Source of the DNA: an uncultured Nitrospirales bacterium
GTDB lineage: Bacteria; UBA10199; JADGCS01
DNA length: 64,000 bases
Assembly (NCBI GenBank): GCA_964609965.1
Contig: CAZSTS010000003.1
Coordinates: forward strand, 67,260 to 131,259
Direction: 5' to 3'
Shown: positions 1-64,000 of the stretch, one piece after another
How the letters are laid out: every line of letters starts with the position of its first letter
Numbering within the stretch: the first letter of the stretch is position 1
The notes under the pieces: generated by a model
The model's database searches: none
What the model was told of the DNA's origin: nothing
What the model saw: only the letters and a program-made list of their open reading frames with translations
Translations under genes and position numbers: made by a program

Positions 1-1
1 A

Positions 2-709
2 AAATATCAAATTTTCTATGACCGTTCTTTGGCTATTGTCTTTCAAGGCATGACAGGTGCCAATAAATCTGATTACCATACAGTCAATATCAATATAGAA
101 CGTGATTTAGGTCTTAAAAACGATCCTTCATTTGAACGATTTGAGGACCTTTCGACTGTGAAGGAAGGTGATGCTTGTCCTCGTTGTAAAACAGGCAAGC
201 TCACTCTCATCAGAGGCATTGAAGTTGGCCATATTTTCAAGCTTGGCGATGTTTATGCCAAACCCATGAAAGTTCATTTCCTAGATAAAGATGGCAAAGA
301 AAAGGTCCCTGTCATGGGTTGCTATGGAATTGGTGTCGGCCGCACCATGGCTGCCAGTGTCGAACAAAACCATGACGAAAATGGTATTATTTGGCCAAGA
401 GCTTTAGCACCTTTTGATATCCATCTGATGAATCTTGATAAATCTGAAGAAAGCGCAGAAACAACCCAAGAACTCTACGCCAAATTACAGCAGAGTGGCT
501 TTAAGGTTTTGTGGGATGACCGCGATGAGCGCGCTGGTGTAAAATTTAATGATGCAGACCTTATTGGTGTTCCTTTACAGGTCATGGTTGGTAAAAAATG
601 CCTCGCTCGTGGGTGTTATGAATATAAAATCCGTAAAGATGGCACGAGGGGAGATGTGGAATGCCCAAAGGTTATTGAAGAGGTTGGGAAGATATTGGAG
701 AAATTGTAA
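2..709 (+). CDS. proS: prolyl-tRNA synthetase, C-terminal part (5' end lies outside window)
   Basis: Frame is open from the window edge. Class II ProRS C-terminal and anticodon-binding region motifs are present (GCYGIGVGRTMAASVEQNHDENGIIWP, FKVLWDDRDERAGVKFNDADLIGVP). The track ORF 29..709 starts at an internal TTG only. Confidence 0.8.
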   Translation, partial: KYQIFYDRSLAIVFQGMTGANKSDYHTVNINIERDLGLKNDPSFERFEDLSTVKEGDACPRCKTGKLTLIRGIEVGHIFKLGDVYAKPMKVHFLDKDGKEKVPVMGCYGIGVGRTMAASVEQNHDENGIIWPRALAPFDIHLMNLDKSEESAETTQELYAKLQQSGFKVLWDDRDERAGVKFNDADLIGVPLQVMVGKKCLARGCYEYKIRKDGTRGDVECPKVIEEVGKILEKL

Positions 710-711
710 TT

Positions 712-772
712 GTAGGGGCGACCCCCTGTGGTCGCCCGTACTTTTCGGGCAGGCACAGGGACCTGCCCCTAC
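712..772 (+). terminator. GC-rich multi-hairpin element after proS (GTAGGGGC...GCCCCTAC outer stem, inner GCGACC/GGTCGC and GGCAGG/CCTGCC hairpins); probable terminator or REP-like element
   Basis: Inverted repeats read directly from the sequence. GC-rich in an AT-rich genome. No clear T-tract follows. Confidence 0.4.
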
Positions 773-791
773 ATGTTAATAAAAGAAAAAT

Positions 792-1745
792 ATGCGAAAT
801 CATCTAATAGAATATATCGATAAAGGTACGAGTGGCAGTGTTCGTGGTCTAAGAATTATGGGAGAATATTTTTACGCCCTTGATCAGCTCAAATCTGTGT
901 TACGACCCGATGTAAAAGTTGTCGCTGTTTTTGGCTCTGCCAGACTCAAAGAAGATGATCGCGAATACAAAACAGCAAAGCTTTTGGGCCGGAGCCTTTA
1001 TGACAATGGTTTTGCCGTTGTGACTGGGGCTAGTTCTGGTATCATGCAAGCAGCCAACGAAGGTGTTTATGACGGTGTTTTAGCAGAATTTAAGAGTGCT
1101 GGAAAATATAAGAATATTAAAGAAATAAAAAAGTCAGCTGAGTTTAAAAGAAAACTCATGGATTATTCTTTTGGACTGAAGATTTCTTTGCCATTTGAAA
1201 AAGAATCTAATCCTTTTTTAGGCAATATGACGACTTTTCATTATTTCATGGTACGTAAATTTTATTTTGCAAAGATTTCAAGTGCTTTTATTGCTTGCGA
1301 AGGAGGGTGGGGGACTCGTGATGAACTTTTTGAGATCATGACGCTCGTTCAAACAGGAAAAGCTCCTCTCATGCCCATTATTTATGTTTCGCCTACTCCA
1401 GGACACTTTGAAACCGATATCAATTATGCTGTCAAAAAGAAATACTTGGCACCAGAGGATCGTGATCTCATTAGCATTGTTCCTAGTTACAAGTACGCTG
1501 TGAGAATCATCAAAAAGTTCTATCGTTATGTGAAGTATATTTCTTATGATAAAGTGAATCATATTCAAATCTTTCTTGAAAAGGACCTTACAAAGGAGCA
1601 AAAAAATAAGATTACTCGCATTGTAGAAAAGAAATACAAGGATGTTTTTACCGGAGGGGTTAGGTTTTATAAAAATAAATTCGAATTAAGGGGTTATGTC
1701 CATAAATCCTATGGCATTGTCCGGAAAATAATTGATAGCCTCTAA
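792..1745 (+). CDS. LOG family / PpnN-like Rossmann-fold nucleotide-binding protein (long form)
   Basis: TIGR00730-type motifs: VFGSARLKEDD...AVVTGASSGIMQAANEG and CEGGWGTRDELFE (the LOG PGGxGTxxE motif). The 317 aa length includes a central insertion and a C-terminal extension. Confidence 0.55.
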   Translation: MRNHLIEYIDKGTSGSVRGLRIMGEYFYALDQLKSVLRPDVKVVAVFGSARLKEDDREYKTAKLLGRSLYDNGFAVVTGASSGIMQAANEGVYDGVLAEFKSAGKYKNIKEIKKSAEFKRKLMDYSFGLKISLPFEKESNPFLGNMTTFHYFMVRKFYFAKISSAFIACEGGWGTRDELFEIMTLVQTGKAPLMPIIYVSPTPGHFETDINYAVKKKYLAPEDRDLISIVPSYKYAVRIIKKFYRYVKYISYDKVNHIQIFLEKDLTKEQKNKITRIVEKKYKDVFTGGVRFYKNKFELRGYVHKSYGIVRKIIDSL

Positions 1746-1934
1746 TCAACTCTAAGACCCTGTCTTTATTACAATAAATGCAATTTGGTCTGCTGTGTTA
1801 TGGCTTTCTCAGAAAAGGAGTGACAGGTCTTTTTTTAACAATTATAGACCCGCTACTTTTAACAGTGCTTGAATAGACCCAGGTAGTTCTGTTTTTCAAC
1901 TGTCCCAGCTTGTATTCAAAATTGAGGTTTAAAT

Positions 1935-3770
1935 ATGAAGAAATGCTTCTACCAGATTCAAACCCCAGAAGAAGTAAAGGCTCTTCCCGTTCGAGAGCTC
2001 GATCAACTTTCACAATCACTTAAAAAAGATATTATCCAGCATACATCAATGAACGGAGGCCATATCGCACCGTCATTAGGGTGTGTTGATATCATTGTTG
2101 CGTTTCATCGTGTCTTTGAAACCCCAAAAGATAGCATTGTCTTTGATGTGGGGCACCAAGCCTATGCCCATAAAATGCTAACTGGCAGACGTTTGCATTT
2201 CTATACGCTGAGGAAAGAAAACGGCATATCAGGATTCACAACTCCTTCTGAATCAGAACACGATGCTTTTGGATCAGGTCATGCTTCTACCTCTATTTCT
2301 CTTGCTCTAGGCATTTTAGAAGGGAAGAAAAGAAATCATAATAACCATCATGCCATAGCTGTTATTGGCGATGGATCTCTTACAGGTGGGTTAGCCTTTG
2401 AGGCCTTGAATCATGCTGGCGAACTCAAACGAAATCTCATTGTCATACTCAATGATAATGAAATGAGCATTGATGAAAACGTCGGTGGATTGAAGGATTC
2501 TCTGAAAATGCACAGGGCAAAGGATTATTTTAATGCCTTGGGTGTTGATTATTGGGGCATGGAAGACGGACATGACATTCCTAAAATGGTTAAACTTTTT
2601 GAACGGGCTAAGCATCACAAAAATCCGCTCGTTATTCATCTTAAAACAGTAAAAGGGAACGGTTATAAGCCAGCTCTAGAAAACAAAACAAGATTTCATG
2701 GTTGTGGCCCATTTGATCTTGAGACAGGTGCTCCTATTCAATCATCTCAAGCAAAGCCCAAATATCAAGATTTGTTTGCACAAACTCTCATAGAATTAGC
2801 CAGTGTTGATGACAAAGTCATGGCAATAACAGCTGCCATGCCTAATGGCACTTCCTTGAATAGGTTTAAAAAGGTTCATCCAGACAGATTTTATGATGTA
2901 GGGATTGCAGAACCACATGCCGTGGAATTTGCTTGTGGGCTTGCTACGCAGGGCTTTAAACCGTTTGTTTGTATTTACTCAACTTTTTTACAAAGAGCTT
3001 ATGATCAATTGGTTCATGATGTGGCTGTGCATAATCTGCCAGTAACCATTTGTATGGATCGCGGAGGTCTTGTTGGTGATGATGGCGTCACTCACCAAGG
3101 TGTATTTGATTTTGCTTTTTTGAGATCAATCCCAAATTTTGTTGTGATGGCTCCAAAAGATGAGGTGGAGCTACAGCATATGTTAGAAACAGCTCGTCTT
3201 TATGATGGTGGGCCTAGCAGTATTCGTTTTCCACGGGGAGAAGTCACAGGCAAACCTTTGCCTAATAAACTTAAACAAATTCCTATTGGAAAAGCCGAAC
3301 ATGTCTATGGCAATCCTTTTGGTGATATTTTGATTTGTGCCATTGGTCATCCTGTTAACAGTGCTATTGAAGCGGCAAAAATATTAGAAGCAGAATGTAG
3401 TATTGATGTGAGCGTGATCAATTTAAGATTCGCAAAACCTCTCGATAAAAAAATGATATTAGATTTTTCGCGGCGATTTAGAGCTGTTATTACCGTTGAA
3501 GAAGGTGCTATCCAGGGTGGTGTTGGCTCAGCTATTCTTGAACTCTTAAGCGAAAATTCTCTATTAAGGCCTTGCAAGGTTTTAGGAGTGCCAGACGAAT
3601 TTATTGCTCATGCTACGCAGAATAGGCAAAGAGAAATCTGCGGGATAGATAAAGAGTCAATAGTGCAGGCTGGAATCGATATATTAGAAGAGAACGTCAA
3701 TCGCGACAAACAAGAAAAACCAAGTAATGTTACAGAGTTACTGCCTTATCGGGCTTTAAATCAAAAATAA
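1935..3770 (+). CDS. dxs: 1-deoxy-D-xylulose-5-phosphate synthase
   Basis: 611 aa. TPP-binding GDG motif (AVIGDGSLTGGLAFEALNHAG). Transketolase-like pyrimidine-binding and C-terminal domains. N-terminal LPVRELDQLSQSLKKDII is typical of Dxs. Confidence 0.9.
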   Translation: MKKCFYQIQTPEEVKALPVRELDQLSQSLKKDIIQHTSMNGGHIAPSLGCVDIIVAFHRVFETPKDSIVFDVGHQAYAHKMLTGRRLHFYTLRKENGISGFTTPSESEHDAFGSGHASTSISLALGILEGKKRNHNNHHAIAVIGDGSLTGGLAFEALNHAGELKRNLIVILNDNEMSIDENVGGLKDSLKMHRAKDYFNALGVDYWGMEDGHDIPKMVKLFERAKHHKNPLVIHLKTVKGNGYKPALENKTRFHGCGPFDLETGAPIQSSQAKPKYQDLFAQTLIELASVDDKVMAITAAMPNGTSLNRFKKVHPDRFYDVGIAEPHAVEFACGLATQGFKPFVCIYSTFLQRAYDQLVHDVAVHNLPVTICMDRGGLVGDDGVTHQGVFDFAFLRSIPNFVVMAPKDEVELQHMLETARLYDGGPSSIRFPRGEVTGKPLPNKLKQIPIGKAEHVYGNPFGDILICAIGHPVNSAIEAAKILEAECSIDVSVINLRFAKPLDKKMILDFSRRFRAVITVEEGAIQGGVGSAILELLSENSLLRPCKVLGVPDEFIAHATQNRQREICGIDKESIVQAGIDILEENVNRDKQEKPSNVTELLPYRALNQK

Positions 3771-3882
3771 AAATACTTATTTTAGAAGAGGTTATTAGAA
3801 AAAGAGCTTTGCTTTTCTGTGCTTAATTGAATTAAAGACTTTTGGCTGGTTTGCAGCAGTATATACAATTGAGGAGTATGTT

Positions 3883-5172
3883 ATGTTTTCATCTGAGAGG
3901 AAAATTTCCGTTATTGGTCTTGGGTATGTTGGTTTTCCAATTGCTGTTTTATTTGGAAAACTTGGAAAGGCCATTGGTTTTGACGTCAATGAAAAACGGA
4001 TAAAAGAGCTTAAGTCAGGGAATGATTGGACGCTAGAAGTTAGCAAAGAAGAATTAACCCAGGCAGATATTCATTACACAAGTGACCCCAAAGATCTTGC
4101 ACAAGCAAATTTTCATATCATTGCTGTTCCTACTCCTATTACAGAAGCTAAACAACCTGATCTTGTTCCCCTTTATTTGGCATCTGATACTGTTGGAAGC
4201 GCTCTTAAAAAAGGTGATATTGTTGTTTATGAATCTACAGTGTATCCTGGAGTGACCGAAGATGAATGTATTCCTATACTCGAAAAGGTTTCAGGACTAA
4301 AAGCTGGTGTTGATTTTAAAGTGGGTTATAGCCCTGAGCGTGTTAATCCAGGGGATAAGGAGCGAACCTTAGATAAAATTACTAAAGTTGTTTCAGGTCA
4401 AGATCCAGAAGCCTTAAAAATTATTTCCGAAACATACGCAAAGATCATCAAAGCACCTATTCACCCTGTTTCTTCTATCAAAGTGGCTGAAGCAGCCAAG
4501 GTTATTGAAAACACTCAAAGAGATCTTAATATTGCTTTGATGAATGAATTAGCTGTTATCTTTGACAAGGTTGGCATTGATACTAATGAGGTTATTGATG
4601 CAGCAGGAACAAAATGGAACTTTCTTCAATTTAGGCCAGGACTTGTTGGCGGACACTGTATTGGTGTTGATCCTTACTATCTTACACATAAAGCAGAAAA
4701 ACTAGGGTATCACCCACAAGTTATTTTAGCGGGGAGACGTATCAATGATGGTATGGGCAAGTTTATTGCGAATCAAACAGTGAAAAACATGATTCAGACT
4801 GGGCACGATATTGTGCATAGTAGCGTTATTGTATTAGGTGTTACATTTAAAGAGAATTGCCCTGATTTAAGAAACTCTAAGGTTGTTGATATTGTTAATG
4901 AGCTAAAGAGTTTTGGTGTTGATGTTCAGATCCACGATCCAGTCGCTGATCCTGCTAATGTAAAAAGAACCTGCGGCGTTGAACTCACAAAATTTGAAGA
5001 TCTTAAACCTGCTTCTGCTATTGTGGTTGCTGTAGCCCATGAGGACTATCAAAAACTCATGCCAGAGGATCTACAAAAGATTTCTGTTCCTCAAGCTGTC
5101 ATTGTTGATGTGAAAAATACATTTCAAAAAAAGAATTTAGAGGAATTAGGCTTTCGCATTTGGCGATTGTAA
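3883..5172 (+). CDS. wbpA: UDP-N-acetyl-D-glucosamine (or -mannosamine) 6-dehydrogenase, nucleotide-sugar dehydrogenase family (WbpA/TviB/WecC-like)
   Basis: 429 aa. N-terminal Rossmann motif ISVIGLGYVGFPIAVLF. Catalytic-Cys region GGHCIGVDPYYL. Central and C-terminal UDPG/MGDP dehydrogenase domains. Confidence 0.8.
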   Translation: MFSSERKISVIGLGYVGFPIAVLFGKLGKAIGFDVNEKRIKELKSGNDWTLEVSKEELTQADIHYTSDPKDLAQANFHIIAVPTPITEAKQPDLVPLYLASDTVGSALKKGDIVVYESTVYPGVTEDECIPILEKVSGLKAGVDFKVGYSPERVNPGDKERTLDKITKVVSGQDPEALKIISETYAKIIKAPIHPVSSIKVAEAAKVIENTQRDLNIALMNELAVIFDKVGIDTNEVIDAAGTKWNFLQFRPGLVGGHCIGVDPYYLTHKAEKLGYHPQVILAGRRINDGMGKFIANQTVKNMIQTGHDIVHSSVIVLGVTFKENCPDLRNSKVVDIVNELKSFGVDVQIHDPVADPANVKRTCGVELTKFEDLKPASAIVVAVAHEDYQKLMPEDLQKISVPQAVIVDVKNTFQKKNLEELGFRIWRL

Positions 5173-5191
5173 TTTCCGTTGTTAATCAAAG

Positions 5192-5206
5192 AACGACAGT
5201 CGACCT
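5192..5206 (+). repeat. intergenic repeat fragment (AACGACAGTCGACCTG) of the CGACAG/GTCGAC family
   Basis: Shares the GTCGACAGTC core with the elements at 8729 and 9181. Confidence 0.4.
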
Positions 5207-5428
5207 GATCAAGGATGATTCTATCCAAAAATTTACACATACCAAAGACATCACCTCCGCGTGCTCACCCGTCCACCTTTATCATTCAGCTAGTATAAGC
5301 CAATAAAAACAATTAGTTAACATGATGTTTTCATGCTCTCATGGGCTCACTTGAATCTTGACAAACAGAAGCCCTATGATAATAACGAGCAAAAATATTA
5401 CTCAAAATACAAACAAGAGAAAAAGATT

Positions 5429-5953
5429 ATGTTAGAATCCATCATCACATCAAAATCTAGGGTTAAGGTCCTCCTTAAGTTTTTTTTGAATCCAGCCATT
5501 AAAGCATATCTTCGTGAGATATCAGCTGAGTTTGGTGATTCGACTAACTCTGTTCGCGTAGAACTCAACAGATTGGTTGGGGCCAAACTTTTAAAGATTC
5601 AAAAGAACGGGCGTAATATTTATTATTCAGCCAACCAGGAACACCCGCTCTATCCAGAGATTAATAAGATTTCCAGAAAAGTCACCGGTGTTGACAAGGT
5701 TTGTGAATGGATTTCCTCTATAGGAAATATGCAGAAGGCCTATCTATCTGGTGATTATGCTCGTGGCATTGATAGTGGTGTTGTTGATGTCATTCTGATT
5801 GGCAATATTGATAAAAAAGCTGTTTTTGAAAAAGTGGGGCGTATTGAAAAATTCATTAATAGAAAGATTCGGCCGCTTGTTCTCACAGAGAAGGAATTTG
5901 AAGCCATGAGCGAGAAATTGCAGAATCAAAAATTATTAAAATTGTGGGGATAA
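5429..5953 (+). CDS. winged-helix DNA-binding protein with C-terminal minimal nucleotidyltransferase-like motif (putative regulator)
   Basis: N-terminal ArsR/MarR-like wHTH (VRVELNRLVGAKLLKIQKNGRNIYYS). C-terminal GDYARGIDSGVVDVILIG resembles the Pol-beta/MNT NTase signature G[SD]xARGxxxxxSD[IV]D. Start chosen at ATG 5429; the track start 5333 is also possible. Confidence 0.45.
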   Translation: MLESIITSKSRVKVLLKFFLNPAIKAYLREISAEFGDSTNSVRVELNRLVGAKLLKIQKNGRNIYYSANQEHPLYPEINKISRKVTGVDKVCEWISSIGNMQKAYLSGDYARGIDSGVVDVILIGNIDKKAVFEKVGRIEKFINRKIRPLVLTEKEFEAMSEKLQNQKLLKLWG

Positions 5954-5956
5954 ATA

Positions 5957-6436
5957 GTGAATAATTGGTATGTGATAAATATCAAACCTCAAAAAGAGAA
6001 TCATGTGACAAAAAGGCTGACTGATGTCGGATTTGAGATGCTAAATCCTAAGGTCAAAGACTTTGCGAGTAAACTCAAACCCATGTTTCCCAATTATATT
6101 TTTACGCGTTGTAATTTTAGTGCCTCTACCAATTATCACATGATTAAATATACACGTGGTGTAAACAAGATTCTTGGAACCTCTCAGACCCCAGTTTCTA
6201 TTTCAGAGGATATTATCAATATTATTAAAGAGCGCTTAAATTCTGATGATGTATTGGAACAAAACAAATTAGCGGTTGGGAGCCAGGTGAAAGTAAAAAA
6301 AGGATTACTCAAAGACCTTATTGCTGTGATTGAAAAGCCTGTTTCTGCTGAGGGTCGGGTAGCTGTCTTATTACGATTGTATGAAAGAGAGATGAAAGCC
6401 AAACTGAGTGTGAAGGATGTTGAGTTAGTGGCCTAG
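5957..6436 (+). CDS. rfaH: RfaH-like NusG paralog (operon-specific transcription antiterminator; NGN + KOW domains)
   Basis: 159 aa. The conserved-residue pattern aligns with E. coli RfaH (WY..I..KP...H...RL, PMFPNYIF, TRGV, KOW GSQVKVKKGLLKDLIAVIE, GRVAVLLRL). A perfect ops element lies 91 nt downstream. Confidence 0.75.
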   Translation: MNNWYVINIKPQKENHVTKRLTDVGFEMLNPKVKDFASKLKPMFPNYIFTRCNFSASTNYHMIKYTRGVNKILGTSQTPVSISEDIINIIKERLNSDDVLEQNKLAVGSQVKVKKGLLKDLIAVIEKPVSAEGRVAVLLRLYEREMKAKLSVKDVELVA

Positions 6437-6462
6437 GCCTTGGGCCTTGAGCCAATGTTTTA
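6425..6462 (+). terminator. GC-rich palindromic hairpin (GGCCTAGGCCTTGGGCCT) plus TTTT after the rfaH-like gene; possible partial terminator
   Basis: Palindromes seen in sequence, with a short T-run after them. Confidence 0.3.
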
Positions 6463-6526
6463 GAAATTTAGTGAATAGAAAAACACATAACTGCTTAATT
6501 TTAAAGGCGTAAGTAAAAACGTCAAT

Positions 6527-6538
6527 GGCGGTAGCGTG
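6527..6538 (+). promoter_or_regulatory. ops element (GGCGGTAGCGTG), RfaH recruitment site in the leader of the downstream polysaccharide operon
   Basis: Exact 12/12 match to the E. coli ops consensus GGCGGTAGnnTG. It sits on the non-template strand, in a 189-nt untranslated gap between the rfaH-like gene and the wbpB-like gene. Confidence 0.65.
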
Positions 6539-6545
6539 TTTGGAT

Positions 6546-6604
6546 TAGCTAACGGCCGACAGCCCACTGCTAACAGCCAAAATTTGGCTGTCAGTTGTTA
6601 GTAG
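6546..6604 (+). repeat. JUMPstart-like intergenic repeat module (TAGCTAACGGCCGACAGCC...CAGCCAAAATTTGGCTG hairpin)
   Basis: Shares a consensus with the gaps at 7577, 8729 and 9181. Contains a perfect 17-nt palindrome at 6574-6590. Confidence 0.55.
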
Positions 6605-6625
6605 TAAACTTGAAAGGACAAATAC

Positions 6626-7576
6626 ATGAAAAAAGTAGCATTAGTAGGCTGTGGTCGTATTTCAAAACGTCACATTGAAGCAATAAAGGACTGTTCAAAT
6701 CTTAAAATTTCCAGTGTTTGTGATATTGATGTGAACAAAGGCCAGCCCATTTCAATGGAATTAGATGTGCCTTTTGTCAAAGATTATAAAGAAATCACAA
6801 ATGCAGATATTATTTCAATACTCACTCCGTCTGGATTGCATCCCAAGCACGCCATTGAAGTAGCTGAGAACACGGACGCAAAATACATCGTTATAGAAAA
6901 ACCTATTTCACTCACGCTGCGTGAGGCTTATGAGCTTTATCATCGTGTAGATAAGGCTGGTAAAGTCTTGCTCCCTGTTTTTCAAAATAGGTATAACCCT
7001 TTAGTTGATTACATCAAAAAACTTATAGACACAGGAAAGCTCGGTCGTGTGTATCAGTTTATTTCAGATGTGTTGTGGAATCGAAATGATGAGTATTTTA
7101 ACATTGGTTGGCATGGCACAGCTACTTTAGATGGCGGTGTGCTTTACACACAGGCCAGTCATTATGTAGATATGGTTCATTATTTTTTTGGAGAGGTTGA
7201 AGAAGCTCATGGTATTGGCAGTGATTTTAGAGGATTTGATGTTTACGATTCTGTATCTGCCGTATTAAAGTTCCAGAATGGAGTGCATGGCAGTATCAAT
7301 TGTACAGTCAACGCTTTTGGAGAAAACTATTGTACAGAGTTTACGCTCATTGCAGAAAAAGGAACAATTAGATTATCTGGAACTAATCTAAACTCAATAG
7401 CTTATTGGAAGGTGGATGGGATCAAAAAACCAGATATGGAATTTCACCTAGATCATGTGTATGGAAATGGTCACAATACACTTTATAAATACATAGAAGA
7501 AGAAAAATGGGATATGTTCCCAACTAAAGACGATGTGTTATCTGGGATTCGTCTCATGGAAAAAATAAGTTATTAA
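6626..7576 (+). CDS. wbpB: Gfo/Idh/MocA oxidoreductase, UDP-N-acetyl-2-amino-2-deoxyglucuronate 3-dehydrogenase (WbpB-like)
   Basis: 316 aa. N-terminal Rossmann motif VALVGCGRISKRH. EKP motif. Gfo/Idh/MocA C-terminal domain. Same length as WbpB, and its position in the pathway fits. Confidence 0.75.
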   Translation: MKKVALVGCGRISKRHIEAIKDCSNLKISSVCDIDVNKGQPISMELDVPFVKDYKEITNADIISILTPSGLHPKHAIEVAENTDAKYIVIEKPISLTLREAYELYHRVDKAGKVLLPVFQNRYNPLVDYIKKLIDTGKLGRVYQFISDVLWNRNDEYFNIGWHGTATLDGGVLYTQASHYVDMVHYFFGEVEEAHGIGSDFRGFDVYDSVSAVLKFQNGVHGSINCTVNAFGENYCTEFTLIAEKGTIRLSGTNLNSIAYWKVDGIKKPDMEFHLDHVYGNGHNTLYKYIEEEKWDMFPTKDDVLSGIRLMEKISY

Positions 7577-7650
7577 TAGCTGACGGCTGACTGCAAACAG
7601 TCTACAGCCAGAATTCTGGCTGTTAGCTGTGAGCTGTAGGCTGTTGACAG
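7577..7650 (+). repeat. JUMPstart-like intergenic repeat module (TAGCTGACGGCTGACTGC...CAGCCAGAATTCTGGCTG...TAGCTGTGAGCTGTAGGCTGT)
   Basis: Contains a perfect 18-nt palindrome at 7605-7622 and a TAGCTGTRAGCT motif. Confidence 0.55.
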
Positions 7651-7653
7651 TTT

Positions 7654-8733
7654 ATGAAATTCGTAGATCTTAACAAACAATATCAAGCTTATAAAACAGA
7701 AATTGATGCAGCAATAGCTGAAACTATTGATAAAACAGCTTTTATTAATGGCCCTGCTGTTAAGGAATTAGAAAATGACTTAGCAGCTTATGCGGGTGTG
7801 AAAAATGCTGTGGCCTGTAGTTCAGGAACAGATGCTTTGCTTCTTGCTATGATGGCACTCGATGTTAAATCGGATGATGAGATTATTGTGCCTACATTTT
7901 CTTTTATAGCCACAGCTAGCATGATTCCAATTTTAAAGGCTAAACCTATCTTTGTTGATGTTGAGCCAATGACTTTCAATATCGATCCAGAAAAGATTGA
8001 AGAGAAGATTACTTCTAAAACAGTCGGCATTATTGGTGTGTCAATGTATGGCCAATGCTCTGATTATGACAGGATCAATGAGATTGCGGATAAGCACGAC
8101 TTATGGGTGATCGAAGATGGCGCTCAGTCATTTGGTGCTACATACAAGGGTAAAAAATCTTGTTCCATGACGACCATGTCTACGACAAGTTTTTTTCCAG
8201 CAAAGCCACTTGGTTGCTATGGTGATGGCGGTGCGATTTTTACAAATGATGATAGTCTGGCCCAGTCTCTGATGATTTTAAGAAATCATGGACAGGCAAA
8301 GAGATATCATCATGATATTATTGGTTTAAATGGACGAATGGATACGCTTCAGGCGGCTATTTTAAGAGTCAAATTAAGACATTTTGATGAAGAAATTAAA
8401 CTGAGGAACAAGGCTGCCGCGCTTTACACGGAGTTTTTACATAACTTTGTAGAAACCCCAGAAGTGAAATCAGAGAATTACTCTTCTTGGGCACAATATA
8501 CAATTAAAGCGGAAAAGAGAGATTCTTTACGACAGATTTTAAGCGATGCAGGCATACCCAGTTCTGTTCATTATCCCTTGCCTCTGAGTGAGCAGAAAGC
8601 GTTTTCTTGTTATAAGAATGGTGAAACATTTCCTGTAGCAACACAGTTATGTAGTGAGGTGATGAGTTTGCCCATGCACGCTTTTATTACCGAAGAAGAA
8701 ATACAGACAGTTTGTAAAGCCATTAAGGGCTAA
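7654..8733 (+). CDS. wbpE: DegT/DnrJ/EryC1 PLP-dependent aminotransferase (WbpE-like UDP-2-acetamido-2-deoxy-3-oxo-glucuronate aminotransferase)
   Basis: 359 aa. DegT-family fold. Lysine region SFFPAKPLGCYGDGGAIFTND. Confidence 0.75.
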   Translation: MKFVDLNKQYQAYKTEIDAAIAETIDKTAFINGPAVKELENDLAAYAGVKNAVACSSGTDALLLAMMALDVKSDDEIIVPTFSFIATASMIPILKAKPIFVDVEPMTFNIDPEKIEEKITSKTVGIIGVSMYGQCSDYDRINEIADKHDLWVIEDGAQSFGATYKGKKSCSMTTMSTTSFFPAKPLGCYGDGGAIFTNDDSLAQSLMILRNHGQAKRYHHDIIGLNGRMDTLQAAILRVKLRHFDEEIKLRNKAAALYTEFLHNFVETPEVKSENYSSWAQYTIKAEKRDSLRQILSDAGIPSSVHYPLPLSEQKAFSCYKNGETFPVATQLCSEVMSLPMHAFITEEEIQTVCKAIKG

Positions 8734-8802
8734 CGGTCGACAGTCAACAGCCAACTGCTGATGGCCAGAAAGATCAATCGTTTGCAGTTAGCTGTAAGCT
8801 AA
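8729..8802 (+). repeat. JUMPstart-like intergenic repeat module (GCTAACGGTCGACAGTCAACAGCC...TAGCTGTAAGCT)
   Basis: Shares a consensus with the other gap elements. Flanks the four-helix-bundle gene. Confidence 0.55.
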
Positions 8803-8809
8803 ACAAATT

Positions 8810-9172
8810 ATGTTTCAAGCAAAATATGAAAAACTGGATGTCTGGCAAGAATCTATAGTTTTAACAGAAGATATTTATAAACTTTTACAGAGCTTTCCAA
8901 AATCTGAATTGTTTGGAATGATATCTCAGCTTAAAAGATGTTCTGTTTCTATTCCATCAAATATTGCAGAAGGTTCTTTAAGAGGCTCAGACAAAGAATT
9001 TATCAGATTTTTATACATTGCATTAGGTTCTATTGGAGAACTACATACGCAATTAATATTATCAGAGAAATTAGGATACATAAAAAGTAATACATTCGAC
9101 ATAAGTAGAATACACTCTCTAAGAAAGAAGTTGTATTCGCTTATTTCATCCATCAGAAAAAATTTGAGCTAA
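8810..9172 (+). CDS. four-helix-bundle protein (23S rRNA intervening-sequence protein family, TIGR02436-like)
   Basis: 120 aa. Hallmark N-terminus (YEKLDVWQESIVLTEDIYKLLQSFPKSELFGMISQLKRCSVSIPSNIAEGS). Confidence 0.75.
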   Translation: MFQAKYEKLDVWQESIVLTEDIYKLLQSFPKSELFGMISQLKRCSVSIPSNIAEGSLRGSDKEFIRFLYIALGSIGELHTQLILSEKLGYIKSNTFDISRIHSLRKKLYSLISSIRKNLS

Positions 9173-9180
9173 TGATCTAT

Positions 9181-9214
9181 GGCTGTAAGCTGTGGGCTGT
9201 CGACTGTAAGCTAT
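9181..9214 (+). repeat. JUMPstart-like intergenic repeat module (GGCTGTAAGCTGTGGGCTGTCGACTGTAAGCT)
   Basis: GCTGTAAGCT occurs twice, plus the GTCGAC core. Confidence 0.5.
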
Positions 9215-9219
9215 AAAAT

Positions 9220-9708
9220 ATGAAATATTTTATTCATGAATCATCATATGTAGACGAAGGCGCTGAAATAGGTGAAGGAACTAAGGTTTGGCACTTTACC
9301 CATGTGATGGGCGGAGCGAAAATAGGTAAAAATTGTGTGCTTGGTCAAAATGTTAATGTGAGTAGAAAAGTAAAGATAGGAAATAATGTGAAGATACAAA
9401 ACAATGTATCTCTCTATGATGGAGTGATTATTGAAGATGGTGTGTTTTGTGGGCCATCATGTGTTTTTACAAATGTATTTAATCCTCGAGCTACGATTGA
9501 ACGAAAAGAAGAATTCATGGCAACTTTAATTAAAGAAGGGGCTACCATTGGAGCCAATGCCACGATTGTATGTGGTGTCACACTTGGTAAATACTGTTTT
9601 ATTGGTGCTGGCGCAGTGGTGACAAAAGATGTGCCTGATTATGCGCTTGTGTATGGCAATCCTGCTACGCAGCATGGCAAAATGGATGAAGAAGGGCGTA
9701 AGGCATAG
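9220..9708 (+). CDS. wbpD: hexapeptide-repeat sugar N-acetyltransferase (WbpD-like, UDP-2-acetamido-3-amino-2,3-dideoxy-glucuronate N-acetyltransferase)
   Basis: 162 aa left-handed beta-helix ([31 protein letters not shown]). Confidence 0.7.
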
Positions 9709-9733
9709 GCCTCAAGGCGCAAGGAGAAAAAAT

Positions 9734-10690
9734 ATGAATTATCATGGCCAAGATATCGTTTCATTGATTGAAACAAAGAATTGTAAAACCAAGGGTGATT
9801 TGAATCTTGTTTTTTCTGAGATGGGCCCTCTAGGACAAGCTTCAACCAAGACATTGTCTTTTTGTAATAAACGAGGAGAAGAGGCGTGTCGCTTGCTGAA
9901 CGATACTCAAGCTAGGATTATTTTGTGCCACGAAGAAGCTCTCTCCTATGATGTTAAAGCAGCAGACAAGCTACTCATTGGTGTCAAAAACCCACGACTT
10001 TATTTTATTAGATGTTTAAAGAAGTTTTTTCCAAAAGAAGAAAAACAAGGTGTGCATCCTACAGCAGTCATTGGAAAGGATTGCTCTATTGGGAAAAACG
10101 TCACTATTGGCGCCCACACCTGTATTGGTGATCATGTTTCTGTTGGTGACTTTTCAAAGATTTATAACAGTGTGGTTGTGAATGATAACGTTCAAATTGG
10201 AAAAAATGTTATTTTAAAATCAGGATGTGTTATTGGACATGATGGCTTTGGTTATGAAAGAAACGAAGAGGGTGAATTAGAAAAATTTCCACACAGTGGC
10301 ACAGTTGTTATTAAGGATGACGTTGAAGTAGGCTCAAATACAACGATTGATCGTGGAGTTCTTGGGAACACAGTGATTGGAGAAAATACAAAAATTGATA
10401 ATTTAGTACATATTGCTCATAACGTCAGTATTGGGAAAAATTGTGAGATTATCGCCCATGCCATGATTGGTGGCAGCGCTAGAATCGGTGACTTTGCTCA
10501 TGTGTCACCCGGGGCACAGGTCATGAACCAAATAACGATTGGAGAGCGTGCTGTAGTTGGTTTGGGCGCTGTTGTGACAAAGAATGTGCAGGCAGGCGCT
10601 GTTGTGGCAGGTTCTCCTGCGCGTCCTATGGATGAATTTCGATCCTATTTAAATTATATAAAAAAAGAGGTTTTAAAAAATGAAAAATAA
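9734..10690 (+). CDS. LpxD-family UDP-sugar N-acyltransferase (N-terminal nucleotide-binding domain + LbH)
   Basis: Strong LpxD signature ([48 protein letters not shown]). Start moved to ATG 9734, which has an AAGGAG RBS. The track start 9629 overlaps wbpD. Confidence 0.7.
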
Positions 10691-11306
10691 AAAGATTCTT
10701 TTTTTGGGGGCTCACCCTGATGATGAGTTTGGCTGTGCGGGTTCTTTGCTCAAATTTATAGAAGAGGGCGCCGAAGTATATTATGCAGTGTTTTCTTTTT
10801 GTGAAGAGTCTGTGCCAGAGGGCTTTCCCAAGGATGTTTTGAGAAATGAATTTAGTAATTCATTAAAAGTCCTTGGTGTTAAGCCTGAAAACGTTATTCA
10901 ATATGATTATAAGGTAAGAAACTTTCCTTCTAGAAGACAAGAAATCTTAGAAGATATTGTTGCCTTAAAAAAGAAAATATCTCCAGATCTTGTTATGATT
11001 CCAGCGCTAACAGATATTCATCAAGACCATCACACAATAGCCATGGAAGGTGTCCGTGCATTCAAACATGCTACCATATTGGGTTACGAACTGCCTCAAA
11101 ACACAATCACCTTTAAGCATGCATGCTTTGTTTGTCTTAAGGAAGATCAAATTCAGAAAAAAATAAAAGCTCTTATGAGCTATGAATCTCAAGCTAAAAG
11201 ACCTTACATGAGTGAGTCATTTATTGCTGGCGTTGCTAAAATACGTGGTGTTCAAATCGATGAGGAATATGCAGAGGCGTTTGAAGTTATTCGTTTTCGT
11301 CTATAA
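10680..11306 (+). CDS. PIG-L/LmbE family N-deacetylase
   Basis: [17 protein letters not shown] zinc-binding motif. Confidence 0.8.
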
Positions 11307-11309
11307 TTT

Positions 11310-12416
11310 ATGAAAAAAATAGTCACAATTGTTGGAGCAAGACCCCAGTTTATAAAAGCAGCAGCTGTATCGCGTGCTCTTCAAGAACAAAAGGGGCAGC
11401 TTGTTGAGGTGCTTGTCCATACAGGGCAACATTACGATGATAACATGTCTCAGGTATTCTTTGATGAAATGAGAATTCCTAAGCCTGATTATCATTTAGA
11501 AGTGGGTTCAGGACCTCACGGGCAAATGACAGGAAAAATGTTAATCAAAATAGAGGAATTGTTGCTTTCAGAAAAACCAGATTACGTGCTTGTTTATGGC
11601 GACACAAATTCAACTCTAGCAGGGGCTTTGGCAGCTGTTAAACTGCACATTCCTGTAGCCCATGTAGAAGCTGGCTTGCGGAGTTTTAATAGAAAAATGC
11701 CCGAGGAGCATAATCGTGTTCTGACAGATCATGTTTCTGACTTTCTTTTTTGTCCTACTGAAACAGCTGTGAATAATTTAGTAAAGGAAGGCTTTTCAAT
11801 AAACCAGCGACATAATTCACAACCTTTGGTTGTGAATTGTGGTGACGTCATGTACGATGCCTTTTTGTTTTATAGTGAATTATCTGCCCAGAAAAGCAAG
11901 GTTCTTAATGATTTGGAGCTCAAAGATAAAGATTTTGTTCTCTGTACCATCCATCGTGCTGAAAATACAGATGATCCAAAAAGACTAAAGAATATTCTTT
12001 CTTTTCTTGAAGAAATCTCTCAGGATACGACGGTTGTGTTGCCATTACATCCTAGGACAGCTAAGATATTAGAAAAAAACTGTCAGTTGTCAGTTTTCAG
12101 TTGTCAGTTAAAAATTATAGATCCTGTAAGTTATTTCGACATGGTTGAGCTTCTCAAGCAGTGTCGTCTTGTTATGACTGATTCAGGGGGGCTTCAAAAA
12201 GAAGCTTTTTATGCTAAGGCTCCTTGTGTGACTATGCGCGATGAAACCGAATGGGTGGAAACTGTTAAAGGGGGGTACAATCTTGTTGTGGGTGCTGATA
12301 AAAAAGCAATCATCTCTGGTTTTGAAAAAATGCTAGATAGTAAAGCCGATTATAGTCGTGATCTCTATGGGGATGGCGCTGCTTCCCAGAAAATAGTCAA
12401 AGCCTTTGTTTCTTAG
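11310..12416 (+). CDS. wbpI: UDP-N-acetylglucosamine 2-epimerase family, non-hydrolysing (WbpI/WecB-like)
   Basis: 368 aa. IVTIVGARPQFIKAAAV N-terminus, HTGQHYD and HVEAGLRS motifs. Contains an internal heptanucleotide tandem repeat at 12081-12108. Confidence 0.8.
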   Translation: MKKIVTIVGARPQFIKAAAVSRALQEQKGQLVEVLVHTGQHYDDNMSQVFFDEMRIPKPDYHLEVGSGPHGQMTGKMLIKIEELLLSEKPDYVLVYGDTNSTLAGALAAVKLHIPVAHVEAGLRSFNRKMPEEHNRVLTDHVSDFLFCPTETAVNNLVKEGFSINQRHNSQPLVVNCGDVMYDAFLFYSELSAQKSKVLNDLELKDKDFVLCTIHRAENTDDPKRLKNILSFLEEISQDTTVVLPLHPRTAKILEKNCQLSVFSCQLKIIDPVSYFDMVELLKQCRLVMTDSGGLQKEAFYAKAPCVTMRDETEWVETVKGGYNLVVGADKKAIISGFEKMLDSKADYSRDLYGDGAASQKIVKAFVS

Positions 12417-12430
12417 GCAAAATAAGAAGG

Positions 12431-13414
12431 ATGAATTATATGGATATTAATGGAAAAAAACTCATGGTTATTGGTGGCGCTGGTTTGATTGGCAGTCATG
12501 TTGTTGACCAGCTAACAAAAACTGATGCCAAAGAAATCATTGTTTATGATAATTTTTGTCGCGGCACGAGAGAGAATCTCGAAGAAGCCTTAAAGGATCC
12601 GCGAGTCAGCATTTTTCCCCATGGCGGAGATATTTTACAAGAGGATATTTTAGAAAAGGCTATGGAAGGTGTTGATGGTGTTTTTCATTTAGCAGCTCTT
12701 TGGTTGCTGCAATGCCATGAGTATCCACAGGCAGCCTTTGATGTGAATATTCGAGGCACGTTTAATGTCATTCAAGCGGGTATTAAAAAAGGTGTGAAAC
12801 GCGTCATCTACTCTTCTTCGGCCTCTGTTTATGGCGATGCCCTAGAAGTTCCCATGTCAGAAAATCATCCATATAATAATTTTACGTTTTATGGGGCCAC
12901 AAAAATATCGGGTGAACACATGTTTAAAACTCTTAGTAGCCGTTACAATCTTGACTGGGCTGGATTGCGTTACATGAATGTTTATGGCCCTCGCCAAGAT
13001 TACAAAGGGGCTTATATTGCAGTGATGATGAAGATACTTGATAAGCTTGATAAAGGTGAATCGCCTGTTATTTATGGCGATGGTTCACAGCAATATGATT
13101 TTATTTCTGTAGAAGATGTGGCCAGAGCCAATATTTGTGCCATGCAAGCTCAGGCATCAGGTGAGTGTTATAATATTGGTCGCGGTATTGGCTCTTCTAT
13201 CAAAGAGCTGACTGAATTATTAATTCGTCTCAAGTGTTCTGATCAAACCATTCAATATGAACCAGCAGGATTGACTTTTGTGACTAATAGATTGGGCACA
13301 GTAGAAAAGGCAGAAAAGGATCTAGGCTTTAAATGGCAGATAGATCTTGAAGAAGGGATGAAAAAACTCATTGAATGGCGAAAACAATCCAAAAAAAATC
13401 AAAGTCATGTATAA
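12431..13414 (+). CDS. NAD-dependent nucleotide-sugar epimerase/dehydratase (SDR, UDP-Glc(NAc) 4-epimerase-like)
   Basis: GGAGLIGSH Rossmann motif. SSSASVYG and YGATK catalytic YxxxK. Confidence 0.75.
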   Translation: MNYMDINGKKLMVIGGAGLIGSHVVDQLTKTDAKEIIVYDNFCRGTRENLEEALKDPRVSIFPHGGDILQEDILEKAMEGVDGVFHLAALWLLQCHEYPQAAFDVNIRGTFNVIQAGIKKGVKRVIYSSSASVYGDALEVPMSENHPYNNFTFYGATKISGEHMFKTLSSRYNLDWAGLRYMNVYGPRQDYKGAYIAVMMKILDKLDKGESPVIYGDGSQQYDFISVEDVARANICAMQAQASGECYNIGRGIGSSIKELTELLIRLKCSDQTIQYEPAGLTFVTNRLGTVEKAEKDLGFKWQIDLEEGMKKLIEWRKQSKKNQSHV

Positions 13415-14513
13415 AATTCCCCTTATAAAACCCTACATCACAAAAGAGGTTAAAGATAAAGTTCTCGAAGTCCTTGATAGTGGCTATTTAACCGAAGGGC
13501 CTGTTACGTTTGAACTAGAACAGCAGTGTCGTGATTATATTGGGTGTGAGCATGCCATTGCACTAACCTCTTGTACAACAGGTTTAGAGCTGGCGCTGCG
13601 AGCTCTTGGAATTTCTGCAGGTGATGAGGTTATTGTTCCTGATTACACATATCCAGCAACGGCAACTGTGGTGAATATTGTAGGGGCCACAGCTGTTATT
13701 GTCGCTATTGATCCAAAGACCATGCTCATTGATTATGAGGCTATCGATAAGGCGATCACTGAAAAGACTAAGGCTATCATTCCTGTTTCATTATTTGGCA
13801 ATCCCTTGGATTATGACAAATTGGACTCAATCAAGAATAAGCACGGGATTAAAATTATTGAAGACGCTGCTTGTTCTATTGGTGCCAGTTTTCATGATAG
13901 GAAAGTAGGTCTTCAAGCAGATGTATCTGTTTTTAGCTTTCACCCTCGCAAATTTATCACAACAGGTGAAGGCGGTATGGTCACAACAAACAATGAAGAT
14001 TGGGCTTCTTGGATGAATTCTTACAAACACTTTGGGATGGCTAAGAGCGATACACGACAGGAAACAGTGTTTGAGCGCGTTGGGACTAATTACAAGCTTT
14101 CAAATTTACAGGCTGCGGTTGGAGTTGTCCAGATGACTCATATTGATGAACTTCTGGCAAAACGCTGCCAACTAGCAGAAAATTATAGGCGATTACTCAA
14201 AGATGAACCCAAAGTAACTATTCCAGAAACAACGGCAAAGGGGCTTCATTCCTATCAATCTTTTTGTGTTTTTGTTAAAAATCGCGACAATGTCATGAAA
14301 AGGATGCGTGAAAAAGACATTGAAGTACAGATAGGAACATATGCGCTTCATAAACACAAAGCCTTTAATGATAATCCTTTTGTGCGTATTGTGGGTGATA
14401 TGAGTGGTAGTGATTACGCATTTAAAAACAGTTTAACTCTTCCTTTATTCCATGACATGACGGATGAAGAACAACGATGTGTTGTGGAGGAACTAAAGAT
14501 ATGTGTGGCATAG
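13407..14513 (+). CDS. DegT/DnrJ/EryC1 PLP-dependent sugar aminotransferase
   Basis: DegT fold. Start at ATG 13407 (MYKIPLIKPYI). Confidence 0.75.
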   Translation: MYKIPLIKPYITKEVKDKVLEVLDSGYLTEGPVTFELEQQCRDYIGCEHAIALTSCTTGLELALRALGISAGDEVIVPDYTYPATATVVNIVGATAVIVAIDPKTMLIDYEAIDKAITEKTKAIIPVSLFGNPLDYDKLDSIKNKHGIKIIEDAACSIGASFHDRKVGLQADVSVFSFHPRKFITTGEGGMVTTNNEDWASWMNSYKHFGMAKSDTRQETVFERVGTNYKLSNLQAAVGVVQMTHIDELLAKRCQLAENYRRLLKDEPKVTIPETTAKGLHSYQSFCVFVKNRDNVMKRMREKDIEVQIGTYALHKHKAFNDNPFVRIVGDMSGSDYAFKNSLTLPLFHDMTDEEQRCVVEELKICVA

Positions 14514-16408
14514 CTGGTATATTCAACATAGACAATTCCTCCGCAAATCTAAAAATCATCAAAGCCATGACCGACGCCATAGCACATCGAGGCCCTGACG
14601 GTGAGGGACAGTATGTTAGCGGGTCAATTGGTTTTGGGCATCGGCGATTGGCGATTATTGATCTTAGTGATAACGCACGTCAGCCCATGTGTAATGAAGA
14701 CAAATCCATCTGGCTGACATATAATGGAGAAATTTATAATTTTAAGGAACTCAGAAAAGATCTTGAGGCAAAAGGGCATAAGTTTCAGTCCAAGACTGAC
14801 TGTGAAGTCATTGTTCATGGTTATGAAGAATATGGGTTAGATATTGTTCAAAAATTAAATGGTATGTTTGCTTTTGCTTTGTGGGATGAAAACAAATCAC
14901 AGCTTTATCTTATTCGTGATCGCTATGGCATTAAACCTTTGTATTATTATTTTGATAGTCAGACTCTTATCTTTGCATCAGAAATCAAAGCCATTCTCAA
15001 GCACCCAAAAGTTTCAGTTCAGTTAAACTTTGATGCTCTAAACGAATATTTTACATTTCAGAATCTCTTCAATTATCACACTCTTTTTAAGAACATTCAT
15101 CTTGTTCCTCAGGCAAATATCATGATGTTCAAAAAAGGGATCTCCCAATATGAAAGGCACTCTTACTGGGATTATGATTTTACAAATCGTGATAAAAAGA
15201 TGACTGAAGAGGAGGCCAATGAAGAGACCTTAAGGCTGCTCAAACAGGCAGTTGAAAGACAGTTGGTTTCTGATGTTCCTGTGGGCTCTTATCTTTCTGG
15301 AGGAATGGATTCTGCTTCGGTTGTGGGCATTGCTTCCAAAAAAATACCCCATCTGGCGACCTTTACTTGTGGTTTTGATATGTCGGAAGTCACAGGACGC
15401 GAAGCGAATTTTGATGAACGTCGTGATGCAGAATTCATAGCCAGTCATTTCAAAACAGAACATTATGAACAAGTGGTTGGTGTGAATGATATTGAGAGGT
15501 CTTTGCCAAAGGTTATTTATCATCTCGAAGATCTTAGACTTGGTATGTCTTATCCTAACTATTATATTTCGCGTTTAGCTTCCAAGTTTGTGAAAGTCTG
15601 TCTGTCTGGAAATGGAGGGGATGAATTGTATGGAGGCTATCCTTGGCGCTATTATCGTTCTTTTCGCTCCATTGATCAGCAGGCTTTTTTCGACAAGTAT
15701 TATAAAGAATGGCAACGCATAATCTTGGATGAAGATAAACCAATTTTTTTCACAACAAATACGTGGCAACAAATCAAAAATAGAGATACAAAAAACATTC
15801 TTTCTCGTGTTTTCACATTTAACCCTCAGTTAAAGTATGATACACCTGAAGATCACATCGCAAACTCACTTTATTTTGAGATAAAAACATTTATGCATGG
15901 CCTATTTGTTGTTCAAGACAAGCTTTCTATGGCAAGTGGCCTTGAGGAAAGAGTGCCTTTACTTGATAATGATTTAGTAGATTTTGCGCAGCGCATACCC
16001 ATCAAACATAAATTAAAAAATCTCAAAAAAATGAAAAGGCTTGATGAAGGGGCTTTTCATAAAGAGGCGGTGTATTTTAAAGATACAAATGACGGTAAGA
16101 ATTGTCTTAGGAATGCCATGGGGTCCATTTTGCCGAGCAGTATCATTAGTCGTCCTAAACAAGGGTTTAGCTCTCCGGATGAATCATGGTACCGTGGTGA
16201 AGGTATTGCGTATGTGAAAAAGATTCTTCACGATAAAAAAGCCGTGTATAAAGACTTTATTGATCCCAAGGCTGTTGATGCCATTTTATCTGATCATTGT
16301 GATCTTAAGATCAATCATCGCTTACCCATCTGGTCGCTCTTGTGTTTTGAGTGGTGGTGTCGAATCTTTCTGCAAGGAGAACAAGATAGTGCGAGTCGTA
16401 TTATTTAG
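14501..16408 (+). CDS. asparagine synthetase (glutamine-hydrolysing) family amidotransferase (WbpS/WbpG-like, likely uronamide or acetamidino formation)
   Basis: N-terminal nucleophile MCGIAGIF. SGGMDS PP-loop. GGAGGA RBS before ATG 14501. Confidence 0.8.
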   Translation: MCGIAGIFNIDNSSANLKIIKAMTDAIAHRGPDGEGQYVSGSIGFGHRRLAIIDLSDNARQPMCNEDKSIWLTYNGEIYNFKELRKDLEAKGHKFQSKTDCEVIVHGYEEYGLDIVQKLNGMFAFALWDENKSQLYLIRDRYGIKPLYYYFDSQTLIFASEIKAILKHPKVSVQLNFDALNEYFTFQNLFNYHTLFKNIHLVPQANIMMFKKGISQYERHSYWDYDFTNRDKKMTEEEANEETLRLLKQAVERQLVSDVPVGSYLSGGMDSASVVGIASKKIPHLATFTCGFDMSEVTGREANFDERRDAEFIASHFKTEHYEQVVGVNDIERSLPKVIYHLEDLRLGMSYPNYYISRLASKFVKVCLSGNGGDELYGGYPWRYYRSFRSIDQQAFFDKYYKEWQRIILDEDKPIFFTTNTWQQIKNRDTKNILSRVFTFNPQLKYDTPEDHIANSLYFEIKTFMHGLFVVQDKLSMASGLEERVPLLDNDLVDFAQRIPIKHKLKNLKKMKRLDEGAFHKEAVYFKDTNDGKNCLRNAMGSILPSSIISRPKQGFSSPDESWYRGEGIAYVKKILHDKKAVYKDFIDPKAVDAILSDHCDLKINHRLPIWSLLCFEWWCRIFLQGEQDSASRII

Positions 16409-17165
16409 TGCAACGGAAATTGGTCTCAAATGTGCGAACAAGGTCCTAGAAAAAGGATGTTGTTTAGCTGGTGTTGCGTCAGCTCCTGAGCAGTTTTCTA
16501 TTTCCTATGCTTCAGGCAAAGTGAATAATGTGAGACATGTTTCCTATGCTGATTTTTGTAGAGAGCATCAAGTTCCTTTGATTGTGCTTGAAGAAAAAAT
16601 GATTTCTATAAAAGAACAAATAGCTGCGCTAAAGCCTGATTTGATTATTGTAGCAGGTTGGTTTCACATGGTTCCTAAATCTATCAGAGAAATAGCTCCT
16701 TTGGGTTGTGTTGGTTTTCATGCCTCTCTTCTCCCGAAGTATCGAGGTGGCGCGCCGCTTGTCTGGGCCATGATTAATCAAGAAAAAACTTCGGGAATGA
16801 CATTGTTTTATCTTAATGATGGAGTTGATGCAGGTGATATAGTTGGACAAGAATCTTTTGAGATCATGCCAGATGATACAATTGCCTCTGTGATAAATAA
16901 AGCCAATCGCTGTTCAGAAATACTCCTCGACAAATACCTTCCCCTGTTGGCTGCTAAAAAAGCACCACGTATTAAACAAGATGAATCGCAAGCTTCTCTT
17001 TATCCCCAAAGATCTCCTGAGGATGGTTTGATTGATTGGTCTTGGCCGATAGATAAAATAAAGGCTTTTATCAAAGCGCAAACAAAGCCATATCCAGGTG
17101 CGTTTACAGAAATTTCGGGAAAGCGCGTGAGAATTTGGGATGCACAGATAGAGGATTTAGAATGA
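16389..17165 (+). CDS. formyltransferase (Fmt/ArnA N-terminal-domain-like sugar N-formyltransferase)
   Basis: Formyl_trans_N motifs (HASLLPKYRGGAPLVWAMIN) and a C-terminal domain. GTG start at 16389 with an AAGGAG RBS. The track start 16260 overlaps asnB. Confidence 0.7.
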   Translation: MRVVLFSATEIGLKCANKVLEKGCCLAGVASAPEQFSISYASGKVNNVRHVSYADFCREHQVPLIVLEEKMISIKEQIAALKPDLIIVAGWFHMVPKSIREIAPLGCVGFHASLLPKYRGGAPLVWAMINQEKTSGMTLFYLNDGVDAGDIVGQESFEIMPDDTIASVINKANRCSEILLDKYLPLLAAKKAPRIKQDESQASLYPQRSPEDGLIDWSWPIDKIKAFIKAQTKPYPGAFTEISGKRVRIWDAQIEDLE

Positions 17166-17878
17166 TTGCCATTACTTTAGATATAGATTGGGCCCCTGAC
17201 TGGATCATTGATTGTGTTGCCGAGCGTCTTATAAAACACAAGGTCAAGGTAACTTGGTTTGTGACACATGATTCTGACGCAATAAAACGATTGAAAAAAC
17301 ATCCAGAACTTTTTGAATTGGGTATTCATCCAAACTTTCATCCAAAAAACACACAGGGGGGGGCACCAGAACAAGTGCTAAAAAATCTTCTCGAGATCGT
17401 ACCAGAGGCTAAATCCATGAGAACGCATGGCCTGTATCAAAGCACAAACCTATTAGAAATGGCTTCACAGAAGGGGATTTCTTATGATGTTTCTCTTTTT
17501 CTCCCACAGTCAGAACCTATAAATCCACACCGTCTTTTTTTTGAATCTGGTTCAAGTCTTATCAGACTCCCCTATGTTTGGGAGGATGATTTGGAGATGG
17601 CCAAACCCCAGCCTTGTCTTTGTTTAGATCAATTTGCGCATTTTCAAAAAGAAGCTATTCTCGATTTTCATCCTATTCACATAGTGTTGAACAGCTGTGA
17701 TATGGAGACTTACACACAGTATAAAAATAACGGTTGGAAGGGATTTTGTCAGGAACAAATGCCGTTTCAAACACACGCTCGAGGAATTGGAGATTTATTT
17801 GATGCCTGCTTGTCTTCGATGAGAGAGGGTGGGCAAACAGTTTCAGAACTTGCACAGGATTGTGAGGAGTTGTCATGA
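17162..17878 (+). CDS. polysaccharide deacetylase-like (NodB-homology) protein
   Basis: ITLDIDWAPD resembles NodB motif 1. Usually paired with sugar formyltransferases. Contains a G8 tract (17356-17363) and a T8 tract (17535-17542). Confidence 0.45.
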   Translation: MIAITLDIDWAPDWIIDCVAERLIKHKVKVTWFVTHDSDAIKRLKKHPELFELGIHPNFHPKNTQGGAPEQVLKNLLEIVPEAKSMRTHGLYQSTNLLEMASQKGISYDVSLFLPQSEPINPHRLFFESGSSLIRLPYVWEDDLEMAKPQPCLCLDQFAHFQKEAILDFHPIHIVLNSCDMETYTQYKNNGWKGFCQEQMPFQTHARGIGDLFDACLSSMREGGQTVSELAQDCEELS

Positions 17879-18810
17879 AGGTCGTTATTATCGGTCGTAC
17901 AGAGTTTCTTTATCACACGATTTCAGCATTAGAAGAAATGGGGCACACAATTCTGGGCATTATCACTGCCAAGGCTGCTCCTGAATACAAAATAAAAGAA
18001 ACTGATTTTGGGGCGCTTGCTCAAAAACGTTGCATCCCGTTTATTTGTTGTAACAATCTCAAAGAAAAAGAGGTCTCACAGTTTTTAGAGAAAATGCAGG
18101 CTGATATTGGTGTGAGTGTCAACTGGGTTAGCCTTGTCGATCAAGAAATGATTCAGAAATTTCGTTATGGAATACTTAACGCTCATTTTGGAGATCTTCC
18201 AAAGTATCGGGGAAATGCCTGTCCAAACTGGGCTATTATCAATGGTGAAAAGGAAGTCACCCTTTCCATTCATTTTATGGAGGGGGGGCAACTGGATTGT
18301 GGAAGAGTCGTTGTTCAAGACAAGATTCATTTAGATGAACAAACATATATAGAGGATGTTTATCATTGGGCCGAGCAAGTCATTCCAAAGGCCTATCAAA
18401 GTGCTTTAGAAAAGTTGGAACAAAACCCAGATGTTCTGTTGAAATATGCTGATCCAAAATCAGAAGATAGTTTTCGCTGTTATCCTCGCTGTCCAGAAGA
18501 TGGGCTTATTGATTGGGAAAAATCAGCAGTCGAAATTCATCGCCTCATTCGAGCTTCTTCAAAACCCTTTGCTGGGGCTTTTACTTATTGGTGCGGAAAG
18601 CCACTAAAGATATGGCGGGCCTCTTTATCTCAAGATGGGGAACGCTATTTTGCCGTGCCAGGGCAGGTGAGTTCCATTAACAAAGAAGAAGGCTCAATTG
18701 ATGTCATCACAGGAGAAGGTAAATTAACTCTATCTAGCATTTCTTATGATGAGAAAGAAGACATTCCACCTGCAAAGCTTATTCGATCAATAAGGAAGAG
18801 GCTAGGATAA
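17875..18810 (+). CDS. formyltransferase (Fmt-like with C-terminal domain)
   Basis: NAHFGDLPKYRGNACPNWAIINGE formyltransferase core. Contains a G7 tract at 18282-18288. Confidence 0.7.
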   Translation: MKVVIIGRTEFLYHTISALEEMGHTILGIITAKAAPEYKIKETDFGALAQKRCIPFICCNNLKEKEVSQFLEKMQADIGVSVNWVSLVDQEMIQKFRYGILNAHFGDLPKYRGNACPNWAIINGEKEVTLSIHFMEGGQLDCGRVVVQDKIHLDEQTYIEDVYHWAEQVIPKAYQSALEKLEQNPDVLLKYADPKSEDSFRCYPRCPEDGLIDWEKSAVEIHRLIRASSKPFAGAFTYWCGKPLKIWRASLSQDGERYFAVPGQVSSINKEEGSIDVITGEGKLTLSSISYDEKEDIPPAKLIRSIRKRLG

Positions 18811-18846
18811 TTCAACTCACAATAACAATTTGTTATCAGGTTCATC

Positions 18847-20325
18847 ATGACAGGTAGAAGAGTCATAGCTAAAAATACGATTTATAATCTTTTGGCGAGC
18901 GCTGTTTCGTATCCAGCGACAATCGTTATGACGATTGTTATGTCGCGAACACTCGCTCCCCAGAACTATGGGATTTGGTCTTTGTGCCTGGTTTACGGGA
19001 GTTTATCCCTAAGATTGGCTACAGCTGGTTTGTTGCCAGGGTGTGCGACCTACATGATGAAGGAGTTGTCTGTTGGGGGAGAAAAATCTCCTTTGCTTTT
19101 TTCGAACTTTATTGCCCTTGAAGCAGCTCTTATCTTTTTTGGTTCCATTATTTCTGTTTTGTGTGTTGGTTTTTTTTACAGTGATGCCTATCTGCTTTCG
19201 GCTCTCAAGATTGCTGTCCTTTATAATGTGATTCTTTCACTGAATAGCATATTCAACTATGTGTATCAGGCTCATGATGACATGAGGTCACGGTTTTTTA
19301 TGACGATCCTGACTGTTGGTGTGAATCTGACTAATCTTGTTATTTGGGCTATCTTTTTTCATGGTGTTCGCAGCTTATTGGTCATGAGTAGTTGTGTTTA
19401 TCTTTTTATTTGCACAACGCAATTTTTCTATGTTCAGAAAAAGTATAGGCTGTGGAAACCAGTCACTATAAAAATCAAGCATTGGTTTGGTTTTATCAAA
19501 AAGTCATTCTTTTTTGCTGTAAACTCGCAATTGCTGCCACTCTTTTTGTCAGTAGATGTTCTCATGCTGTCATGGCTTTCTACGACAGTGGAAATTGGGT
19601 TGTACCGTATTTCTTTCACCTATTTGACAATAGCCGCCGCTCTTCCTGCAGCTATGGGATGGGCTCTGTTTCCAATGTTAACGCGCCTGCAAAGAAATGG
19701 CACAGGGAACGTAGAGGCTGTGAGACACTATTTTCCTGTGGTCAAGGTTCATCTCTGTCTTGGAATACTCATTTCTCTTGGCTATTTCTCGTTTGCAGAC
19801 ATCTTTATCCCGTTTTTTTACGGAGAAGACTATCAGATGTCGGCCACTTTGCTTAAGGTTTTAAGTGTTTCTGTTTTCTTATCATTCATCTCAGCATCGT
19901 TTGCTGGTTATTTGAATACAGGAAATAGAGAGAAATTATCGAGTCTGGCTTTGGGGATGGGAGTGGTTTTAAATATCTTGCTAAATATTATTTTGATCCC
20001 AACACATGGAGCTATGGGAGCCGCGATTGCGACAGTCGCATCAGAATTGCTCCTCTGTGTTGTTTATGGATATGTTTTTTCCAGAGAGATTATTTCATGG
20101 AGAGAAGGGTGGATGAAGTTGACATTGGTGAGTGGTGCTTTCATGCTTCTCTTGGGTTGGATTGTGGTTTTTGTTGCAAAGGTTTCAATTATTTTGGGCT
20201 TTCTCGTTGCTATGGCAGGATCTCCTCTCATTATTCTTGTATCAAAGATCTACCCACAAGAATCTGTAAGTATATTCAAAAGTTTTTTAATAGAGATAAA
20301 AGGTTTATTACGATTAAGTCGGTAA
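18847..20325 (+). CDS. wzx: Wzx-type polysaccharide flippase (MOP superfamily) #1
   Basis: 492 aa, about 12-14 TM segments, polysaccharide-biosynthesis-protein family architecture. Confidence 0.7.
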   Translation: MTGRRVIAKNTIYNLLASAVSYPATIVMTIVMSRTLAPQNYGIWSLCLVYGSLSLRLATAGLLPGCATYMMKELSVGGEKSPLLFSNFIALEAALIFFGSIISVLCVGFFYSDAYLLSALKIAVLYNVILSLNSIFNYVYQAHDDMRSRFFMTILTVGVNLTNLVIWAIFFHGVRSLLVMSSCVYLFICTTQFFYVQKKYRLWKPVTIKIKHWFGFIKKSFFFAVNSQLLPLFLSVDVLMLSWLSTTVEIGLYRISFTYLTIAAALPAAMGWALFPMLTRLQRNGTGNVEAVRHYFPVVKVHLCLGILISLGYFSFADIFIPFFYGEDYQMSATLLKVLSVSVFLSFISASFAGYLNTGNREKLSSLALGMGVVLNILLNIILIPTHGAMGAAIATVASELLLCVVYGYVFSREIISWREGWMKLTLVSGAFMLLLGWIVVFVAKVSIILGFLVAMAGSPLIILVSKIYPQESVSIFKSFLIEIKGLLRLSR

Positions 20326-20328
20326 CTT

Positions 20329-21786
20329 ATGAAAGTTTCAATTATTTCACCCCCCAAACCTAAGCACTATCGAAGATACAGATGGTATTTACGTGAACAC
20401 AATTGTGCTCAAGTACGTGGAGACGTCACAAACCCCTGCTTGGCACTTTCTATTGTAAGCACTCTTAGTTTGAATCATGAGATTGAGATTGCGTTTCTTG
20501 ATTTGCAACTTGAGGAAGGAAAGCCTGAGCAAGTATTTGAAAAACATCTGACTTCTTTTCAGCCAGACCTTGTTATTGTTTTGATGAGTGCCTATGCCAT
20601 TCAAGAAGAAAGAATGTATGCCGAAAAGCATCCTCTTACGGTCTCTGTTATCACACCAACAAATGTGAATCCCAAAGAAGCGATTGAACAGTACAGTTTG
20701 AAGTGCCCCTATTTTACATTTGGGTACGCTGTTGAGCAGAGCCTTGCTAGCTGTGTTCAGCTTTTTTTGGAAGGTCATCGGGAATTTTCTATCCCTGGTA
20801 TTTTTAAGAATGGTTCAACTGAAAATAAAGCGGTTCCTTGTGGCGAAGTTCAAGCGCCGCTCATGACCGTTAAAGGGCATGAGATTATTCAAACTGGTAA
20901 ATACCTTCGAACGCAGACAAAAACCCCTGTTCTTTATCTTTTTACTCAGAAAGGGTGTTTGTTTCATTGCATTTATTGCACTGTCGGGTCTGACCAGTAT
21001 CGTCTTGTGAGCGGTAATGCAGAAAAACTTGTTTCTCAAATAGCGTGGTTAAAAGAAAACTACAAATTTGATCAGATTGTCTTTCTTGATGCTGACTTTA
21101 TTGCTGACAAGAAATTTTTTAACGCTTTTGTTGAGGCTATTGTCCCACAAAACCTTCAAATCAGTTATAGTGCAAATTGCACGATCAACACTCTTAATGA
21201 GGCGACCATAGAAGGTTTGCTGAGAAGTGGGTGCCAAGAAATTCGTATTGGTATTGAAACTGTGAACAAGGACCTTCTCAAGGTGCTCAGAAAATCGTAT
21301 CAAGTAGATCGTGCTCGCGATATTTTATCACAGGCAAGACAAAAAGGGCTCAATGTTCTTTTGTATTTTACAACAGGGATACCAGGGGAGAATAAGGCAC
21401 ATTTACTCGAAAACATACACTTTCTACTAGATACAGGGATCAAAAAATTCACGAATGGCAATTTGTTTCCTATTCCTTCAACTGATTTTTATGCAAAATT
21501 AAAGCAAGAAAACAATCTCATAGAAAGTGATTGGCGCCGTTATTATCTTGGCAAAACCCTCACATACAAAAATGGTTCAAACATGTCCCTGCGTCGCTTA
21601 AAGACAATGCAATATTGGATGAGGGCTATGTACTATTTTCAAAGATTAACAGGTAAATCAGAGTGGGGGACTCCTAAAACAAATGTTCTCAATATTTTGA
21701 GTGAGGTTTTTGCAATAGGATTAAAATATTTTTATGATATCGGATCAGCAGTTAAGTGGCGGATTCGTTTGCTGGTGAGAGTGTGA
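20329..21786 (+). CDS. B12-binding-domain radical SAM enzyme (class B rSAM, possible sugar C-methyltransferase)
   Basis: CLFHCIYC CX3CX2C motif. N-terminal cobalamin-binding-like domain. Confidence 0.7.
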   Translation: MKVSIISPPKPKHYRRYRWYLREHNCAQVRGDVTNPCLALSIVSTLSLNHEIEIAFLDLQLEEGKPEQVFEKHLTSFQPDLVIVLMSAYAIQEERMYAEKHPLTVSVITPTNVNPKEAIEQYSLKCPYFTFGYAVEQSLASCVQLFLEGHREFSIPGIFKNGSTENKAVPCGEVQAPLMTVKGHEIIQTGKYLRTQTKTPVLYLFTQKGCLFHCIYCTVGSDQYRLVSGNAEKLVSQIAWLKENYKFDQIVFLDADFIADKKFFNAFVEAIVPQNLQISYSANCTINTLNEATIEGLLRSGCQEIRIGIETVNKDLLKVLRKSYQVDRARDILSQARQKGLNVLLYFTTGIPGENKAHLLENIHFLLDTGIKKFTNGNLFPIPSTDFYAKLKQENNLIESDWRRYYLGKTLTYKNGSNMSLRRLKTMQYWMRAMYYFQRLTGKSEWGTPKTNVLNILSEVFAIGLKYFYDIGSAVKWRIRLLVRV

Positions 21787-21788
21787 TT

Positions 21789-22658
21789 ATGCGGAACAGT
21801 ATTGGAATGCGAAAAATCAAAAACTGGATTAAAGGAAATCCTACTCTCAAGTATATTTATCATCTTTTTATTGACCTAAAGAGTTTTGTTTTTGATTTTC
21901 GTCATTATCGAAAAGACTGGTCAACCTATCGATTCTCAATTCGTCGAACAAAAGAGTCTCTTTATCATCCCTTTTCATTAGAATACTATGATAAGTTGTG
22001 CGAACGCGTGTCTCAAGTTGAGCAAGCTCATTTTATTTCTCTGGAACAGTATATTGATAAGGATCATTTCAAAGATAAATATAATATTGTGATGAGGCAC
22101 GATATTGATTCTCGAGATTGTATTCAGAAATTGCCGTTTCTTCTTGAGGTTGAGAAGAAATATGGACTGAAATCAGCCATTTACGTGTTAACAGATGGGG
22201 TGCTGTATCATCCACAAGAAGCGGAAAATCTTATCAAAGATCTTCAGGCTCAAGACTATGAAATAGGTCTTCACACCGAAGCCCATGCTGCTCAGGATTC
22301 TCGCGCATACATGGCAAAGGAAATTGAGGCCTTTCAAAGATGCTATGGAGTGTCTCCACGCACTTATGTTATGCATGGAGTGATCCCTCGCCCAAAAAAC
22401 TATTGGCATCATATGAGAAAATTCAAAAAACAGTCTTCCAAACTAGAGAAAGAATTCAATATCAAGGGACATTTAAGATATGGTTTTGGTGAAGGTCATT
22501 TTTCTGAGCAAGCTGTCATTCATAATGGTGAAAAAAGATTTAGGTTGCCTGATTGTGTTTCAGATTTTTTGAAAGATTTTTACTTAGGATCATATCTCAT
22601 GTTGGTTACACATCCTTGGTGTTGGAAAACCGATAATTCAAAAGAGGTTATAGCTTAA
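21789..22658 (+). CDS. polysaccharide deacetylase family protein (NodB-like)
   Basis: MRHDIDSRD motif and a His-rich region (GLHTEAHAAQD). Start at ATG 21789, immediately after the upstream stop. Confidence 0.55.
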   Translation: MRNSIGMRKIKNWIKGNPTLKYIYHLFIDLKSFVFDFRHYRKDWSTYRFSIRRTKESLYHPFSLEYYDKLCERVSQVEQAHFISLEQYIDKDHFKDKYNIVMRHDIDSRDCIQKLPFLLEVEKKYGLKSAIYVLTDGVLYHPQEAENLIKDLQAQDYEIGLHTEAHAAQDSRAYMAKEIEAFQRCYGVSPRTYVMHGVIPRPKNYWHHMRKFKKQSSKLEKEFNIKGHLRYGFGEGHFSEQAVIHNGEKRFRLPDCVSDFLKDFYLGSYLMLVTHPWCWKTDNSKEVIA

Positions 22659-22659
22659 A

Positions 22660-23475
22660 ATGATAGCCCTAAATGCCTTAAAAACAGTTCAATATAATGC
22701 TGTTGCCAAAACTCTTGATCTAAAACGACAGCATTCTTTTCTGGATGTTGGTTGTGCCACAGGCCGGCAATATATTTGCTTGGCAAAGAATACTTCCCGT
22801 GCTGTGGGAATTGATGTTAACGATGAAGCCATTTTAGCGACAAAGAAGCTGATTGAAAAGAAAAGACTAGGAAACATTGAAGCACAAGTTGTTGATGGAG
22901 AAAGCATTCCCTTTGCAGATCATGCATATGATCGTGTTCTTTGTGCAGATGTCGTTTCTATTGCCACTCACCCTGTTGGCCTTATCCAAGAATCCTTAAG
23001 AGTTCTCAAAAATGATGGCGCCTTAGTGATTTGTAATGGTACGGGCTATAAAACCATCCGAGATTTTTACCAATCCACTTCATTTTTTAAGAAATGTCTC
23101 AGATCAGTTTTATTAAAAATAACAGCCCTTCCCAAAACCTTGCTTCAGTTCTATCGCAGTCGCATTGCCAGAAACATTCAATTTTCAGATCAAGAATTGA
23201 TGCAAAGGTATGAGGATGTTGAGATTCATTTAGAGAGAGTGATTAAAGAATCTGGCGGTGTTGTTTGCAAAAAAAGACATAGTTTTTGTGGGCCCAATGA
23301 ATGGCTGATGGCCTGGATTCATCTGATAACTTGCGCTTTGAAGCTGCCAGTGAGCACAGTTAAATTTATTTCATTGGGTTTTTTGCCTTTGTTTCTTTTG
23401 TTGGAATTTCTGTTTTCAAAAAGGCAAGGGTTGTCAGTTATTTATTTAGTGAAGAAAAATTCTTCTTATGAGTGA
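22660..23475 (+). CDS. class I SAM-dependent methyltransferase
   Basis: LDVGCATGRQ motif I. Hydrophobic C-terminal segment. Confidence 0.7.
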   Translation: MIALNALKTVQYNAVAKTLDLKRQHSFLDVGCATGRQYICLAKNTSRAVGIDVNDEAILATKKLIEKKRLGNIEAQVVDGESIPFADHAYDRVLCADVVSIATHPVGLIQESLRVLKNDGALVICNGTGYKTIRDFYQSTSFFKKCLRSVLLKITALPKTLLQFYRSRIARNIQFSDQELMQRYEDVEIHLERVIKESGGVVCKKRHSFCGPNEWLMAWIHLITCALKLPVSTVKFISLGFLPLFLLLEFLFSKRQGLSVIYLVKKNSSYE

Positions 23476-24985
23476 ATTTATTGTTTCAATATTTCTCGTT
23501 TTTCTTTTACGACTCTTCTTTCCAGTTGTGTTCCTTTTGACTGGTCGTACAATGACGGCCTCAGATGGTGTGTCTCATATTTGTACCACTGTTCTCATGC
23601 GTCGAAATGGGCATAGGCCTTTTGTCCGTATGCCACGCACAGAACAAAGTGGAGAGAATTATCCATGGCTTTACTCTTGGATTCTTTCGTTTTTACCAGA
23701 GCGACTGATTATGTCAGTGAGTTTGTTGACAGGAACGGTTATAGATACTCTTCTTTATGGATTGTTGGTGTTTGTGATGAAGCAATCAGGTCTTGTCCCA
23801 TTCATTGATCAGAAGATTCTGTTTCTATTTGCAGCACTCTTTGTTTTTACCCCACATCTGACGCGATTAACAACAGGCCGGATTGTTCCGCGGCCAAGGC
23901 CTCTTGGCGTTTTGCTGGGAAATCTCTTGTTTCTTTTCTTGTGGAGCTATCTCAGCACTGATCTTTGGATATGGTACTGTGCAGCTATCTTAGTTTATGT
24001 CCCTCTTTGCTTAACGAGCAAGTTTGCAGTTCAAGCAGCAGTGAGTATTTCTGTTCTTTTAGGGATTTTTACTGGGAAGCTGTTGCTCTTAGTGTTTCCT
24101 GTTCTAGCTATTGGTTTCAGTGTTCTCATCACGTGGGGGCAAAGTTGGGTTTTGTTTGTTGGTCAAATTAGGCACTCTGTTGTGTATTGGAAGAAAAATT
24201 ATGAATTTGTGAGGGAGAAAAACACATTTACGTTTCCTCGCAAGATGAATCTTTCTGAAATAAAAAGATGTCTTTACGTTTATTCAGAAAATTCTTTTAT
24301 TTTGGTGTTAACGGGATTGCCTTTTTTGATCCCTTTATTTTTGCTTTATTTCCGTACAAGTCATCTCTTAGAGCCAAATGTTCAATATTTGTTTGTGTGG
24401 ATCATGGCAGCTCTTACAGTGATGCTAATGACGTCTTTTTGGAAATTCAAAGTATTTGGTCAGGCGGAAAGATATCTTGATTTCGCTTTATTCCCTTATT
24501 TTCTTCTTCTTTTTGCTTTTTACAGCCAGATGTCATCATTACTTTTAGTAGCTTTACTGGCTTATGGTTTCTTAATGTATATAATTCATCTCATAGTGCA
24601 TATTTATGCTTACGGCACACCAAAGGGAGAAGTCAGAAAGCAGATTGAAGGGTATCAGTGGTTGAATCGTTTTCAGGATGAGTTGAAGGTCATTTCGATT
24701 CCTTACACATTGTCTCGCTATGGGCTTATGTACACGAAACATGTTTACCCTTTTACACAGGGTATTCCTAAAGAAAGACAACATGAGTTTGAGTTGATTT
24801 ATTCAAAATACCCGTACCCTCCTCATGATATGAAAAGGACTATTGAACATTACAACATAGACTTTGTTGTGAAAAAGAAAAAGAAGCTTAAACAGATGTC
24901 ATTCCACCCTTTGGAAAACTGTGTTTTCGAGAATTCTGAAGTGGCTGTTTATGATGTCAGAGAAAATAAAACTGATGTTAATTGA
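23468..24985 (+). CDS. polytopic membrane protein (>=10 TM), possible Wzy-type polymerase or glycan-modifying membrane enzyme
   Basis: Hydropathy only. No recognisable soluble domain. Confidence 0.35.
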   Translation: MSEFIVSIFLVFLLRLFFPVVFLLTGRTMTASDGVSHICTTVLMRRNGHRPFVRMPRTEQSGENYPWLYSWILSFLPERLIMSVSLLTGTVIDTLLYGLLVFVMKQSGLVPFIDQKILFLFAALFVFTPHLTRLTTGRIVPRPRPLGVLLGNLLFLFLWSYLSTDLWIWYCAAILVYVPLCLTSKFAVQAAVSISVLLGIFTGKLLLLVFPVLAIGFSVLITWGQSWVLFVGQIRHSVVYWKKNYEFVREKNTFTFPRKMNLSEIKRCLYVYSENSFILVLTGLPFLIPLFLLYFRTSHLLEPNVQYLFVWIMAALTVMLMTSFWKFKVFGQAERYLDFALFPYFLLLFAFYSQMSSLLLVALLAYGFLMYIIHLIVHIYAYGTPKGEVRKQIEGYQWLNRFQDELKVISIPYTLSRYGLMYTKHVYPFTQGIPKERQHEFELIYSKYPYPPHDMKRTIEHYNIDFVVKKKKKLKQMSFHPLENCVFENSEVAVYDVRENKTDVN

Positions 24986-25676
24986 GATCACAGGCAGTTC
25001 TGGTGCAGGAAAAACAACTTTGGCACAGCGCCTAGCTGCTGAAATACAACGGCAGGGCAGGCAAGTGGTTCTTCAGCTCGATGCGGGGACTTCTTTGTTG
25101 TTACGATTCTTTCAAGAAATAAGGGGTTTGTGGGTCTTGTTAACAAGGCGCAAACAGTATTTTCATTTATTTAGATTTTGTTATTCTTATTCTTGGAAAC
25201 ATCGTGATGGCATCTTGTCGTGGATCACTATCCTGAGAAGTCTTTTAAGAAAAATCAGCATTGATAATTATTATCGAGCAAGGTCTCAGGGAGACACCAT
25301 CACCATCATTGATGAGGGATTACTTCATCTTGCTCATAATTTGTTTGTAACTTTAAAAGAGGATTCTCAAGATCAGGACATTTCAGAGTTTTTTCAGAAA
25401 ACGCTTTTTCCTGATCTCATAGTATGTGTTCAGGCTGATTTAGATCTTCTCAAAAAAAGAGGGGTTCAGAGAAAAGATCCTCCCCGAAGATTGCGCCACT
25501 CACATGAGTTGTTATTGTTTATTGAAAAGGCGCATGCTTTGTATGGGCGAATCATTCAGGATCCACGTTTTTTCAACAAGGCGTACATTGTTGATGCATT
25601 AGATTTAGATGAATCTCTTATTGAATCAACGTGTCAGAAAATTATTCAAAAAATTAGTCTGATAAATAAAGGTTAG
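24975..25676 (+). CDS. P-loop kinase, dNMP/deoxynucleoside-kinase-like fold
   Basis: Walker A ITGSSGAGKTT, IIDEG, and a PDLIVCVQADLDLLKKR lid-like region. The start could also be ATG 24951 or 24921. Confidence 0.5.
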   Translation: MLIEITGSSGAGKTTLAQRLAAEIQRQGRQVVLQLDAGTSLLLRFFQEIRGLWVLLTRRKQYFHLFRFCYSYSWKHRDGILSWITILRSLLRKISIDNYYRARSQGDTITIIDEGLLHLAHNLFVTLKEDSQDQDISEFFQKTLFPDLIVCVQADLDLLKKRGVQRKDPPRRLRHSHELLLFIEKAHALYGRIIQDPRFFNKAYIVDALDLDESLIESTCQKIIQKISLINKG

Positions 25677-25785
25677 GAATGCTTGTATTAGTTCAAAAAA
25701 CATTTCTCCAATTCAAAGAGAGCGGTATTATGTTTTGTCAGGAAATTGTTTGCGTATTATTGAGATTGGAATGTATTGTTGTCAC

Positions 25786-27186
25786 ATGTTTTCCAAGAAA
25801 AAAATTATAATATTCACCTTTTTTTGTTTACTGATTATCTTTGTTATTTTCCATGATTTGTTTCATGAGGGATTCTATCAATTGAAATGGCACTATAAAT
25901 GGAGGATTGTCGAAGCAATGCAAGAACAGGCCCCTGTCAGCGTAAACAATATTCTATCTCTAACAAAAGGATATGCTCAGGGAGGAATTGTTGTTGGTGG
26001 TGTTGCCTATTTGGCAGCGGATCAATCAAACTCCATTGCTTCGTTTGCCAAGCCCGCTGATTATCCTTTTGCAGCCTCCTTTCAAGCCGGTACGTTGATT
26101 CCAGTAAAAGAATATGGCTTTGAAGATACATATGATAGCACGCCACTGATCATGACAAGCTCGGATGGAAAAAAATTATTGATTATGCATGAATATAAGC
26201 AACAAAGATCAAAGGCCATTGATTTGGAAACTGGCGAAACAGAGTGGGTGAGTGATGCAAATCAACCAGGGCATTCTTTTTTTGGGTTTTCCTATTATAT
26301 TCGAAAAAATGAATCAGATCTTATTTTAGTTGAGGCAGATAATGGGTTGCATGCCATTTCACTTGATACGGGACAAACCGTTTGGTGGCTTGAAAGAGAG
26401 GGTGGGGCCACGCCGGCGGTCGACCAGAAACAAGGGATTATCTATTTTCAGTCCCGTGGACGGCTTGACAAGATTAATGCATCAACTGGGCAAGTCATTG
26501 TTTCAAAAAAGATCCATAGTTATACCAAAATTTATTCAACTGCCACCGTGCTTATTAACGATGCGAACGGATATAATGTTGCTACTTATTGGTACGGACG
26601 ACCTCTTTATCGATCCAGCCTGAAAATATTTGATGCAGATCTAAATTTAAAATGGGAAAAGGAGAAATTGGCAGGGGGGCCGAAGACAACGATTTCTTAT
26701 GGAAATGGAAGGATATATTTAGGATCAGGTGATTTTTCGTATCCTTATTCTCAAAATGATTCAAAATGGAAACATATTCGTGCTTATGATGTGAAAACAG
26801 GCAAGATCATTTGGACAAGAAGGTTGTCGTCATATGCTTACGATGATATTCCCAATGTCATTTATGTTAACGAATTTATAATAGCTGAAACTCAAAGTAG
26901 AAGATATTCGAATCATCTCATTTTTGTGCTCAATGCAAGCGATGGCAGTATTTTACAATTTTTAGATACAGGCTCTCCCGCAAGTAGTTGCGCTCCACCT
27001 CTTTTTTCTGGGGGGAGATTGTTGACTGGCAATCTTTTTACAGACAGTTTTGTTGTTGTTGAACTCGGATTGGGTGAGATAGTTGATTGGCGTGGCGCTT
27101 TTGGCGACCCACAGCTTCATCATATGGCTGCAGATTCAAAAGCTCTCACAAAGTTGTACGATAGCCCCAAAATCATGAGAGATTAA
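25786..27186 (+). CDS. PQQ-repeat beta-propeller protein with N-terminal signal anchor (BamB-like fold)
   Basis: Repeated beta-propeller blades (G.IYFQSRGRLDKINASTGQ, GRIYLGSGD, VKTGKIIW). Hydrophobic N-terminus IIIFTFFCLLIIFVIF. Confidence 0.6.
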   Translation: MFSKKKIIIFTFFCLLIIFVIFHDLFHEGFYQLKWHYKWRIVEAMQEQAPVSVNNILSLTKGYAQGGIVVGGVAYLAADQSNSIASFAKPADYPFAASFQAGTLIPVKEYGFEDTYDSTPLIMTSSDGKKLLIMHEYKQQRSKAIDLETGETEWVSDANQPGHSFFGFSYYIRKNESDLILVEADNGLHAISLDTGQTVWWLEREGGATPAVDQKQGIIYFQSRGRLDKINASTGQVIVSKKIHSYTKIYSTATVLINDANGYNVATYWYGRPLYRSSLKIFDADLNLKWEKEKLAGGPKTTISYGNGRIYLGSGDFSYPYSQNDSKWKHIRAYDVKTGKIIWTRRLSSYAYDDIPNVIYVNEFIIAETQSRRYSNHLIFVLNASDGSILQFLDTGSPASSCAPPLFSGGRLLTGNLFTDSFVVVELGLGEIVDWRGAFGDPQLHHMAADSKALTKLYDSPKIMRD

Positions 27187-27291
27187 TATATTATGTTTAT
27201 CGAAAAGAAGTTTTTTTGAGAAAAACAAAAGTCGATGTTGAAAAATTAGCTAAGAGTCTTCTCTCTTGCCAAAAACCTAAAATCGTAAAAT

Positions 27292-28761
27292 ATGACATTG
27301 CCACTTGTTGAAAAAATATTTTCTCAGTTTTCAGAATCTCGAATTTTCTTTTGTCACTTCAAAAGTAACAACAGGCTCAAGGAAGCGCTTGAGGGAGAAG
27401 GTGATCTTGATCTTCTCTTTCACAAAAAAGACAGAGCTGCTGTAGAGAGTGTTTTACGTGAGTGTGGTATTATTCGATTTGTCAGATCTTGTCAGGATTC
27501 CCCAGCAGATATTGAACATTATTATGGTTTTGATGCGAATACAGGAACATTTGTTCATTTTCATCTTTATTATCATCTTGTTACAGGAGGGGCTCTTCTC
27601 AAAAATCATCACCTTGCCTGCGAAAGGGAATTAATAAATCGCTCAAACAGTAATGAGTTGGTTCCAACGCCTTGGTTGCAGGATGAATACAGTCTTCTTA
27701 TCGCACGCAAAATGGTTGAATCAGCATCTCTGCTTGAATCAATATTTTTATGGCGTGAATATGATCATTTTTTAGCAGAGTTGATTTGGTTAGAACAGAA
27801 ATTAAAACAAACCTCATCATCTGAAAATGAGACAATCCCTTTATTAAAGGAAATACCTGAGTCTCTTTTTCGAGATGCTTCTTTAGCTTTCAAGAGTAAG
27901 AAATCTTGGTTGAAGAGACGAGAGCTAGGTAAGATGTTTTGTTATTTTTTGAAGCCATATCAAATTCGCAGTTCTTTTGTGGCTTCAGTCTCTCGTGTTT
28001 TGATTCTTTTGAAGAAAATATTTAAGAAGATTCAAAAAACAAATAAGCTTGTTATGCCACAATCAGGCTTGTTGGTGGCTATTCTTGGTCCTGATCTTTC
28101 AGGGAAGAGCACCCTCACTCAGGAATTGGGAAAAAAATTTAGCAAACACTTTCAAGCAAAAGTCATTCATTCTGGAAAACCTCCTGCGTCCTGTTTGACA
28201 TTTTTTCCTAGGTTATTTCGTCGTTTTTTGAGGTTGTTTTATCTCAATGAACGCGCTGTTGACGCCGCTAATAGAAAAATGCCAGCGATTATCAAAAAAA
28301 CTTCCCTTATTTTCGCTATTCGCTGTTGTGTGATTGCTTATGATCGAATGCGAGTGGTTAAAAAAGCAAGAAACAAGGTGCAAAAGGGTTGTTTGGTTTT
28401 CAGTGATCGTTATCCAGGCCGCATACTTGGAAGTCCTGATGGTCCTGAGATTAATTCTATGAGACCACAAAACAAAGTGGTTCAAATGCTTGGCTCCTTG
28501 GAAGAATGGCTTTATCATCGTGTCTCAAAACCAGATGTTGTTTTGAATTTGACGGTTTCTTTGGGTGTTGCAAGACAACGCAACGAATCTCGCTCAAAGG
28601 TAGACAAAGAGACAGATGAGTATCTAAAAAAACTTTATGTGGCTGATAAACAAGAAAGTATTGATGGATCAATTTCTCATACGATAAATACTGGGGACAA
28701 ACTGGATGAGACGCTTTTACAAGCTTGTTCTTGTGTATGGAAAGAATTGGAAAAGACATGA
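27292..28761 (+). CDS. two-domain protein: N-terminal domain of unknown function (weak NTase-like GEGDLDLLF) + C-terminal thymidylate-kinase-like P-loop domain
   Basis: Walker A ILGPDLSGKST, DRY motif FSDRYPG, PDVVLNLTVSLGVARQR lid, as in the dTMP kinase family. Confidence 0.5.
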   Translation: MTLPLVEKIFSQFSESRIFFCHFKSNNRLKEALEGEGDLDLLFHKKDRAAVESVLRECGIIRFVRSCQDSPADIEHYYGFDANTGTFVHFHLYYHLVTGGALLKNHHLACERELINRSNSNELVPTPWLQDEYSLLIARKMVESASLLESIFLWREYDHFLAELIWLEQKLKQTSSSENETIPLLKEIPESLFRDASLAFKSKKSWLKRRELGKMFCYFLKPYQIRSSFVASVSRVLILLKKIFKKIQKTNKLVMPQSGLLVAILGPDLSGKSTLTQELGKKFSKHFQAKVIHSGKPPASCLTFFPRLFRRFLRLFYLNERAVDAANRKMPAIIKKTSLIFAIRCCVIAYDRMRVVKKARNKVQKGCLVFSDRYPGRILGSPDGPEINSMRPQNKVVQMLGSLEEWLYHRVSKPDVVLNLTVSLGVARQRNESRSKVDKETDEYLKKLYVADKQESIDGSISHTINTGDKLDETLLQACSCVWKELEKT

Positions 28762-29918
28762 AAAAAGACATGAAAATTTTCTTTATTATTAATTGTACGT
28801 TTTCGGCATGGCTTTTTAGAAAAGGATTGATGCGAACTCTTGTGGAACAAGGGCATGATGTAACGCTACTTGCTCCCTATGATAGCAAGTATCAAGAACT
28901 GATCAGAAAAATAGGTGTAAAGTATGTTCCTTTGCATGTAGAACGTTTTTTTGGCCCTTTATCAGATATTAGGCTTTTTTTTAGATTGTGGAGACTTCTC
29001 AAAAAGCACCAGCCTGATGTTGTTCATAATTTTACAATTAAGCCAAATATTTATGGAACCTTTGCGGCTAGGTTAGCTGGGATTAAGAAGATTATTTGTA
29101 CGGTAACAGGTTTAGGCGACCTTTTTGTAGAAGGTGCTGGTTTTGGTCTTAAGCTCATGAGGGGGATTGCTTCATTCATGTATAAATGTGCCTTTGCCCT
29201 TTGTGCTAAGGTTTCTTTTCAAAATGATGATGATTTGAATTTCTTTGTGAACAAAAAAATCATTAAAAAAAATAAAGCTGTTCTTATACGTAGCTCTGGA
29301 GTTGACATGGTTGAATTTCATCCCAATGTGATTTCTTCCGAAAAACAATCTTGGATCAGGACTGAGTTAGGAATTGATGCTGACACGATTGTTGTGTCGA
29401 TGTTTGCAAGAGCGCATTGGGCCAAGGGTGTTCGTGAGTTTGTCGAAGCCTCAAAGCAGATCTCATCAAACAATAAAAAATATATTTTTCTGCTTGTTGG
29501 CTGGGTTGAAAGCGGTAAAATGTCTGTTCCCAAGGAGTATCTGCTGTCAGAGCAGTCTGTTTATTTTCAATGGATTGGCTTCAGGGAAGATGTCAGGAGC
29601 TATTTAGCTATATCAAATATTATTGTTCTTCCGTCTTACTATCGAGAAGGGATTCCACGAAGCCTCTTAGAAGCCATGGCTATGGGAAAACCCATTATCA
29701 CAACCGATAATATTGGTTGCCGAGAAATTGTAGATGATGGTGTGAATGGTTATCTTGTGCCCCCAAAGGATGTCCCAGCATTAAAAGAATCCATCTCAAA
29801 ATTACTTGATGATTCAAGTAAACGGGAGGCCTTTGGCAATGCTTCATTGGCAAAAGTTAAACGGGAATTTAGTGAGACTATGGTGATCGAGCAAACTTTT
29901 TCATTGCTGTATTCATAA
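28758..29918 (+). CDS. GT4 family glycosyltransferase
   Basis: EX7E region EGIPRSLLEAMAMGKPIITTDNIGCREIVDDGVNGYLV. Confidence 0.8.
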   Translation: MKKDMKIFFIINCTFSAWLFRKGLMRTLVEQGHDVTLLAPYDSKYQELIRKIGVKYVPLHVERFFGPLSDIRLFFRLWRLLKKHQPDVVHNFTIKPNIYGTFAARLAGIKKIICTVTGLGDLFVEGAGFGLKLMRGIASFMYKCAFALCAKVSFQNDDDLNFFVNKKIIKKNKAVLIRSSGVDMVEFHPNVISSEKQSWIRTELGIDADTIVVSMFARAHWAKGVREFVEASKQISSNNKKYIFLLVGWVESGKMSVPKEYLLSEQSVYFQWIGFREDVRSYLAISNIIVLPSYYREGIPRSLLEAMAMGKPIITTDNIGCREIVDDGVNGYLVPPKDVPALKESISKLLDDSSKREAFGNASLAKVKREFSETMVIEQTFSLLYS

Positions 29919-29957
29919 GGGTTCAAAACAATTTTCTGATAGTTTATGAAGTAAAAT

Positions 29958-31280
29958 ATGCGATCCTTCACAAAAGACACAATCATAACAATGGGTACAA
30001 AAATTCTACAAATGGGATTAGGATTTTTGTCGTCCATTATTGTGGCGAGAGTTTTGGGCCCAGAGGGAAGAGGTGTTTATGCGCTTATCTTTTTGTTGCC
30101 ATCACTTCTTATTTTAACTTTTTCACTTGGTATCGAAAATGCAACTGTTTTCTATATTGGGAGAAAAAAATATGAACTTGGTGAGATTGCTGGGGCAATT
30201 CTTGTTTTTGCTGCTATTTTGGGAACTGCAGCAGTACTTAGCGGTTTGTTTTTTATTTATTTCTTTGGGGAGGTGGTCTTTCCCTCTGTAAAACAGATTT
30301 TCCTGGTTGTGACGCTCTTGTTTATTCCCTTTCAGTTCTATTTAGCCTTGCTTACGAACATGGTTTTAGGGCTAGGTAAAATTGGAAAATACAATTTTAT
30401 TGGGTTGCTGCAAGGTTTTTCTTTCTGTATTTTTAATATCTTTCTTTTGATTGCCTTAAAAATGGATCTTCCGGGAGCTATTGTTGCTTATTTTATTGCG
30501 ATTTTGATTACTTGTTCTTGGGCATTTTTTGTATGCAAAAAGGAAGGCATAAAAATCCGTTTTCCTTTTCATAAAAGAATTTACAAGGATTTTCTGTTCT
30601 TTGGTAGCCAGAATTACCTAGGCAGCTTAGGAACATTTTTTCATCTCCGGATTGATGTATGGATGATTAGCATGTTTTTATCTACACAGGCGGTTGGACA
30701 TTATTCCATAGCTGCAAAGCTTTCGGAAGAGGTATGGTTGGTTTCTCTTGCTGCTGCAACAATCCTTTTTCAAAGAGTTACAGCAGAGAGAGATGAGAAA
30801 AGGTTGAACAGTCTTACCCCGCGTGTTTGTCGAAACGTTTTATTTATCACTTTTATAATGGCTCTGGGTGTTGCTGTTTTGGCTCCATGTTTCGTTATCT
30901 GGTTTTATTCTGATATGTACATGGCCTCTATTTTGCCATTTCAGGTCTTGTTGGTGGCATCCCTTGCCTGGGCAGGGTCACGTATTCTTGGGAATGACAT
31001 GACAGGCCGTGGGAGGCCCATGATTTACACGGGGAGTACTTTTGCCTCACTTCTTGTCAATATTGTTCTCAACATTTTATTGGTTAAAAAATATGGCATT
31101 GCTGGGATAGCCGCAGCTTCTGCCATTTCATATACTTGTATGTTTCTTATTCTGCTAGCTTATTACAAAAAGGTTTCAGGAAATAGTGTCAGCAATATTA
31201 TTCTTATTAAAAGGGAAGATTTTACAATGTACAAGAATATTTTTTTGAGAGTGAAAGGTTTTTTTAAAAGTACGGGCTGA
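29958..31280 (+). CDS. wzx: Wzx-type polysaccharide flippase (MOP superfamily) #2
   Basis: 440 aa polytopic protein with the MATE-like polysaccharide-biosynthesis-protein pattern. Confidence 0.65.
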   Translation: MRSFTKDTIITMGTKILQMGLGFLSSIIVARVLGPEGRGVYALIFLLPSLLILTFSLGIENATVFYIGRKKYELGEIAGAILVFAAILGTAAVLSGLFFIYFFGEVVFPSVKQIFLVVTLLFIPFQFYLALLTNMVLGLGKIGKYNFIGLLQGFSFCIFNIFLLIALKMDLPGAIVAYFIAILITCSWAFFVCKKEGIKIRFPFHKRIYKDFLFFGSQNYLGSLGTFFHLRIDVWMISMFLSTQAVGHYSIAAKLSEEVWLVSLAAATILFQRVTAERDEKRLNSLTPRVCRNVLFITFIMALGVAVLAPCFVIWFYSDMYMASILPFQVLLVASLAWAGSRILGNDMTGRGRPMIYTGSTFASLLVNIVLNILLVKKYGIAGIAAASAISYTCMFLILLAYYKKVSGNSVSNIILIKREDFTMYKNIFLRVKGFFKSTG

Positions 31281-31310
31281 TTTTATTGTTTTCACCGGGA
31301 GTTATGTAAA

Positions 31311-32186
31311 ATGAAAAAGAATCCTTTTTTTTTCATTATAGATGATGGTGCTTTTCCCTATGCCTTGCCAGAGAAGGAATGTCCTGTTGGCATGAAGGTG
31401 TATGAAAACATCTTAAAGATTGCGAAAGCATTTCAGGTAAGAATTCCCATTTGTTTGACTCTCAAGCATTTAGATTCAACAGGGATTTCAAAAGAGGCTG
31501 ATCCTGTTCCCTATTGTGATGAGCTTGTGTCTTTTTTAAAAGAAAATCAAAAGTATCTTGAGATAGGGTATCATGGATTGACTCATGAATATCAGCAACA
31601 TGTGGGAGAATTTTTCCGTTTGGATACAAATCAAGCTGTGCCTGAAGAAGTGCAAAGAGAACATATCCAACTGAGTCAGGATATATTTGAATCTTGGGGT
31701 TTGAATTTTCCTGAGCTTTTTGTCCCTCCCTATCATGCATGGGAAGAAGGCGTGACTGATCGGCTACTTTCAGAGCTGGGTGTAAAATACATTGTATCCA
31801 TGCCCATACTAAAAGTAGGGGCCCATCACTATACTTGGAAGGGGTCACAGCATTTGGCATTTTACCCGCGCAAGAGCCTGGGGCTCAGTGGTTCAGATTG
31901 TCATTTTTCGATGAACGATTTCCGTAAAATTCGATTTTATCCTCAAAAAACTGTTCTTGAATTTGTTAAGGATCACATTCAGCCCATATCACTCATGTCT
32001 AAGTTGAGAATTCATCATTCTTTGTTTCCCAAACCTGTTCATAGTTTTATGACTCATATTGGGAATTTTTTTGATGAATCACTCGATTTTTGGCTGAAAC
32101 TATTTGAATATGTTGAGAAAAATGAAGAATTATACTTATGTCGCTCAAACGAAGATGCTATGCAGTTTTATAATCAAATTAAATAA
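31311..32186 (+). CDS. polysaccharide deacetylase-like protein (NodB motif 1 IIDDGAF, His motif HGLTHEYQQH)
   Basis: Motifs seen in sequence. Contains a T10 tract at 31325-31334. Confidence 0.5.
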   Translation: MKKNPFFFIIDDGAFPYALPEKECPVGMKVYENILKIAKAFQVRIPICLTLKHLDSTGISKEADPVPYCDELVSFLKENQKYLEIGYHGLTHEYQQHVGEFFRLDTNQAVPEEVQREHIQLSQDIFESWGLNFPELFVPPYHAWEEGVTDRLLSELGVKYIVSMPILKVGAHHYTWKGSQHLAFYPRKSLGLSGSDCHFSMNDFRKIRFYPQKTVLEFVKDHIQPISLMSKLRIHHSLFPKPVHSFMTHIGNFFDESLDFWLKLFEYVEKNEELYLCRSNEDAMQFYNQIK

Positions 32187-32206
32187 ACCAATAGGGTGTT
32201 ATATTT

Positions 32207-33058
32207 ATGTGGCAAGGAACATATAAAATTTGGCAGAATAAGGAGTTTTGTAAGCTATATGCTCAGACATCTCATCGCCAACTTCACGAATGTGGCTATA
32301 CCAAGGTTTTAGTCTCTCAACAAAAGTACCTTGGGAATACCACGTTGTATCTTTATAATCCTCTTTCATCTGATTGGACTCTTCCAGTAGATTCATTGGC
32401 TAAAGAACTAGGTGTGGCGCGAGTTTGGGCTTACTTGACTCAGCCGTGTTTGGAAAAAGAAGCCTTTCTCAAGGAAGAATTCCATACCACATTGATTCCA
32501 CTCCACGAAGGAGAGGAAAAATTATGGAAAAGAGTAGGTGATAAGACTCGAAACATGGTCCGTAAGGGAAAAAAGGCAGGTGTTGAGGTGTCTCTTGCAG
32601 AAACTCAGGAGGATTTTGAAGGTTGGTGGGCTGTGTATCATCAGCTTACGCAGCAAATAGGCTTTCAGTCACAGAATTATGATTTTTGTAAAAAGCTTTT
32701 TGAAACACCCTCTTTGTCAAAACTATTTGTGGCTCGTCTTGGTTCAAAAATCATCGGAGGCTGTTTTTTTCTGACAGATGATTATCCCTTGTATTGGTTG
32801 GGTGCCTTTGATCGTGCCTATCAAAAAACCTCAGCTGGGCATGTGACGATGTGGGAAGCCATGCTTTATTTCATGTCTCATGGGTGTTCTCTTCTTGATT
32901 TAGGTGGTATTTCGGTTGGGGAAACAGACGGTCCCTCACGATTCAAGAAGAATTTTGGTGGCGATCTTCAGAAGGCCTATATTTATGAATGGCCTGTATC
33001 AAAAATGAAAAACTGTTTTTTGAAAGTGGCAAGTAAACTTCGAACTTTTGCTAAGTGA
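32207..33058 (+). CDS. FemAB-family / GNAT-fold acyl- or aminoacyl-transferase
   Basis: 283 aa. FemAB-like and BioF2-like acetyltransferase pattern (WWAVYHQLTQ..., FVARLGSKIIGGCFF, LYWLGAFD). The wider FemAB-deacetylase-GT-Wzy-sugar-transferase-Wzz-Wza context resembles PEP-CTERM/exosortase EPS loci. Confidence 0.45.
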   Translation: MWQGTYKIWQNKEFCKLYAQTSHRQLHECGYTKVLVSQQKYLGNTTLYLYNPLSSDWTLPVDSLAKELGVARVWAYLTQPCLEKEAFLKEEFHTTLIPLHEGEEKLWKRVGDKTRNMVRKGKKAGVEVSLAETQEDFEGWWAVYHQLTQQIGFQSQNYDFCKKLFETPSLSKLFVARLGSKIIGGCFFLTDDYPLYWLGAFDRAYQKTSAGHVTMWEAMLYFMSHGCSLLDLGGISVGETDGPSRFKKNFGGDLQKAYIYEWPVSKMKNCFLKVASKLRTFAK

Positions 33059-33065
33059 GGTTGTG

Positions 33066-34154
33066 ATGCATATTTGTTTTTTGGCTGGTGCTAATTCTAT
33101 TCATTCAAAACGCTGGGTTGAGTTCTTTGCTCAAAGAGGCCATCGTGTTTCTTGGATTTCACTTGGAGTAGGAGAAACACAAGTCTGTGAGGGAATTGAT
33201 TTTTTCAATGTTGAGAAAAAGGGGCCCAGGATTTTGAGGCCTCTATATTATTACTCGCAGATTCGAGAGATATTGAAACGACAAAAACCCGACGTGCTTC
33301 ATGTTCACCAATTATGGCTTGATGGCGTGATTGCAGCTTTTTCACGCCAACACCCCTTTGTGATAACCCCTTGGGGTTCGGATATCCTTTTGTTGAAAAA
33401 TAAGCCCATTCAAAAGAAATTAACTCGGTATGCAATTTCAAAAGCTGATTTTGCCACATGTGATGGAGACAATACACGCGAAGCTCTTGTGAATTTTGGC
33501 ATGTCACCAGATAAAATAGAGAAAATCATGTTTGGTGTAGATGTTGATCTCTATCAGCCTCGTCAAAAGCCAGAAGTGCTTAAGAAAAAGTTGGGAATCA
33601 CTGATGGCCCAATAGTTGTTTCTCTCAGAAGTTTAAAGCCTTTGTATGATGTGGCTACTTTTATTCGTTCGATGCCATCGGTTCTCAAAGAAGTGCCTAA
33701 CGCTGTTTTTGTTGTAGTTGGTGACGGTCCTCAAAGAGGTGAACTGGAAAACCTAGCTAAAGAGCTTGGTGTTTATGATTCAATTAAGTTTGTTGGAGCT
33801 GTTGAGGCCCACGAGATACCTCAATACCTAAACCTAGCTGATATTTATGTCTCTACCTCGCTTTCAGATAGTGGATTGGCGGCAAGTACTGCTGAGGCCA
33901 TGTCTAGTGGTGTGCCTGTGATTGTCACAGATTCAGGTGATAATACATTGTGGATTGAAGAGGGCCAAAATGGCTATGTTGTTGGGTTGAGTGACTATAA
34001 GGCTTTGGCCTCGCATACAATTCAGCTGCTTTTCGATGAGGTGTTGAGGATGAACATTGGGCAGAATAATCGAGACATGATTGATAAAAAAAATAATTAT
34101 GATCGTGAAATGAAAAAAATGGAGAAGACTTACCTGAGCTTGTTAAACAGGTAA
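33066..34154 (+). CDS. GT4 family glycosyltransferase
   Basis: GT4 C-terminal domain (STSLSDSGLAASTAEAMSSGVPVIVTDSGDN). GAGG RBS before ATG 33066. Confidence 0.75.
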   Translation: MHICFLAGANSIHSKRWVEFFAQRGHRVSWISLGVGETQVCEGIDFFNVEKKGPRILRPLYYYSQIREILKRQKPDVLHVHQLWLDGVIAAFSRQHPFVITPWGSDILLLKNKPIQKKLTRYAISKADFATCDGDNTREALVNFGMSPDKIEKIMFGVDVDLYQPRQKPEVLKKKLGITDGPIVVSLRSLKPLYDVATFIRSMPSVLKEVPNAVFVVVGDGPQRGELENLAKELGVYDSIKFVGAVEAHEIPQYLNLADIYVSTSLSDSGLAASTAEAMSSGVPVIVTDSGDNTLWIEEGQNGYVVGLSDYKALASHTIQLLFDEVLRMNIGQNNRDMIDKKNNYDREMKKMEKTYLSLLNR

Positions 34155-34169
34155 TTTTCTGAATCGTTT

Positions 34170-34868
34170 ATGTTAAATGAATTCAAAAAATACGCGCGAC
34201 CTTTTTATTGGAAAATGCAAAAGTTTCGTGCTCTCTTATGTGGAACAACAAAATTTGAGAAACAATGGGAAAGTCTATACCAGGAGGATGGAGAGAAGCT
34301 CATTCTTGATAGCTGGGAAGATCGGTTTAGTTTGCGTCGCCAGTATTTTAGGGATTATTTCAAAAGACATGTTCCGTTTGAGAGTGTTTTAGAATTTGGT
34401 TGTCATTGCGGCTGTAATTTATATGGCCTAGCAAAAGAATATCCAGAACTTAATCTTATGGGGATTGATGTTAATCCCCAGTTGATAAAAATGGGCCGAG
34501 CTTTATTGGGACAAGAAGAACTAGGTAATATTTCATTGCGAACTGGCAATGTTCAATCCTTAAAAGAGATAGGAGATAAAAGTATTGATGTTGTATTTAC
34601 AGATGCTGTGTTGATCTATGTTGGGCCTGACCAGATTCATGAGGTTTTCGATCATTTCAAGCGCATTGCGCGTAAATCTGTAATTTTGCAAGAATGGCAT
34701 CACGATGAAGAGAAAGAGAGCCTCTTTTATAAGGGGTTCTGGGTATGGAATTATCGAAAATTTTTTTCTGATAAAACAAAAATTAATATTACAAAAATTC
34801 CTCCAGATATTTGGCCTGCTGATGGATGGAGAAAATATGGAAATGTGATCGAAATAGAGTTCGAATAG
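34170..34868 (+). CDS. class I SAM-dependent methyltransferase
   Basis: VLEFGCHCGCNL motif I. Confidence 0.7.
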   Translation: MLNEFKKYARPFYWKMQKFRALLCGTTKFEKQWESLYQEDGEKLILDSWEDRFSLRRQYFRDYFKRHVPFESVLEFGCHCGCNLYGLAKEYPELNLMGIDVNPQLIKMGRALLGQEELGNISLRTGNVQSLKEIGDKSIDVVFTDAVLIYVGPDQIHEVFDHFKRIARKSVILQEWHHDEEKESLFYKGFWVWNYRKFFSDKTKINITKIPPDIWPADGWRKYGNVIEIEFE

Positions 34869-34888
34869 AGAATTGGAAAGAGGTGTTT

Positions 34889-36181
34889 ATGAAAAAAGTG
34901 CTGATTATTGGACATTTTTGGCCCTATCACCAGGGAGGTAGTAAGCGAATATTGGGCTTAGCAAAGTATTTAGCAGAGTTTGGTTGGAAGCCAACGATTC
35001 TTACTGGAAAATTGAATTCAGGAAAGCCAGAAATTGATATTCATTATATTGAAACAGAATCAGGTAATCGCATAGCTCAATTTAAACGTTTTTTTGGATT
35101 GGACAGCAAAAAAAGTATCCAAGCACAAATGGGCATTTCTGCACCTACCCGTGAGAAAGAGGGTTCTTTAAGCACGCGATTGGTCAAGATGGTTGAGGCG
35201 GTTGTGACATATCCAGATACTGAAATTGCTTGGAAAACTCATGCAATGAAAGCTGTCGAAAAATTGATGGTAGAGCATAAATATGATGCTGTCTTAAGTG
35301 TTTGGCCCATCACGGCACACATGATTGGTCATGAGATACATAAGAAATATGGTGTGCCTTGGTTTGTAGATTTTCCAGACATGTGGGCCTTCACGTATGC
35401 TTATCGGTATGGAGAGATAAGACGTTATTTTGACAAAAGGCTTGAAAGAAAAACAATGATTCCAGCGAAAACAATTGTCACATCTTCATGGCCACAATCA
35501 CGGTTGTTAGAAAAACTACACAAAAGAGAGCGTATCCATACGATTAAAATGGGCTATGATCCTGAGTATGAAAATAACCCGCCTATACCATTAACGGATA
35601 AATTTACGATTACCTATACAGGTGTTTTGTATGGAAAAGAACGAAACCCATACAAGTTTTTTGAGGCCCTAGCTTCTCTTATTCGAAAACGGCTCATAGA
35701 TCCCAAAGATGTTGACGTGAGGTTTTATGGAAAGTTTGAAGACTGGGTTCAAGAAGATATTGAGCGACATGGGCTGCAGGATATTGTGAAGCAATATGGC
35801 TCTGTTTCGTGGATGGACTGTTTACAAAGGCAAAGAGAATCCCAGTTGCTTTTACAACTGAATTGGGAAGACCCAAAAGAAAAAGGCGCTTACTCAGGAA
35901 AAATAGCTGAATACCTGGCTGCCTTTCGACCTGTGATTTCTGTGGGCGGGTTTGGTAAAGATGTTATGGAAGAATTGTTTATTGAAACAAACGTTGGTGC
36001 CTATTGTATTGATGTTTCCGAGACTGAAACAGCGTTATTAAACTATTACAATGAATTCAAAACTCATGGTTTTGTAGATTTTAAAGGGACATTAAATGCC
36101 ATTACGAGTTACAGTTATCGAGAAATGGCTGGTCAGTTTGCTAAAATATTAAACCAAGTAGAGGAAGGTAATCAGTGCTAG
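34889..36181 (+). CDS. glycosyltransferase (GT4-like, GT-B fold)
   Basis: N-terminal GG-containing domain (IIGHFWPYHQGGSKRIL). C-terminal KIAEYLAAFRPVI. Confidence 0.5.
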   Translation: MKKVLIIGHFWPYHQGGSKRILGLAKYLAEFGWKPTILTGKLNSGKPEIDIHYIETESGNRIAQFKRFFGLDSKKSIQAQMGISAPTREKEGSLSTRLVKMVEAVVTYPDTEIAWKTHAMKAVEKLMVEHKYDAVLSVWPITAHMIGHEIHKKYGVPWFVDFPDMWAFTYAYRYGEIRRYFDKRLERKTMIPAKTIVTSSWPQSRLLEKLHKRERIHTIKMGYDPEYENNPPIPLTDKFTITYTGVLYGKERNPYKFFEALASLIRKRLIDPKDVDVRFYGKFEDWVQEDIERHGLQDIVKQYGSVSWMDCLQRQRESQLLLQLNWEDPKEKGAYSGKIAEYLAAFRPVISVGGFGKDVMEELFIETNVGAYCIDVSETETALLNYYNEFKTHGFVDFKGTLNAITSYSYREMAGQFAKILNQVEEGNQC

Positions 36182-37539
36182 TTTTTGTTTGTATAGTCTT
36201 CTTTGGCTTGTGTTTCCTAGGGCTTGCGGCAACTCGACCAGGCCTTTGGAGCCGGCTTTACATCTTTTCGACTATCATTTTATGTGGCATGATCTATGAG
36301 CAAGTGAGTTTTATTGATGAATACTTGATGAATTGCGTGATTTTGGGAGGGTGGTTACTTTTTTCTCTTGGGATCATGGACACTACCCTTCTTCCACAAA
36401 ATAAACTCAGCCGATTGCACAGATTTCTTTTTTACACCCTTTGCTTTTACTTAGTTTTTCAGAGTGTTCGTGGTGTTTATCTGACTGACATAAGAAAACT
36501 GAGATGGGTTATTTATTTTCTCTCTATTGCGTTGAGTGCCTGGATGATATCTCGTAAATCCTATGCTCTTCCTCAAGGAGTTGATTTAGTAAGAGTTGTG
36601 ACCAAGTCTTTGTTTGCGTATTTTATTCTCTATCTTTTTTATGGTTTTACTGCCGAAATTCTTTTTGGCATGAGCTGGTCTGCTGGTCAAAATATTCTTT
36701 GGGGTGGTTCATCTTACGCCATTTTTCCTTCGCTCATAGCAATCCCTTTTAGCTTTATTTTAGCTAAATATGGAGAGCAGCAGGATCGCATGATAGCTTG
36801 GGCAACTCTCTTTTTAGTTGTGATTGCAGGCTTCTATTTTGATTCACGGGCTTGCTATTTTGTTATTCTAGCCTGTCTTGGGATCGTAGCGCTCAAACTT
36901 GATTTGAAAAGGTTAATAGTAATGGGTGTGTTCTTTTTTGCTGTGCTCCTCTTTTTTACACAATTTGTTTGGCCTGAATATCAGAACTTTGAATCCTTTT
37001 GGAGTACAAGTATTGCCTCAAGCAGCAACCTTCTTTGGAGTCAAGAAGTCTCAGACCTTAGGCCAGGCGATATTGGTCGGTTTGCGCACCTGCATCTTCT
37101 TCCAAAAATAGTGGCAAAACATCCTGATGTCTTATTATTTGGAACAGGTTATCGAGCTTCAGGTTGGTTAATTGGTCCGGGGCTTGCTGAAGTTTTTATG
37201 GAAATGGGAAAATTTGGTGCAGCCAAAAGCAATGCAGGTTATGAATCAACAGTTGGGATAATCAGTATTGCTCTCGAAACTGGATTGGTTGGGCTTTTCC
37301 TTTTAATGGCCAATGTACTATGCACACTAGTTTATGTTCTTCGAAAGTGTAAAGAAATCCAAACAAAACTTTTTTTGGGACTCATATTAACAGCTTCATT
37401 TTTCTGGTTATTTGTCACAAACCCAACAGATATGCCAATATATTTTCTTTTGATTATGCCTCATGGATTTTTATACGCCTTTGTTGATGGCAAGAATACA
37501 GCTCAAGAAATGAAGGGAGTAGAACTCCAAAATTCTTAG
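36175..37539 (+). CDS. O-antigen ligase/polymerase family (Wzy_C) membrane protein
   Basis: GTG start with a GAGGAAGG RBS. Polytopic, with a periplasmic loop carrying GTGYRASGW...ESTVGIISIALETGLVGL, a Wzy_C-like motif. Confidence 0.55.
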   Translation: MLVFVCIVFFGLCFLGLAATRPGLWSRLYIFSTIILCGMIYEQVSFIDEYLMNCVILGGWLLFSLGIMDTTLLPQNKLSRLHRFLFYTLCFYLVFQSVRGVYLTDIRKLRWVIYFLSIALSAWMISRKSYALPQGVDLVRVVTKSLFAYFILYLFYGFTAEILFGMSWSAGQNILWGGSSYAIFPSLIAIPFSFILAKYGEQQDRMIAWATLFLVVIAGFYFDSRACYFVILACLGIVALKLDLKRLIVMGVFFFAVLLFFTQFVWPEYQNFESFWSTSIASSSNLLWSQEVSDLRPGDIGRFAHLHLLPKIVAKHPDVLLFGTGYRASGWLIGPGLAEVFMEMGKFGAAKSNAGYESTVGIISIALETGLVGLFLLMANVLCTLVYVLRKCKEIQTKLFLGLILTASFFWLFVTNPTDMPIYFLLIMPHGFLYAFVDGKNTAQEMKGVELQNS

Positions 37540-37554
37540 AGCAAGGAATAATGT

Positions 37555-38706
37555 ATGAGATATTTGATCCAATTTATCACAAAAAGTTCTCTTAAGAGGT
37601 TCTTTTTGAGCAGACTTTTTTTTCTCTGTTTTACACTATTATTTGTGCTAACGGGTCTTCTTTCATGGTATTTTGATTATCATTACATCATCACAATTCA
37701 ATCAGTTATTGTTTTGTTTTCTATCATTCTTGCTGTGATCCTCGTTACCTGGACCGAAGAGTTTACCTCAATGCCAGCAGAGAGATTCATGAATGTATTA
37801 ACAGGATTCGGAACAAAAGGAGAGGATGCTGTTTTTGATGAGCAGGGTGTTCCTTTGGTGAGCCTTAGAAAAATTGGAGAAATACATTATAACCCTGTTC
37901 GTGTGGCCATGGCTGGGTTTGATTATTACGAAGAATGGAAAAAGTCAGGAGAAGAGAGCGTTATTCAAAAAATGTATCATTGCACAGATTCTCTGATGGA
38001 AAACATGTTGATGAAAAAGTCTGGTGATAAGTCTTTTGCAGTGTGGGAGTATCACTATCCATGGGCAGAGCTTTCTCCTCCATGGGTTTCAGGGTTGGCA
38101 CAAGGGGTTTGTGTTCAGCTTTTTTCGATTGCCTACGAGTGTTCAAAAAATACCAAGTATTTAGAGGCAGCACAAATGACATTCAATGCCTTTGCTGTTG
38201 AAGTGAAGGATGGAGGCGTGACTTATAAAGATAGCCCTGATGAATGGTGGTATGAAGAGTATGCCAAGGCTGGCTGTGTGGAAAGTCGTGTGCTAAATGG
38301 GATGATATATGCCCTGGCAGGTATTCATGATTATCAAAGAATATCAAAAGATTCTCTAGCTCAAGAAGCTTTTGATAGGGGTGTCAGGAGTTTATTAAAA
38401 AGATTAAATGATTTTGATACAGGGTGGTGGACTTACTATGATTCGTGTGGTCTCATTGCTTCAAAATCATATCACAAGGTTCATATTAATCAGATGGAAC
38501 AAATGTATGATTTAACTGGGATAGAGGAATTCAAAAAAACTGCTGTTCGTTGGAGAAAATATAAAGCACCATTTTTTATTCGTGAATTTATTAGGCAAAA
38601 GCCAGGCTGGCATGATTTGGTAGTGCTTTTTCTTAATATGGGATTTGTATTTATCGTGATCGAAGTCTTATATATTGCTTGGAAATATTTTTTATCATTC
38701 CATTAA
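37555..38706 (+). CDS. D-glucuronyl C5-epimerase-like protein (GLCE C-terminal-domain homolog) with N- and C-terminal TM anchors
   Basis: Motif series matches animal heparosan C5-epimerase as I recall it: PWVSGLAQG (WYSAMAQG), WYEEYAKAGCVESRVLNGMIYALAGIHD (WYEEYP...VLNGFMYSLIGLYD), HINQMEQ (HINQLQ), RWRKY (RWKSY). Confidence 0.6.
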   Translation: MRYLIQFITKSSLKRFFLSRLFFLCFTLLFVLTGLLSWYFDYHYIITIQSVIVLFSIILAVILVTWTEEFTSMPAERFMNVLTGFGTKGEDAVFDEQGVPLVSLRKIGEIHYNPVRVAMAGFDYYEEWKKSGEESVIQKMYHCTDSLMENMLMKKSGDKSFAVWEYHYPWAELSPPWVSGLAQGVCVQLFSIAYECSKNTKYLEAAQMTFNAFAVEVKDGGVTYKDSPDEWWYEEYAKAGCVESRVLNGMIYALAGIHDYQRISKDSLAQEAFDRGVRSLLKRLNDFDTGWWTYYDSCGLIASKSYHKVHINQMEQMYDLTGIEEFKKTAVRWRKYKAPFFIREFIRQKPGWHDLVVLFLNMGFVFIVIEVLYIAWKYFLSFH

Positions 38707-38712
38707 TTTTTT

Positions 38713-39837
38713 ATGACCAAAATTGTTCATCTCACATCAGTTCATCAGAGCTATGATGTCCGGGTGTTTCATAAGGAATGCGCCTCACTGTCAGCTGCAG
38801 GGTATAATGTAACTCTTGTGGCGCAGCACACTTCTGATGAAGTTGTTGATGGCATAAAAATAAGGTCTCTCTGTAAGCCCAAGAGCCGATTCGATCGAAT
38901 GATAAGAAGTCCTTTGAAGCTTTATGAAATAGCTATGGAGGAAAAGGGCTCTGTTTATCACTTTCATGATCCAGAGCTTATCCCGCTTGGGGTTTTTTTG
39001 AAGCTTCGAGGAAAAAAAGTTATCTATGATCTTCACGAAGACAGTCCAAGACAAGCGCTTCATAAACACTGGCTCAAGCCTTGGCTGCGCTACTTGGTAT
39101 CCTGGTTTCTTTCTGTTATAGAAAAAATAGGGTGTCTTTTTTTTGATGGGCTTATTGCAGCGACACCTCATATTGCAAAAAGGTTTTCGCAGAAAAAAAC
39201 GATTGTCGTTCAAAATTTTCCTCGAACAAAGGGTTTGAAACTTGAGTCAGAAACGCCATATCATGAAAGAGAGAATGTTGTAGTTTATATTGGCGGTTTG
39301 TCTCAGGAGAGAGGGATTCTAGAGCTCGTACACATGCTAGAAAAACTTCCAATAAGTTTGAAAGCGCGTCTTGAGCTTGCTGGAAACTTTTCGCCTGAAT
39401 CTTTTCAGAAAGATCTTTCTGAAAGGGATGGCTGGAAAAAAGTGTGTTATTTAGGATGGCAAAATCCATCTAAGATTAAATCTCTTTTGTCACGGGCACG
39501 CGTAGGGGCTGTTGTTTTGTATCCTACACCGGCTTATCAGGAAAGCTATCCTATTAAAATGTTTGAGTACATGGCAGCGGGATTGCCAGTGGTTGCTTCG
39601 GATTTTTCTTTATGGCAAGAGATTGTTTCGCAGGCAAATTGTGGCTTGTTAGTTGATCCAAAAGACCCAAAGAGTATTGCTAAGGCTGTTCAGTGGCTAT
39701 TAGACAATTCTAATGAAGCGCAAAAAATGGGAGAAGCTGGCATGAATGCGGTCAAGGAAAAATACAATTGGGAATTGGAAGAAAAAAAATTATTGGGCTT
39801 ATATAATAATCTTACAGGAAAAGTAGTTTCTACATGA
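38713..39837 (+). CDS. GT4 family glycosyltransferase
   Basis: EX7E region FEYMAAGLPVVASDFSLWQEIV. Confidence 0.75.
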   Translation: MTKIVHLTSVHQSYDVRVFHKECASLSAAGYNVTLVAQHTSDEVVDGIKIRSLCKPKSRFDRMIRSPLKLYEIAMEEKGSVYHFHDPELIPLGVFLKLRGKKVIYDLHEDSPRQALHKHWLKPWLRYLVSWFLSVIEKIGCLFFDGLIAATPHIAKRFSQKKTIVVQNFPRTKGLKLESETPYHERENVVVYIGGLSQERGILELVHMLEKLPISLKARLELAGNFSPESFQKDLSERDGWKKVCYLGWQNPSKIKSLLSRARVGAVVLYPTPAYQESYPIKMFEYMAAGLPVVASDFSLWQEIVSQANCGLLVDPKDPKSIAKAVQWLLDNSNEAQKMGEAGMNAVKEKYNWELEEKKLLGLYNNLTGKVVST

Positions 39838-40901
39838 TGACAGAAAAAACGGATTTTCATAAAGACCCTTTTGTCACTATTATTGTTCCTTGTTGTAATG
39901 AAGCGAAGTTCATTGAGTCATGTCTCGACTCCATTCTTGATCAAACTTATCCAAAAGATCGGTACGAAATACTTGTTGTGGATGGCATGAGTGAGGATGG
40001 CACACGTGAACTAGTCAAGAAATATTCAGAACGTTTTTCTTTGATTAAGCTTTTAGACAACGTGAACAAACGCACTCCATTTGCTTTCAACCTTGGAATA
40101 AAAAATGCACAAGGTGATGTGATTTTGATTATGGGAGCACATACCAGGTATTCTTCTAATTATATTTCTGTCATTGCTCATCACATCAAAGAAGGAAGGG
40201 CTGATTGCGTTGGTAGTGTTGCGGAAACAAGACCTGCTACAAAAGGTTTTTTTGCCCCATTTATTGTAACAAGTATTTCTTCTGCCTTTGGTGTAGGAAA
40301 TTCTTACATGAGAACAGGGATTAAAAAGCCGCGCTATGTTGATACGGCGAGTTGTCCAGGGTATGGACGTCATGTTTTTGAAAAAATAGGGTTTTTTAAT
40401 GAAAAGCTTCTTTATAGTCAGGATATTGAATTCAGTATGCGACTTAAAAAAGCGGGGCTGCGTTTTTTATGTGATCCCAGCATCACATCTTATTACTATG
40501 CTCGTTCAAATATAAAATCTTTTCTAAAACACAATTATCGCAATGGATTATGGACGATTCTTCCCTTTGCCTATAGTGATTTTGTTCCGATAACCTTAAG
40601 GCATGTTGTTCCTTTGGCCTTTGTTTTGAGTTTGCTCATATCTTTTGCAGGGGGGCTGTTTAGTAGTTATTCTTTTTATTTAGGGTTGCTGATCGCTATG
40701 CTTTATGCAAGTTGTACTTTGTTCTTTTCGGCCAAGGTTGCTATACAAAAAAAGAAATGGTGTTATGTATTCATTATGCCTGTTGTGTATGCACTGTTGC
40801 ATGTGAGTTATGGTCTTGGATCGTGTTTTGCTATTCCTCGATTATTAAAGAATAAAGTGTTTTGGAAAAAAATATTTAGAAGAAAGCAAAAGAAAAAATA
40901 G
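39834..40901 (+). CDS. GT2 family glycosyltransferase with C-terminal TM segments
   Basis: VTIIVPCCNEAKFIESCLDSILDQTY, DGMSEDGT (DxD-like). Confidence 0.8.
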   Translation: MMTEKTDFHKDPFVTIIVPCCNEAKFIESCLDSILDQTYPKDRYEILVVDGMSEDGTRELVKKYSERFSLIKLLDNVNKRTPFAFNLGIKNAQGDVILIMGAHTRYSSNYISVIAHHIKEGRADCVGSVAETRPATKGFFAPFIVTSISSAFGVGNSYMRTGIKKPRYVDTASCPGYGRHVFEKIGFFNEKLLYSQDIEFSMRLKKAGLRFLCDPSITSYYYARSNIKSFLKHNYRNGLWTILPFAYSDFVPITLRHVVPLAFVLSLLISFAGGLFSSYSFYLGLLIAMLYASCTLFFSAKVAIQKKKWCYVFIMPVVYALLHVSYGLGSCFAIPRLLKNKVFWKKIFRRKQKKK

Positions 40902-40916
40902 ATTGCTGGGTTTTTT

Positions 40917-41696
40917 ATGAACAAAACAGACTATGTAGAGGTAACAGAAATCGCAGGAGAAGAAGTTTCGCAAGAACAGGTAGAGCGCATTTGTCATCGC
41001 TATTTATGGGCTCAAGGCTATAGTGAAGACAAAGATGTGATTGAAGTGGCCTGTGGATCTGGGCAGGGCTTGGGTTGTTTGTCTCGTGTTGCTAACAATG
41101 TGGTTGCTGGTGATTATTCTGATGATGTTCTCAGCACAGCACGTTCACATTATCAAGATCGTATTAAACTGATACGATTTGATGCACAAGAAATGCCTTT
41201 TGAGGATGCTTCCTTTGATGTGATCATTAATTTTGAAGCCATATATTATCTGTCAGATGCAGAAAGGTTTATTAAAGAATGCACTCGGGTTCTCAGGCCT
41301 GGGGGAAAGGTGTTGATCGCTACTGCCAATAAAGATCTCTTTGATTTTAATCCCAGCCCCCATAGTTATACTTATTATGGTGTAAAAGAGCTCGATTCTT
41401 TATTGAGGCAATATGGATTTGTGAATTCCTTTTTTGGTGTTGTTGACACTTCGAGAGTTTCATTAAAGCAAAAAGTTTTTCGGCCAATAAAGAAAGTTGT
41501 TGTGGCCTCGGGCCTCATGCCAAAAACAATGAAGGGAAAGAAGCTTCTTAAAAGATTTGTGTTTGGCAAACTCATCAAGATGCCTGCAGAAATTGATGAA
41601 AAAATGATTTCATATCAGCCGCCAACTGAAATCAGTTCTGAAACACCTGATACAAAGCATAAAGTGATCTACTGTGCAGCGGCACTCAAAAAATAG
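40917..41696 (+). CDS. class I SAM-dependent methyltransferase
   Basis: VIEVACGSGQG motif I. Methyltransf_11-like. Confidence 0.7.
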   Translation: MNKTDYVEVTEIAGEEVSQEQVERICHRYLWAQGYSEDKDVIEVACGSGQGLGCLSRVANNVVAGDYSDDVLSTARSHYQDRIKLIRFDAQEMPFEDASFDVIINFEAIYYLSDAERFIKECTRVLRPGGKVLIATANKDLFDFNPSPHSYTYYGVKELDSLLRQYGFVNSFFGVVDTSRVSLKQKVFRPIKKVVVASGLMPKTMKGKKLLKRFVFGKLIKMPAEIDEKMISYQPPTEISSETPDTKHKVIYCAAALKK

Positions 41697-41728
41697 AGCA
41701 CATAAGAATATTTTTGTTTGGAGAAATT

Positions 41729-42364
41729 ATGATAAAAAGAGTTTTTGATCTCATGTTGTCATTATTTGGTTTGATTGTCATGAGTCCTTGTCTTCTCTTT
41801 TTTGCGGTTGCCATTAAAGTGGACAGCCCAGGTCCTATCTTTTATCGTGGGCTTCGTGTGGGCAGAGGCGGAAAAACATTTCGTATTTTTAAGTTTCGAA
41901 GCATGGTGGTTGATGCAGAAAAATCAGGGGTGACGTCAACGAGTGGACAAGACGATCGCGTGACAAGAATGGGAAAGCTCATCCGTAAGTTCAAAATGGA
42001 TGAATTTGCGCAGCTGATTAATGTCTTTCTTGGTGATATGAGTCTTGTGGGACCTCGTCCTGAGGTACAAAAATTTGTTGATCAATACACCGAAGAAGAA
42101 AGGCAAATCTTAAGCATGAGACCTGGTATTACTGATTGGGCTTCTATCAAGTTTCATAATGAAGGAGATATTATTGAAGCCTCTGGTATTTCAGATGCAG
42201 ATGAGGCCTATGCCAAACTTATCAGACCAGAGAAATTACGCTTACAATTAAAGTATATAAGAGAGCGTAGCCTCTGGATAGATATTAAAATCATTCTTGC
42301 AACCCTATCGACAATTATTGTAACAAGGGTGGACGCTAAATCCGTGAGCGTCCCGGAGACCTAA
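41729..42364 (+). CDS. undecaprenyl-phosphate sugar phosphotransferase (bacterial sugar transferase, PglC/WbaP C-terminal-like; initiating enzyme)
   Basis: KRVFDLMLSLFGLIVMSP, PGPIFYRGLRVGRGGKTFRIFKFRSM, DMSLVGPRP motifs. GGAG RBS. Confidence 0.85.
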   Translation: MIKRVFDLMLSLFGLIVMSPCLLFFAVAIKVDSPGPIFYRGLRVGRGGKTFRIFKFRSMVVDAEKSGVTSTSGQDDRVTRMGKLIRKFKMDEFAQLINVFLGDMSLVGPRPEVQKFVDQYTEEERQILSMRPGITDWASIKFHNEGDIIEASGISDADEAYAKLIRPEKLRLQLKYIRERSLWIDIKIILATLSTIIVTRVDAKSVSVPET

Positions 42365-42386
42365 GAAAGAGGGAGATTTAAAGACT

Positions 42387-43493
42387 ATGAAAGTACCATT
42401 TTTTAATTATCCACATTTATTTGAGAGTGAAAAAGAAGGCCTTATTGACGTGATAAAAGATGTTGGGGGGCGTGGCGCTTTTATCATGCAAAAAGATATG
42501 GAGATTTTTGAGAAGGAGCTGACTGAATACACAGGAGCTAAGTATGCTGTGGGAGTGGCTAATGCCACAGATGGAATGCAAATGGCTCTAATGGCTGGTG
42601 GTATTGGAGACGGTGATGAAGTGATTATTAGCTCACACACCATGGTGGCTACAGCTAGTGCTGTGCATTTTTCTGGGGCAACGCCTGTACCTGTTGAGGC
42701 AGGGCCTGATCACATGATGGATCCAGCGTCTATTGAAAAAGCTATCACATCCAAAACAAAGGTGATTTTGCCTACGCAGCTTAATGGACGTACCTGTAAT
42801 ATGGATGCTATTTCTAAGATTGCTGATAAAAATGGTTTGCAAATATTCGAAGATGCAGCTCAAGCCCTTGGGTCAAAATATAAAGGAAAATGCGCAGGAA
42901 CATTTGGTCGTGGTGCTTGTATTAGTTTTTATCCCGCAAAAGTTTTAGGTTGTTTAGGGGATGCAGGGGCTGTGCTCACAAATGATGAAAAGGTTTACTA
43001 TAATCTCATCAGGCTCAGAGATCATGGTCGCGGTGCTGATGGCGAAATTACAATGTGGGGCTTCAATAGTCGGCTTGATAATTTGCAGGCTGCCATTCTT
43101 TCATACAATTTCAAAAAATACCCGCAAATAGTAGAACGAAGACGTGAAATTGCTGGCATGTATCAAGAGCAGCTTGGTAGCCTTAAAGAACTTGTTCTTC
43201 CTCCTGCGCCGCTAGATAATTCTGATCACTTTGATGTGTATCAAAACTATGAAATAGAAACCCCGCGTCGCGATGAATTACAGGCTTATTTAGCTGAACG
43301 TGGTATTGGAACATTGGTTCAATGGGGAGGCACTGCGATTCATCAGTTTAAGAGTTTGGGATTTCAGCAACATCTTCCTCAAACAGATAGATTATTTGAG
43401 CGCATGCTCATGATTCCTATGAATATGTCATTAACAAATGAGCAAGTTATCACCGTTTGTGATACTATAAAGAGTTTCTACCGTGACAAATAA
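42387..43493 (+). CDS. DegT/DnrJ/EryC1 PLP-dependent sugar aminotransferase (PglE-like)
   Basis: DegT fold (SFYPAKVLGCLGDAGAVLTND). Confidence 0.75.
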   Translation: MKVPFFNYPHLFESEKEGLIDVIKDVGGRGAFIMQKDMEIFEKELTEYTGAKYAVGVANATDGMQMALMAGGIGDGDEVIISSHTMVATASAVHFSGATPVPVEAGPDHMMDPASIEKAITSKTKVILPTQLNGRTCNMDAISKIADKNGLQIFEDAAQALGSKYKGKCAGTFGRGACISFYPAKVLGCLGDAGAVLTNDEKVYYNLIRLRDHGRGADGEITMWGFNSRLDNLQAAILSYNFKKYPQIVERRREIAGMYQEQLGSLKELVLPPAPLDNSDHFDVYQNYEIETPRRDELQAYLAERGIGTLVQWGGTAIHQFKSLGFQQHLPQTDRLFERMLMIPMNMSLTNEQVITVCDTIKSFYRDK

Positions 43494-44472
43494 AAACAAA
43501 CAAATCATCGACCTCTATCGCATGATGCTTCGGATCCGGATGTGTGAAGAGAGCCTTGTTGCCCCTATAGAGAAGCGAGAAATTCTCTGTCCAGCTCATC
43601 TTTATACAGGAGAAGAGGCTGTTGCTACTGGCGTGTGTGCACACCTAAATCACTCAGACACGATTTTTAGTAATCACCGTTCGCACGGACATTATTTAGC
43701 CAAAGGTGGTGATTTTAAGAAAATTATCGCTGAGATTTATTGTAAAGAAAATGGGTGTTCGCGAGGTCGTGGTGGTTCCATGCATGTCTATGATACGTCT
43801 GTTGGCATGATGGGATCAGCTCCTATTGTCGCGGGAACGATTTCTTTGGCTCTTGGTTCAGCACTGGCTTCTCGTATTAGAAAAGACAACTGCGTTTCTG
43901 TCACTTTTTTAGGTGATGGAGCCACAGGAGAGGGTGTTTTATATGAATCTCTTAATTTTGCAGCCTTAAAAAATCTTCCTGTGATTTTTGTTTGCGAAAA
44001 CAATTATTATTCTACACATCTTCATATTTCAGAAATTCGAGTGAGTGATCAGATTTATAAGGTGGCAGAACCTTTTGGTGTGAAGACACATCGAGTTGAT
44101 GGCAATGATGTTCTTGCTGTCAGCAAGATTGCAGAGGAAGCTGTCTCTCTTTGTCGCGAAGGAAAAGGCCCTGTTTTTATCGAAGCACTCACTTATAGAA
44201 TGCGAGGGCATGTGGGTCCTGATGACAACATTCAGGGAACGCACACAGATATTCGACCAAAAGAAGAAATAGAACAGTGGAGAGAAAAAGACCCCATTTC
44301 TCGTTTAGAAAAACATATTTTTGCTCATGATATTTGTTCGCAATCCTACTTAGATGACATCAAGGAATGCTTGCAAAAAGAAATAGATGAGGCTCACGAA
44401 GAAGCGCGATCAAGTGTGTTTCCAGATGAAAAAGAGATAAACCAATATGTGTTCAGAAAAGAAGAATCGTAA
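43483..44472 (+). CDS. TPP-dependent dehydrogenase E1 component alpha subunit (pyruvate/acetoin dehydrogenase E1-alpha family)
   Basis: LYRMMLRIRMCEE, GDGATGEG TPP motif, NNYYSTHL. GTG start assumed. Confidence 0.75.
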   Translation: MTNKNKQIIDLYRMMLRIRMCEESLVAPIEKREILCPAHLYTGEEAVATGVCAHLNHSDTIFSNHRSHGHYLAKGGDFKKIIAEIYCKENGCSRGRGGSMHVYDTSVGMMGSAPIVAGTISLALGSALASRIRKDNCVSVTFLGDGATGEGVLYESLNFAALKNLPVIFVCENNYYSTHLHISEIRVSDQIYKVAEPFGVKTHRVDGNDVLAVSKIAEEAVSLCREGKGPVFIEALTYRMRGHVGPDDNIQGTHTDIRPKEEIEQWREKDPISRLEKHIFAHDICSQSYLDDIKECLQKEIDEAHEEARSSVFPDEKEINQYVFRKEES

Positions 44473-45439
44473 ATTGACCTATGGGTTGGCTATTAATGAA
44501 GCCTTTCATCAAATGATGGAAAAGGACCCTTCAGTTGTTTTGATTGGCCAGGGCGTCAAGAGTCCTTGGTATGTCGGAGACACAGCTTTAGGGCTTATTG
44601 ATAGGTTTACTGAAGAGCGTGTGATTGATACACCTGTCTCAGAAAATGCCATGACTGGTGCCGCTGTTGGCGCTGCCATAGTTGGCATGCGGCCTATTGT
44701 GGTTCACCCTCGTTGTGATTTTATGATGTACGCTTTGGACCCTATCATTAATGAGGCAGCTAATTGGTATTACATGAGTGGTGGTTGCAGTTCAGTGCCC
44801 GCTGTTTTTTGGGGAGTTATTAATAGAGGAGGTGAGCAAGCAGCACAACATTCACAAGCGATTCATGCTTTTTTTGCGCATACACCAGGCTTAAAAGTGG
44901 TTATGCCTGCAACACCCTATGATGCTAAAGGGCTCATGATTTCTGCTATTCTAGATGATAATCCAGTGGTTTTTATAGATGATCGTTGGTTGTATCGTCT
45001 AGAAGACGAGGTTCCTAAGGATTTTTATTCTATTCCTATTGGTCAAGGCATTGTTCATCGAACGGGAAAAGATGTTTCTATTATTGCCGTATCCTACATG
45101 GTTCAAGAGGCACTTAAAGCTGCTGATGAACTGGAAAAAGAGGGCGTGTCTGTTGAAGTCCTTGATCCTAGAACCATTAAACCTTTGGATGAGGGCCTTA
45201 TTCTTGATTCTGTCAAAAAAACAGGTCGTGTTATTGTTGCAGATGTTGGTTGGCAAAGCTTTGGTGTTGCCGCCGAAATCAGCTCTCTTATTTCTGAAAA
45301 GGCTTTTTCTCATCTCAAGGGTCCTGTCAAAAGAGTGGCTCTTCCAGATATCCCTGCGCCGGCAAGTCGTACGTTAGAAAAAGCTTATTATCCAAGAGCC
45401 CCCCACCTCATTTCAGCAGTCAAAGAAATCATTTCATAG
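44447..45439 (+). CDS. TPP-dependent dehydrogenase E1 component beta subunit (transketolase-like)
   Basis: LTYGLAINEAFHQMMEKDP N-terminus, pyrimidine-binding and C-terminal transketolase domains. Start overlaps the alpha stop. Confidence 0.75.
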   Translation: MCSEKKNRKLTYGLAINEAFHQMMEKDPSVVLIGQGVKSPWYVGDTALGLIDRFTEERVIDTPVSENAMTGAAVGAAIVGMRPIVVHPRCDFMMYALDPIINEAANWYYMSGGCSSVPAVFWGVINRGGEQAAQHSQAIHAFFAHTPGLKVVMPATPYDAKGLMISAILDDNPVVFIDDRWLYRLEDEVPKDFYSIPIGQGIVHRTGKDVSIIAVSYMVQEALKAADELEKEGVSVEVLDPRTIKPLDEGLILDSVKKTGRVIVADVGWQSFGVAAEISSLISEKAFSHLKGPVKRVALPDIPAPASRTLEKAYYPRAPHLISAVKEIIS

Positions 45440-45559
45440 AAGAGTTTTCATACAATTTCTGAAAAATAACCCCTATTTTCATTTAAGTAGTCACAAGTTG
45501 CAAAAAACAGCCTATTGCCCATAGAAAGAGCATAATAACAATATCTTGACTTAAACTTT

Positions 45560-45573
45560 TACTAAATTTAGTA
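45560..45573 (+). promoter_or_regulatory. perfect 14-nt palindrome TACTAAATTTAGTA next to a TTGACT -35-like hexamer, upstream of wzz
   Basis: Read directly from the sequence. Confidence 0.3.
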
Positions 45574-45604
45574 GCATTCCACGCCAAAAGCAGCGGAGAA
45601 AATA

Positions 45605-46720
45605 ATGAATAATAAAAACCAATTACAGACAAATAGCGTCGTCAATTTTTTAGAATACTGGGGTATTATTAGAAAAAATATCGTCATGATTGTTTCCATA
45701 GTTGTTGTGATATCTCTATTAGCCGTCATTATCAGTCTCAACTTAACAAAGACCTATAAATCTGAATCAACTATTGTCCCCACAGGATCTGGAGGCATGG
45801 GCGGCCGCTTATCTTCTTTGGCAGGTGGCTTGGGTAGCCTGCTTTCTTTGCCGGGGCTTGGTTCATCTACAAATGCTAAATTATTGGTTTCCATTCTAAA
45901 AAGTCGCACGATTGCCTCAAATGTGATCGAAAAAGTTGATTTGATGCCCTTGTTTTATGAAGAAATACCAAAAGATTTTCCTGAAGAAAAAAAGTCTACA
46001 GATCAAAGATATTTACTAAGATTTGAACAAGCCATCACTCTCATGAAAAAGACAGTGGCCATAGATTATAATTTAAAAAATGATACCATAGCTGTGACAG
46101 CAATTATGGAAGATCCTGAAGTGGCAGCGAAGGTTGTTAATATGTACATTAGTGAATTACAGCTGTTTTTGGAAACGCAAGCTGTGTCATCAGCAAAGCG
46201 GCATAGGATTTTTCTGGAAAACCAAGTTTTCAATGTGAAAAGAGAGATTTTAGAGACAGGCAATATGGTAGATCAGTTTTATAAAAATAATCAGGTCTCA
46301 GTTCCTTATCTTAGCATCGATGTGGGATTGATTTCAAAAGGCCAGCAGGGGGATTACAAAAAAAGTGTAGATGATCTCATGTCAGAAAAAGAATTAAGTG
46401 CAAAAAAACTCAGAGATGCAAAGCGTGTAAAAGATGTTTCACCAAGAATCTATTTTGAGTATTTGGTGTTACACTATAGATTGTTAATGGAATTGCAAGC
46501 TATGCTCACAACTCAGTATGAAATGGCAAAGATTCAGGAATCTAAGGAAGAGATTTCATTTAATATCCTTGATTCTGGGGTCCCTTCGATTCAGAGACAT
46601 TCACCCAGACGAGGATTTATCTGTGTCATTTCGTTTTTTCTTGCCTGTGCCCTTGCTGTTTTCATAGCCTTTTTTAGGGAATATATTCATCGTATGAAGT
46701 CTTTGGAAGCAGATAAATAA
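45605..46720 (+). CDS. wzz: polysaccharide chain-length determinant / co-polymerase (Wzz, PCP family)
   Basis: N-terminal and C-terminal TM segments, Wzz domain (IDLMPLFYE..., RRGFICVISFFLACALAVFIAF), coiled-coil middle. Confidence 0.7.
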   Translation: MNNKNQLQTNSVVNFLEYWGIIRKNIVMIVSIVVVISLLAVIISLNLTKTYKSESTIVPTGSGGMGGRLSSLAGGLGSLLSLPGLGSSTNAKLLVSILKSRTIASNVIEKVDLMPLFYEEIPKDFPEEKKSTDQRYLLRFEQAITLMKKTVAIDYNLKNDTIAVTAIMEDPEVAAKVVNMYISELQLFLETQAVSSAKRHRIFLENQVFNVKREILETGNMVDQFYKNNQVSVPYLSIDVGLISKGQQGDYKKSVDDLMSEKELSAKKLRDAKRVKDVSPRIYFEYLVLHYRLLMELQAMLTTQYEMAKIQESKEEISFNILDSGVPSIQRHSPRRGFICVISFFLACALAVFIAFFREYIHRMKSLEADK

Positions 46721-46729
46721 GGTTTTTTT

Positions 46730-48613
46730 ATGAAAAAACGCTTTTTACAATTTATAGGATTTACTGATAATATTGTTCGGCACAAGAGCGTTCGCACTCT
46801 TCTCATCTTTGCAGCTTTTTCCTGTTTGATCATAGCGAATCTTTTTGTTTCGGATTTTCTAATTGATCCCAAAAAATTTGTATTTTCCAAACAGCTTGGT
46901 CTTATCGTGATATTATCACAGCTTATGTTTGCGTATGTCTTTAGACTCAATCGTGGCATGTGGAAGTATTCGAGTATTTCTGATTTAGGATTGATCTTTA
47001 AAACAGCTGCTGTGAGTTTTGCTTTTAATCTCGTTCTCGATGTTTTGGTTGTTGGTAATGGTCAAATTGTGAGAGCCTTATTTGTTAACCACATGTTTTT
47101 TATTCTAAACTTTGGTGGGCTGAGGCTGTTAATCAGATTGTACCGAAATGTTGGGCCTGTACAGGTTGACCTCAAAAGGGTGCTCATTGTTGGGGCAGGT
47201 GATGGAGGAGATATTGCTTGTCGTCGACTAAGAAAAGAGCGGAACCAATATAAGGTTGTGGGATTTTTGGATGATGATCCTTTAAAAAAGAATCATGATA
47301 TTCATGGGATTAAAGTTATTGGTACAACGAGTAATATTTTGAATGTGATCAATACTCATGAAGTAAGCGAGGTTGTCATTGCGATTCCTTCGGCTGGACC
47401 AGCTCTTATTAGAAATTTGGCTGAAAAGTGTTTTGGGGCAAAGGCTCAAGTAAAAATCATGCCAAGGCTTTCTGAAATTTCGGAAGATGATGCCACTTTT
47501 GAAATAAGAAACCTTAAATTAGAAGACTTGTTAGCCAGAGAGCCAATCATAGAAGATTTATCTCCAGTGCGTAACACCTATCATAAGAAGCGGGTCATGA
47601 TCACAGGTGCTGCTGGTTCAATTGGCGAAGAACTTGTTAGGCAGGTAGCTCAAATGAGGCCAGAGGTTGTTTGCCTAGTTGATCAGGCAGAATCACCACT
47701 TTATTTCCTGTTTCGTGAATGTGAGGCAAAGTTTCCGGATGTTCTCTTTGTTCCTACGCTTTGTGATATCACAGACCCATTGGCCATAAACCGTGTTTTT
47801 GAAGAATCTCATCCACAGATTGTTTTGCATGCGGCAGCCTATAAACATGTACCTCTTTTAGAAGACAACCTCTATCAAGCTGTGAGTGTGAATGTTGAAG
47901 GCACGATGCGCCTCGCAGAACTATCAAAAAAACATAAGGTGGAACGTTTTGTATTTATTTCTACGGATAAAGCGGTTAATCCAACTAACATTTTAGGTGT
48001 GACAAAGAGGATGGCAGAATTATTGTGCAAGGTTTTTCAAGAAGAATTTTCTCAAACAAAGTTTATTGCTGTTCGTTTTGGCAATGTGATTGGTAGTCAG
48101 GGTAGCGTTATACCTCTTTTTTCAAAACAGATTGAACAAGGTGGTCCTGTTACGGTGACACATCCTGAGATTAAACGCTATTTTATGATGATCCCAGAGG
48201 CTGTTCAGCTTGTTTTGTTTGCTTCTGTTCTCGGGGCAGGAGGTGAAATTTTCGTCCTTGATATGGGAAAACAAATTAAGATTCTTGATTTAGCCACAAA
48301 TATGATACGTATATGTGGTCTTGAGCCAGATAAAGACATCAGGATTGAGTTTTGTAAACTCAGACCGGGCGAAAAGCTTTATGAAGAGCTCTATGATGAA
48401 ACAGAGAAGGTTTGCTCTACAAAACATCCAAAAATTAATATGGCGATTGGCCACGCAACAAGTAGTCAAGATTCTTTGCCCAAAATCGAGGAATTTATTT
48501 CTTTAGTAAAAAAAGGATACAATAAGGAACAATTGCATGATTTATTAATTGAATTAGTTCCTACATATCAATCCGATAATTCTCAGAAAGAAAAATTTGC
48601 AGTTAATGCGTAA
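46730..48613 (+). CDS. polysaccharide biosynthesis protein CapD/WbpM/PglF-like (membrane-anchored UDP-GlcNAc 4,6-dehydratase)
   Basis: 627 aa. N-terminal TM segments, two Rossmann domains (VLIVGAGDGG; VMITGAAGSIGEEL), YKHV (YxxxK). Confidence 0.8.
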   Translation: MKKRFLQFIGFTDNIVRHKSVRTLLIFAAFSCLIIANLFVSDFLIDPKKFVFSKQLGLIVILSQLMFAYVFRLNRGMWKYSSISDLGLIFKTAAVSFAFNLVLDVLVVGNGQIVRALFVNHMFFILNFGGLRLLIRLYRNVGPVQVDLKRVLIVGAGDGGDIACRRLRKERNQYKVVGFLDDDPLKKNHDIHGIKVIGTTSNILNVINTHEVSEVVIAIPSAGPALIRNLAEKCFGAKAQVKIMPRLSEISEDDATFEIRNLKLEDLLAREPIIEDLSPVRNTYHKKRVMITGAAGSIGEELVRQVAQMRPEVVCLVDQAESPLYFLFRECEAKFPDVLFVPTLCDITDPLAINRVFEESHPQIVLHAAAYKHVPLLEDNLYQAVSVNVEGTMRLAELSKKHKVERFVFISTDKAVNPTNILGVTKRMAELLCKVFQEEFSQTKFIAVRFGNVIGSQGSVIPLFSKQIEQGGPVTVTHPEIKRYFMMIPEAVQLVLFASVLGAGGEIFVLDMGKQIKILDLATNMIRICGLEPDKDIRIEFCKLRPGEKLYEELYDETEKVCSTKHPKINMAIGHATSSQDSLPKIEEFISLVKKGYNKEQLHDLLIELVPTYQSDNSQKEKFAVNA

Positions 48614-48620
48614 TTTTAGA

Positions 48621-49745
48621 ATGGATATAATGATGAAAATTTATTTTAGTCGCTTATTGGTTTTTTTATTAGCTTTTATGTTTGTTGTGCAGCCTGCTAT
48701 GGCGTCCCAATCTCAATACGGTTCTATTAAGAAAAGCGACAAAATATTTAGTGATATATCAGAGGGTAATGCAAAGCAAAAACAAGGTGTGACAAGTCTT
48801 GGTGTGGTAGATGAAGGTATGTCGCAAAGACAAAAGCAGTTCGGACAGAACGCTATGGTTAATTTGTTGGGGCGGCCTATTCAGGTACATGTTATTGGCG
48901 ATGTTGGAAATCCAGGAGTTGTTGAGACGGCATTGTCAACGCGGGCATCAGAGCTTATTCAAATGGCTCAGCCTAATAGAAATAAGGTTCGTCTATTTCA
49001 AGTTCGTCATTCAGGTGAACGAGCAAGGTACTATGATCTTTATCAATACTATTTTTATGGCAATCTGAAACATAATCCCTATTTAAAGGATAATGATGTT
49101 ATTTTTGTTCCAGAAGAAAGAGGGGCTGTTCGTATAGAAGGCCCTGTTAAAAGAACAGGTATTTTTGAGCTTGCCTGGGAAAAAAACCTATACCAGATTG
49201 TTCAATTGGCGGGCGGTTTTACCACTGCCATGTCTAAAATGCACCCCATCAAAGTCATTCGCTATTCTGAAGAAGGAAAAAAGTTTGTCCTTGAAGTTGT
49301 TCAGACAAAATCAGCCCTCAAAAAGTTTAAGATAAGAAAAGGCGATGTGATTATTGTGCCTGATGTGATTAACGCCAATAAACGGTTTGATTATAGCCTA
49401 GAAACAATTCCTGGTGAGAACTTGGTTTATCCCACTTCTGTGGCCGATGTTTTTATTATGGGTGCAGTGCTTACCCCTGGTCCTTATCCTTATAAATCCC
49501 ATCTTACTGTAAAAGACTATGTTGGTTTTGCCGGGGCTCAATCAAACGCTCATTTGCATTCAGTAAAGATCTTGAGAGAAGGTAAAAAGAAACGAAAACG
49601 TATGGATGGTCAGGTACAGGCAGGTGATGTCATTATTGTACGAGAAAAGAATACAGATATGTTTGTAAAATATCTTGGCATTGCTTCCACTATTCTCAGT
49701 GTGACTTTGTCTACAATTGTGATCAGAGAGTATATGAAGGATTGA
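48621..49745 (+). CDS. wza: polysaccharide export outer-membrane protein (Wza-like, Poly_export + SLBB domains)
   Basis: Signal peptide. PGVVETALSTRASELIQMAQ and SLBB repeats. C-terminal amphipathic helix. The start is uncertain (ATG 48621, 48630 or 48633). Confidence 0.7.
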   Translation: MDIMMKIYFSRLLVFLLAFMFVVQPAMASQSQYGSIKKSDKIFSDISEGNAKQKQGVTSLGVVDEGMSQRQKQFGQNAMVNLLGRPIQVHVIGDVGNPGVVETALSTRASELIQMAQPNRNKVRLFQVRHSGERARYYDLYQYYFYGNLKHNPYLKDNDVIFVPEERGAVRIEGPVKRTGIFELAWEKNLYQIVQLAGGFTTAMSKMHPIKVIRYSEEGKKFVLEVVQTKSALKKFKIRKGDVIIVPDVINANKRFDYSLETIPGENLVYPTSVADVFIMGAVLTPGPYPYKSHLTVKDYVGFAGAQSNAHLHSVKILREGKKKRKRMDGQVQAGDVIIVREKNTDMFVKYLGIASTILSVTLSTIVIREYMKD

Positions 49746-49750
49746 TTCTC

Positions 49751-50251
49751 TTATTCCGAGTCAAAATCATCAAATCTTTTTAATGACACTGTCACTTCTT
49801 CTTCTGATATACTTGTGTTATCATCGCTGCATGTAGCATTGGTTGTAGCGTAAAGCGCTGTGTCAGCAGAATCGCCTTTTTTATAGACTACATTGCTTGA
49901 GCAATAATAATTGCTAGTGGCGGCGTCATCGTCAGTGCCACAGGTTACTGATGTGTAATCAGCAGCGCTGTCGGTCGTTGTTCTATCTGTACAGCCAAGG
50001 GTGGTAAGGCCGTCCGTTGTTGAAGAGATAGAGGGTGAGGGAGCGTTACAGGCATTTCCGTAGATGATAGTAGTGACATCACCGCTTGTTGTTGTCCCAC
50101 TTGATTCAGAACAAGAGCTGCCTGCGCCTCCTCCTTCATCTTCATCGAGATTTACACCCGAAGAACCGCAGCCCATCATAGCAATGCCAAATTGAATCGA
50201 AAAAAATACAATGAAGAGAAACGAGGAAAAATAGAGAATTTTTTTTATCAT
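49751..50251 (-). CDS. acidic Cys/Ser/Thr/Asp-rich lipoprotein (lipobox AMMGC), function unknown
   Basis: Signal peptide plus lipobox. Seven Cys. Low-complexity T/S/D-rich composition. GAGG RBS before the ATG. Confidence 0.5.
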   Translation of the reverse strand: MIKKILYFSSFLFIVFFSIQFGIAMMGCGSSGVNLDEDEGGGAGSSCSESSGTTTSGDVTTIIYGNACNAPSPSISSTTDGLTTLGCTDRTTTDSAADYTSVTCGTDDDAATSNYYCSSNVVYKKGDSADTALYATTNATCSDDNTSISEEEVTVSLKRFDDFDSE

Positions 50252-50338
50252 CTTATGCCTCAAGTTTTGGTTAAGGGTATAGATTTATTTTTTCGGGTTT
50301 GCAATGAAATGATTTTTTATCTAGCATGCCCTGAACGA

Positions 50339-50352
50339 TCCGCTTAGGCGGA
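50339..50352 (+). promoter_or_regulatory. palindromic candidate operator TCCGCTTAGGCGGA upstream of the ADH gene
   Basis: Near-identical to the 53266-53281 palindrome. Confidence 0.35.
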
Positions 50353-50400
50353 GAGTCGAAGGGTTCATAGATAGAGATTTATTATTTATAGGGAAATATT

Positions 50401-51426
50401 ATGAAGGCAATTCGAATACATGAGCACGGTGATGCTAAGGTTCTCAAAATCGATGACATTAAAGAGCCGCAACCAGGTCCTCAAGAGGTAAGGGTTAAAA
50501 TAAAAGCTTCAGCTTTAAACCATATGGATCTTTGGGTCAGAAATGGAATGCCAGGGATTGGGAAGATGCCTCTTACTTTGGGCTGTGATGGTGCTGGTAT
50601 AATAGAAAGCGTTGGTTCTGAAGTTAAAGATCTTCAAAAAGGAGATCGAGTTGTTGTTTACCCTGTTCTCAGCTGTGGTGTTTGCTCGTTTTGTTTATCA
50701 GGATTACAAAATCATTGTAAAGAGATGCAGCTTTTTGGAGAACATGTGAATGGCATGCACGCAGAAATAGTATCTGTGTCACAAAATAACGTTATTAAAT
50801 TAGACAAACGCATTTCATTTGAAGAGGCGGCTGCTTTTCCTTTGGTTTTTCTCACTGCTTGGCACATGCTTGTTTATAATGGACAAGTAAAGCCAAAGAA
50901 TACTGTTCTCATTCTTGGGGCTGGAAGTGGTGTGGGGAGCGCTGCTATTCAAATTGCTAAACATCATGGCGCGACAGTTATTGCTACTGCTGGATCAGAA
51001 AAAAAACTCGAAAAGGCACGAGAGCTTGGCGCTGATTTTCTCATCCATCATTATCAAGACAGTATTTCAGAACAAGTCAAAGAGATCACAAATAGAAAAG
51101 GTGTCGATATTGTTGTAGAACATGTTGGGCTAAAAGTTTGGTCAGAATGTCTTAAATCATTGAGCTGGAGTGGACGGCTAATTACCTGTGGTGCGACCAC
51201 TGGGCCAAAGGTTCAAATGGATTTGCGGCATCTTTTTATTAAACAGCAATCAATAATAGGATCAACAATGGGATCTCTTCCTGAAATGAAAGCTATTCAT
51301 GAATTAGTTGCTAAGGGGAGTTTTAAACCGGTTATTGCTAAGGCTTTCCCTTGTACAGATGTTCAACAGGCCCATGAGTTTCTGGAGAAATCAGAGCAAT
51401 TTGGGAAAGTTATTATTACGTGGTGA
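50401..51426 (+). CDS. zinc-binding alcohol dehydrogenase / quinone oxidoreductase family (MDR)
   Basis: GCDGAGIIESVG, LGAGSGVGSAAIQIA Rossmann motif. Confidence 0.8.
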   Translation: MKAIRIHEHGDAKVLKIDDIKEPQPGPQEVRVKIKASALNHMDLWVRNGMPGIGKMPLTLGCDGAGIIESVGSEVKDLQKGDRVVVYPVLSCGVCSFCLSGLQNHCKEMQLFGEHVNGMHAEIVSVSQNNVIKLDKRISFEEAAAFPLVFLTAWHMLVYNGQVKPKNTVLILGAGSGVGSAAIQIAKHHGATVIATAGSEKKLEKARELGADFLIHHYQDSISEQVKEITNRKGVDIVVEHVGLKVWSECLKSLSWSGRLITCGATTGPKVQMDLRHLFIKQQSIIGSTMGSLPEMKAIHELVAKGSFKPVIAKAFPCTDVQQAHEFLEKSEQFGKVIITW

Positions 51427-51468
51427 ATCGTGGATCGTGGGTCGTGAATTGTCGCTTGTTGCTTGTTG
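51427..51468 (+). repeat. six degenerate tandem heptamers (ATCGTGG ATCGTGG GTCGTGA ATTGTCG CTTGTTG CTTGTTG)
   Basis: Seen in sequence, immediately after the ADH stop. Confidence 0.5.
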
Positions 51469-51495
51469 TAGGGGCACAGCGTGCTATACCCCTAC
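51468..51495 (+). terminator. GTAGGGG...CCCCTAC hairpin (same arm sequence as the element at 712-772)
   Basis: 7-bp GC stem. No T-tract. Confidence 0.35.
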
Positions 51496-51532
51496 AAGAT
51501 CATAATTCATAATCTTTAGCATTGACTTTAAG

Positions 51533-53146
51533 ATGTCTATCGCCTTTTATCTTAGGAAGAGAACTATGATTATGCTTTCTAGATGGTTAAAAAAGTTTGT
51601 TGGAGCAAAGATTTCTTTGCTTGTCACGGCATCGCTAGTATTTGTTGTGGCTGTTGCGCTGGTGGTTATCAGTCAGTTTTCCCCTCAGTTTCTTACATCT
51701 CAAAACTTTATTACATTGACCTTATTGTTTGCTGTTTTTTTTATTTTCTTTCAGATTGCGTTGGTTGTTTTGGCTATTGGTATTTTTATTACCAAACCTT
51801 TACAAAAAGTTATTTTTTCTATGAAAAGGGTGGGTGAAGGCTCTTTGATGGAGAAGTGTGATCTCAAATCTTCTGATGAATTTGGTGAGCTCAGTGAATG
51901 TTTTAATAAGATGATTTCTAGCAGTCATCAGATCAATGATAGTCGCCAACAGATTGAAAAAAAACTGCTCATAGCTGAGGAGGGATTAAAATATAAGAGG
52001 GAGCTTGAAGAAAAGGCAAAGATTATTGAACGAATGAATGTTGAGCTTTCGGGTGCTTTTAGCGACATTTCATTATTATATACTGTTTCGCAGTATTTAA
52101 GTTCTGTTTTAGAAGTTGATGAACTTGTTTTTAAGGTAAAAAAAATATTTGAAGAAAAATTTAAGTGCAATAGTTTTGCGCTCTATTTTATTGTTCACGA
52201 CAGTAATAAAATAAAGCTAGCAGCACAGAAAGGGCTTTGTGATGATATAAAAGAAACAGAGCAATTATTTGATCTTCACAAGGGTATAGCCGGAAAAACC
52301 ATCAAGTATAATCGTAGTTTTTATATCAATGATTTAGAGGTTCTAAAAAACAGGACGCTCCTAAGTCCCGAGAGGCATTTCAAAGGGGCTATTTTATCAA
52401 TACCCTTAAGAGTGCGGGGTACGGTGATTGGGGTCCTTACTGTTTGTCGTCATCAGATTAACAGTTTTCCTTCTACAGATAGGCAGTCTCTTGAATCTAT
52501 GGCCAATCAAATTGCAGTGGTCTTTGATAGGGCTCAATTACACACAAAAACTAAAGAGCTTTCTGTTCGAGATGAATTAACTGGGGCTTATAATCGACGT
52601 CATTTTTATCAGGTCTTTCGCAGAGAACTCAAAAGAGCTAAGCGTTTTCAGAGACCCGTTTCTTTGCTCATGATTGATATGGATCATTTTAAACAGTTTA
52701 ATGATTCACATGGTCATATTAAGGGTGATGCTTTATTGAAGGAATTTGTCTTATTGTTAAAGCGTAACATCAGGGAGATTGATGTTTTGGCACGCTTTGG
52801 AGGTGAGGAGTTTGTGTTATTGTTGGCTGACACGAGAATGAGTGATGCTATTACAGTTGCTAATAAACTACGTGAATTAGTCAAAACATATAACTGGGGT
52901 GAAGCTTTGACTGTTGTGGGTGATGGCCACACAAGTATTGATCCCATCACCATAAGCATTGGCGTATCAGCTTATCCAGAATGTGGTTTTACACAGGGAG
53001 AGCTTATTAAGAAAGCAGATGTGGCTTTGTATAAGGCCAAAAAAGATGGTCGTGATTTAGTAAGAACTTTTCAGATGTGTGAAGTTTATCTTGAAGAGAT
53101 GAAAAAGTCTGATACTCAATTTAATCAAGTGCTCCCGAGCGCTTGA
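51533..53146 (+). CDS. diguanylate cyclase: TM-HAMP-GAF-GGDEF
   Basis: RFGGEEF active site, GAF region, two N-terminal TM segments. The start could also be ATG 51566. Confidence 0.8.
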   Translation: MSIAFYLRKRTMIMLSRWLKKFVGAKISLLVTASLVFVVAVALVVISQFSPQFLTSQNFITLTLLFAVFFIFFQIALVVLAIGIFITKPLQKVIFSMKRVGEGSLMEKCDLKSSDEFGELSECFNKMISSSHQINDSRQQIEKKLLIAEEGLKYKRELEEKAKIIERMNVELSGAFSDISLLYTVSQYLSSVLEVDELVFKVKKIFEEKFKCNSFALYFIVHDSNKIKLAAQKGLCDDIKETEQLFDLHKGIAGKTIKYNRSFYINDLEVLKNRTLLSPERHFKGAILSIPLRVRGTVIGVLTVCRHQINSFPSTDRQSLESMANQIAVVFDRAQLHTKTKELSVRDELTGAYNRRHFYQVFRRELKRAKRFQRPVSLLMIDMDHFKQFNDSHGHIKGDALLKEFVLLLKRNIREIDVLARFGGEEFVLLLADTRMSDAITVANKLRELVKTYNWGEALTVVGDGHTSIDPITISIGVSAYPECGFTQGELIKKADVALYKAKKDGRDLVRTFQMCEVYLEEMKKSDTQFNQVLPSA

Positions 53147-53265
53147 TCTTTCGCCATAGTTTTAGATCTCGTGTTTCCGAGTCCTTGACAGTTATATCAC
53201 GTCGTGTCATGAATTCGTAAATCGTGGATAGTGTTTTGTAATTTAATTATTTTAGGTCCGGCTTC

Positions 53266-53281
53266 GTCCGCCTAGGCGGAC
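53266..53281 (+). promoter_or_regulatory. perfect 16-nt palindrome GTCCGCCTAGGCGGAC upstream of the phasin gene
   Basis: Read directly from the sequence. 25 nt upstream of the start codon. Confidence 0.35.
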
Positions 53282-53305
53282 TACGCTACGACAAGGAGGG
53301 ATGTG

Positions 53306-53773
53306 ATGAATTTTAAATATATATTAGATGAAGCCATCAATCGTGGTGAAAAAATCAAACAAGAAGTTATTGCAGAGATTCTCAAATCTAAAACCATTCA
53401 AGAAATTGTCATGAATAAGAACTTTGTAAAAGCAGTAACGAGGCTCATCGAAACAAAAGAAGAGGTCAAAAAAGTCATCAACAAACAAGTCAAAACAATT
53501 TTTGATATGATGGATGTTCCCACACAACGCGATCTTCTTAAAATTGGAAAGAAATTAACGAAGCTTGAATCCATTCTTAACAGGGTAGGACGTAAGACAA
53601 TCCCTGTGAAATCACTCAAAAAAACCAAATCTTCAACCAAGCGTAAAAAGACTATCAAAAAAACTAAAAAACTGACTTCCAAATCAAAAAAACGGCCAGT
53701 AAAGAAGAAAACAGCTCCCAGAAAGAAGACAAAAAAGATAGTGCGTAAAACTGCGAAAAAGAGGAAGAAATAA
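53306..53773 (+). CDS. PhaF-like polyhydroxyalkanoate granule-associated protein (phasin) with histone-H1-like lysine-rich C-terminal tail
   Basis: N-terminal phasin domain (LIETKEEVKKVINKQVKTIFDMMDVPTQRDLLKIGKKLTKLESIL). C-terminal K/T/R-rich tail. AGGAGGG RBS. Confidence 0.6.
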   Translation: MNFKYILDEAINRGEKIKQEVIAEILKSKTIQEIVMNKNFVKAVTRLIETKEEVKKVINKQVKTIFDMMDVPTQRDLLKIGKKLTKLESILNRVGRKTIPVKSLKKTKSSTKRKKTIKKTKKLTSKSKKRPVKKKTAPRKKTKKIVRKTAKKRKK

Positions 53774-53999
53774 GAGGGGTTAGGGGGTAGGTTGCTGGAT
53801 GCTGGGCCCCAGATACTGGATGTCGGATGTCGAGTCAGATAAGAGGTAATCGATAGGATTAGCAGCTAATTTCTGTGTGTTCTACAGGGGGATAAAGTCC
53901 CCAAGCATGTCATTGATTTTATAGGGTGGTGGGGTAAATAGTCTACAAACCGAATGTCTTTCCAAGCCAAATTAAAATATTACTAATATAAACATATAG

Positions 54000-54359
54000 A
54001 TGCAGCGCTACATTTTTTTGTTAATTGGCCTGATTATTGCTTCCATAATAGGTATGAAGCATGAAAATAGTGAAAATCAGTGCTGTCCTCATCTTACTCA
54101 TGAGACCATTTCTGAGCTAGAATTAGCAATGACAAATTCTGCCATAGGATTTGAATATGCTAAATTGGCTCTAGAGAATATCGAGAAATTGGGAATGCAG
54201 GCTGATAGATTATCTATTGAGATTGAGCAGCATAAAATTGATTATTTCGAAGCACGTGACAAGCTCAAAACAATCGATACAGAAAGATTATCCATTCTAG
54301 AAAGTAATCTGAAAAATCAAAAAATGGTTATGTTTCATCCTCAACAATATCTTCATTAA
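54000..54359 (+). CDS. hypothetical protein with hydrophobic N-terminus
   Basis: ORF only; no recognisable domain. Confidence 0.3.
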   Translation: MQRYIFLLIGLIIASIIGMKHENSENQCCPHLTHETISELELAMTNSAIGFEYAKLALENIEKLGMQADRLSIEIEQHKIDYFEARDKLKTIDTERLSILESNLKNQKMVMFHPQQYLH

Positions 54360-54483
54360 GAAATCAATTCCTTTAGACTATCTACTTGACATAAATAGGT
54401 TGCTCATTTAATTCACGCCGGCTGTTGAATTGTGATAATGTTATTAAAATTACTAATAAAATCACAATGAACGCGCCAATTTC

Positions 54484-54556
54484 GCCGACCTAGCTCAGCT
54501 GGCAGAGCAACTGACTTGTAATCAGTAGGTCATCGGTTCGATTCCGATGGTCGGCT
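54484..54556 (+). tRNA. thrU: tRNA-Thr (anticodon TGT)
   Basis: Cloverleaf read manually: acceptor GCCGACC/GGTCGGC, anticodon loop CTTGTAA. Confidence 0.85.
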
Positions 54557-54601
54557 CAATAAGGCTGTTTTGATTATCAAAACGGTCTTTTGTTTATTCT
54601 C

Positions 54602-54684
54602 GGAGGGATGTCCGAGTGGCTAAAGGAGACGGGCTGTAAACCCGTTGGCTCACGCCTACGGTGGTTCGAATCCACCTCCCTCCA
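54602..54684 (+). tRNA. tyrU: tRNA-Tyr (anticodon GTA), long variable arm
   Basis: Acceptor GGAGGGA/TCCCTCC, anticodon loop CTGTAAA, extra arm. Confidence 0.85.
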
Positions 54685-54725
54685 CAAAAAAGGTTTTTCT
54701 TATGAAAAACCTTTTTTACTTTATT

Positions 54726-54799
54726 GCGGGAGTAGCTCAGTTGGCTAGAGCATCAGCCTTCCAAGCTGAGGGTCGCGGGTTCGAGTCCCGTCTCCCGCT
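54726..54799 (+). tRNA. glyT: tRNA-Gly (anticodon TCC)
   Basis: Acceptor GCGGGAG/CTCCCGC, anticodon loop CTTCCAA. Confidence 0.85.
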
Positions 54800-54904
54800 C
54801 AATTCGCCTACGGCGAATTCTCTATCAACTATTTACTCATGCTCATGCTTAATTTTTGCATGGGTAAATAGCATGAGTTGATAGATGATCAGCCTTTGGC
54901 TGAT

Positions 54905-54977
54905 GCCGTTGTAGCTCAGTTGGTAGAGCATTTCCATGGTAAGGAAAGGGTCACCGGTTCAAATCCGGTCAACGGCT
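54905..54977 (+). tRNA. thrT: tRNA-Thr (anticodon GGT)
   Basis: Acceptor GCCGTTG/CAACGGC, anticodon loop ATGGTAA. Confidence 0.85.
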
Positions 54978-55146
54978 CAAAAACGGTTTTACAGAAATTT
55001 TGGGACTTGCATTCCTTATAGGCCTGCATTATTGATTTCTGATTAATTACACCCTGTTAGGGGAGAGTTTTTTAATAATTTATTAAGTCTTTTAACTGCG
55101 TACAGCGTACGAAGTACAACGTACAGCGAAAAACAAGGAGAAGAAC

Positions 55147-56337
55147 ATGGCTAAGGAGAAATTTGAACGGTCAAAACCACATGTGAACGTAGGAACAATA
55201 GGACACGTGGATCACGGAAAGACCACATTAACAGCTGCAATTACTAAGGTATTGGCAGCAAAAGGCACAGCAGAATTCACGGCCTTTGATGATATTGACA
55301 AGGCTCCAGAAGAGCGCGAACGTGGAATCACAATCGCAACAGCTCACGTAGAATACCAAACCGAAACGCGCCACTACGCCCACGTAGATTGCCCAGGTCA
55401 CGCCGACTATGTAAAGAACATGATCACAGGTGCAGCCCAAATGGACGGAGCCATACTCGTAGTCAGTGCAGCCGATGGACCTATGCCTCAAACAAGAGAA
55501 CACATCTTGTTAGCTCGTCAGGTAGGTGTTCCTTATATCGTCGTTTATTTAAATAAAGTAGATATGGTAGACGATTCAGAATTGTTAGACTTAGTAGAGT
55601 TAGAAGTCAGAGAATTGTTAAGCAAATATCAATTCCCAGGCGACGATATTCCCATCGTAAGAGGAAGTGCAAAATTAGCTTTAGAAGGTGACACAAGTGA
55701 AATGGCCGAAGGCTCAATTGCCAAGCTAATGGAAGCGACAGATAGTTATATACCAACACCAGAGCGTCCAGTAGACAAGCCTTTCTTGATGCCAATAGAA
55801 GACGTATTCAGTATTTCAGGACGAGGCACAGTAGTTACCGGTCGAGTAGAGCGTGGAATCATAAATGTAGGCGAAGAAGTAGAGATCGTCGGCATTCGTG
55901 AGACTCGCAAGACCACAGTAACAGGTGTTGAAATGTTCAGAAAGTTATTGGACGAAGGCCGCGCAGGTGACAACGTAGGTTGTTTGCTCCGTGGTGTAGA
56001 CAAAGAAGAAGTAGAGCGTGGTCAAGTATTAGCAAAGCCTGGCTCAATCACACCTCATAAGAACTTTAGATCAGAAGTGTATGTATTGACCAAAGAAGAA
56101 GGTGGTCGTCACACACCATTTTTCAAGAATTACCGTCCCCAGTTTTACTTTAGAACAACAGACGTAACTGGGACAGTGACATTGAAAGAAGGCACTGAGA
56201 TGGTAATGCCCGGCGAAAACGTAGAAGTATCAATCAATTTGATCACCCCGATTGCAATGGAAAAAGAGCTTAGATTTGCGATACGTGAAGGTGGCCGCAC
56301 AGTAGGTGCTGGCGTTGTAACGGAGATATTAGAGTAA
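55147..56337 (+). CDS. tuf: elongation factor Tu
   Basis: 396 aa. [22 protein letters not shown] motifs. Confidence 0.97.
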
Positions 56338-56341
56338 GTTA

Positions 56342-56369
56342 AAAGTCAAAGGTCGAAGGTCGAAGGTCA
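56342..56369 (+). repeat. four tandem heptamers AAGTCAA AGGTCGA AGGTCGA AGGTCAA directly after the tuf stop
   Basis: Seen in sequence. Confidence 0.5.
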
Positions 56370-56408
56370 AAAAAAATAATGATCTTGGACTTTAGACAGA
56401 ATTTTAGA

Positions 56409-56448
56409 AAGGCAGTTTTTGTAATACAAAGCAGAAACTGCCTTTTTC
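56409..56448 (+). terminator. rho-independent terminator after tuf (AGGCAGTTT...AAACTGCCT + TTTTT)
   Basis: 9-bp stem, 16-nt loop, T-tract. Confidence 0.7.
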
Positions 56449-56473
56449 TACATTATTTGATCAAAGAATTAAT

Positions 56474-56623
56474 ATGGCCAAAAATTATATTATTTTAGAA
56501 TGCGATGAGTGCAAAAATAGAAACTATCGTATAAACCGGAGTAAAGAAAAGCAGTCACAGAAATTGAAAATAAAAAAGTTTTGCAAACATTGTCAAAAAC
56601 ACACACTGCATGTGCAGACATAA
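56474..56623 (+). CDS. rpmG: 50S ribosomal protein L33
   Basis: 49 aa MAKNYIILECDECKNRNYRINRSKEKQSQKLKIKKFCKHCQKHTLHVQT. Zn-ribbon CxxC...CxxC. Absent from the ORF track because it is <60 aa. Confidence 0.85.
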   Translation: MAKNYIILECDECKNRNYRINRSKEKQSQKLKIKKFCKHCQKHTLHVQT

Positions 56624-56718
56624 GAATCTATTCTCGATTTTCCAATGCGATATTCAAAATTTGCGCACTCGAAAATGGTTGATCGAAAATAGAGGAAAAG
56701 TTTCTTGCAGAAATTTTT

Positions 56719-56791
56719 AGGGGAGTAGCTCAGTTGGTAGAGCAACGGTCTCCAAAACCGTTTGTCGCAGGTTCGAGCCCTGTCTCCCCTG
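56719..56791 (+). tRNA. tRNA-Trp (anticodon CCA)
   Basis: Acceptor AGGGGAG/CTCCCCT, anticodon loop CTCCAAA. Confidence 0.8.
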
Positions 56792-57012
56792 CCCAGGTTT
56801 TTTTATAAAGAATAACCTCCTAGGATTATTAGTTATTATCTAAGGGCCTCCTTAATCATAACACAACGCGTTAATCCCCGTGTTTTTTTTTGTGCTTTTT
56901 TTGCCAAGTTTGTTAGTCAAGTGAAACTAAAATTGGCCATAATAAAAAGATCAATAAAATCATAAAGATAGAAACCTGTTAAAATAAAGGTATTTAGATT
57001 TAGGGTAATATT

Positions 57013-57384
57013 ATGAAGAGTAAGAAAATTGTAACTATTTGTTTGATTCTTGTACATGTTTTTTTGTATTGGGTCGCCTCGCAAATTGCTGAGCTGGTTT
57101 TTGACTGGCTGAACATGCCAATCACGCGTGATTATTATTTAACTATTCCTGAATTAATCGCGTTAGTGGGTACGGCAATAGTGTTTGTTATAATTTATAA
57201 AAATCAAAGGATTGTTGGTTTCTTAACAGAAGCTGTTAATGAATTATCTAAAGTTTCTTTTCCAACAAAAAAGGAAGCAGGACAATCAGCAGTTATTGTT
57301 ATTGTTTTGGTGGCAATAGCAGCGTTGGTATTAGCTTTATATGATCTTATCTGGTCAACAATGACCCGATGGATTTTGAATTAA
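57013..57384 (+). CDS. secE: preprotein translocase subunit SecE (three-TM form)
   Basis: Position before nusG. C-terminal conserved TM (KVSFPTKKEAGQSAVIVIVLVAIAALVLALYDLIWS). Confidence 0.85.
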   Translation: MKSKKIVTICLILVHVFLYWVASQIAELVFDWLNMPITRDYYLTIPELIALVGTAIVFVIIYKNQRIVGFLTEAVNELSKVSFPTKKEAGQSAVIVIVLVAIAALVLALYDLIWSTMTRWILN

Positions 57385-57387
57385 AAA

Positions 57388-57930
57388 ATGAACGTTCAAT
57401 CTGTTAAAAAATGGTACGTTGTCCATACTTATTCAGGGTATGAGCAGAAGGCAAAATTATCCTTAGAAGAGAGAATTAAGTCTGCGAATAAAAAGGAATA
57501 TTTTGAAGAGATTCTCGTACCTTCAGAAAGTGTTGTCGAAATCCGTAAAGGACAAAAAAAGACAACCACGCGCAAATTTTTTCCAAGTTATATTTTGGTA
57601 AAAATGGATCTTAATGACGACACTTGGCACTTGGTTAAAGACACACCAAAAGTAACTGGTTTTGTTGGGCATACCTCTACCCCTCCATCTATACCAGAAG
57701 AAGAGGTTATGCGTATTACTAAGCAGATTGATGATGGGCAGATGAAACCGAAGATGAAATATTCTTTTGAAAAGGGCGATTCTGTTCGAGTTGTTGATGG
57801 TCCCTTTAATACCTTTAATGGTGTCGTAGAAGAAGTTAACCCAGAGAAGGGACGACTTAAGGTATTGGTAAGTATTTTTGGAAGAGCGACACCTGTGGAT
57901 TTAGAATTTGCACAAGTAGAGAAGAATTAG
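57388..57930 (+). CDS. nusG: transcription termination/antitermination factor NusG
   Basis: [19 protein letters not shown] domain. KOW ([24 protein letters not shown]). Confidence 0.95.
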
Positions 57931-57946
57931 AAGTATTGGAGAAGTT

Positions 57947-58369
57947 ATGGCACGAAAACCTATTGCACAAATTAAATTACTTTGTCCTGCTGGTCAAGCA
58001 AACCCAGCCCCACCTGTTGGCCCCGCATTAGGGCAACATGGGGTTAATATCATGGAGTTTTGCAAAAAGTTTAATTCAGCAACACAAAAAGAGGGTGGAA
58101 TGATCATTCCCTGTGTGATCACTGTTTATACAGATAGGTCATTCAGCTTTATTTTAAAAACTCCGCCAGCGTCTATTTTGCTATTAAAAGCAGCTAAACT
58201 TAAAAAAGGTGCAGGAGATACTGGTAAAGAGAGGGTTGGCAAAGTTACAATGAAGCAGGTTGAAGAAATTGCAAAAATTAAAATGCCTGATTTAAATTGT
58301 TATGCTTTAGAAGCCGCTGTTAACACTGTAAAGGGAACAGCACGAAGCATGGGCATTGATGTTGTTTAG
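57947..58369 (+). CDS. rplK: 50S ribosomal protein L11
   Basis: [34 protein letters not shown]. Confidence 0.95.
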
Positions 58370-58378
58370 AGAGGTTTT

Positions 58379-59080
58379 ATGAAAATACCAAAAAAACAAA
58401 AAGAAGTTCGCGGAAAAATACTAGCAGATAAAAAATACAATATTGCTGAGGCAATGCAGTTACTGCAAGAGGGCGCTACAACAAAATTTGATGAAACAAC
58501 GGATGTTTGTGTTCGTTTGGGCATTGATGCTAAAAAATCCGATCAACAAATTAGAAGCGCAGTTGTTTTGCCACATGGGTTAGGAAAAAAGGTTCGCGTT
58601 TTAGCCTTTGTAAAAGGTGAAAAAGAAGCTGAAGCCAAAGAAGCTGGTGCGGATTACATTGGTGGAGCAGATCTTGTAGAAAAAATTCAAGGCGGTTGGT
58701 TAGAGTTTGATGCTGTTGTCGCTACACCTGATATGATGGGTGTTGTGAGTAAAGTAGGAAAGATCTTAGGCCCTAGAGGCTTGATGCCAAATCCAAAGCT
58801 TGGAACTGTTAATTTTGATGTAAAAAAATCTATTAGTGATTGCAAGTCTGGTAAAGTAGAATTTCGATCTGAAAAAGCTGGAAATGTTCATGCTCCATTT
58901 GGAAAAATCAGTTTTGGACCAGAAAAGCTCACAGACAACCTTAAAGTTTTGTTAAACACCATCAAAAAATTAAAGCCACAGACTTCAAAAGGTGTTTATA
59001 TTAATGCTGTTACTCTCTCAACAACGATGGGCCCAGGGGTTCGTCTTGATGTAGGAGAGGTAGCAAAGATTTTAAGTTAA
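58379..59080 (+). CDS. rplA: 50S ribosomal protein L1
   Basis: 233 aa L1 signature (VVLPHGLGKKVRVLAF, GPRGLMPNPKLGTV). Confidence 0.95.
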   Translation: MKIPKKQKEVRGKILADKKYNIAEAMQLLQEGATTKFDETTDVCVRLGIDAKKSDQQIRSAVVLPHGLGKKVRVLAFVKGEKEAEAKEAGADYIGGADLVEKIQGGWLEFDAVVATPDMMGVVSKVGKILGPRGLMPNPKLGTVNFDVKKSISDCKSGKVEFRSEKAGNVHAPFGKISFGPEKLTDNLKVLLNTIKKLKPQTSKGVYINAVTLSTTMGPGVRLDVGEVAKILS

Positions 59081-59276
59081 TGAAAAATTTATTAATTTTT
59101 CATTCTTAATTAGTAAAAAGGGTTTCATTTTCGTCAAAGATTAATGGAATGAAAGAACGAGTCAATTACTGGTTCCTTCATTTAAAATGGTGAAACAATC
59201 CATTATGAGACGTAAGAGGCTGATGTTACAGCTTGACACGGCTCGACGTAAATGAAGGTCTCGAAAGGAGACAACA
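59081..59276 (+). promoter_or_regulatory. rplJ leader (candidate L10(L12)4 autoregulatory mRNA structure)
   Basis: 196-nt untranslated gap at the conserved position. Structure not modelled. Confidence 0.35.
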
Positions 59277-59801
59277 ATGAATCGTGCTGAAAAAGCTGTT
59301 CAAATAGAAGAAATTAAGGCTTGCATTACTCAATCTCAGCTGACGATTCTTAGTGACTATAAAGGTCTTCCCGTTGGCGCGCTTACGGATCTCAGAAGAA
59401 AACTTAGAGAAAAAGATTCTTCCTTTAAGGTGGTAAAAAATAGATTGGCTAAAATAGCCATAAAGGACTCTGATGCAGATGTCCTTACTGACTATTTTGT
59501 TGGCACAACAGCTATTACCATCGCAACAGATGATCCTGCTGGCCCAGCAAAGGTTTTAAGTGAATTTGCTAAAAAGAATAACTGTCTTAAAATTAAGATT
59601 GGTTTTTTTGATGGTAAAGAACTTGATCTAAACGGGATTAAGAATCTGGCAACATTGCCAAGCAAAGAAGAGTTGGTTGCTAAGCTCCTTGGTTCTATGC
59701 AGGCGCCTGCCACTAATTTGGTAAGCGTGCTTAGCCAAGTGCCTAGACAACTAGTTAATGTACTTAATTCTGTTAAAGAACAGAAAGAACAATCAGCTTA
59801 A
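59277..59801 (+). CDS. rplJ: 50S ribosomal protein L10
   Basis: 174 aa, L10 family. Position between rplA and rplL. Confidence 0.9.
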   Translation: MNRAEKAVQIEEIKACITQSQLTILSDYKGLPVGALTDLRRKLREKDSSFKVVKNRLAKIAIKDSDADVLTDYFVGTTAITIATDDPAGPAKVLSEFAKKNNCLKIKIGFFDGKELDLNGIKNLATLPSKEELVAKLLGSMQAPATNLVSVLSQVPRQLVNVLNSVKEQKEQSA

Positions 59802-59870
59802 GTAATTTTTTGAAAGTTGTTTTCCTGTCAGTGCTTATTGACAACAACAACTTTCAAGATATTTTTAGTT

Positions 59871-60233
59871 ATGACAACCGAACAAATCGTAGATGCAGTT
59901 GCAAAAATGACTGTTTTAGAAGTTGCAGATTTGGTCAAAGCTTTTGAAGAAAAGTTTGGTGTTTCTGCAGCAGCTCCAGTAGCTGTTGCCGCTGTTGCTG
60001 CAACCGCAGCAGCTGAAGAACAGACCGAATTTAATGTTGAACTTAAAGAGTTTGGCAGCAACAAAATCAATGTTATTAAAGAAGTACGAACTATTACTGG
60101 ATTAGGCCTCAAAGAAGCCAAAGATCTTGTTGAAGGCGTACCATCAATAGTTAAAGAAAGCGTTGATAAAGAAGAGGCTCAGAAGATCAAAGAACAGCTC
60201 GAAAAAGCTGGTGGCAAAGTCGACATAAAATAA
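59871..60233 (+). CDS. rplL: 50S ribosomal protein L7/L12
   Basis: [31 protein letters not shown], Ala-rich hinge, C-terminal domain. Start at ATG 59871; the track start 59817 is a TTG further upstream. Confidence 0.92.
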
Positions 60234-60260
60234 TCCTCTTTTGAGAGTGTTTTACGGTTT

Positions 60261-60317
60261 GGGCAGTTTCTTTTTTGAATCAAAAAAAGAAATTTGCCCT
60301 CACTTGTATTTTTTTGA
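60261..60317 (+). terminator. rplL-rpoB intergenic attenuator/terminator hairpin (GGGCAGTTTCTTTTTT ... AAAAAAAGAAATTTGCCC) plus downstream T-run
   Basis: Inverted repeat seen in sequence. This is a known site of partial termination in other bacteria. Confidence 0.55.
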
Positions 60318-60452
60318 TGGCTAGCAGTTGAGTGAATGAATTGGTGGCTATTATCTTTATTATTAATGTGTTTTGTTTTTTTTGCTTATTAAAACTGACT
60401 TTAAACAGTATTTGTTAAAGGCAGTTTTAAAAGAGAGAACAAAGGAGCATCC

Positions 60453-63400
60453 ATGCCAAAGTCTGTTTCGGACCTTTACCGTTTGCGCAAAGATTTTTCT
60501 CAAATTAAAAAAATTGTAGACATACCAAATCTTATTGAAGTTCAGAAAAAATCTTATGATACGTTCCTTCAATTTAATATGTCAGCTGAAAAGCGTGTAG
60601 ACATCGGTCTACAAGGCGTATTTAATAGCGTTTTCCCCATAAAAGATTTTAACAATACAGCTTCTTTAGAGTTTGTTAGTTACAGTTTTGAAAAACCTCG
60701 ATACGATGTCAATGAGTGTCGCCAGAGAGGGATGACTTTCGAAGCTCCTATGAAGGTAGTGGTTCGATTAGTTGTTTGGGATAACGATACAGCCAACGAA
60801 ACTCAAACGATTCGGGATGTGAAAGAACAAGAAGTTTATTTTGGCACAATCCCCCTCATGACAGAAAACGGGACTTTTATCATCAACGGTGTTGAGCGTG
60901 TTATTGTATCGCAGCTGCATAGATCGCCAGGTGTCTTTTTTGAACACGACAAAGGCAAAACCCATGCTTCTGGAAAGCTCCTCTATTCAGCGCGTGTTAT
61001 TCCTTACCGTGGATCATGGTTAGATTTTGAATTTGATACTAAAGATTTACTTTATGTCCGAATTGATAGACGGCGTAAAATTCCTGTGACAATTCTTTTG
61101 CGTGCTATGGGTATGAGCATCGAAGATATTTTAGAATACTTCTATAAAACAGAAACAATTAGGCTTGATAGTAAAAAAGTCTATAAAAAGATCAAAGAAG
61201 AAACTCTAAAGCTACAAAGAGCAAGTTCCGATGTTAAGGCGCCTGGATCTCGTGAGGTATTAGTAAAAAAAGACAACAAGTTTACAGCTCGAGCTCTCAA
61301 AAGAATGAAAGAGCTCAAGATGAAAGAGCTCGAACTCGAAGAAAGTGAATTGTTAGATTGTGTCGTTGCTCATGATATTGTTGATGAGTCCACAGGTGAA
61401 GTTTTAGCAGAATGTAATGTTGCTATCACCGAAGAAAATCTCGAAGCCATTCGTAAAGCTGGCATTAAGAGCTTTGATATTCTTTTTATCGATAACCTTA
61501 ATGTGGGCGGCTATATTCGCAACACTTTACTCATTGATAAGGTGAGTTCACCAGATGAAGCTGTTATCGAAATCTATAAAAGATTAAGACCAGGTGATCC
61601 TTCTACACTCGAAGCAGCTCAAACACTATTTCAGAATCTATTCTTTTCTGAAGGTCGCTATGATCTGTCTAAAGTTGGTCGATTAAAAATAAACCATAAA
61701 TTTGGTTTTGATGTTCCGCTCGATACAACCATTCTTAGAAATGATGACATTCTCTATATCACACAATACCTGTGTCGTTTGAAAGATGGTTATGGCTCAG
61801 TAGATGATATTGATCATCTTGGTAATAGACGAGTGCGTGCAGTTGGTGAGTTATTGGAAAATCAGTACCGAATTGGTTTGGTGCGAATGGAACGCGCCAT
61901 TAAAGAACGTATGAGTCTCCAAGAAATCGAAACACTCATGCCTAATGATTTGATCAATGCCAAACCTGTTTCTGCTGTTGTGAAAGAGTTTTTTGGTTCT
62001 TCACAGCTTTCTCAGTTTATGGATCAAACAAACCCATTATCTGAGATTACGCATAAGAGACGTTTGTCTGCTTTAGGGCCAGGTGGTTTGACGAGAGACA
62101 GGGCGGGGTTTGAAGTAAGAGACGTTCACCCAACACATTATGGTCGTGTTTGTCCTGTAGAAACTCCCGAAGGACCAAACATTGGTTTGATTGCTTCTTT
62201 GTCTTCTTATGCTCGTGTCAATGACTATGGTTTTATCGAAACACCTTATCGTGTTGTTGCTAATGGCACGCTGAGAGATGAGGTAAAATACTATACAGCG
62301 CTCGACGAAGAAAAACATGTTATTGCTCAAGCAAATGCTCCTTTGTCAGACAAAGGCAAATTTATAAATGAGCTGGTTTCTTGTCGTAAGGACGGTGAGT
62401 TTGCTTTAGTTCCTCGAGAAGAAGCTACTCTCATGGACGTTTCTCCTAACCAGCTTGTGAGTATTGCAGCTTCGATGATCCCTTTCCTTGAGCACGATGA
62501 TGCTAATAGAGCTCTTATGGGATCTAATATGCAACGTCAGGCAGTTCCCTTGCTTAAGAGTTCCTCACCTATTGTTGGTACAGGCATGGAAAAAGTCGTG
62601 GCAAGAGATTCAGGTGTGACTATTGTTGCTGGGCGAGATGGCACAGTCTTATCTGTCGATGCCGCTAGAATTGTTGTCAAAGCGAGCATGGTTAAGAAAA
62701 AGGAAGCTGGTTCCGAAATCGATATTTATAACCTTATTAAGTATCAACGTTCAAATCAGAATACCTGCATTAATCAAACTCCTTTAGTATCAGCTGGGAT
62801 GAAGGTAAAAAAAGGTGATGTCATTGCTGATGGTCCTGCTACTGAGTTAGGTGAGTTAGCACTTGGCAAAAATCTGGTTGTCGCTTTTATGCCTTGGGGT
62901 GGTTATAACTTCGAGGATTCTATTCTATTGTCTGAACGCCTTATGCGCGATGATGTTCTTACATCTATTCACATCGAAGAATTTGAATGTGTGGCTCGCG
63001 ATACAAAATTAGGCAAAGAAGAAGTGACAAGAGATATCCCCAACGTAGGAGAAGAGGCCTTAAAGGATCTCGATGAATCTGGCTTAGTTCGCATTGGAGC
63101 TGAGGTGGTTTCTGGAGATATTTTAGTAGGAAAGGTAACTCCAAAAGGTGAAACACAGTTATCACCCGAAGAAAAACTCTTACGAGCTATTTTTGGTGAA
63201 AAAGCTGGTGATGTAAAAGACACATCACTCAAAGTTGGTCCTGGTGTTGTTGGCACAGTAATATCTACTCAGATATTTTCTCGTGAAGGTGTTGAGCTTG
63301 ATGATCGTGCAAAAGATCAACAGGCAGCAGCAACAAAGAAACTCAAAAAAGACCAAATAGACGAGATCAAAGCCATTCAGTTGAGTTATGAGAAACAATT

Positions 63401-64000
63401 GAGAGAACTTTTTATTGGCCAATCAGCTTCATCAGACGTCATGGACGAGAATGGCAAAGTTGTCTTACACGAAGGTAAAAAAGTTTCTAATGAAATACTC
63501 AACAAACTTTCTATTTCCTATTGGAAAAACATTTCAATAGATGATGAAGATGTTGAAGAACATATTGAAGAGCTTTTTGATGATATGGAAGACCAAATTG
63601 ATATGGTAGCCATGATGTATGATCAAAAAGTGAGCAAGCTCAAAAAAGGTGATGAACTTCCTCCAGGCGTTATCAAGCTGGTTAAAGTTTATGTCGCTAT
63701 TAAGCGTAAAATCATGGTTGGTGATAAAATGGCTGGCCGACATGGAAACAAAGGTGTGGTCAGTATTATTCTTCCAGAAGAAGATATGCCTTATTTAGAG
63801 GATGGAACTCCAGTAGATATTATTCTCAATCCTTTAGGCGTGCCCAGTCGTATGAATATTGGGCAGATACTTGAGACTCATCTCGGATGGGCTGGACTCA
63901 TGTTAGCGCAAAAAATTGAGAAAATGGTCGAACAATCCTTTAATCGATCCGAAGCCTTGAAGATCTTGAAAAAGGTCTACTCAGACAAGGAAGTTTATGA
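60453..64000 (+). CDS. rpoB: DNA-directed RNA polymerase subunit beta, N-terminal ~1180 aa (3' end outside window)
   Basis: [40 protein letters not shown]. Open to the window end. AAGGAG RBS. Confidence 0.95.

Follow-up and report, generated by a model that had tools for sequence, protein, structure and literature searches.

Knowledge of cyanobacterial STRRs dates back to 1990. 23S rRNA intervening sequences (IVSs) that bear an S23p gene occur in Coxiella, Leptospira, Brucella and Xanthomonas, with ORF-less IVS hairpins existing in other bacteria. Two puzzles have hitherto been kept separate, namely the role of intergenic heptamer repeats and the role of the large PF05635/S23p family together with the rRNA IVSs. 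In Coxiella, the ATG of the S23p gene is preceded by GACAGAT heptamers in 2-3 tandem copies, and the 28-bp terminal inverted repeats of the IVS form a stem that is a target of RNase III (PMC4990558). In Haemophilus influenzae, RNase III cleaves an imperfect hairpin in an mRNA, one side of which is a transcribed (ATCTTTC)n array (PMC12721329).

Here, a stretch of 64,000 nucleotides from an uncultured Nitrospirales bacterium, referred to as the window, is described, in which tandem heptad arrays recur between the genes of a surface glycan operon and bracket a PF05635 gene in inverted orientation.

Heptad arrays in four consecutive gaps

Each repeat module consists of an array of ~5 degenerate heptanucleotides (GCYNACA), usually followed by its own reverse complement (Table 1). 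A single consensus accommodates the six main arms, and in the logo of 30 units the information content is 1.8 bits for the first position but 0.25 bits for the fourth. This 7-nt tandem periodicity, which the preliminary description had passed over, was reported by TRF at 7619-7644 and was also visible in self-match scans. Period-7 arrays were detected in 8 of 22 intergenic gaps (shuffle mean 0.06, maximum 1), compared with 0.14 expected from coding chunks of equal size, and other periods gave only 0-1 in the same scan. Some of the period-7 arrays have units unlike GCYNACA, including those at the tuf flanks, in the rpoB-rpoC spacer and at a GGDEF gene. Six copies of the locus from other samples were all identical with the same array copy number, and one strain variant carried a single SNP across 12.5 kb.

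A shared repeat family had been proposed for five consecutive gaps. It is indeed present, beyond chance, in gaps 2-5 (6546-6610, 7577-7649, 8729-8800 and 9173-9212), but not in gap 1 (5192-5206), where neither the family pattern nor the arm profile has a match; the period-7 signal is likewise absent from the gap 5173-5332. The motifs on which the proposal was built were recovered as given: GCTRACGGYYGAC has three exact copies (6548, 7579 and 8729) and no other mismatch-free copy, TAGCTGTRAGCT occurs at 7624 and 8789 with a 1-mismatch copy at 9180 (3 matches vs 0.40 expected), and the perfect palindromes CAGCCAAAATTTGGCTG and (A)CAGCCAGAATTCTGGCTG(T) occupy the centres of modules A and B, respectively. 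The two-unit pattern GYYNACAGYYNACAG, allowing <=1 mismatch, gave 14 matches vs 0.66 expected, every one within gaps 2-5, and a search of the 64 kb with the arm profile and filters off returned seven arms, with no other match below E ~0.9. Occurrence irrespective of context had been regarded as the mark of a generic REP; short-period arrays as a class do occur in this manner, whereas the GCYNACA unit family is restricted, within the 64 kb, to four consecutive gaps at 6546-9212.

At the gathering threshold, Rfam recognized only tRNAs in the whole window, and at E<=10 no family explained the modules over 5100-9300 and 6470-6630. Integron attC sites were dropped on inspection, as neither GTTRRRY/RYYYAAC cores nor an integrase is present and the genes are ordinary pathway genes rather than cassettes. 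Searching 5100-9300 for intrinsic terminators revealed no terminator-like sense-strand site (GC-rich hairpin with U-tract), and a promoter reading was rejected since the modules carry no promoter signals.

Table 1. Positions of the ops element, the repeat modules with their arms, and the passenger gene in the window.
Feature	Position	Strand	Remarks
ops GGCGGTAGCGTG	6527-6538	+	exact; sole exact match; 9 nt upstream of module A
Module A	6546-6610	+	ORF-less; perfect palindrome at centre, 6574-6590; hairpin in MFE
Module A left arm	6546-6582	+	five GCYNACA units; profile 35.2 bits
Module A right arm	6583-6610	-	inverted; profile 18.8 bits
Module B	7577-7649	+	ORF-less; 20-nt perfect palindrome at centre, 7603-7622
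Module B left arm	7577-7613	+	profile 30.9 bits
Module B right arm	7614-7649	-	profile 34.6 bits
Module C outer left arm	8729-8776	+	pairing partner 9173-9212, beyond the passenger ORF; profile arm 8735-8770, 30.6 bits
Module C inner inverted arm GCAGTTAGCTGTAAGCT	8774-8800	-	profile 13.2 bits, E 0.008
Passenger gene	8810-9172	+	intact, 120 aa; PF05635 (S23p, '23S rRNA intervening sequence protein'), four-helix bundle
Module C outer right arm	9173-9212	-	GGCTGTA AGCTGTG GGCTGTC GACTGTA AGC; profile arm 9178-9212, 34.5 bits

The passenger gene and its flanking arms

The passenger gene follows the wbpE-like gene and precedes the wbpD-like one, forming the loop enclosed by module C. The encoded protein matched PF05635 with an E value of 8.7e-36 and PDB 2GSC with an E value of 5.5e-25, and has 5879 homologues, the nearest non-self one being 58% identical. 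Gaps 4 and 5 are mutual inverted copies around this gene, an arrangement that had escaped the preliminary description. Their inverted repeat measures 30-39 nt, with a 30-nt pair (8729-8758 / 9182-9211) that is 77% complementary and separated by 423 nt. The wbpE-like stop codon (8731-8733) falls inside the outer left arm, the outer right arm stops 8 nt short of the wbpD-like start, and module B begins 1 nt past the wbpB-like stop codon. Additionally, the inner arm can pair with 8745-8758 as a local hairpin.

Folding of the 511-nt cassette placed the long-range stem as the closing element of both the MFE and the centroid structures (z = -4.65). Module B reached an MFE of -38.5 kcal/mol (z = -4.85), modules A and C folded alone gained no significant stability over shuffles (z = -1.05 and -1.44, respectively), and gap 5 alone gave no fold. 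Sense-strand G:U and A:C pairs among the arm mismatches numbered 19 vs 22 (p = 0.73), without G:U excess, and 83/124 mismatches were transversions, located at variable unit positions, indicating no sign of selection on fine pairing outside the central palindromes. As a Shine-Dalgarno sequence is present in only ~23/56 genes here, its absence after the arrays is uninformative.

PF05635 genes and arrays in other bacteria

In total, 19 PF05635 genes from other bacteria, chosen blind to repeats, were surveyed for arrays with a period of 4-9 nt lying <=130 nt from a gene end. An array was found at an end of 18 of these genes and at both ends of 12, so that 30/38 ends bear an array, compared with 22/214 among the controls (Fisher p = 8e-18). 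Heptamer arrays and PF05635 genes are thus tightly linked in the sample, and the literature examined on STRRs and heptameric repeats yielded no mention of this link. The two flanks of a four-helix-bundle gene were also more complementary to each other than those of the 111 genes used as controls (Mann-Whitney p = 3e-5). The flanks are mutually related in 17 of the 19 cassettes, 13 being inverted and 4 direct, and a closing stem is impossible in the latter four. In a set of 120 metagenome loci selected by their arrays, 4 PF05635 genes were encountered among the matches listed, all located 0-74 nt from the array.

Cassettes of this kind recur across phyla in diverse contexts, including glycan operons, CRISPR-Cas operons, an nrd operon and a true 23S IVS. 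The last is found in Azospirillum lipoferum, where the host gene is a true 23S rRNA gene (Rfam LSU 2540 bits) and heptad arrays flank the S23p ORF at 1436-1470 and 1870-1906, with an inverted score of 47. The array units vary between genomes (GTGANNN, GCTGTNN, CTGCCYT, GGGAGTA and 8-mers) and the proteins are 40-58% identical, with arrays of 3 to >15 units across the loci. Among plasmids, PF05635 genes cluster in those of Nostoc and Calothrix, whose genomes are the classic examples of heptamer repeats.

A proposed role for the heptad stems

Taken as a whole, the favoured explanation has about an even chance of being right: the modules would be stem-forming inverted heptad arrays with the architecture of an S23p IVS, residing in a glycan operon controlled by ops and a NusG paralog. 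Gap 4, the four-helix-bundle ORF and gap 5 would together constitute one cassette in which the ORF is looped by a stem, and gaps 2 and 3 would represent the same hairpin minus the ORF. These elements, one with an ORF and two without, are probably IVS-type stems that fold in the operon transcript and serve as RNase III substrates. What is shown is the periodic anatomy, the inverted bracket, its recurrence around PF05635 genes of several phyla and its occurrence in a true 23S IVS. By likeness to the hmw heptad hairpin of Haemophilus and to IVS stems, the arms would pair as imperfect double-stranded stems in the polycistronic transcript and be cut by RNase III; the mRNA would thereby be divided into segments and the passenger ORF looped out or excised, allowing the insertion to be tolerated. 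Meanwhile, ops-dependent antitermination may carry RNA polymerase over the untranslated structured spacers. To judge from the repeat units, the passenger gene most likely entered an array that was already present, since its unit is that of the ORF-less modules nearby and does not travel with the gene. Counting against the explanation are the arm mismatches without G:U excess, the complementarity of only ~77%, the weak folding of modules A and C and of gap 5 when each is taken alone, and the four cassettes with direct flanking arrays.

This explanation offers a testable model with heptad stems as RNase III substrates and/or binding sites of a pentameric protein, and a possible reason why passenger genes are tolerated in long antitermination-controlled glycan operons. 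For annotation, GC-rich intercistronic repeats in glycan loci are not to be taken for extra JUMPstart/ops copies. A wider and rather doubtful extension holds that PF05635 genes belong with short-period arrays, mostly of 7 nt, to a single widespread genetic system. In it, a pentameric protein would recognize phased heptads (RNA or DNA), and its gene would either create arrays or invade them, in operons and rRNA genes across bacterial phyla. If that were true, the long-unexplained cyanobacterial STRRs, other heptamer repeats and rRNA intervening sequences would be facets of the same element.

Alternative explanations

It is unlikely, though by no means far-fetched, that the arrays are neutral SSRs, functionless products of slippage in unconstrained spacers, an origin suggested for STRRs and long SSRs, in which selfish PF05635 genes preferentially land or persist, the arm complementarity being a by-product of array splitting or duplication. 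Heptamer SSR excess in bacteria has been documented with a polymerase-slippage rationale (PMC4692102; PMC4679880), and neutrality would suit the arrays with unrelated units in many contexts, housekeeping operons included, the arm mismatches without G:U bias, the occurrence of both direct and inverted flanking arrays, and the PF05635 gene being present in only 4/120 array loci among the matches listed. However, uniform decay of a slipped repeat predicts otherwise than the uneven conservation of the unit (1.8 vs 0.25 bits), and the 13:4 ratio of inverted to direct pairs, the palindromes at the centres of modules A and B, which are perfect across 17-20 nt, and the constant array copy number among the strain copies sampled also argue against it.

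The heptads might instead be phased sites for an oligomeric protein, possibly the homopentameric four-helix-bundle protein, serving in autoregulation or in targeting of the gene to arrays, which is judged improbable from the sequences at hand. The conserved core, the variable spacer positions and the fixed 7-nt phase are what such a site could look like, and the tight PF05635-array linkage across phyla and the concentration of plasmid PF05635 genes in the heptamer-repeat genomes of Nostoc and Calothrix also speak for it. An arm has ~5 units, and the closest solved homologue, 2GSC, has five identical chains in its deposition and is described as a homopentameric toroid (PMC4990558). Such binding is nevertheless difficult to reconcile with units that differ widely by genome while the proteins stay 40-58% identical, with the majority of the array loci listed having no PF05635 gene nearby, and with array lengths spread from 3 to >15 units.

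A DNA-level mobile element, with the arms as terminal inverted repeats, modules A and B as MITE-like derivatives and a role in transposition only, is very unlikely. The cassette is devoid of a transposase or recombinase, a target-site duplication was looked for in vain, the repeats of some cassettes are direct, and the repeats are genome-specific and resemble local ORF-less arrays instead of being carried with the gene; these points outweigh the inverted repeats bracketing a small gene wedged among genes of unrelated operons, the ORF-less copies adjoining the cassette and the transposition origin proposed for IVSs (PMC4990558).

The ops element and the JUMPstart reading

The preliminary description had interpreted the modules as a JUMPstart/ops sequence iterated between successive genes, which was not borne out. 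The sense strand was examined with the 12-nt consensus GGCGGTAGNNTG, and the single ops thus obtained, an exact 12-mer missed before, lies downstream of a NusG paralog gene (5957-6436; PF02357 NusG domain), whose relatives in the genome collection are only 22-32% identical. By its sequence, this ops stands outside the repeat family and is the operon's real antitermination signal. The modules contain no ops, the nearest match (7598-7609, minus strand) having one mismatch and being at chance level. The JUMPstart covariance model (RF01707) scored 18.4 bits at 6511-6538, against a gathering threshold of 35, aligned only via the ops 12-mer, and had no match on any module at E<=10. Moreover, the modules occupy four successive intercistronic gaps, unlike the single-copy 5' leader JUMPstart. 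The 5' half of the E. coli JUMPstart had been stated correctly, with the exact 30-mer present in 5376/5426 E. coli genomes; the TAGCTGTAA common to it and the modules corresponds to two units of the heptad array, >1 kb from ops.

Although the NusG paralog gene and the exact ops head the same operon and TAGCTGTAAGCT has TAGCTGTAA in common with the genuine JUMPstart 5' half, repeated JUMPstart/ops-type signals that reload or reinforce an RfaH-like factor, or act as pause sites, have next to no probability and are contradicted already by the modules lacking both ops and model matches and by the similar arrays that flank PF05635 genes where no ops exists, in CRISPR-Cas, nrd and rRNA settings.

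Comparison with known systems

The locus shares with JUMPstart/ops (RF01707) a surface glycan operon, a genuine ops and a NusG paralog, and differs from it in repeated modules that are free of ops or model matches and intercistronic instead of in the leader. The fallback suggestion of the preliminary description, hairpin-forming RNA or REP-like elements, came near to the reading that the evidence favours: like enterobacterial REP/BIME, the modules are imperfect intercistronic palindromes, possibly RNA hairpins, and non-terminating. REPs, however, are near-identical and scattered in hundreds of copies without 7-nt tandem units, whereas the family of the window is found in four adjacent gaps of 64 kb.

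Closer are the cyanobacterial STRRs, the Xanthomonas GGGAATC repeats and the Beggiatoaceae TAACTGA repeats, which are likewise tandem 7-nt units, strongly intergenic and often next to a start or stop codon; they too combine a conserved core with variable positions and sometimes come in inverted pairs. Different from these, the arrays of the window are short (~5 units), degenerate and paired as arms, and several unit families share the one genome. The hmw1A 5'-UTR hairpin of Haemophilus influenzae also has transcribed heptamers forming one arm of a long imperfect hairpin; experiments have shown that RNase III cuts it and that it affects expression. Its array comprises >10 perfect units, is phase-variable, is located in a 5'-UTR and faces a non-repetitive G-rich partner arm, with no passenger gene, in contrast to the window.

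With regard to the S23p IVSs, the elements of the window lie between protein-coding genes and not in helix 25/45 of 23S rRNA, and the stem is ~77% complementary, in contrast to a 28-bp near-perfect stem, with excision being only putative here. In common with them, a PF05635 ORF is looped by a stem of terminal inverted repeats, and tandem heptamers adjoin the ORF, reading GACAGAT in Coxiella, CTGTCNT in Azospirillum and GACAGYC in the window.

Genes and repeat modules

The source bacterium is uncultured, and its sequence turned up in identical form in several metagenomes, one copy being on a 271-kb scaffold. Its RpoB shares 82-87% identity with MAGs labelled "Deltaproteobacteria bacterium" and ~68% with Myxococcales, and the GC content of the window is 38.7%. 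The glycan cluster runs on past the WbpD-like gene to ~49.7 kb. The unknown 206-aa protein, lacking a Pfam match, is encoded directly 5' of the NusG paralog gene with a spacing of 3 nt, and may be a partner or regulator.

Genes and modules of the region, with z-scores for elements folded alone
Feature	Position	Strand	Family	z
UDP-sugar dehydrogenase gene	3883-5172	+		
Unknown 206-aa protein gene	5333-5953	+		
NusG paralog gene	5957-6436	+	PF02357	
Module A	6546-6610			-1.05
WbpB-like oxidoreductase gene	6626-7576	+		
Module B	7577-7649			-4.85
WbpE-like aminotransferase gene	7654-8733	+		
Module C, local hairpin				-1.44
"23S rRNA intervening sequence protein"/four-helix-bundle gene, 120 aa	8810-9172	+	PF05635	
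Gap 5				-0.20
WbpD-like acetyltransferase gene	9220-9708	+		

The modules are tandem arrays of a degenerate heptanucleotide, G-C-Y-N-A-C-A, with about five units per arm and very uneven conservation within the unit (1.8 bits at position 1, 0.25 bits at position 4; n = 30 units). The preliminary description placed one module family in five consecutive intergenic gaps; motif, pattern and profile searches recovered it in gaps 2-5, whereas gap 1 (5192-5206) was recovered by neither the two-unit pattern nor the arm profile and is to be dropped, and a periodicity scan detected no periodic signal in the entire gap 5173-5332. GCTRACGGYYGAC has three exact copies (6548, 7579 and 8729), TAGCTGTRAGCT is found at 7624, at 8789 and, with one mismatch, at 9180, and the two palindromes quoted earlier are present and perfect (6574-6590 and 7603-7622). 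The two-unit pattern GYYNACAGYYNACAG, allowing at most one mismatch, gave 14 matches against 0.66 expected, all within gaps 2-5. Searching the 64-kb window, filters off, with a profile built from six aligned arms recovered seven arms and no further significant one. Gaps 2 and 3 carry the reverse complement directly 3' of the arm.

Relation to ops and JUMPstart

The only exact ops in the window, GGCGGTAGCGTG at 6527-6538, is located 3' of the NusG paralog gene and 9 nt before module A. The Rfam JUMPstart model aligned at this site only via those 12 nt (18.4 bits versus a gathering score of 35) and matched none of the modules. As the single ops lies outside the modules and the model is silent on them, the proposal that they are JUMPstart/ops copies is abandoned. 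The E. coli JUMPstart 5' half had been quoted correctly, exact copies of the 30-mer GGTAGCTGTAAAGCCAGGGGCGGTAGCGTG being present in 5376 of the 5426 E. coli genomes; it contains GGTAGC twice, spaced 21 nt (3 x 7). The shared TAGCTGTAA consists in the window of two heptad units located over 1 kb away from ops, and was not found immediately upstream of the window ops. The scan of 5100-9300 detected no terminator-like site in the modules or on the sense strand, and promoter-like sites in this region were no more frequent than expected by chance.

Inverted repeat around the four-helix-bundle gene

The left arm of gap 4 (8729-8758) and the array of gap 5 (9182-9211) form a 30-nt inverted repeat with 77% complementarity, which ranks first among the pairs of the region, encloses the four-helix-bundle ORF and, with a one-unit gap, reaches ~8729-8776/9173-9212. 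The minimum-free-energy and centroid folds of 8715-9225 are both closed by this long-range stem (z = -4.65). The cassette inner ends (…GGCCAGAAAGATCA … TGATCTATGGCTGT…) are similar to the centre of module B (…ACAGCCAGAA|TTCTGGCTGT…), suggesting a module with the ORF in its apical loop.

Period-7 arrays across the window

Of 22 gaps 30 nt or longer, 8 had period-7 arrays (shuffle mean 0.06, maximum 1); the other periods within 4-12 gave zero or one gap each, leaving period 7 alone enriched. Arrays lie 3' of an alcohol-dehydrogenase gene and 3' of a GGDEF gene (GTGRATC), the GGDEF gene being flanked by this one unit in direct orientation (51423-51450, 53205-53235), and tuf is flanked by unrelated units, CGTACAR upstream and GGTCRAA downstream (55098-55128, 56345-56368). 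A GTGGATA array fills the rpoB-rpoC spacer (L009, ~19407-19451). Since arrays with other units occur in such unrelated contexts, short-period arrays characterise the genome as a whole, and the GCYNACA family is local.

Four TGTCAGT units at period 7 (12081-12109) lie within the WbpI-like UDP-2,3-diacetamido-glucuronate 2-epimerase ORF (11310-12416); this array is not an inserted repeat, as the alignment of the protein to PDB 8SXV runs through the segment at essentially unchanged length. Hairpins in two further intergenic gaps (711-773, 51467-51497) are formed by a second small GC-rich element, TGTAGGGGC…GCCCCTACA, whose 9-mer also has one copy in a coding region (13679-13687); four matches were counted versus 0.19 expected.

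PF05635 genes and arrays elsewhere

Scanning metagenomes for runs of four RCTGTNN units gave at least 120 loci (contig GC 0.21-0.74), the matches lying, among those listed, mostly outside long ORFs. The family HMM identified PF05635 genes in 4 of the 120 array loci listed, all four 0-74 nt from the array. Conversely, 19 PF05635 genes were inspected: that of the window, eight metagenomic homologues chosen only for long contigs and ten plasmid-borne homologues picked for taxonomic spread. In 18 of them an array with a period of 4-9 nt (mainly 7, in some cases 8) lay within 130 nt of an end, and in 12 both ends had one; 30 of 38 PF05635 gene ends bore arrays versus 22 of 214 control ends in the same loci (Fisher p = 8e-18). 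The two flanks were significantly related in 17 of the 19 loci (13 inverted, 4 direct), and upstream-downstream complementarity was higher for four-helix-bundle genes (nine loci) than for 111 control genes (Mann-Whitney p = 3e-5). Both the association of PF05635 genes with arrays across phyla and the anatomy of the modules are shown.

Polysaccharide clusters contain six of the eight closest homologues, each co-directional with its neighbours. Array-flanked genes are also wedged between cas10 and cmr3 (Picosynechococcus) or cas6 and cas4 (Pseudanabaena), and in Nostoc edaphicum one separates nrdB from nrdA and is encoded on the other strand; another homologue sits in a hemE operon. The flanking units are genome-specific (GTGANNN, TAATTCG, GGGAGTA, CTGCCYT, 8-mers), and Pseudanabaena has the GCTGTTA family of the window, in both orientations, over several consecutive gaps. 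A few unit types, GTGRNNN, GCTGTNN/NNACAGC, CTGCCYT and GGGAGTA, recur at many loci across unrelated phyla, which hints at a shared mechanistic preference.

In glycan clusters of other bacteria, inverted short-period repeats also surround PDDEXK_3 (PF13366) genes (loci L133, 7601-7963, and L140, 3384-3773), which resemble the four-helix-bundle genes in being small and placed among glycan genes; in L133 these are set in ~190-nt tandem units, each with inverted heptad arrays. In metagenome contig L049 (~1180-1260, 2140-2165), a GDP-mannose 4,6-dehydratase-like gene neighbours a four-helix-bundle gene, and AGCCTAA/AGCCTAC arrays run into the 5' end of the dehydratase-like gene and appear to be internal to it.

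Proposed mechanism and alternatives

The best-supported reading is that the modules are IVS-type (23S rRNA intervening sequence) stem elements in an mRNA operon, one carrying the PF05635 ORF and two ORF-less, which would fold in the transcript and probably be cut by RNase III. Processing is proposed because of two experimental precedents: the Coxiella IVS stem is cut by RNase III (PMC4990558), and in Haemophilus RNase III cleaves an imperfect mRNA hairpin, one arm of which is a transcribed ATCTTTC array (PMC12721329). Ops-dependent antitermination would allow the operon to tolerate such untranslated structured spacers.

Against a pure RNA-stem model, sense-strand G:U is not in excess among arm mismatches (19 vs 22), most of which are transversions at variable unit positions, four loci have direct-repeat cassettes, and the strain copies recovered were all identical; neutral slippage with an insertion preference is therefore still a viable explanation, as is an array of phased protein-binding sites, perhaps occupied by the pentameric four-helix-bundle protein itself.

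Comparison with rRNA intervening sequences

Heptamer repeats, IVS elements and heptamers within the Coxiella IVS are separately known already; the literature searched contained no report of a general link between PF05635 genes and flanking short-period arrays, and no description of IVS-like cassettes in operon gaps. The window protein matches the Xanthomonas structure 2GSC (E = 5.5e-25), and Xanthomonas S23p is a homopentameric toroid (PMC4990558). In the Coxiella IVS, terminal inverted repeats pair into a 28-bp stem whose loop contains the S23p ORF, with two or three GACAGAT heptamers, variable between strains, right before the start codon (PMC4990558). Within a genuine 23S rRNA gene on an Azospirillum lipoferum replicon (Rfam LSU, 2540 bits), the S23p ORF has inverted heptad arrays on both sides. 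The window likewise has an S23p/PF05635 ORF flanked by heptamers, but its copy lies in an mRNA operon.

Follow-up and report, generated by a model that had tools for sequence, protein, structure and literature searches.

A Locus-Linked RfaH-Like NusG Paralog and a Perfect ops Element Ahead of a Long Glycan Gene Array in an Uncultured Marine Bacterium

Main Finding

In the 64-kb stretch of DNA analyzed here (the window), the gene for an RfaH-like NusG paralog is followed, on the same strand, by a perfect ops element in the leader of a long run of glycan genes. Gene and site probably constitute a locus-linked processivity module of the RfaH/ops type, which would suppress operon polarity and be loaded at a JUMPstart-like pause site. 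An exact E. coli ops is thus found in an uncultured marine bacterium beside a paralog about 21% identical to RfaH, and the pairing recurs in dozens of MAGs. Together, ops and paralog pinpoint, for an uncultured lineage, the regulatory head of a surface-glycan locus of great length.

The NusG Paralog

Two members of the NusG family are encoded in the window:

5957-6436, + strand: specialized NusG paralog (RfaH-like NusG-SP); GTG start, 159 aa, NGN and KOW domains
57388-57930, + strand: housekeeping NusG, outside the system and given for contrast; TIGR00922 235 bits, cutoff 135.7

The first of these had been described as a NusG paralog in an earlier note made from the sequence, and its coordinates and length are confirmed, with a match to Pfam NusG NGN (59.9 bits) and RfaH as the top NCBIfam family. 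In favor of the start at 5957, a GGGGA motif resembling a Shine-Dalgarno sequence lies 6 nt upstream, and the N-terminal MxxWYV is near-invariant in all homologs. In some public gene calls the second GTG is taken as the start, which gives a protein of 154 aa.

The RfaH model TIGR01955 is the top-scoring named family (76.7 bits), yet the score is below its cutoff of 144.5. Scores are likewise below cutoff for the RfaH model NF006534 (61.5 bits, cutoff 124), LoaP NF033641 (60 bits, cutoff 125), housekeeping NusG TIGR00922 (51.6 bits, cutoff 135.7), and UpxY NF033644 (45.9 bits, cutoff 100). The possibility raised in the earlier note that HMM searches would place the protein with housekeeping NusG is therefore not borne out. 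When a profile of the paralog family is used in hhalign, E-values of 4.6e-17 against RfaH, over 153 columns, and 5.6e-14 against NusG are obtained. The position-by-position alignment with RfaH that had been claimed holds in so far as both domains are covered (positions 1-158 of 159 in TIGR01955); what does not hold is the closeness that it implied, as identity to E. coli RfaH is 21-22%, 7 residues are deleted in the beta-hairpin, and the score is far below cutoff.

The RfaH signature has been defined by K10, F56, and R73 together with loss of the NusG Rho-contact loop I164-F165-G166 (Wang et al., 2020; PMC7593976). The paralog displays K10, F49 (equivalent to F56), and T66-R67-G68-V69 (equivalent to T72-R73-G74-V75), all invariant in its family, and in its Rho-binding loop IFG is replaced by LYE. 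In contrast, the housekeeping NusG keeps the Rho-contact loop as SIFGRATPV and has L at the F56 position. Regarding the pocket that receives T6 of ops (Zuber, 2018), three of its four residues are replaced (H20 by R20, R23 by D23, Q24 by V24), and the positions aligned with these three vary across the family. In the autoinhibition pair E48-R138, R138 is kept as R134 and E48 is replaced by K41. Judged from its sequence, the protein is a specialized NusG paralog distinct from housekeeping NusG and RfaH-like without being an RfaH equivalog, given the sub-cutoff score and the lack of E48 and of three of the four pocket residues. With these pocket residues replaced, T6, if read, would be read differently.

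The best structural match of an AF2 model with NGN and KOW is activated RfaH in the ops-paused complex (8PHK_P, TM 0.68). The predicted fold of the KOW domain depends on the input: with 32 sequences it is a beta-barrel (pLDDT 70-83), whereas the 19 closest sequences give a helical hairpin at 117-149 with low pLDDT (37-53). The beta-barrel is the better supported of the two disagreeing models; proven fold switchers are known to be missed by AF2 (PMC9247905).

The ops Element and Its Leader

Three features can be found between the paralog and the first glycan gene:

6462-6526, + strand: conserved leader block TAGTGAA..GAAAAACACATAACTGCTT..AGGCGT..AAAACGTCAAT, 5' of ops
6506-6523, + strand: hairpin GGCGT-(8 nt)-ACGTC, with its end 3 nt before ops; candidate for pausing or recruitment
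6527-6538, + strand (coding, non-template): ops element GGCGGTAGCGTG, 12 of 12 matches to E. coli ops

The sequence bears out the earlier description of a perfect non-template-strand ops in a 189-nt leader (6437-6625): the element begins 91 nt past the last base of the paralog stop codon and lies 87 nt before the first glycan gene. Its loop base T6 is at 6532 and the predicted pause T11 at 6537, followed by G12 at 6538. E. coli ops exemplifies the consensus pause; RfaH depends on its bases G4, G5, A7, and G8, and the base that is flipped out is T6 (PMC5995543). Judging from base composition (38% G+C), chance alone would yield about 0.002 exact 12-mers in a stretch of this size and about 3e-6 in the leader on the + strand, while matches with up to two mismatches are not rare in shuffles. 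Across both strands of the 64 kb, no other site within two mismatches of the 12-mer and no other match to GGCGGNAGC was found.

The Rfam JUMPstart model RF01707 gives a sub-threshold match (18.4 bits, gathering threshold 35) at 6511-6538, corresponding to model positions 1-38, in which the ops portion is perfect and forms the 3' end. The JUMPstart layout can be recognized in the hairpin at 6506-6523, a 3-nt gap, a GGCGGUAGCGUG-type element, and a glycan array from 6626. The hairpin is present in the minimum-free-energy fold, and its last paired base is at about -15 from the predicted pause. The four related loci L001-L004 retain its stem; in L003 and L004, a C:G pair is replaced by G:C. By per-sequence folding with a shuffle control, a hairpin of at least 5 bp ending 2-5 nt 5' of ops is found in 33 of 46 loci (72%) versus 12% of shuffles. 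RNAalifold on ten leaders returned no common pre-ops hairpin, the stems being in differing registers.

The block at 6462-6526 can be aligned and is mostly kept among the window, L001, and L002, with part of it shared by L003 and L004 as well, even though the proteins are just 53-64% identical. It is possibly a promoter, an operator, or the upstream-duplex part of the recruitment site. A sigma-70 consensus scan of the + strand of the 189-nt leader gave no promoter, and genome-wide matches were at chance level; a sigma-54 -24/-12 spacing was sought by eye in the block and rejected. A candidate promoter, TTGAAT-18-TATGAT / TTGACA, unproven, lies at 5351-5386, 5' of the gene preceding the paralog. 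No promoter having been located, ops is assumed to lie within the transcribed leader of the glycan array.

Directly 3' of the paralog stop, a GC-rich hairpin is followed by UGUUUU. These could separate the paralog and the array into two transcription units, which counts against the proposed model. It also counts against the model that the first glycan gene is preceded by a good Shine-Dalgarno sequence, GAAAGGA, as many RfaH targets are not. GCnnAnn heptad repeats flanking ops were considered as an ops-specific protein-binding array and rejected, as these repeats also recur in intergenic spacers elsewhere in the window.

Conservation in Related Loci

Conservation was assessed in 80 related loci from diverse MAGs, with the near zone defined as 0-1200 nt downstream of the paralog on the same strand. 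The sequence GGCGGTAG is found 29 times in these 82 kb and 7 times in the remaining 770 kb, i.e., it is enriched about 39-fold just 3' of the paralogs. It follows orthologous paralogs in 29 of the 80 loci and lies in an intergenic leader in all 21 loci whose ORFs were examined; when the loop base is relaxed (GGCGGNAGC), the element can be found in 45 of the 80. While G1-G5, A7, G8, and C9 are invariant, the base at position 6 follows the paralog phylogeny. No single protein column separating the T6 and G6 clades, as a residue code for position 6, was found. Some MAGs have two paralogs, each beside its own ops variant (L025/L030 and L040/L043). The element is 3' of the paralog gene in the window and in most related loci, and 5' of it in L019, L020, and L101. 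This conserved linkage of gene and site in many relatives makes it very likely that paralog and ops are a functional pair.

The Glycan Locus and Its Neighbors

The pair is set among the following genes:

3883-5172, + strand: UDP-glucose/GDP-mannose dehydrogenase-family gene (WbpA-like); Pfam UDPG_MGDP_dh N-terminal, central, and C-terminal domains
5429-5953, + strand: upstream partner, winged-helix HTH (wHTH) with a nucleotidyltransferase-like C-terminal domain; stop 3 nt before the paralog start
6626-49745, + strand: glycan synthesis/export array, the putative target; 40 same-strand genes, uninterrupted, about 43 kb

According to Pfam, the gene after the paralog encodes a GFO/IDH/MocA oxidoreductase. 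By Pfam assignments, the array includes genes for a WbpB-like oxidoreductase, DegT aminotransferases, acetyltransferases, a UDP-GlcNAc 2-epimerase, an AsnB-like protein, and a formyltransferase; two Wzx-like flippases, glycosyltransferases of the GT1, GT2, and GT4 types, a C5-epimerase, and an initiating sugar transferase; and a Wzz-like protein, Polysacc_synt_2 proteins, and an SLBB/Wza-like exporter. Terminator scans from 6.4 to 57.5 kb gave matches no more numerous than in shuffles and no operon boundary; no boundary feature was found at about 19 kb, and the array is continuous to 49745. We infer antitermination over this array, with a reach of 19 or 43 kb.

The ORF of the partner gene opens at 5333, with ATG 5429 as the likely start. 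Its HTH gives weak ArsR, PaaX, and penicillinase-repressor matches, and its C-terminal half resembles the putative nucleotidyltransferase 2RFF (E 5e-4). In L001-L004, orthologs of the partner (53-83% identical), which begin MLESIITSK, adjoin the paralog. In L001, the position of the WbpA-like gene is taken by an ORF of comparable length (441 aa). As the WbpA-like gene lies 5' of the two regulators, these are embedded in the glycan locus and not at its edge. The housekeeping NusG gene is directly 5' of 57947-58369 and 58379-59080, the latter having ribosomal protein L1 as closest named homologs, all from MAGs that carry the label Deltaproteobacteria. G+C is flat across the window (38%), with no sign of recent horizontal transfer.

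Proposed Mechanism and Alternatives

RNA polymerase would enter the glycan leader either from a promoter 5' of the wHTH-paralog pair or from one in the conserved leader block, transcribe the hairpin at 6506-6523, and pause at the consensus-pause element GGCGGTAGCGTG. In the paused complex, a small GCGGTAGC hairpin would be exposed on the non-template strand, to which, together with the beta' clamp helices, the paralog, encoded just 5', would bind through its NGN domain. The paralog would then remain on polymerase, keep off housekeeping NusG and thus Rho, and suppress pausing and termination, acting in cis only, with synthesis of a transcript of about 43 kb as the outcome. Its KOW domain may also couple polymerase to the ribosome. 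The model is supported by the 40-gene single-strand glycan array, which is the classic substrate of such factors, by the layout of hairpin and ops, which corresponds to that of JUMPstart in Rfam and to the pause hairpins of Bacteroides, by the exact, unique ops and its conservation with the paralog, and by the protein itself, with its RfaH-type residues, lost Rho loop, structural match to activated RfaH, and separate bona fide NusG.

A rather unlikely alternative is that the paralog acts in trans, as a regulon factor serving several ops-bearing operons (leader sites GGCGGTAGC), of which the adjoining ops is just one target. E. coli RfaH acts so, and the canonical ops sequence found here would suit a shared signal. 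Among the at least 120 matches listed in a metagenomic scan for the extended element ATGGCGGTAGCGTGT, a same-strand family paralog ends 75-880 nt 5' in about 10, in favor of the locus-linked module; most have no nearby paralog, in favor of a regulon factor, although many of those contigs are short or the matches are in CDS. None of the matches listed has the extended flank of the window, so the scan is uninformative on the regulon of this organism. Against a regulon factor stand the linkage kept across very divergent loci, the absence of a second ops from the 64-kb window, and the MAGs whose two paralogs each have their own ops variant, which points to locus-specific action.

It is improbable that the 12-mer is a factor-independent pause or leader signal only, with the paralog recruited by a nascent RNA hairpin, as has been proposed for LoaP, or through its nearby synthesis. 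A conserved hairpin does precede ops, the T6-pocket residues are not conserved, and the better-supported KOW model is a beta-barrel in a protein lacking E48, as in monomorphic cis-encoded homologs (PMC13015549); furthermore, ops is itself a model consensus pause (PMC5995543). However, a pause requires just the flanking G and TG, yet the invariant bases are those of the central GCGG-AGC of the non-template hairpin; the sole variable loop base tracks the paralog clades, as direct read-out by the protein predicts; and no variation is seen in K10 and TRGV, which make up the other half of the surface by which RfaH contacts DNA. Finally, a chance match beside an unrelated NusG-family gene, for which only the frequency of two-mismatch matches in shuffles speaks, is refuted by the rarity of an exact match, its correct strand and position, and the presence of the element in 29-45 of the 80 related loci with its local enrichment.

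Beyond the cis-acting module preferred here, a broader reading is tentatively put forward. The ops-type non-template hairpin (GCGG-N-AGC with an RNA hairpin 5' of it) might be an ancient modular loading site for a large family of cis-encoded NusG paralogs far beyond the classical range of RfaH, among them those of lineages from the former 'Deltaproteobacteria' (Thermodesulfobacteriota, Syntrophales, and the marine lineage of the window). The flipped-out base at position 6 (T/A/G/C) might then be a specificity code for several orthogonal paralog/operon pairs within one cell, the window member being non-autoinhibited and cis-acting and reading T6 with another pocket. If so, sequence-specific recruitment would precede autoinhibition and fold switching in the evolution of RfaH. 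To our knowledge, the detailed mode of recruitment of NusG paralogs has been described only for E. coli RfaH and, lately, Bacteroides UpxY. The clade-specific changes of the loop base offer a natural series of factor/site pairs, which bears on how non-template DNA hairpins are read, on whether ops recognition came before autoinhibition, and on the orthogonality of several regulators in one cell.

Comparison With Known Systems

E. coli RfaH acts with ops/JUMPstart at the waa, rfb, kps, hly, and tra operons. The window has in common with it the identical 12-nt ops on the non-template strand in the leader of a long polysaccharide operon, a two-domain NGN and KOW paralog beside NusG in which K10, F56, and T72-R73-G74-V75 are represented and the Rho loop is lost, and a hairpin 5' of ops, which is also a feature of the Rfam JUMPstart model. 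Unlike E. coli RfaH, the window protein scores below the family cutoff at about 21% identity, does not have H20, R23, Q24, or E48, and carries the 7-residue beta-hairpin deletion. The host is not a gamma-proteobacterium but belongs to a marine lineage, uncultured, within the former 'Deltaproteobacteria'.

In Bacteroides, the gene for the NusG paralog UpxY is part of the capsule operon that UpxY activates, i.e., in cis (Saba et al., 2024; PMC11685472). Its recruitment site opsX, like the one proposed here, is a paused complex in which a GCG-N-AGC hairpin forms on the non-template strand, with an RNA pause hairpin upstream, and related MAGs likewise carry several paralogs per genome with loop-variant sites. 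On the other hand, the Bacteroides site is 5' of the paralog gene whereas the window ops is 3'; opsX is a multipartite element of about 40 bp whereas that of the window is the canonical 12-mer; and in the window no UpxZ-like gene follows the paralog, which scores 45.9 against a cutoff of 100 with the UpxY HMM.

RfaH-like factors beside, or co-transcribed with, a long target operon have also been described elsewhere. PrfaH of IncX3 plasmids shares its transcription unit with an ops-like site (PMC11880322), the RfaH clusters CL2-CL8 are associated with envelope-polysaccharide genes and CL4 with an HTH regulator (Wang et al., 2020; PMC7593976), and cis-encoded monomorphic RfaH homologs lacking key ops-binding residues are ops-independent in E. 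coli assays (2026 preprint, PMC13015549). As in the window protein, DNA-contact residues differ from those of RfaH in these factors. Unlike it, they come from Enterobacteriaceae plasmids or other Proteobacteria, and where the monomorphic homologs display no ops dependence, the window gene is accompanied by a perfect, conserved ops. Myxococcus TaA is also on record for a cis arrangement. The earlier view of a regulator and its site paired in cis is therefore upheld by the linkage conserved in relatives, but the arrangement is not unprecedented, as UpxY, TaA, PrfaH, CL2-8, and the monomorphic homologs illustrate. Since both cis-encoded NusG paralogs and ops-like sites have already been described (UpxY, PrfaH, CL2-8), the window pair is a real but essentially familiar anti-termination device of the RfaH/ops type.

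Gene content around the paralog

Features of the locus (window coordinates)
3883-5172: UDP-sugar dehydrogenase gene, upstream of the regulators
5333-5953, + strand: wHTH and nucleotidyltransferase-like gene (ORF opens at 5333, likely start ATG 5429), abutting the paralog
5957-6436, + strand: RfaH-like NusG paralog, GTG start, 159 aa
6506-6523, + strand: pre-ops hairpin, GGCGT (6506-6510) paired with ACGTC (6519-6523)
6527-6538, + strand: ops element GGCGGTAGCGTG, in a 189-nt spacer
6626-49745, + strand: glycan array of 40 genes downstream of ops
57388-57930: housekeeping NusG gene

The paralog starts 3 nt past the stop of the wHTH gene and, since a dehydrogenase gene lies upstream, the regulators are embedded in a glycan locus. 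ATG 5429 is the likely start of the wHTH gene, because its orthologs at the same position in four loci encoding paralog relatives (L001-L004) begin MLESIITSK; the C-terminal half of its product (GDYARGIDSGVVDVILIG) matches the putative nucleotidyltransferase 2RFF (E = 5e-4). The product may be a regulator of initiation, or else a partner or an antagonist of the paralog. More distant related loci have a different, unrelated wHTH gene of ~170 aa in that slot, and an HTH regulator adjoins RfaH cluster CL4 (Wang et al., PMC7593976). The glycan array encodes nucleotide-sugar modification, two Wzx-like flippases, several glycosyltransferases, an initiating transferase, a Wzz-like protein and an SLBB/Wza-like exporter, and terminator-like sites are nowhere above chance across it. 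A gene of the "23S rRNA-intervening sequence protein" family (8810-9172; PF05635, 122.8 bits) is also found in this operon, with an aminotransferase gene on one side and an acetyltransferase gene on the other.

Family placement and predicted fold of the paralog

Position 5957 was taken as the true start of the paralog because GGGGA (SD-like) lies 6 nt 5' of this GTG and the N-terminal MxxWYV is near-invariant across all homologs compared; some public gene calls start at a second GTG (5972), giving 154 aa. The Pfam NusG NGN domain scores 59.9 bits (cutoff 22.2). Scores against the NCBIfam models are 76.7 bits for RfaH (TIGR01955; cutoff 144.5), 60 for LoaP (125), 51.6 for NusG (135.7) and 45.9 for UpxY (100), all four far under the curated cutoffs and RfaH the highest, so that family searches place the protein in the NusG family with RfaH nearest. 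The housekeeping NusG is a distinct gene with 235 bits for TIGR00922. Directly 3' of it come 57947-58369 and then 58379-59080, which among named proteins is most similar to ribosomal protein L1; the host L1 in turn is most similar to that of MAGs carrying the label Deltaproteobacteria. Among solved structures, the paralog sequence matches RfaH and NusG alike, at only E about 1e-4, while a 32-sequence family profile matches E. coli RfaH with E = 4.6e-17 and E. coli NusG with E = 5.6e-14, the E. coli reference sequences having been checked against PDB 2OUG and 2JVV.

Diagnostic positions (Wang et al., 2020, PMC7593976; Zuber et al., 2018, PMC5995543), read off the alignment
RfaH K10 (F in NusG): paralog K10, kept
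RfaH F56 (L in NusG): paralog F49, kept
RfaH T72-R73-G74-V75: paralog T66-R67-G68-V69, kept and invariant in 32 database homologs
NusG Rho-contact loop IFG: paralog LYE, lost, RfaH likewise
RfaH H20, R23, Q24 (alpha-1 half of the T6 pocket): paralog R20, D23, V24, not kept
RfaH E48 (autoinhibition): paralog K41, not kept
Beta-hairpin: 7 residues shorter in the paralog, differing from RfaH

Together with the family scores, these residues therefore class the protein as an RfaH-like specialised NusG paralog and not as an RfaH equivalog. With the 32-sequence alignment, AlphaFold2 predicts an NGN domain and a beta-barrel KOW domain (mean pLDDT 82, CTD 70-83); the best full-length structure match of the model is activated RfaH on the ops-paused complex (8PHK_P, TM 0.68), and 6C6S_D gives TM 0.66. 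Restricting the input to the 19 closest sequences turns the predicted CTD into a helical hairpin (117-126, 131-149), with low confidence (pLDDT 37-53). AlphaFold2 assigned a beta fold to most members of the NusG/RfaH family for which fold switching has been proven by experiment (PMC9247905).

The ops element and its linkage to the paralog

An earlier note had reported an exact ops element behind the RfaH-like gene, and the ORF, the site, the 91-nt gap from the paralog stop codon and the 189-nt spacer were all confirmed; ops ends 87 nt 5' of ATG 6626. No other site within two mismatches of the 12-mer occurs in the 64-kb window, where GGCGGNAGC, in which the loop base (position 6) is free, matches ops alone. 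With a G+C of 36-42% throughout, ~0.002 exact copies per window would be expected by chance, as estimated from base composition.

The linkage was examined in 80 loci with paralog relatives from species-representative genomes, all of them MAGs, whose labels are mostly Deltaproteobacteria, Thermodesulfobacteriota, Syntrophales or Aminicenantes. The 82 kb lying 0-1200 nt 3' of the paralog on the same strand contain 29 copies of GGCGGTAG and the other 770 kb (both strands) 7, a roughly 39-fold enrichment just downstream of the paralog. In 21/21 loci with ORFs examined, the copy falls in an intergenic leader, ahead of the next gene on that strand. L019 and L020 have it 52 nt 5' of the paralog itself. 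The relaxed GGCGGNAGC is found in the same downstream stretch in 45 of the 80 loci (46 matches in 82 kb vs 13 in 770 kb). Metagenome contigs scanned for the extended ATGGCGGTAGCGTGT yielded at least 120 matches, and in ~10 of the 120 listed a family paralog with the same orientation ends 75-880 nt 5' of the match; the linked arrangement is widespread in environmental metagenomes. Examples among these matches are L183:3251, L113, L144, L159, L187 and L188, and in L101 ops lies just upstream of the paralog. The window itself seems to stem from marine metagenomes, judging by the names of its source samples alone.

Across loci, G1-G5, A7, G8 and C9 of the element never vary. In E. coli ops, G4, G5, A7 and G8 are essential for RfaH, and the non-template hairpin stem is C3:G8 (PMC5995543). 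Downstream of the relatives the element varies at position 6 alone, tracking the paralog tree: T6 (GGCGG-T-AGC) in the clade of the window and in a large clade of loci mostly labelled Thermodesulfobacteriota or delta-proteobacterial MAGs, A6 (GGCGG-A-AGC) in a nine-locus clade, G6 (GGCGG-G-AGC) in five loci and C6 (GGCGG-C-AGC) in one. Example positions of loop variants are L025:3620, L030:3797, L040, L043:3706, L041:3587 and L027:3609. In two MAGs an A6 pair and a T6 pair coexist (L025/L030 and L040/L043), which suggests orthogonal factor/site pairs, analogous to Bacteroides UpxY/opsX; no single protein column explaining T6 vs G6 was found.

The leader and its hairpin

A hairpin of at least 5 bp ending 2-5 nt 5' of the element is present in 33 of 46 loci vs 12% of shuffles (p ~9e-21 in a binomial test; the stem sequences differ, although the loci are related), and L003 and L004 retain the hairpin of the window with a C:G to G:C change. 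By analogy with JUMPstart and the Bacteroides pause hairpins, this variable-stem structure is a candidate pause or recruitment hairpin. The Rfam JUMPstart model terminates on its 3' side in exactly GGCGGUAGCGUG and aligns to 6511-6538 with 18.4 bits vs a gathering score of 35, a low score because the hairpin part differs. About 65 nt 5' of ops are conserved in the window, L001 and L002, whose proteins are only ~64% identical. Consensus scans detected no promoter in the leader; transcription could start either 5' of the wHTH gene, with a candidate promoter at 5351-5386, or within the conserved block. Directly 3' of the paralog stop, a GC-rich hairpin followed by UGUUUU may attenuate read-through.

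Two further motifs were observed. About 50-55 nt 5' of the A6 element, TGGCACAA occurs in L031, L051, L057, L067, L068 and L073, with GTGGC instead in L024, L026, L028, L037, L043, L045 and L054; this conserved motif precedes the hairpin and ops both in the A6 clade and in the large, mostly Thermodesulfobacteriota T6 clade, and resembles a sigma-54 -24 box, a proper -12 GC at canonical spacing not being seen. Repeats of heptanucleotide period, GCnnAnn (e.g., AGCTAAC GGCCGAC AGCCCAC TGCTAAC AGCCAAA), flank ops and occur in many other spacers between genes, frequently in inverted arrays that could fold into hairpins (window: 6434-6455, 6547-6581, 7579-7597/7623-7641, 8781-8799, 12081-12109, 51423-51468, 55098-55128, 56345-56368; L001:3474-3538, 3627-3664; L002:1600-1651, 1773-1810). 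The pattern GCNNANNGCNNANNGCNNA has 7 matches vs 0.3 expected, and the repeats look genome-wide intergenic and not ops-specific.

Proposed mechanism and alternatives

The paralog and ops quite probably form a module of the RfaH/ops type, the best-supported reading, whose anatomy is conserved among the loci; from it we infer that polymerase pauses, that the paralog binds and antiterminates, and how far the effect extends. Polymerase would pause at the consensus-pause element with the help of the RNA hairpin 5' of it, and the GCGGTAGC hairpin would be exposed on the non-template strand. The NGN domain of the paralog would then bind this exposed hairpin and polymerase, and the paralog would displace NusG and carry polymerase through the long glycan operon. 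As the factor is encoded directly beside its site, its action may be mainly in cis, an arrangement that has been suggested for RfaH forms that are early or monomorphic (PMC7593976, PMC13015549).

That the paralog is instead a trans-acting factor of a regulon is a less likely alternative, judged within the 64 kb of sequence covered. That ops serves solely for pausing, the paralog being recruited in some other way, is disfavoured by the invariant central bases of the element and its clade-specific loop base. Chance proximity of paralog and 12-mer is refuted, the pair being conserved and directional.

Comparison with known systems

The occurrence of ops/JUMPstart at the head of polysaccharide operons is classical in gamma-proteobacteria, and cis-encoded NusG paralogs are already known in UpxY, TaA and LoaP. 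IncX PrfaH has an ops-like site within its own transcription unit (PMC11880322), RfaH clusters CL2-8 adjoin envelope-polysaccharide genes (PMC7593976), cis-encoded "monomorphic" RfaH homologs are on record (PMC13015549), and Bacteroides opsX elements are YGCG-N-AGCR non-template hairpins with variable loops and pause hairpins 5' (PMC11685472). No paper on ops beside RfaH-like genes in these lineages was found in the library searched, and one may exist elsewhere. With cis-encoded paralogs and ops-like sites already known, the present pair is of a familiar type; what one would expect less is to see the exact E. coli 12-mer beside a paralog of ~21% identity whose T6 pocket is largely different.

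Follow-up and report, generated by a model that had tools for sequence, protein, structure and literature searches.

A pair of thymidylate-kinase-fold proteins, found in surface-polysaccharide clusters of many phyla, probably tailors a sugar polymer

What are two proteins with the fold of thymidylate kinase doing in the middle of a locus for glycan synthesis? In the window, that is, the whole 64,000-nucleotide stretch of DNA analysed here, three ORFs are present on the + strand, just where a sequence-only reading had placed them: a 233-aa soluble P-loop kinase of the thymidylate-kinase fold (K1; 24975..25676), an N-terminally anchored PQQ_2/BamB-type beta-propeller of 466 aa (25786..27186), and a 489-aa protein (K2; 27292..28761) that combines a nucleotidyltransferase-fold domain with a thymidylate-kinase-like domain. 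That reading had described the three as an island between glycan clusters, but they lie inside a single continuous glycan locus, encoded on one strand and spanning roughly 5.9-49.7 kb of the window, and their G+C content (0.36-0.40) is similar to that of the neighbouring genes. Upstream of K1, on the same strand, are genes for a SAM-dependent methyltransferase (22660..23475; Methyltransf_11, 3.4e-17) and for a polytopic membrane protein of 505 aa (23468..24985), a candidate polymerase with many hydrophobic segments and no Pfam or NCBIfam match, whose gene is overlapped by the start of K1 by 11 nt. On the other side, the + strand gene for a GT4 glycosyltransferase (28737..29918; Pfam Glycos_transf_1 and Glyco_trans_4_2) shares 25 nt with the 3' end of K2, and a Wzx-type flippase gene (29958..31280, +; Polysacc_synt, 2.6e-13) comes next. 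No flanking repeats or terminators were found around the K1-propeller-K2 region. Judging from the annotated ORFs of the window, the locus is of the Wzx/Wzz/Wza type, with two Wzx, one Wzz and one Wza-like protein, and neither Wzm/Wzt nor any other ABC transporter was found among them.

Both kinases carry the Walker A motif and the P-D-x14-R lid previously read from the sequence. In K1, whose start agrees with the start of the family alignment ('M-x-I-E-x-x-G'), Walker A is G7-SSGAGK13-T14-T15 (nt 24993-25019) and the lid is P146-D147-x14-R162, with R166 in addition, whereas in K2 the corresponding elements are G266-PDLSGK272-S-T274 (nt 28087-28113) and P414-D415-x14-R430, R430 being the lid arginine. 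The DRY-like motif that had been ascribed to both holds for K2 only (D372-R373-Y374; nt 28405-28413), because K1 lacks it and has in its place an invariant D113-E114-G115 (nt 25311-25319), which hhalign aligns to the DRY motif of K2. Thus, K2 has all three of the P-loop, the D-R-Y motif and the arginine lid of thymidylate kinases, whereas K1 has only the P-loop and the lid. The catalytic residues of all three domains are at least 90% conserved in 87 diverse sequences. Since the motifs are conserved in these full-length homologues and AlphaFold models both proteins with confidence (pLDDT of 86 and 91.5), the motifs are not chance occurrences. No transmembrane segment or signal peptide was found in K1 or K2.

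Structure comparison recovered the thymidylate-kinase fold for both proteins, which they share with thymidylate kinase (PF02223, TIGR00041) and with dNMP/deoxynucleoside kinases, but at a sequence identity of only 13-20%. Against the curated models, K1 and K2 score 31.8 and 23.9 bits for TIGR00041 (cut-off 83.25) and 22.1 and 16.9 bits for PF02223 (cut-off 27), and these matches come mostly from the P-loop only. All curated models remain far below their cut-offs, so K1 and K2 are most probably not dTMP or deoxynucleoside kinases of the housekeeping kind, the identity that would have undone the sequence-only reading. Compared with thymidylate kinase, K2 is marked by a long insertion after strand 2 and by the signature H-x-G-K-P-P, and profile alignment finds no counterpart in K2 of the segment that follows DRY in the former (S-x-x-Y-Q). 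The thymine-binding residues are not evidently retained in K1 and K2, and both are encoded within glycan operons, not at the locus where tmk is usually found.

The C-terminal thymidylate-kinase-like domain of K2 (aa 251-489; 28042..28761, +) is preceded by a domain of 250 aa (aa 1-250; 27292..28041, +) consisting of a nucleotidyltransferase-fold core and a helical region. The earlier suggestion of a weak nucleotidyltransferase-like GxGDLDLL motif here proved sound: the motif is G35-E-G-D38-L-D40-L-L and the fold is that of a nucleotidyltransferase. The domain carries H22-F-K24-S25-N26, G35, D38-x-D40 (nt 27403-27411), D81, H89, H91, K104 and E111, and the metal-binding D-x-D together with a third carboxylate (D38, D40 and D81) is kept in 83-86 of 87 homologues. 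The top structural match is MenT1, a tRNA-modifying toxin, and the domain shares both the fold and the carboxylates with a solved member of the MenT1/AbiEii and NTP_transf_5 (PF14907) group; PAPS synthase, CoA synthase and NadR also appear among the structural matches. However, its score for PF14907 (15.9 bits) is below the gathering threshold of 31.2, with 11 of 16 members of the K2 family matching this model weakly (best 1.8e-4), and at the sequence level no relative could be detected in the PDB. The domain also differs from that group in its own signature (C-H-W-K-S-N ... G-x-x-D-L-D-L-L ... H-x-H), in being fused to a kinase and in having no antitoxin or defence context.

The propeller, by comparison, is a lineage-specific gene between K1 and K2, outside the conserved module. 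Its mechanical ORF start is a TTG at 25735, whereas gene callers on the same contig begin the 466-aa protein at an ATG at 25786. The protein matches PQQ_2 above threshold (6.9e-13, 49.2 bits; cut-off 27.6), and the proposed membrane or signal anchor is supported by a single N-terminal hydrophobic segment (aa 1-31, mean Kyte-Doolittle 2.7). These features are shared with BamB/PQQ_2-type eight-bladed propellers, but by curated models the protein is neither a PQQ-dependent dehydrogenase (PF01011, 23.1 bits, cut-off 26.7; TIGR03075, 19.3, cut-off 480) nor BamB (TIGR03300, 29.2, cut-off 285; PRK11138, 20.6, cut-off 423). It belongs to a distinct family; its 41 homologues, 35-58% identical across phyla, occur in Paenibacillus, Planctomycetota and Armatimonadota, where they adjoin glycosidases or sensor kinases, in sugar-utilisation or two-component contexts, and no K1 or K2 was found near them in the contexts examined. 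The propeller stands beside the kinases only in the contigs of this organism, and none of the other K2 loci contains it. It may be a separate accessory that faces the periplasm in this one organism, perhaps for glycan processing or scaffolding.

The conserved unit is K1 and K2, not the trio that had been proposed. Relatives of K2 form 1,856 representative clusters (50%-identity clusters, E<=1e-30) from many phyla, nearly all of them about 480-520 aa long with both domains. The 80 genome loci came from Chloroflexota, Alpha-, Gamma- and Deltaproteobacteria, Cyanobacteria, Bacteroidota, Actinomycetota, Acidobacteriota and Planctomycetota. The usual direct neighbour of K2 is a K1 homologue. One immediately precedes K2 in 28 of the close cases, and in 14 further ones it is encoded within a few kb, in many instances separated by nothing more than a Wzx or sulfotransferase gene. 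Among divergent K2 genes, 15 are immediately followed by a K1-like gene. Fusions were observed as well, the best 150 representatives including five K1-K2, one K2-K1 and one tandem K2-K2 protein, and more than one paralogous pair can occupy a single locus.

Consistent with the proposed tie to glycan biosynthesis, the genes near K2 in 87 loci from many phyla encode GT4 glycosyltransferases (60 loci), Wzx (36), Bac_transf (25), epimerases/dehydratases (22), Wzc-like proteins (19), Wzy (13) and DegT (12). K1 and K2 were not found away from glycan genes, another outcome that would have undone the sequence-only reading. The GT4 that follows K2 recurs as a third member of the module in the closest subfamily and stands directly 3' of 23 of the 48 close (type A) K2 genes; GT4s adjoining K2 are more alike than other GT4s (median 122 versus 55 bits). 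The GT4 of the window is PglA-like: it matches PglA (PDB 8dqd) over its full length (residues 6-379, 3.5e-52), and both combine Glyco_trans_4_2 with Glycos_transf_1, but it passes the cut-off of no curated GT4 model. PglA itself is the Und-PP-diNAcBac alpha-1,3-GalNAc transferase, the type of enzyme that acts on an Und-PP-monosaccharide. A distant locus (L005) repeats the order deacetylase-methyltransferase-K1-K2-Wzx-GT4. Elsewhere, Wzx sits between K1 and K2 or adjoins them, with the order K1-Wzx-K2 in L034, L036, L042, L045 and L063.

One function put forward earlier was chain termination of the kind performed by WbdD, the terminator of the Escherichia coli O9a O-antigen, which phosphorylates the glycan in an ABC-transporter pathway and in which a eukaryotic-type kinase fold is joined to a methyltransferase and a coiled coil. 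What the two cases share is a kinase gene within a glycan locus. We find no support for this reading: K1 and K2 are P-loop proteins of the thymidylate-kinase fold, with neither a eukaryotic-type kinase domain nor a methyltransferase fusion, and they reside in a Wzx/Wzy-type locus with no ABC transporter among its annotated ORFs.

Given that K1 and K2 occur inside surface-polysaccharide clusters across many phyla, they probably tailor the sugar polymer. We infer that the module is dedicated to surface-polysaccharide synthesis of the Wzx/Wzy type. As to the chemistry, we favour, at a probability of roughly 0.4, a cytoplasmic module that would phosphorylate the lipid-linked repeat unit and elaborate the phosphate. 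At the cytoplasmic face, before flipping, K1, with Asp-Glu in place of Asp-Arg, would phosphorylate a hydroxyl of an undecaprenyl-diphosphate-linked sugar or oligosaccharide, the one on which the PglA-like GT4 builds. The DRY-bearing kinase domain of K2 might add or handle a further phosphoryl group, and its nucleotidyltransferase-fold domain could then attach a substituent to the phosphate, using a nucleotide-activated donor. The repeat unit would in this way gain an anionic decoration, linked by a phosphodiester or containing phosphate in some other form. Several observations point in this direction: the ATP-binding and lid residues are kept in both kinase domains, as are the three carboxylates in the nucleotidyltransferase-fold domain, and K1 and K2 travel together in operons that also encode glycosyltransferases, flippases, polymerases and priming transferases, an association that is constant across phyla in the 87 loci. 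The proposed order of kinase and then nucleotidyltransferase follows the precedent of PsmK and PsmN, in which a P-loop kinase is likewise combined with an uncharacterised nucleotidyltransferase-family enzyme, a phosphate ester being formed first and then used by a D-x-D enzyme (PMC6993621). In the pseudomycoidin lasso peptide pathway, PsmN is required for the addition of hexose to phosphoserine and needs its D-x-D motif (PMC6993621; PMC8498205). The substrate in that case is, however, a peptide serine, PsmK is of the HPr-kinase rather than the thymidylate-kinase type, and the likeness of PsmN to the K2 N-terminal domain appears to be at the family level only. Further points against this reading are that just half of the close K2 genes have a GT4 behind them, that the N-terminal domain of K2 stays below the PF14907 threshold with a tRNA-modifying toxin as its nearest structural match, and that residue patterns do not discriminate between sugars, lipid-linked intermediates, small molecules and nucleotides as acceptors.

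Alternatively, K1, the nucleotidyltransferase domain and the kinase domain of K2 might work one after another on a small soluble compound, with a kinase step, a nucleotidyl transfer and a second kinase step, yielding a nucleotide-activated, possibly 3'-phosphorylated donor for a separate transferase, be it a sulfotransferase, the PglA-like GT4 or some other enzyme, a possibility that we consider real if rather unlikely. The fusion of a nucleotidyltransferase to a P-loop kinase recurs in PAPS synthase, CoA synthase and NadR, bifunctional enzymes of cofactor pathways that yield soluble donors, not polymer modifications. Parallels are known in PAPS synthase, in the cytidine-diphosphoramidate route of Campylobacter capsules (the methyl-phosphoramidate route of Cj1415-Cj1418) and in a salvage-type nucleotide-sugar route. 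However, these bifunctional enzymes and Cj1415-Cj1418 have other nucleotidyltransferase folds, with no sequence match found and no curated model matching; PAPS synthesis takes one kinase, not two, and no pathway intermediate can be named. Sulfotransferase-like genes, present in 22 of the 87 loci (15 of 52 among those of at least 15 kb), often immediately adjoin K1 or K2 and lie between them in L009 and L034; this tight association in about a quarter of the loci fits donor synthesis at least as well as decoration, but no recognisable sulfotransferase was found in the 64-kb window or in about 70% of the loci. The close tie of the module to one GT4 subfamily may reflect use of the product by this GT4. 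The existence of a family of phosphonate clusters that have a thymidylate kinase and a nucleotidyltransferase of PF14907 as flanking neighbours of PEP mutase also favours donor supply (bioRxiv 10.1101/2021.04.07.438883).

It is improbable that K1 and K2 are regulatory or scaffold ATPases that bind nucleotides and govern or coordinate assembly, flipping or polymerisation, possibly through modification of a further biosynthetic protein and not of the glycan itself. The close adjacency of Wzx, the several paralogous pairs possible per locus and kinase folds that give no clue to the substrate would suit such a role, but the conservation of catalytic residues, including the nucleotidyltransferase carboxylates, argues against it, and Wzc-type tyrosine kinases, known regulators, coexist with the pair in 19 loci and are not replaced by it. 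We regard as very improbable an unrelated cassette, for instance a toxin-antitoxin or anti-phage system built from a MenT/AbiEii-like nucleotidyltransferase and kinase partners. Glycan loci are variable regions and the best structural match of the K2 N-terminal domain is a toxin, but the glycan association is constant across phyla, down to overlapping reading frames and shared synteny. The suggestion of an inserted cassette is likewise not supported, because there are no compositional, repeat or mobile-element marks, the genes overlap their neighbours, PADLOC returned no real match and no relative was found in 2.9 million viral contigs. Least probable is that housekeeping thymidylate or deoxynucleoside kinases lie here by chance: the fold and the weak model matches speak for it, but the sub-threshold scores, the low identity, the lack of DRY in K1, the additional 250-aa domain of K2 and its large insertion, and the invariable glycan context speak against it.

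The K1-K2 pair is an uncharacterised, widespread module, and culturable carriers of it exist, among them Methylobacter marinus A45, Devosia sp. Root436, Sphingomonas arvum and Calothrix sp. NIES-2100. Tentatively, K1, K2 and the following GT4 may represent a widespread, as yet unrecognised route of glycan phospho-elaboration, in which the kinases would phosphorylate a lipid-linked sugar and the MenT/NTP_transf_5-like domain would transfer onto the phosphate, or, in an alternative version, the module would make a PAPS-like 3'-phosphorylated nucleotide donor. Phospho-elaboration, if true, would be a non-canonical way to phosphodiester-linked branches. Either version, if true, would provide the first function for nearly 2,000 sequence clusters and for the nucleotidyltransferase family that stands beside kinases in lasso-peptide and phosphonate clusters.

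Three open reading frames (ORFs) lie on one strand within window positions 24975-28761, the outer two of which encode P-loop proteins. K1 (24975-25676, + strand; 233 aa, N-terminus MLIEITGSSGAGKTT) has a true Walker A motif and a third strand ending in an invariant D113-E114-G115, and also conserves H121-N122, P146-D147 and the lid arginines R162 and R166. K2 (27292-28761, + strand; 489 aa) consists of two domains, with a helical stretch separating the N-domain (residues 1-250; C21-H-F-K24-S25-N26, G35-E-G-D38-L-D40-L-L, D81, H89-x-H91, K104 and E111) from a kinase domain that carries Walker A G266-T274, H293-x-G-K-P-P, D372-R373-Y374 and P414-D-x14-R430. In each of the three domains, the residues of catalytic type are at least 90% conserved among 87 diverse sequences. 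The sequence-only reading had described both proteins as P-loop kinases of the thymidylate or deoxynucleoside type, which is borne out by the Walker A motif and lid arginines present in both and by the fold match to thymidylate kinase; the DRY-like motif that it assigned to both is present in K2 only, its place in K1 being taken by D-E-G. Neither protein contains a hydrophobic segment; both are soluble and should be cytoplasmic.

AlphaFold models based on the family alignments are confident for both K1 (pLDDT 91.5) and K2 (pLDDT 86.4, pTM 0.84). Staphylococcus aureus thymidylate kinase is matched by the K2-family profile (3.2e-11, with DRY aligned) and by the K1 profile (1e-5), and hhalign aligned K1 with the K2 kinase domain at 96.8% probability over 218 columns spanning the whole domain, with D-E-G placed over D-R-Y; judged by this alignment, the two are homologous along the entire domain. 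Pfam NTP_transf_5 was matched below threshold in 11 of 16 family members, and a PDB sequence-profile search with the K2 N-domain alone returned no solved relative. The folds place both kinases in the thymidylate-kinase class and the K2 N-domain in the pol-beta nucleotidyltransferase class, with neither protein passing any of the curated family thresholds tested. A housekeeping role as a dTMP or deoxynucleoside kinase was rejected on curated-model scores, motifs and genomic context: K1 and K2 score 31.8 and 23.9 bits against TIGR00041 (cut-off 83.25) and 22.1 and 16.9 bits against PF02223 (cut-off 27), most of this signal coming from the P-loop, K1 lacks DRY, and K2 is enlarged by an additional domain and a long insertion. 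The argument that the DRY arginine marks K2 as phosphorylating a phosphate rather than a hydroxyl was dropped, because deoxynucleoside kinases also have an equivalent arginine and because the second phosphate-binding arginine of TMK is not conserved in the 87-sequence set.

A word-indexed search recovered only 16 K2 and 18 K1 relatives, all at no more than 33% identity, and an exhaustive profile search for K2 retrieved 6,360 representative clusters (at 50% identity) with E<=1e-3 and 1,856 with E<=1e-30, nearly all of them 480-520 aa long and with the match extending across both domains in full. Scanning species-representative genomes yielded 80 loci with K2 relatives, the closest only 32% identical, in Chloroflexota, Alpha-, Gamma- and Deltaproteobacteria, Cyanobacteria, Bacteroidota, Actinomycetota, Acidobacteriota, Planctomycetota and other phyla; the plasmid collection contained only weak, partial matches annotated as hypothetical. 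The six-frame ORFs of all loci were searched with K1-family and K2-family hidden Markov models (HMMs), distinguishing close K2 genes (type A) from a more divergent subfamily (type B). Type A genes have a K1 homologue directly upstream in 28 cases and within a few kilobases in another 14, and most of those with no nearby K1 lie at contig ends; 15 type B genes are directly followed by a K1-like gene, and many loci hold both pair types. Among the best 150 representatives, five K1-K2 fusions, one K2-K1 fusion and one K2-K2 tandem were confirmed by both HMMs. K1 and K2 as a pair thus make up the conserved unit; the natural fusions indicate that the two proteins act jointly and predict that they would form a stable complex.

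Variations on this arrangement were observed as well. Two paralogous pairs, the close K1-then-K2 type and the divergent K2-then-K1-like type, occur in L008, L009, L010, L017, L033, L037, L039, L053 and L062, and the divergent pair often precedes a gene for a Gal-3-O-sulfotransferase-like protein or for a 520-aa protein with no Pfam match. Split forms of K2 were found in L057 (6026-7653), L067 (6046-7693), L075, L079, L081, L082 and L089: a stand-alone K2 kinase domain adjoins K1 in Oleiphilaceae and Photobacterium, and N-domain-only genes accompany separate kinase genes in Acidimicrobiales and Microthrixaceae. In five Pfam-checked loci (L034, L036, L042, L045 and L063), a Wzx flippase gene, joined in L034 by a sulfotransferase gene, lies between K1 and K2, and it is this position that the propeller occupies in the window.

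The propeller ORF (25786-27186, + strand) is best read from the ATG at 25786, the start chosen by gene callers on an identical metagenome contig, giving a 466-aa protein with a PQQ_2/BamB-type domain (6.9e-13) that scores far below the cut-offs of curated PQQ-dehydrogenase and BamB models. A single hydrophobic segment at its N-terminus (aa 1-31) agrees with the proposed membrane anchoring. Its family comprises 41 homologues (35-58% identity) from Paenibacillus, Planctomycetota and Armatimonadota, one of them encoded between a solute-binding protein and GH2 glycosidases and another beside a sensor kinase, with no K1 or K2 in either locus. Since no other K2 locus has a propeller homologue and these contexts lack K1 and K2, the propeller is an independent, lineage-specific addition, and the three genes, taken together by the sequence-only reading, do not form a conserved unit. 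That it acts in glycan processing is only a guess from the contexts of its homologues. Very large NHL/PKD/Flg_new repeat proteins, which are not homologous to the window propeller and constitute another extracytoplasmic beta-propeller-type partner, adjoin K1-K2 pairs in L006 (11495-15595), L009 (2253-5906) and about 20 other loci.

Every locus inspected is set in a surface-polysaccharide cluster, which ties the kinases to glycan genes as had been suspected. Neighbour families, for which six-frame ORFs were grouped by single-linkage clustering and then annotated with Pfam, include K2 itself (85 loci), GT4 glycosyltransferases (60), K1 (42), Wzx (36), NAD-dependent epimerase/dehydratase (22), Wzc-like proteins (19), Bac_transf (15 + 10), Wzy (13), DegT (12) and sulfotransferases (11); the counts are approximate, and those for GT4 and sulfotransferases come from K2-bearing loci only and are not a formal enrichment statistic. 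The commonest gene order is K1-K2-GT4, with GT4 directly following K2 in 23 of 48 type A cases and only 2 of 41 type B cases, and the K2-adjacent GT4s are closer to one another than are other GT4s (median 122 vs 55 bits). The window GT4 (28737-29918) matches the solved PglA structure over its full length (3.5e-52); PglA extends the first sugar linked to undecaprenyl-diphosphate. In roughly half of the close relatives the conserved module of K1 and K2 also takes in a GT4, which in the window is PglA-like. A distant locus, L005, shares with the window the order acetyltransferase, deacetylase, methyltransferase, K1, K2, Wzx, GT4 and methyltransferase.

The window contains one long single-strand glycan locus of roughly 44 kb, headed by a NusG/RfaH-like paralogue (5957-6436, + strand; PF02357, 3.5e-16) that looks like an RfaH-type operon-specific antiterminator; the housekeeping nusG is separate, at 57388-57930. 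The locus encodes two Wzx, several GT4s, one GT2, DegT aminotransferases, formyltransferases, a B12-radical-SAM enzyme, deacetylases, methyltransferases, a C5-epimerase-like protein and a PglC-like priming transferase, and ends with Wzz, a PglF-like dehydratase and a Wza-like export protein (48597-49745). The suggestion that the region is an inserted cassette finds no backing, nor does mobile insertion of the propeller alone: the G+C composition of 24975-28761 is like that of its neighbours, there are no flanking repeats and no terminator-like sites between the three genes, the upstream gene overlaps K1 by 11 nt, and the GT4 gene overlaps K2 by 25 nt.

Several other features of the window deserve mention. 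The B12-binding radical SAM enzyme (20329-21786), whose best NCBIfam matches (HpnJ and PhpK-type P-methyltransferases) are far below cut-off, adjoins a Wzx flippase, a deacetylase-like protein and a methyltransferase, and may carry out unusual C- or P-methylation of a sugar. The two Wzx-type flippases (18847-20325 and 29958-31280) stand in one operon-like array and are only weakly similar (3.5e-5); polytopic membrane ORFs with no Pfam match at 23468-24985 and 36175-37539 could be polymerases. Two glycans, or one glycan and a separately flipped modification, may be produced. A FemAB/Acetyltransf_6-like protein (32207-33058), three genes downstream of K2, matches TIGR03019, the PEP-CTERM-associated FemAB family, below cut-off (7.9e-13); this family also occurs near K1-K2 in L005, and the window protein may aminoacylate an amino sugar. 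Between the DegT/PglC-like genes and Wzz lies an alpha/beta pair of E1 dehydrogenase genes (thiamine-diphosphate enzymes; 43483-45439), unusual for sugar pathways. A GAF-GGDEF diguanylate cyclase (51533-53146), encoded about 1.8 kb past the Wza-like export gene, may provide c-di-GMP input into polysaccharide production. The standard block tRNA (Thr, Tyr, Gly, Thr)-tuf-tRNA-Trp-nusG-rplK/A/J follows at 54484-59801. With the exception of one small ORF, every gene of the window is on the + strand, and the GC skew stays positive throughout.

K1 and K2 are embedded with enzymes acting on lipid-linked intermediates at the cytoplasmic face, and we infer that the module would tailor the repeat unit in two steps, first transferring a phosphoryl group and then acting on that phosphate through the nucleotidyltransferase-fold domain of K2. 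For such a logic the nearest experimental precedent is pseudomycoidin, in which the kinase PsmK phosphorylates a serine and the D-x-D-dependent PsmN (Bacillus pseudomycoides DSM 12442), from an uncharacterised nucleotidyltransferase family, is needed for addition of hexose onto the phosphate (PMC6993621; PMC8498205). The main alternative is donor supply, with a kinase, a nucleotidyl transfer and a second kinase acting in series on a small molecule. In its favour, PAPS synthase, CoA synthase and NadR, which are all among the fold matches, are built as nucleotidyltransferase-kinase fusions, and one family of phosphonate clusters has a thymidylate kinase and a PF14907 nucleotidyltransferase on either side of PEP mutase (bioRxiv 10.1101/2021.04.07.438883). 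Sulfotransferase-like genes, present in 22 of 87 loci and often immediately adjacent, are likewise in keeping with donor supply, and their absence from the window and from about 70% of loci counts against it; an obligatory link to sulfation was discarded on the same counts.

Other explanations fit less well than tailoring of the repeat unit. Conservation of the catalytic residues weakens the view of K1 and K2 as regulatory ATPases, and a defence or toxin-antitoxin system was set aside because PADLOC gave no meaningful match, viral contigs contained no relative and the glycan context does not vary. WbdD-like chain termination, raised from the sequence at the outset, does not apply, since WbdD has another kinase fold and serves another export pathway; the window glycan locus has no Wzm/Wzt.

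Searches of the literature on PF14907, NTP_transf_5 and thymidylate-kinase-like proteins in polysaccharide loci found only the phosphonate-cluster remark and no description of a K1-K2 module, and no curated family model covers it. Non-sugar decorations account for much of the charge, antigenicity and phage or immune recognition of bacterial surface polysaccharides, and for many of them we know of no installing enzyme. We rate K1 and K2 as putative glycan-locus kinase and nucleotidyl-transfer enzymes, forming a module that is large (about 1,850 clusters at 50% identity), phylogenetically broad and tied together by natural fusions; carriers that can be cultured include Methylobacter marinus A45 (L038), Devosia sp. 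Root436 (L029), Sphingomonas arvum (L048), Calothrix sp. NIES-2100 (L033), Photobacterium lipolyticum (L067) and Pontibacter spp. (L070, L072), so its function is directly testable. Should the module install or supply a phosphate-linked group, it would represent a new enzyme class for glycan tailoring and would also offer a functional handle on the NTP_transf_5-like nucleotidyltransferases found beside kinases in peptide and phosphonate natural-product clusters.
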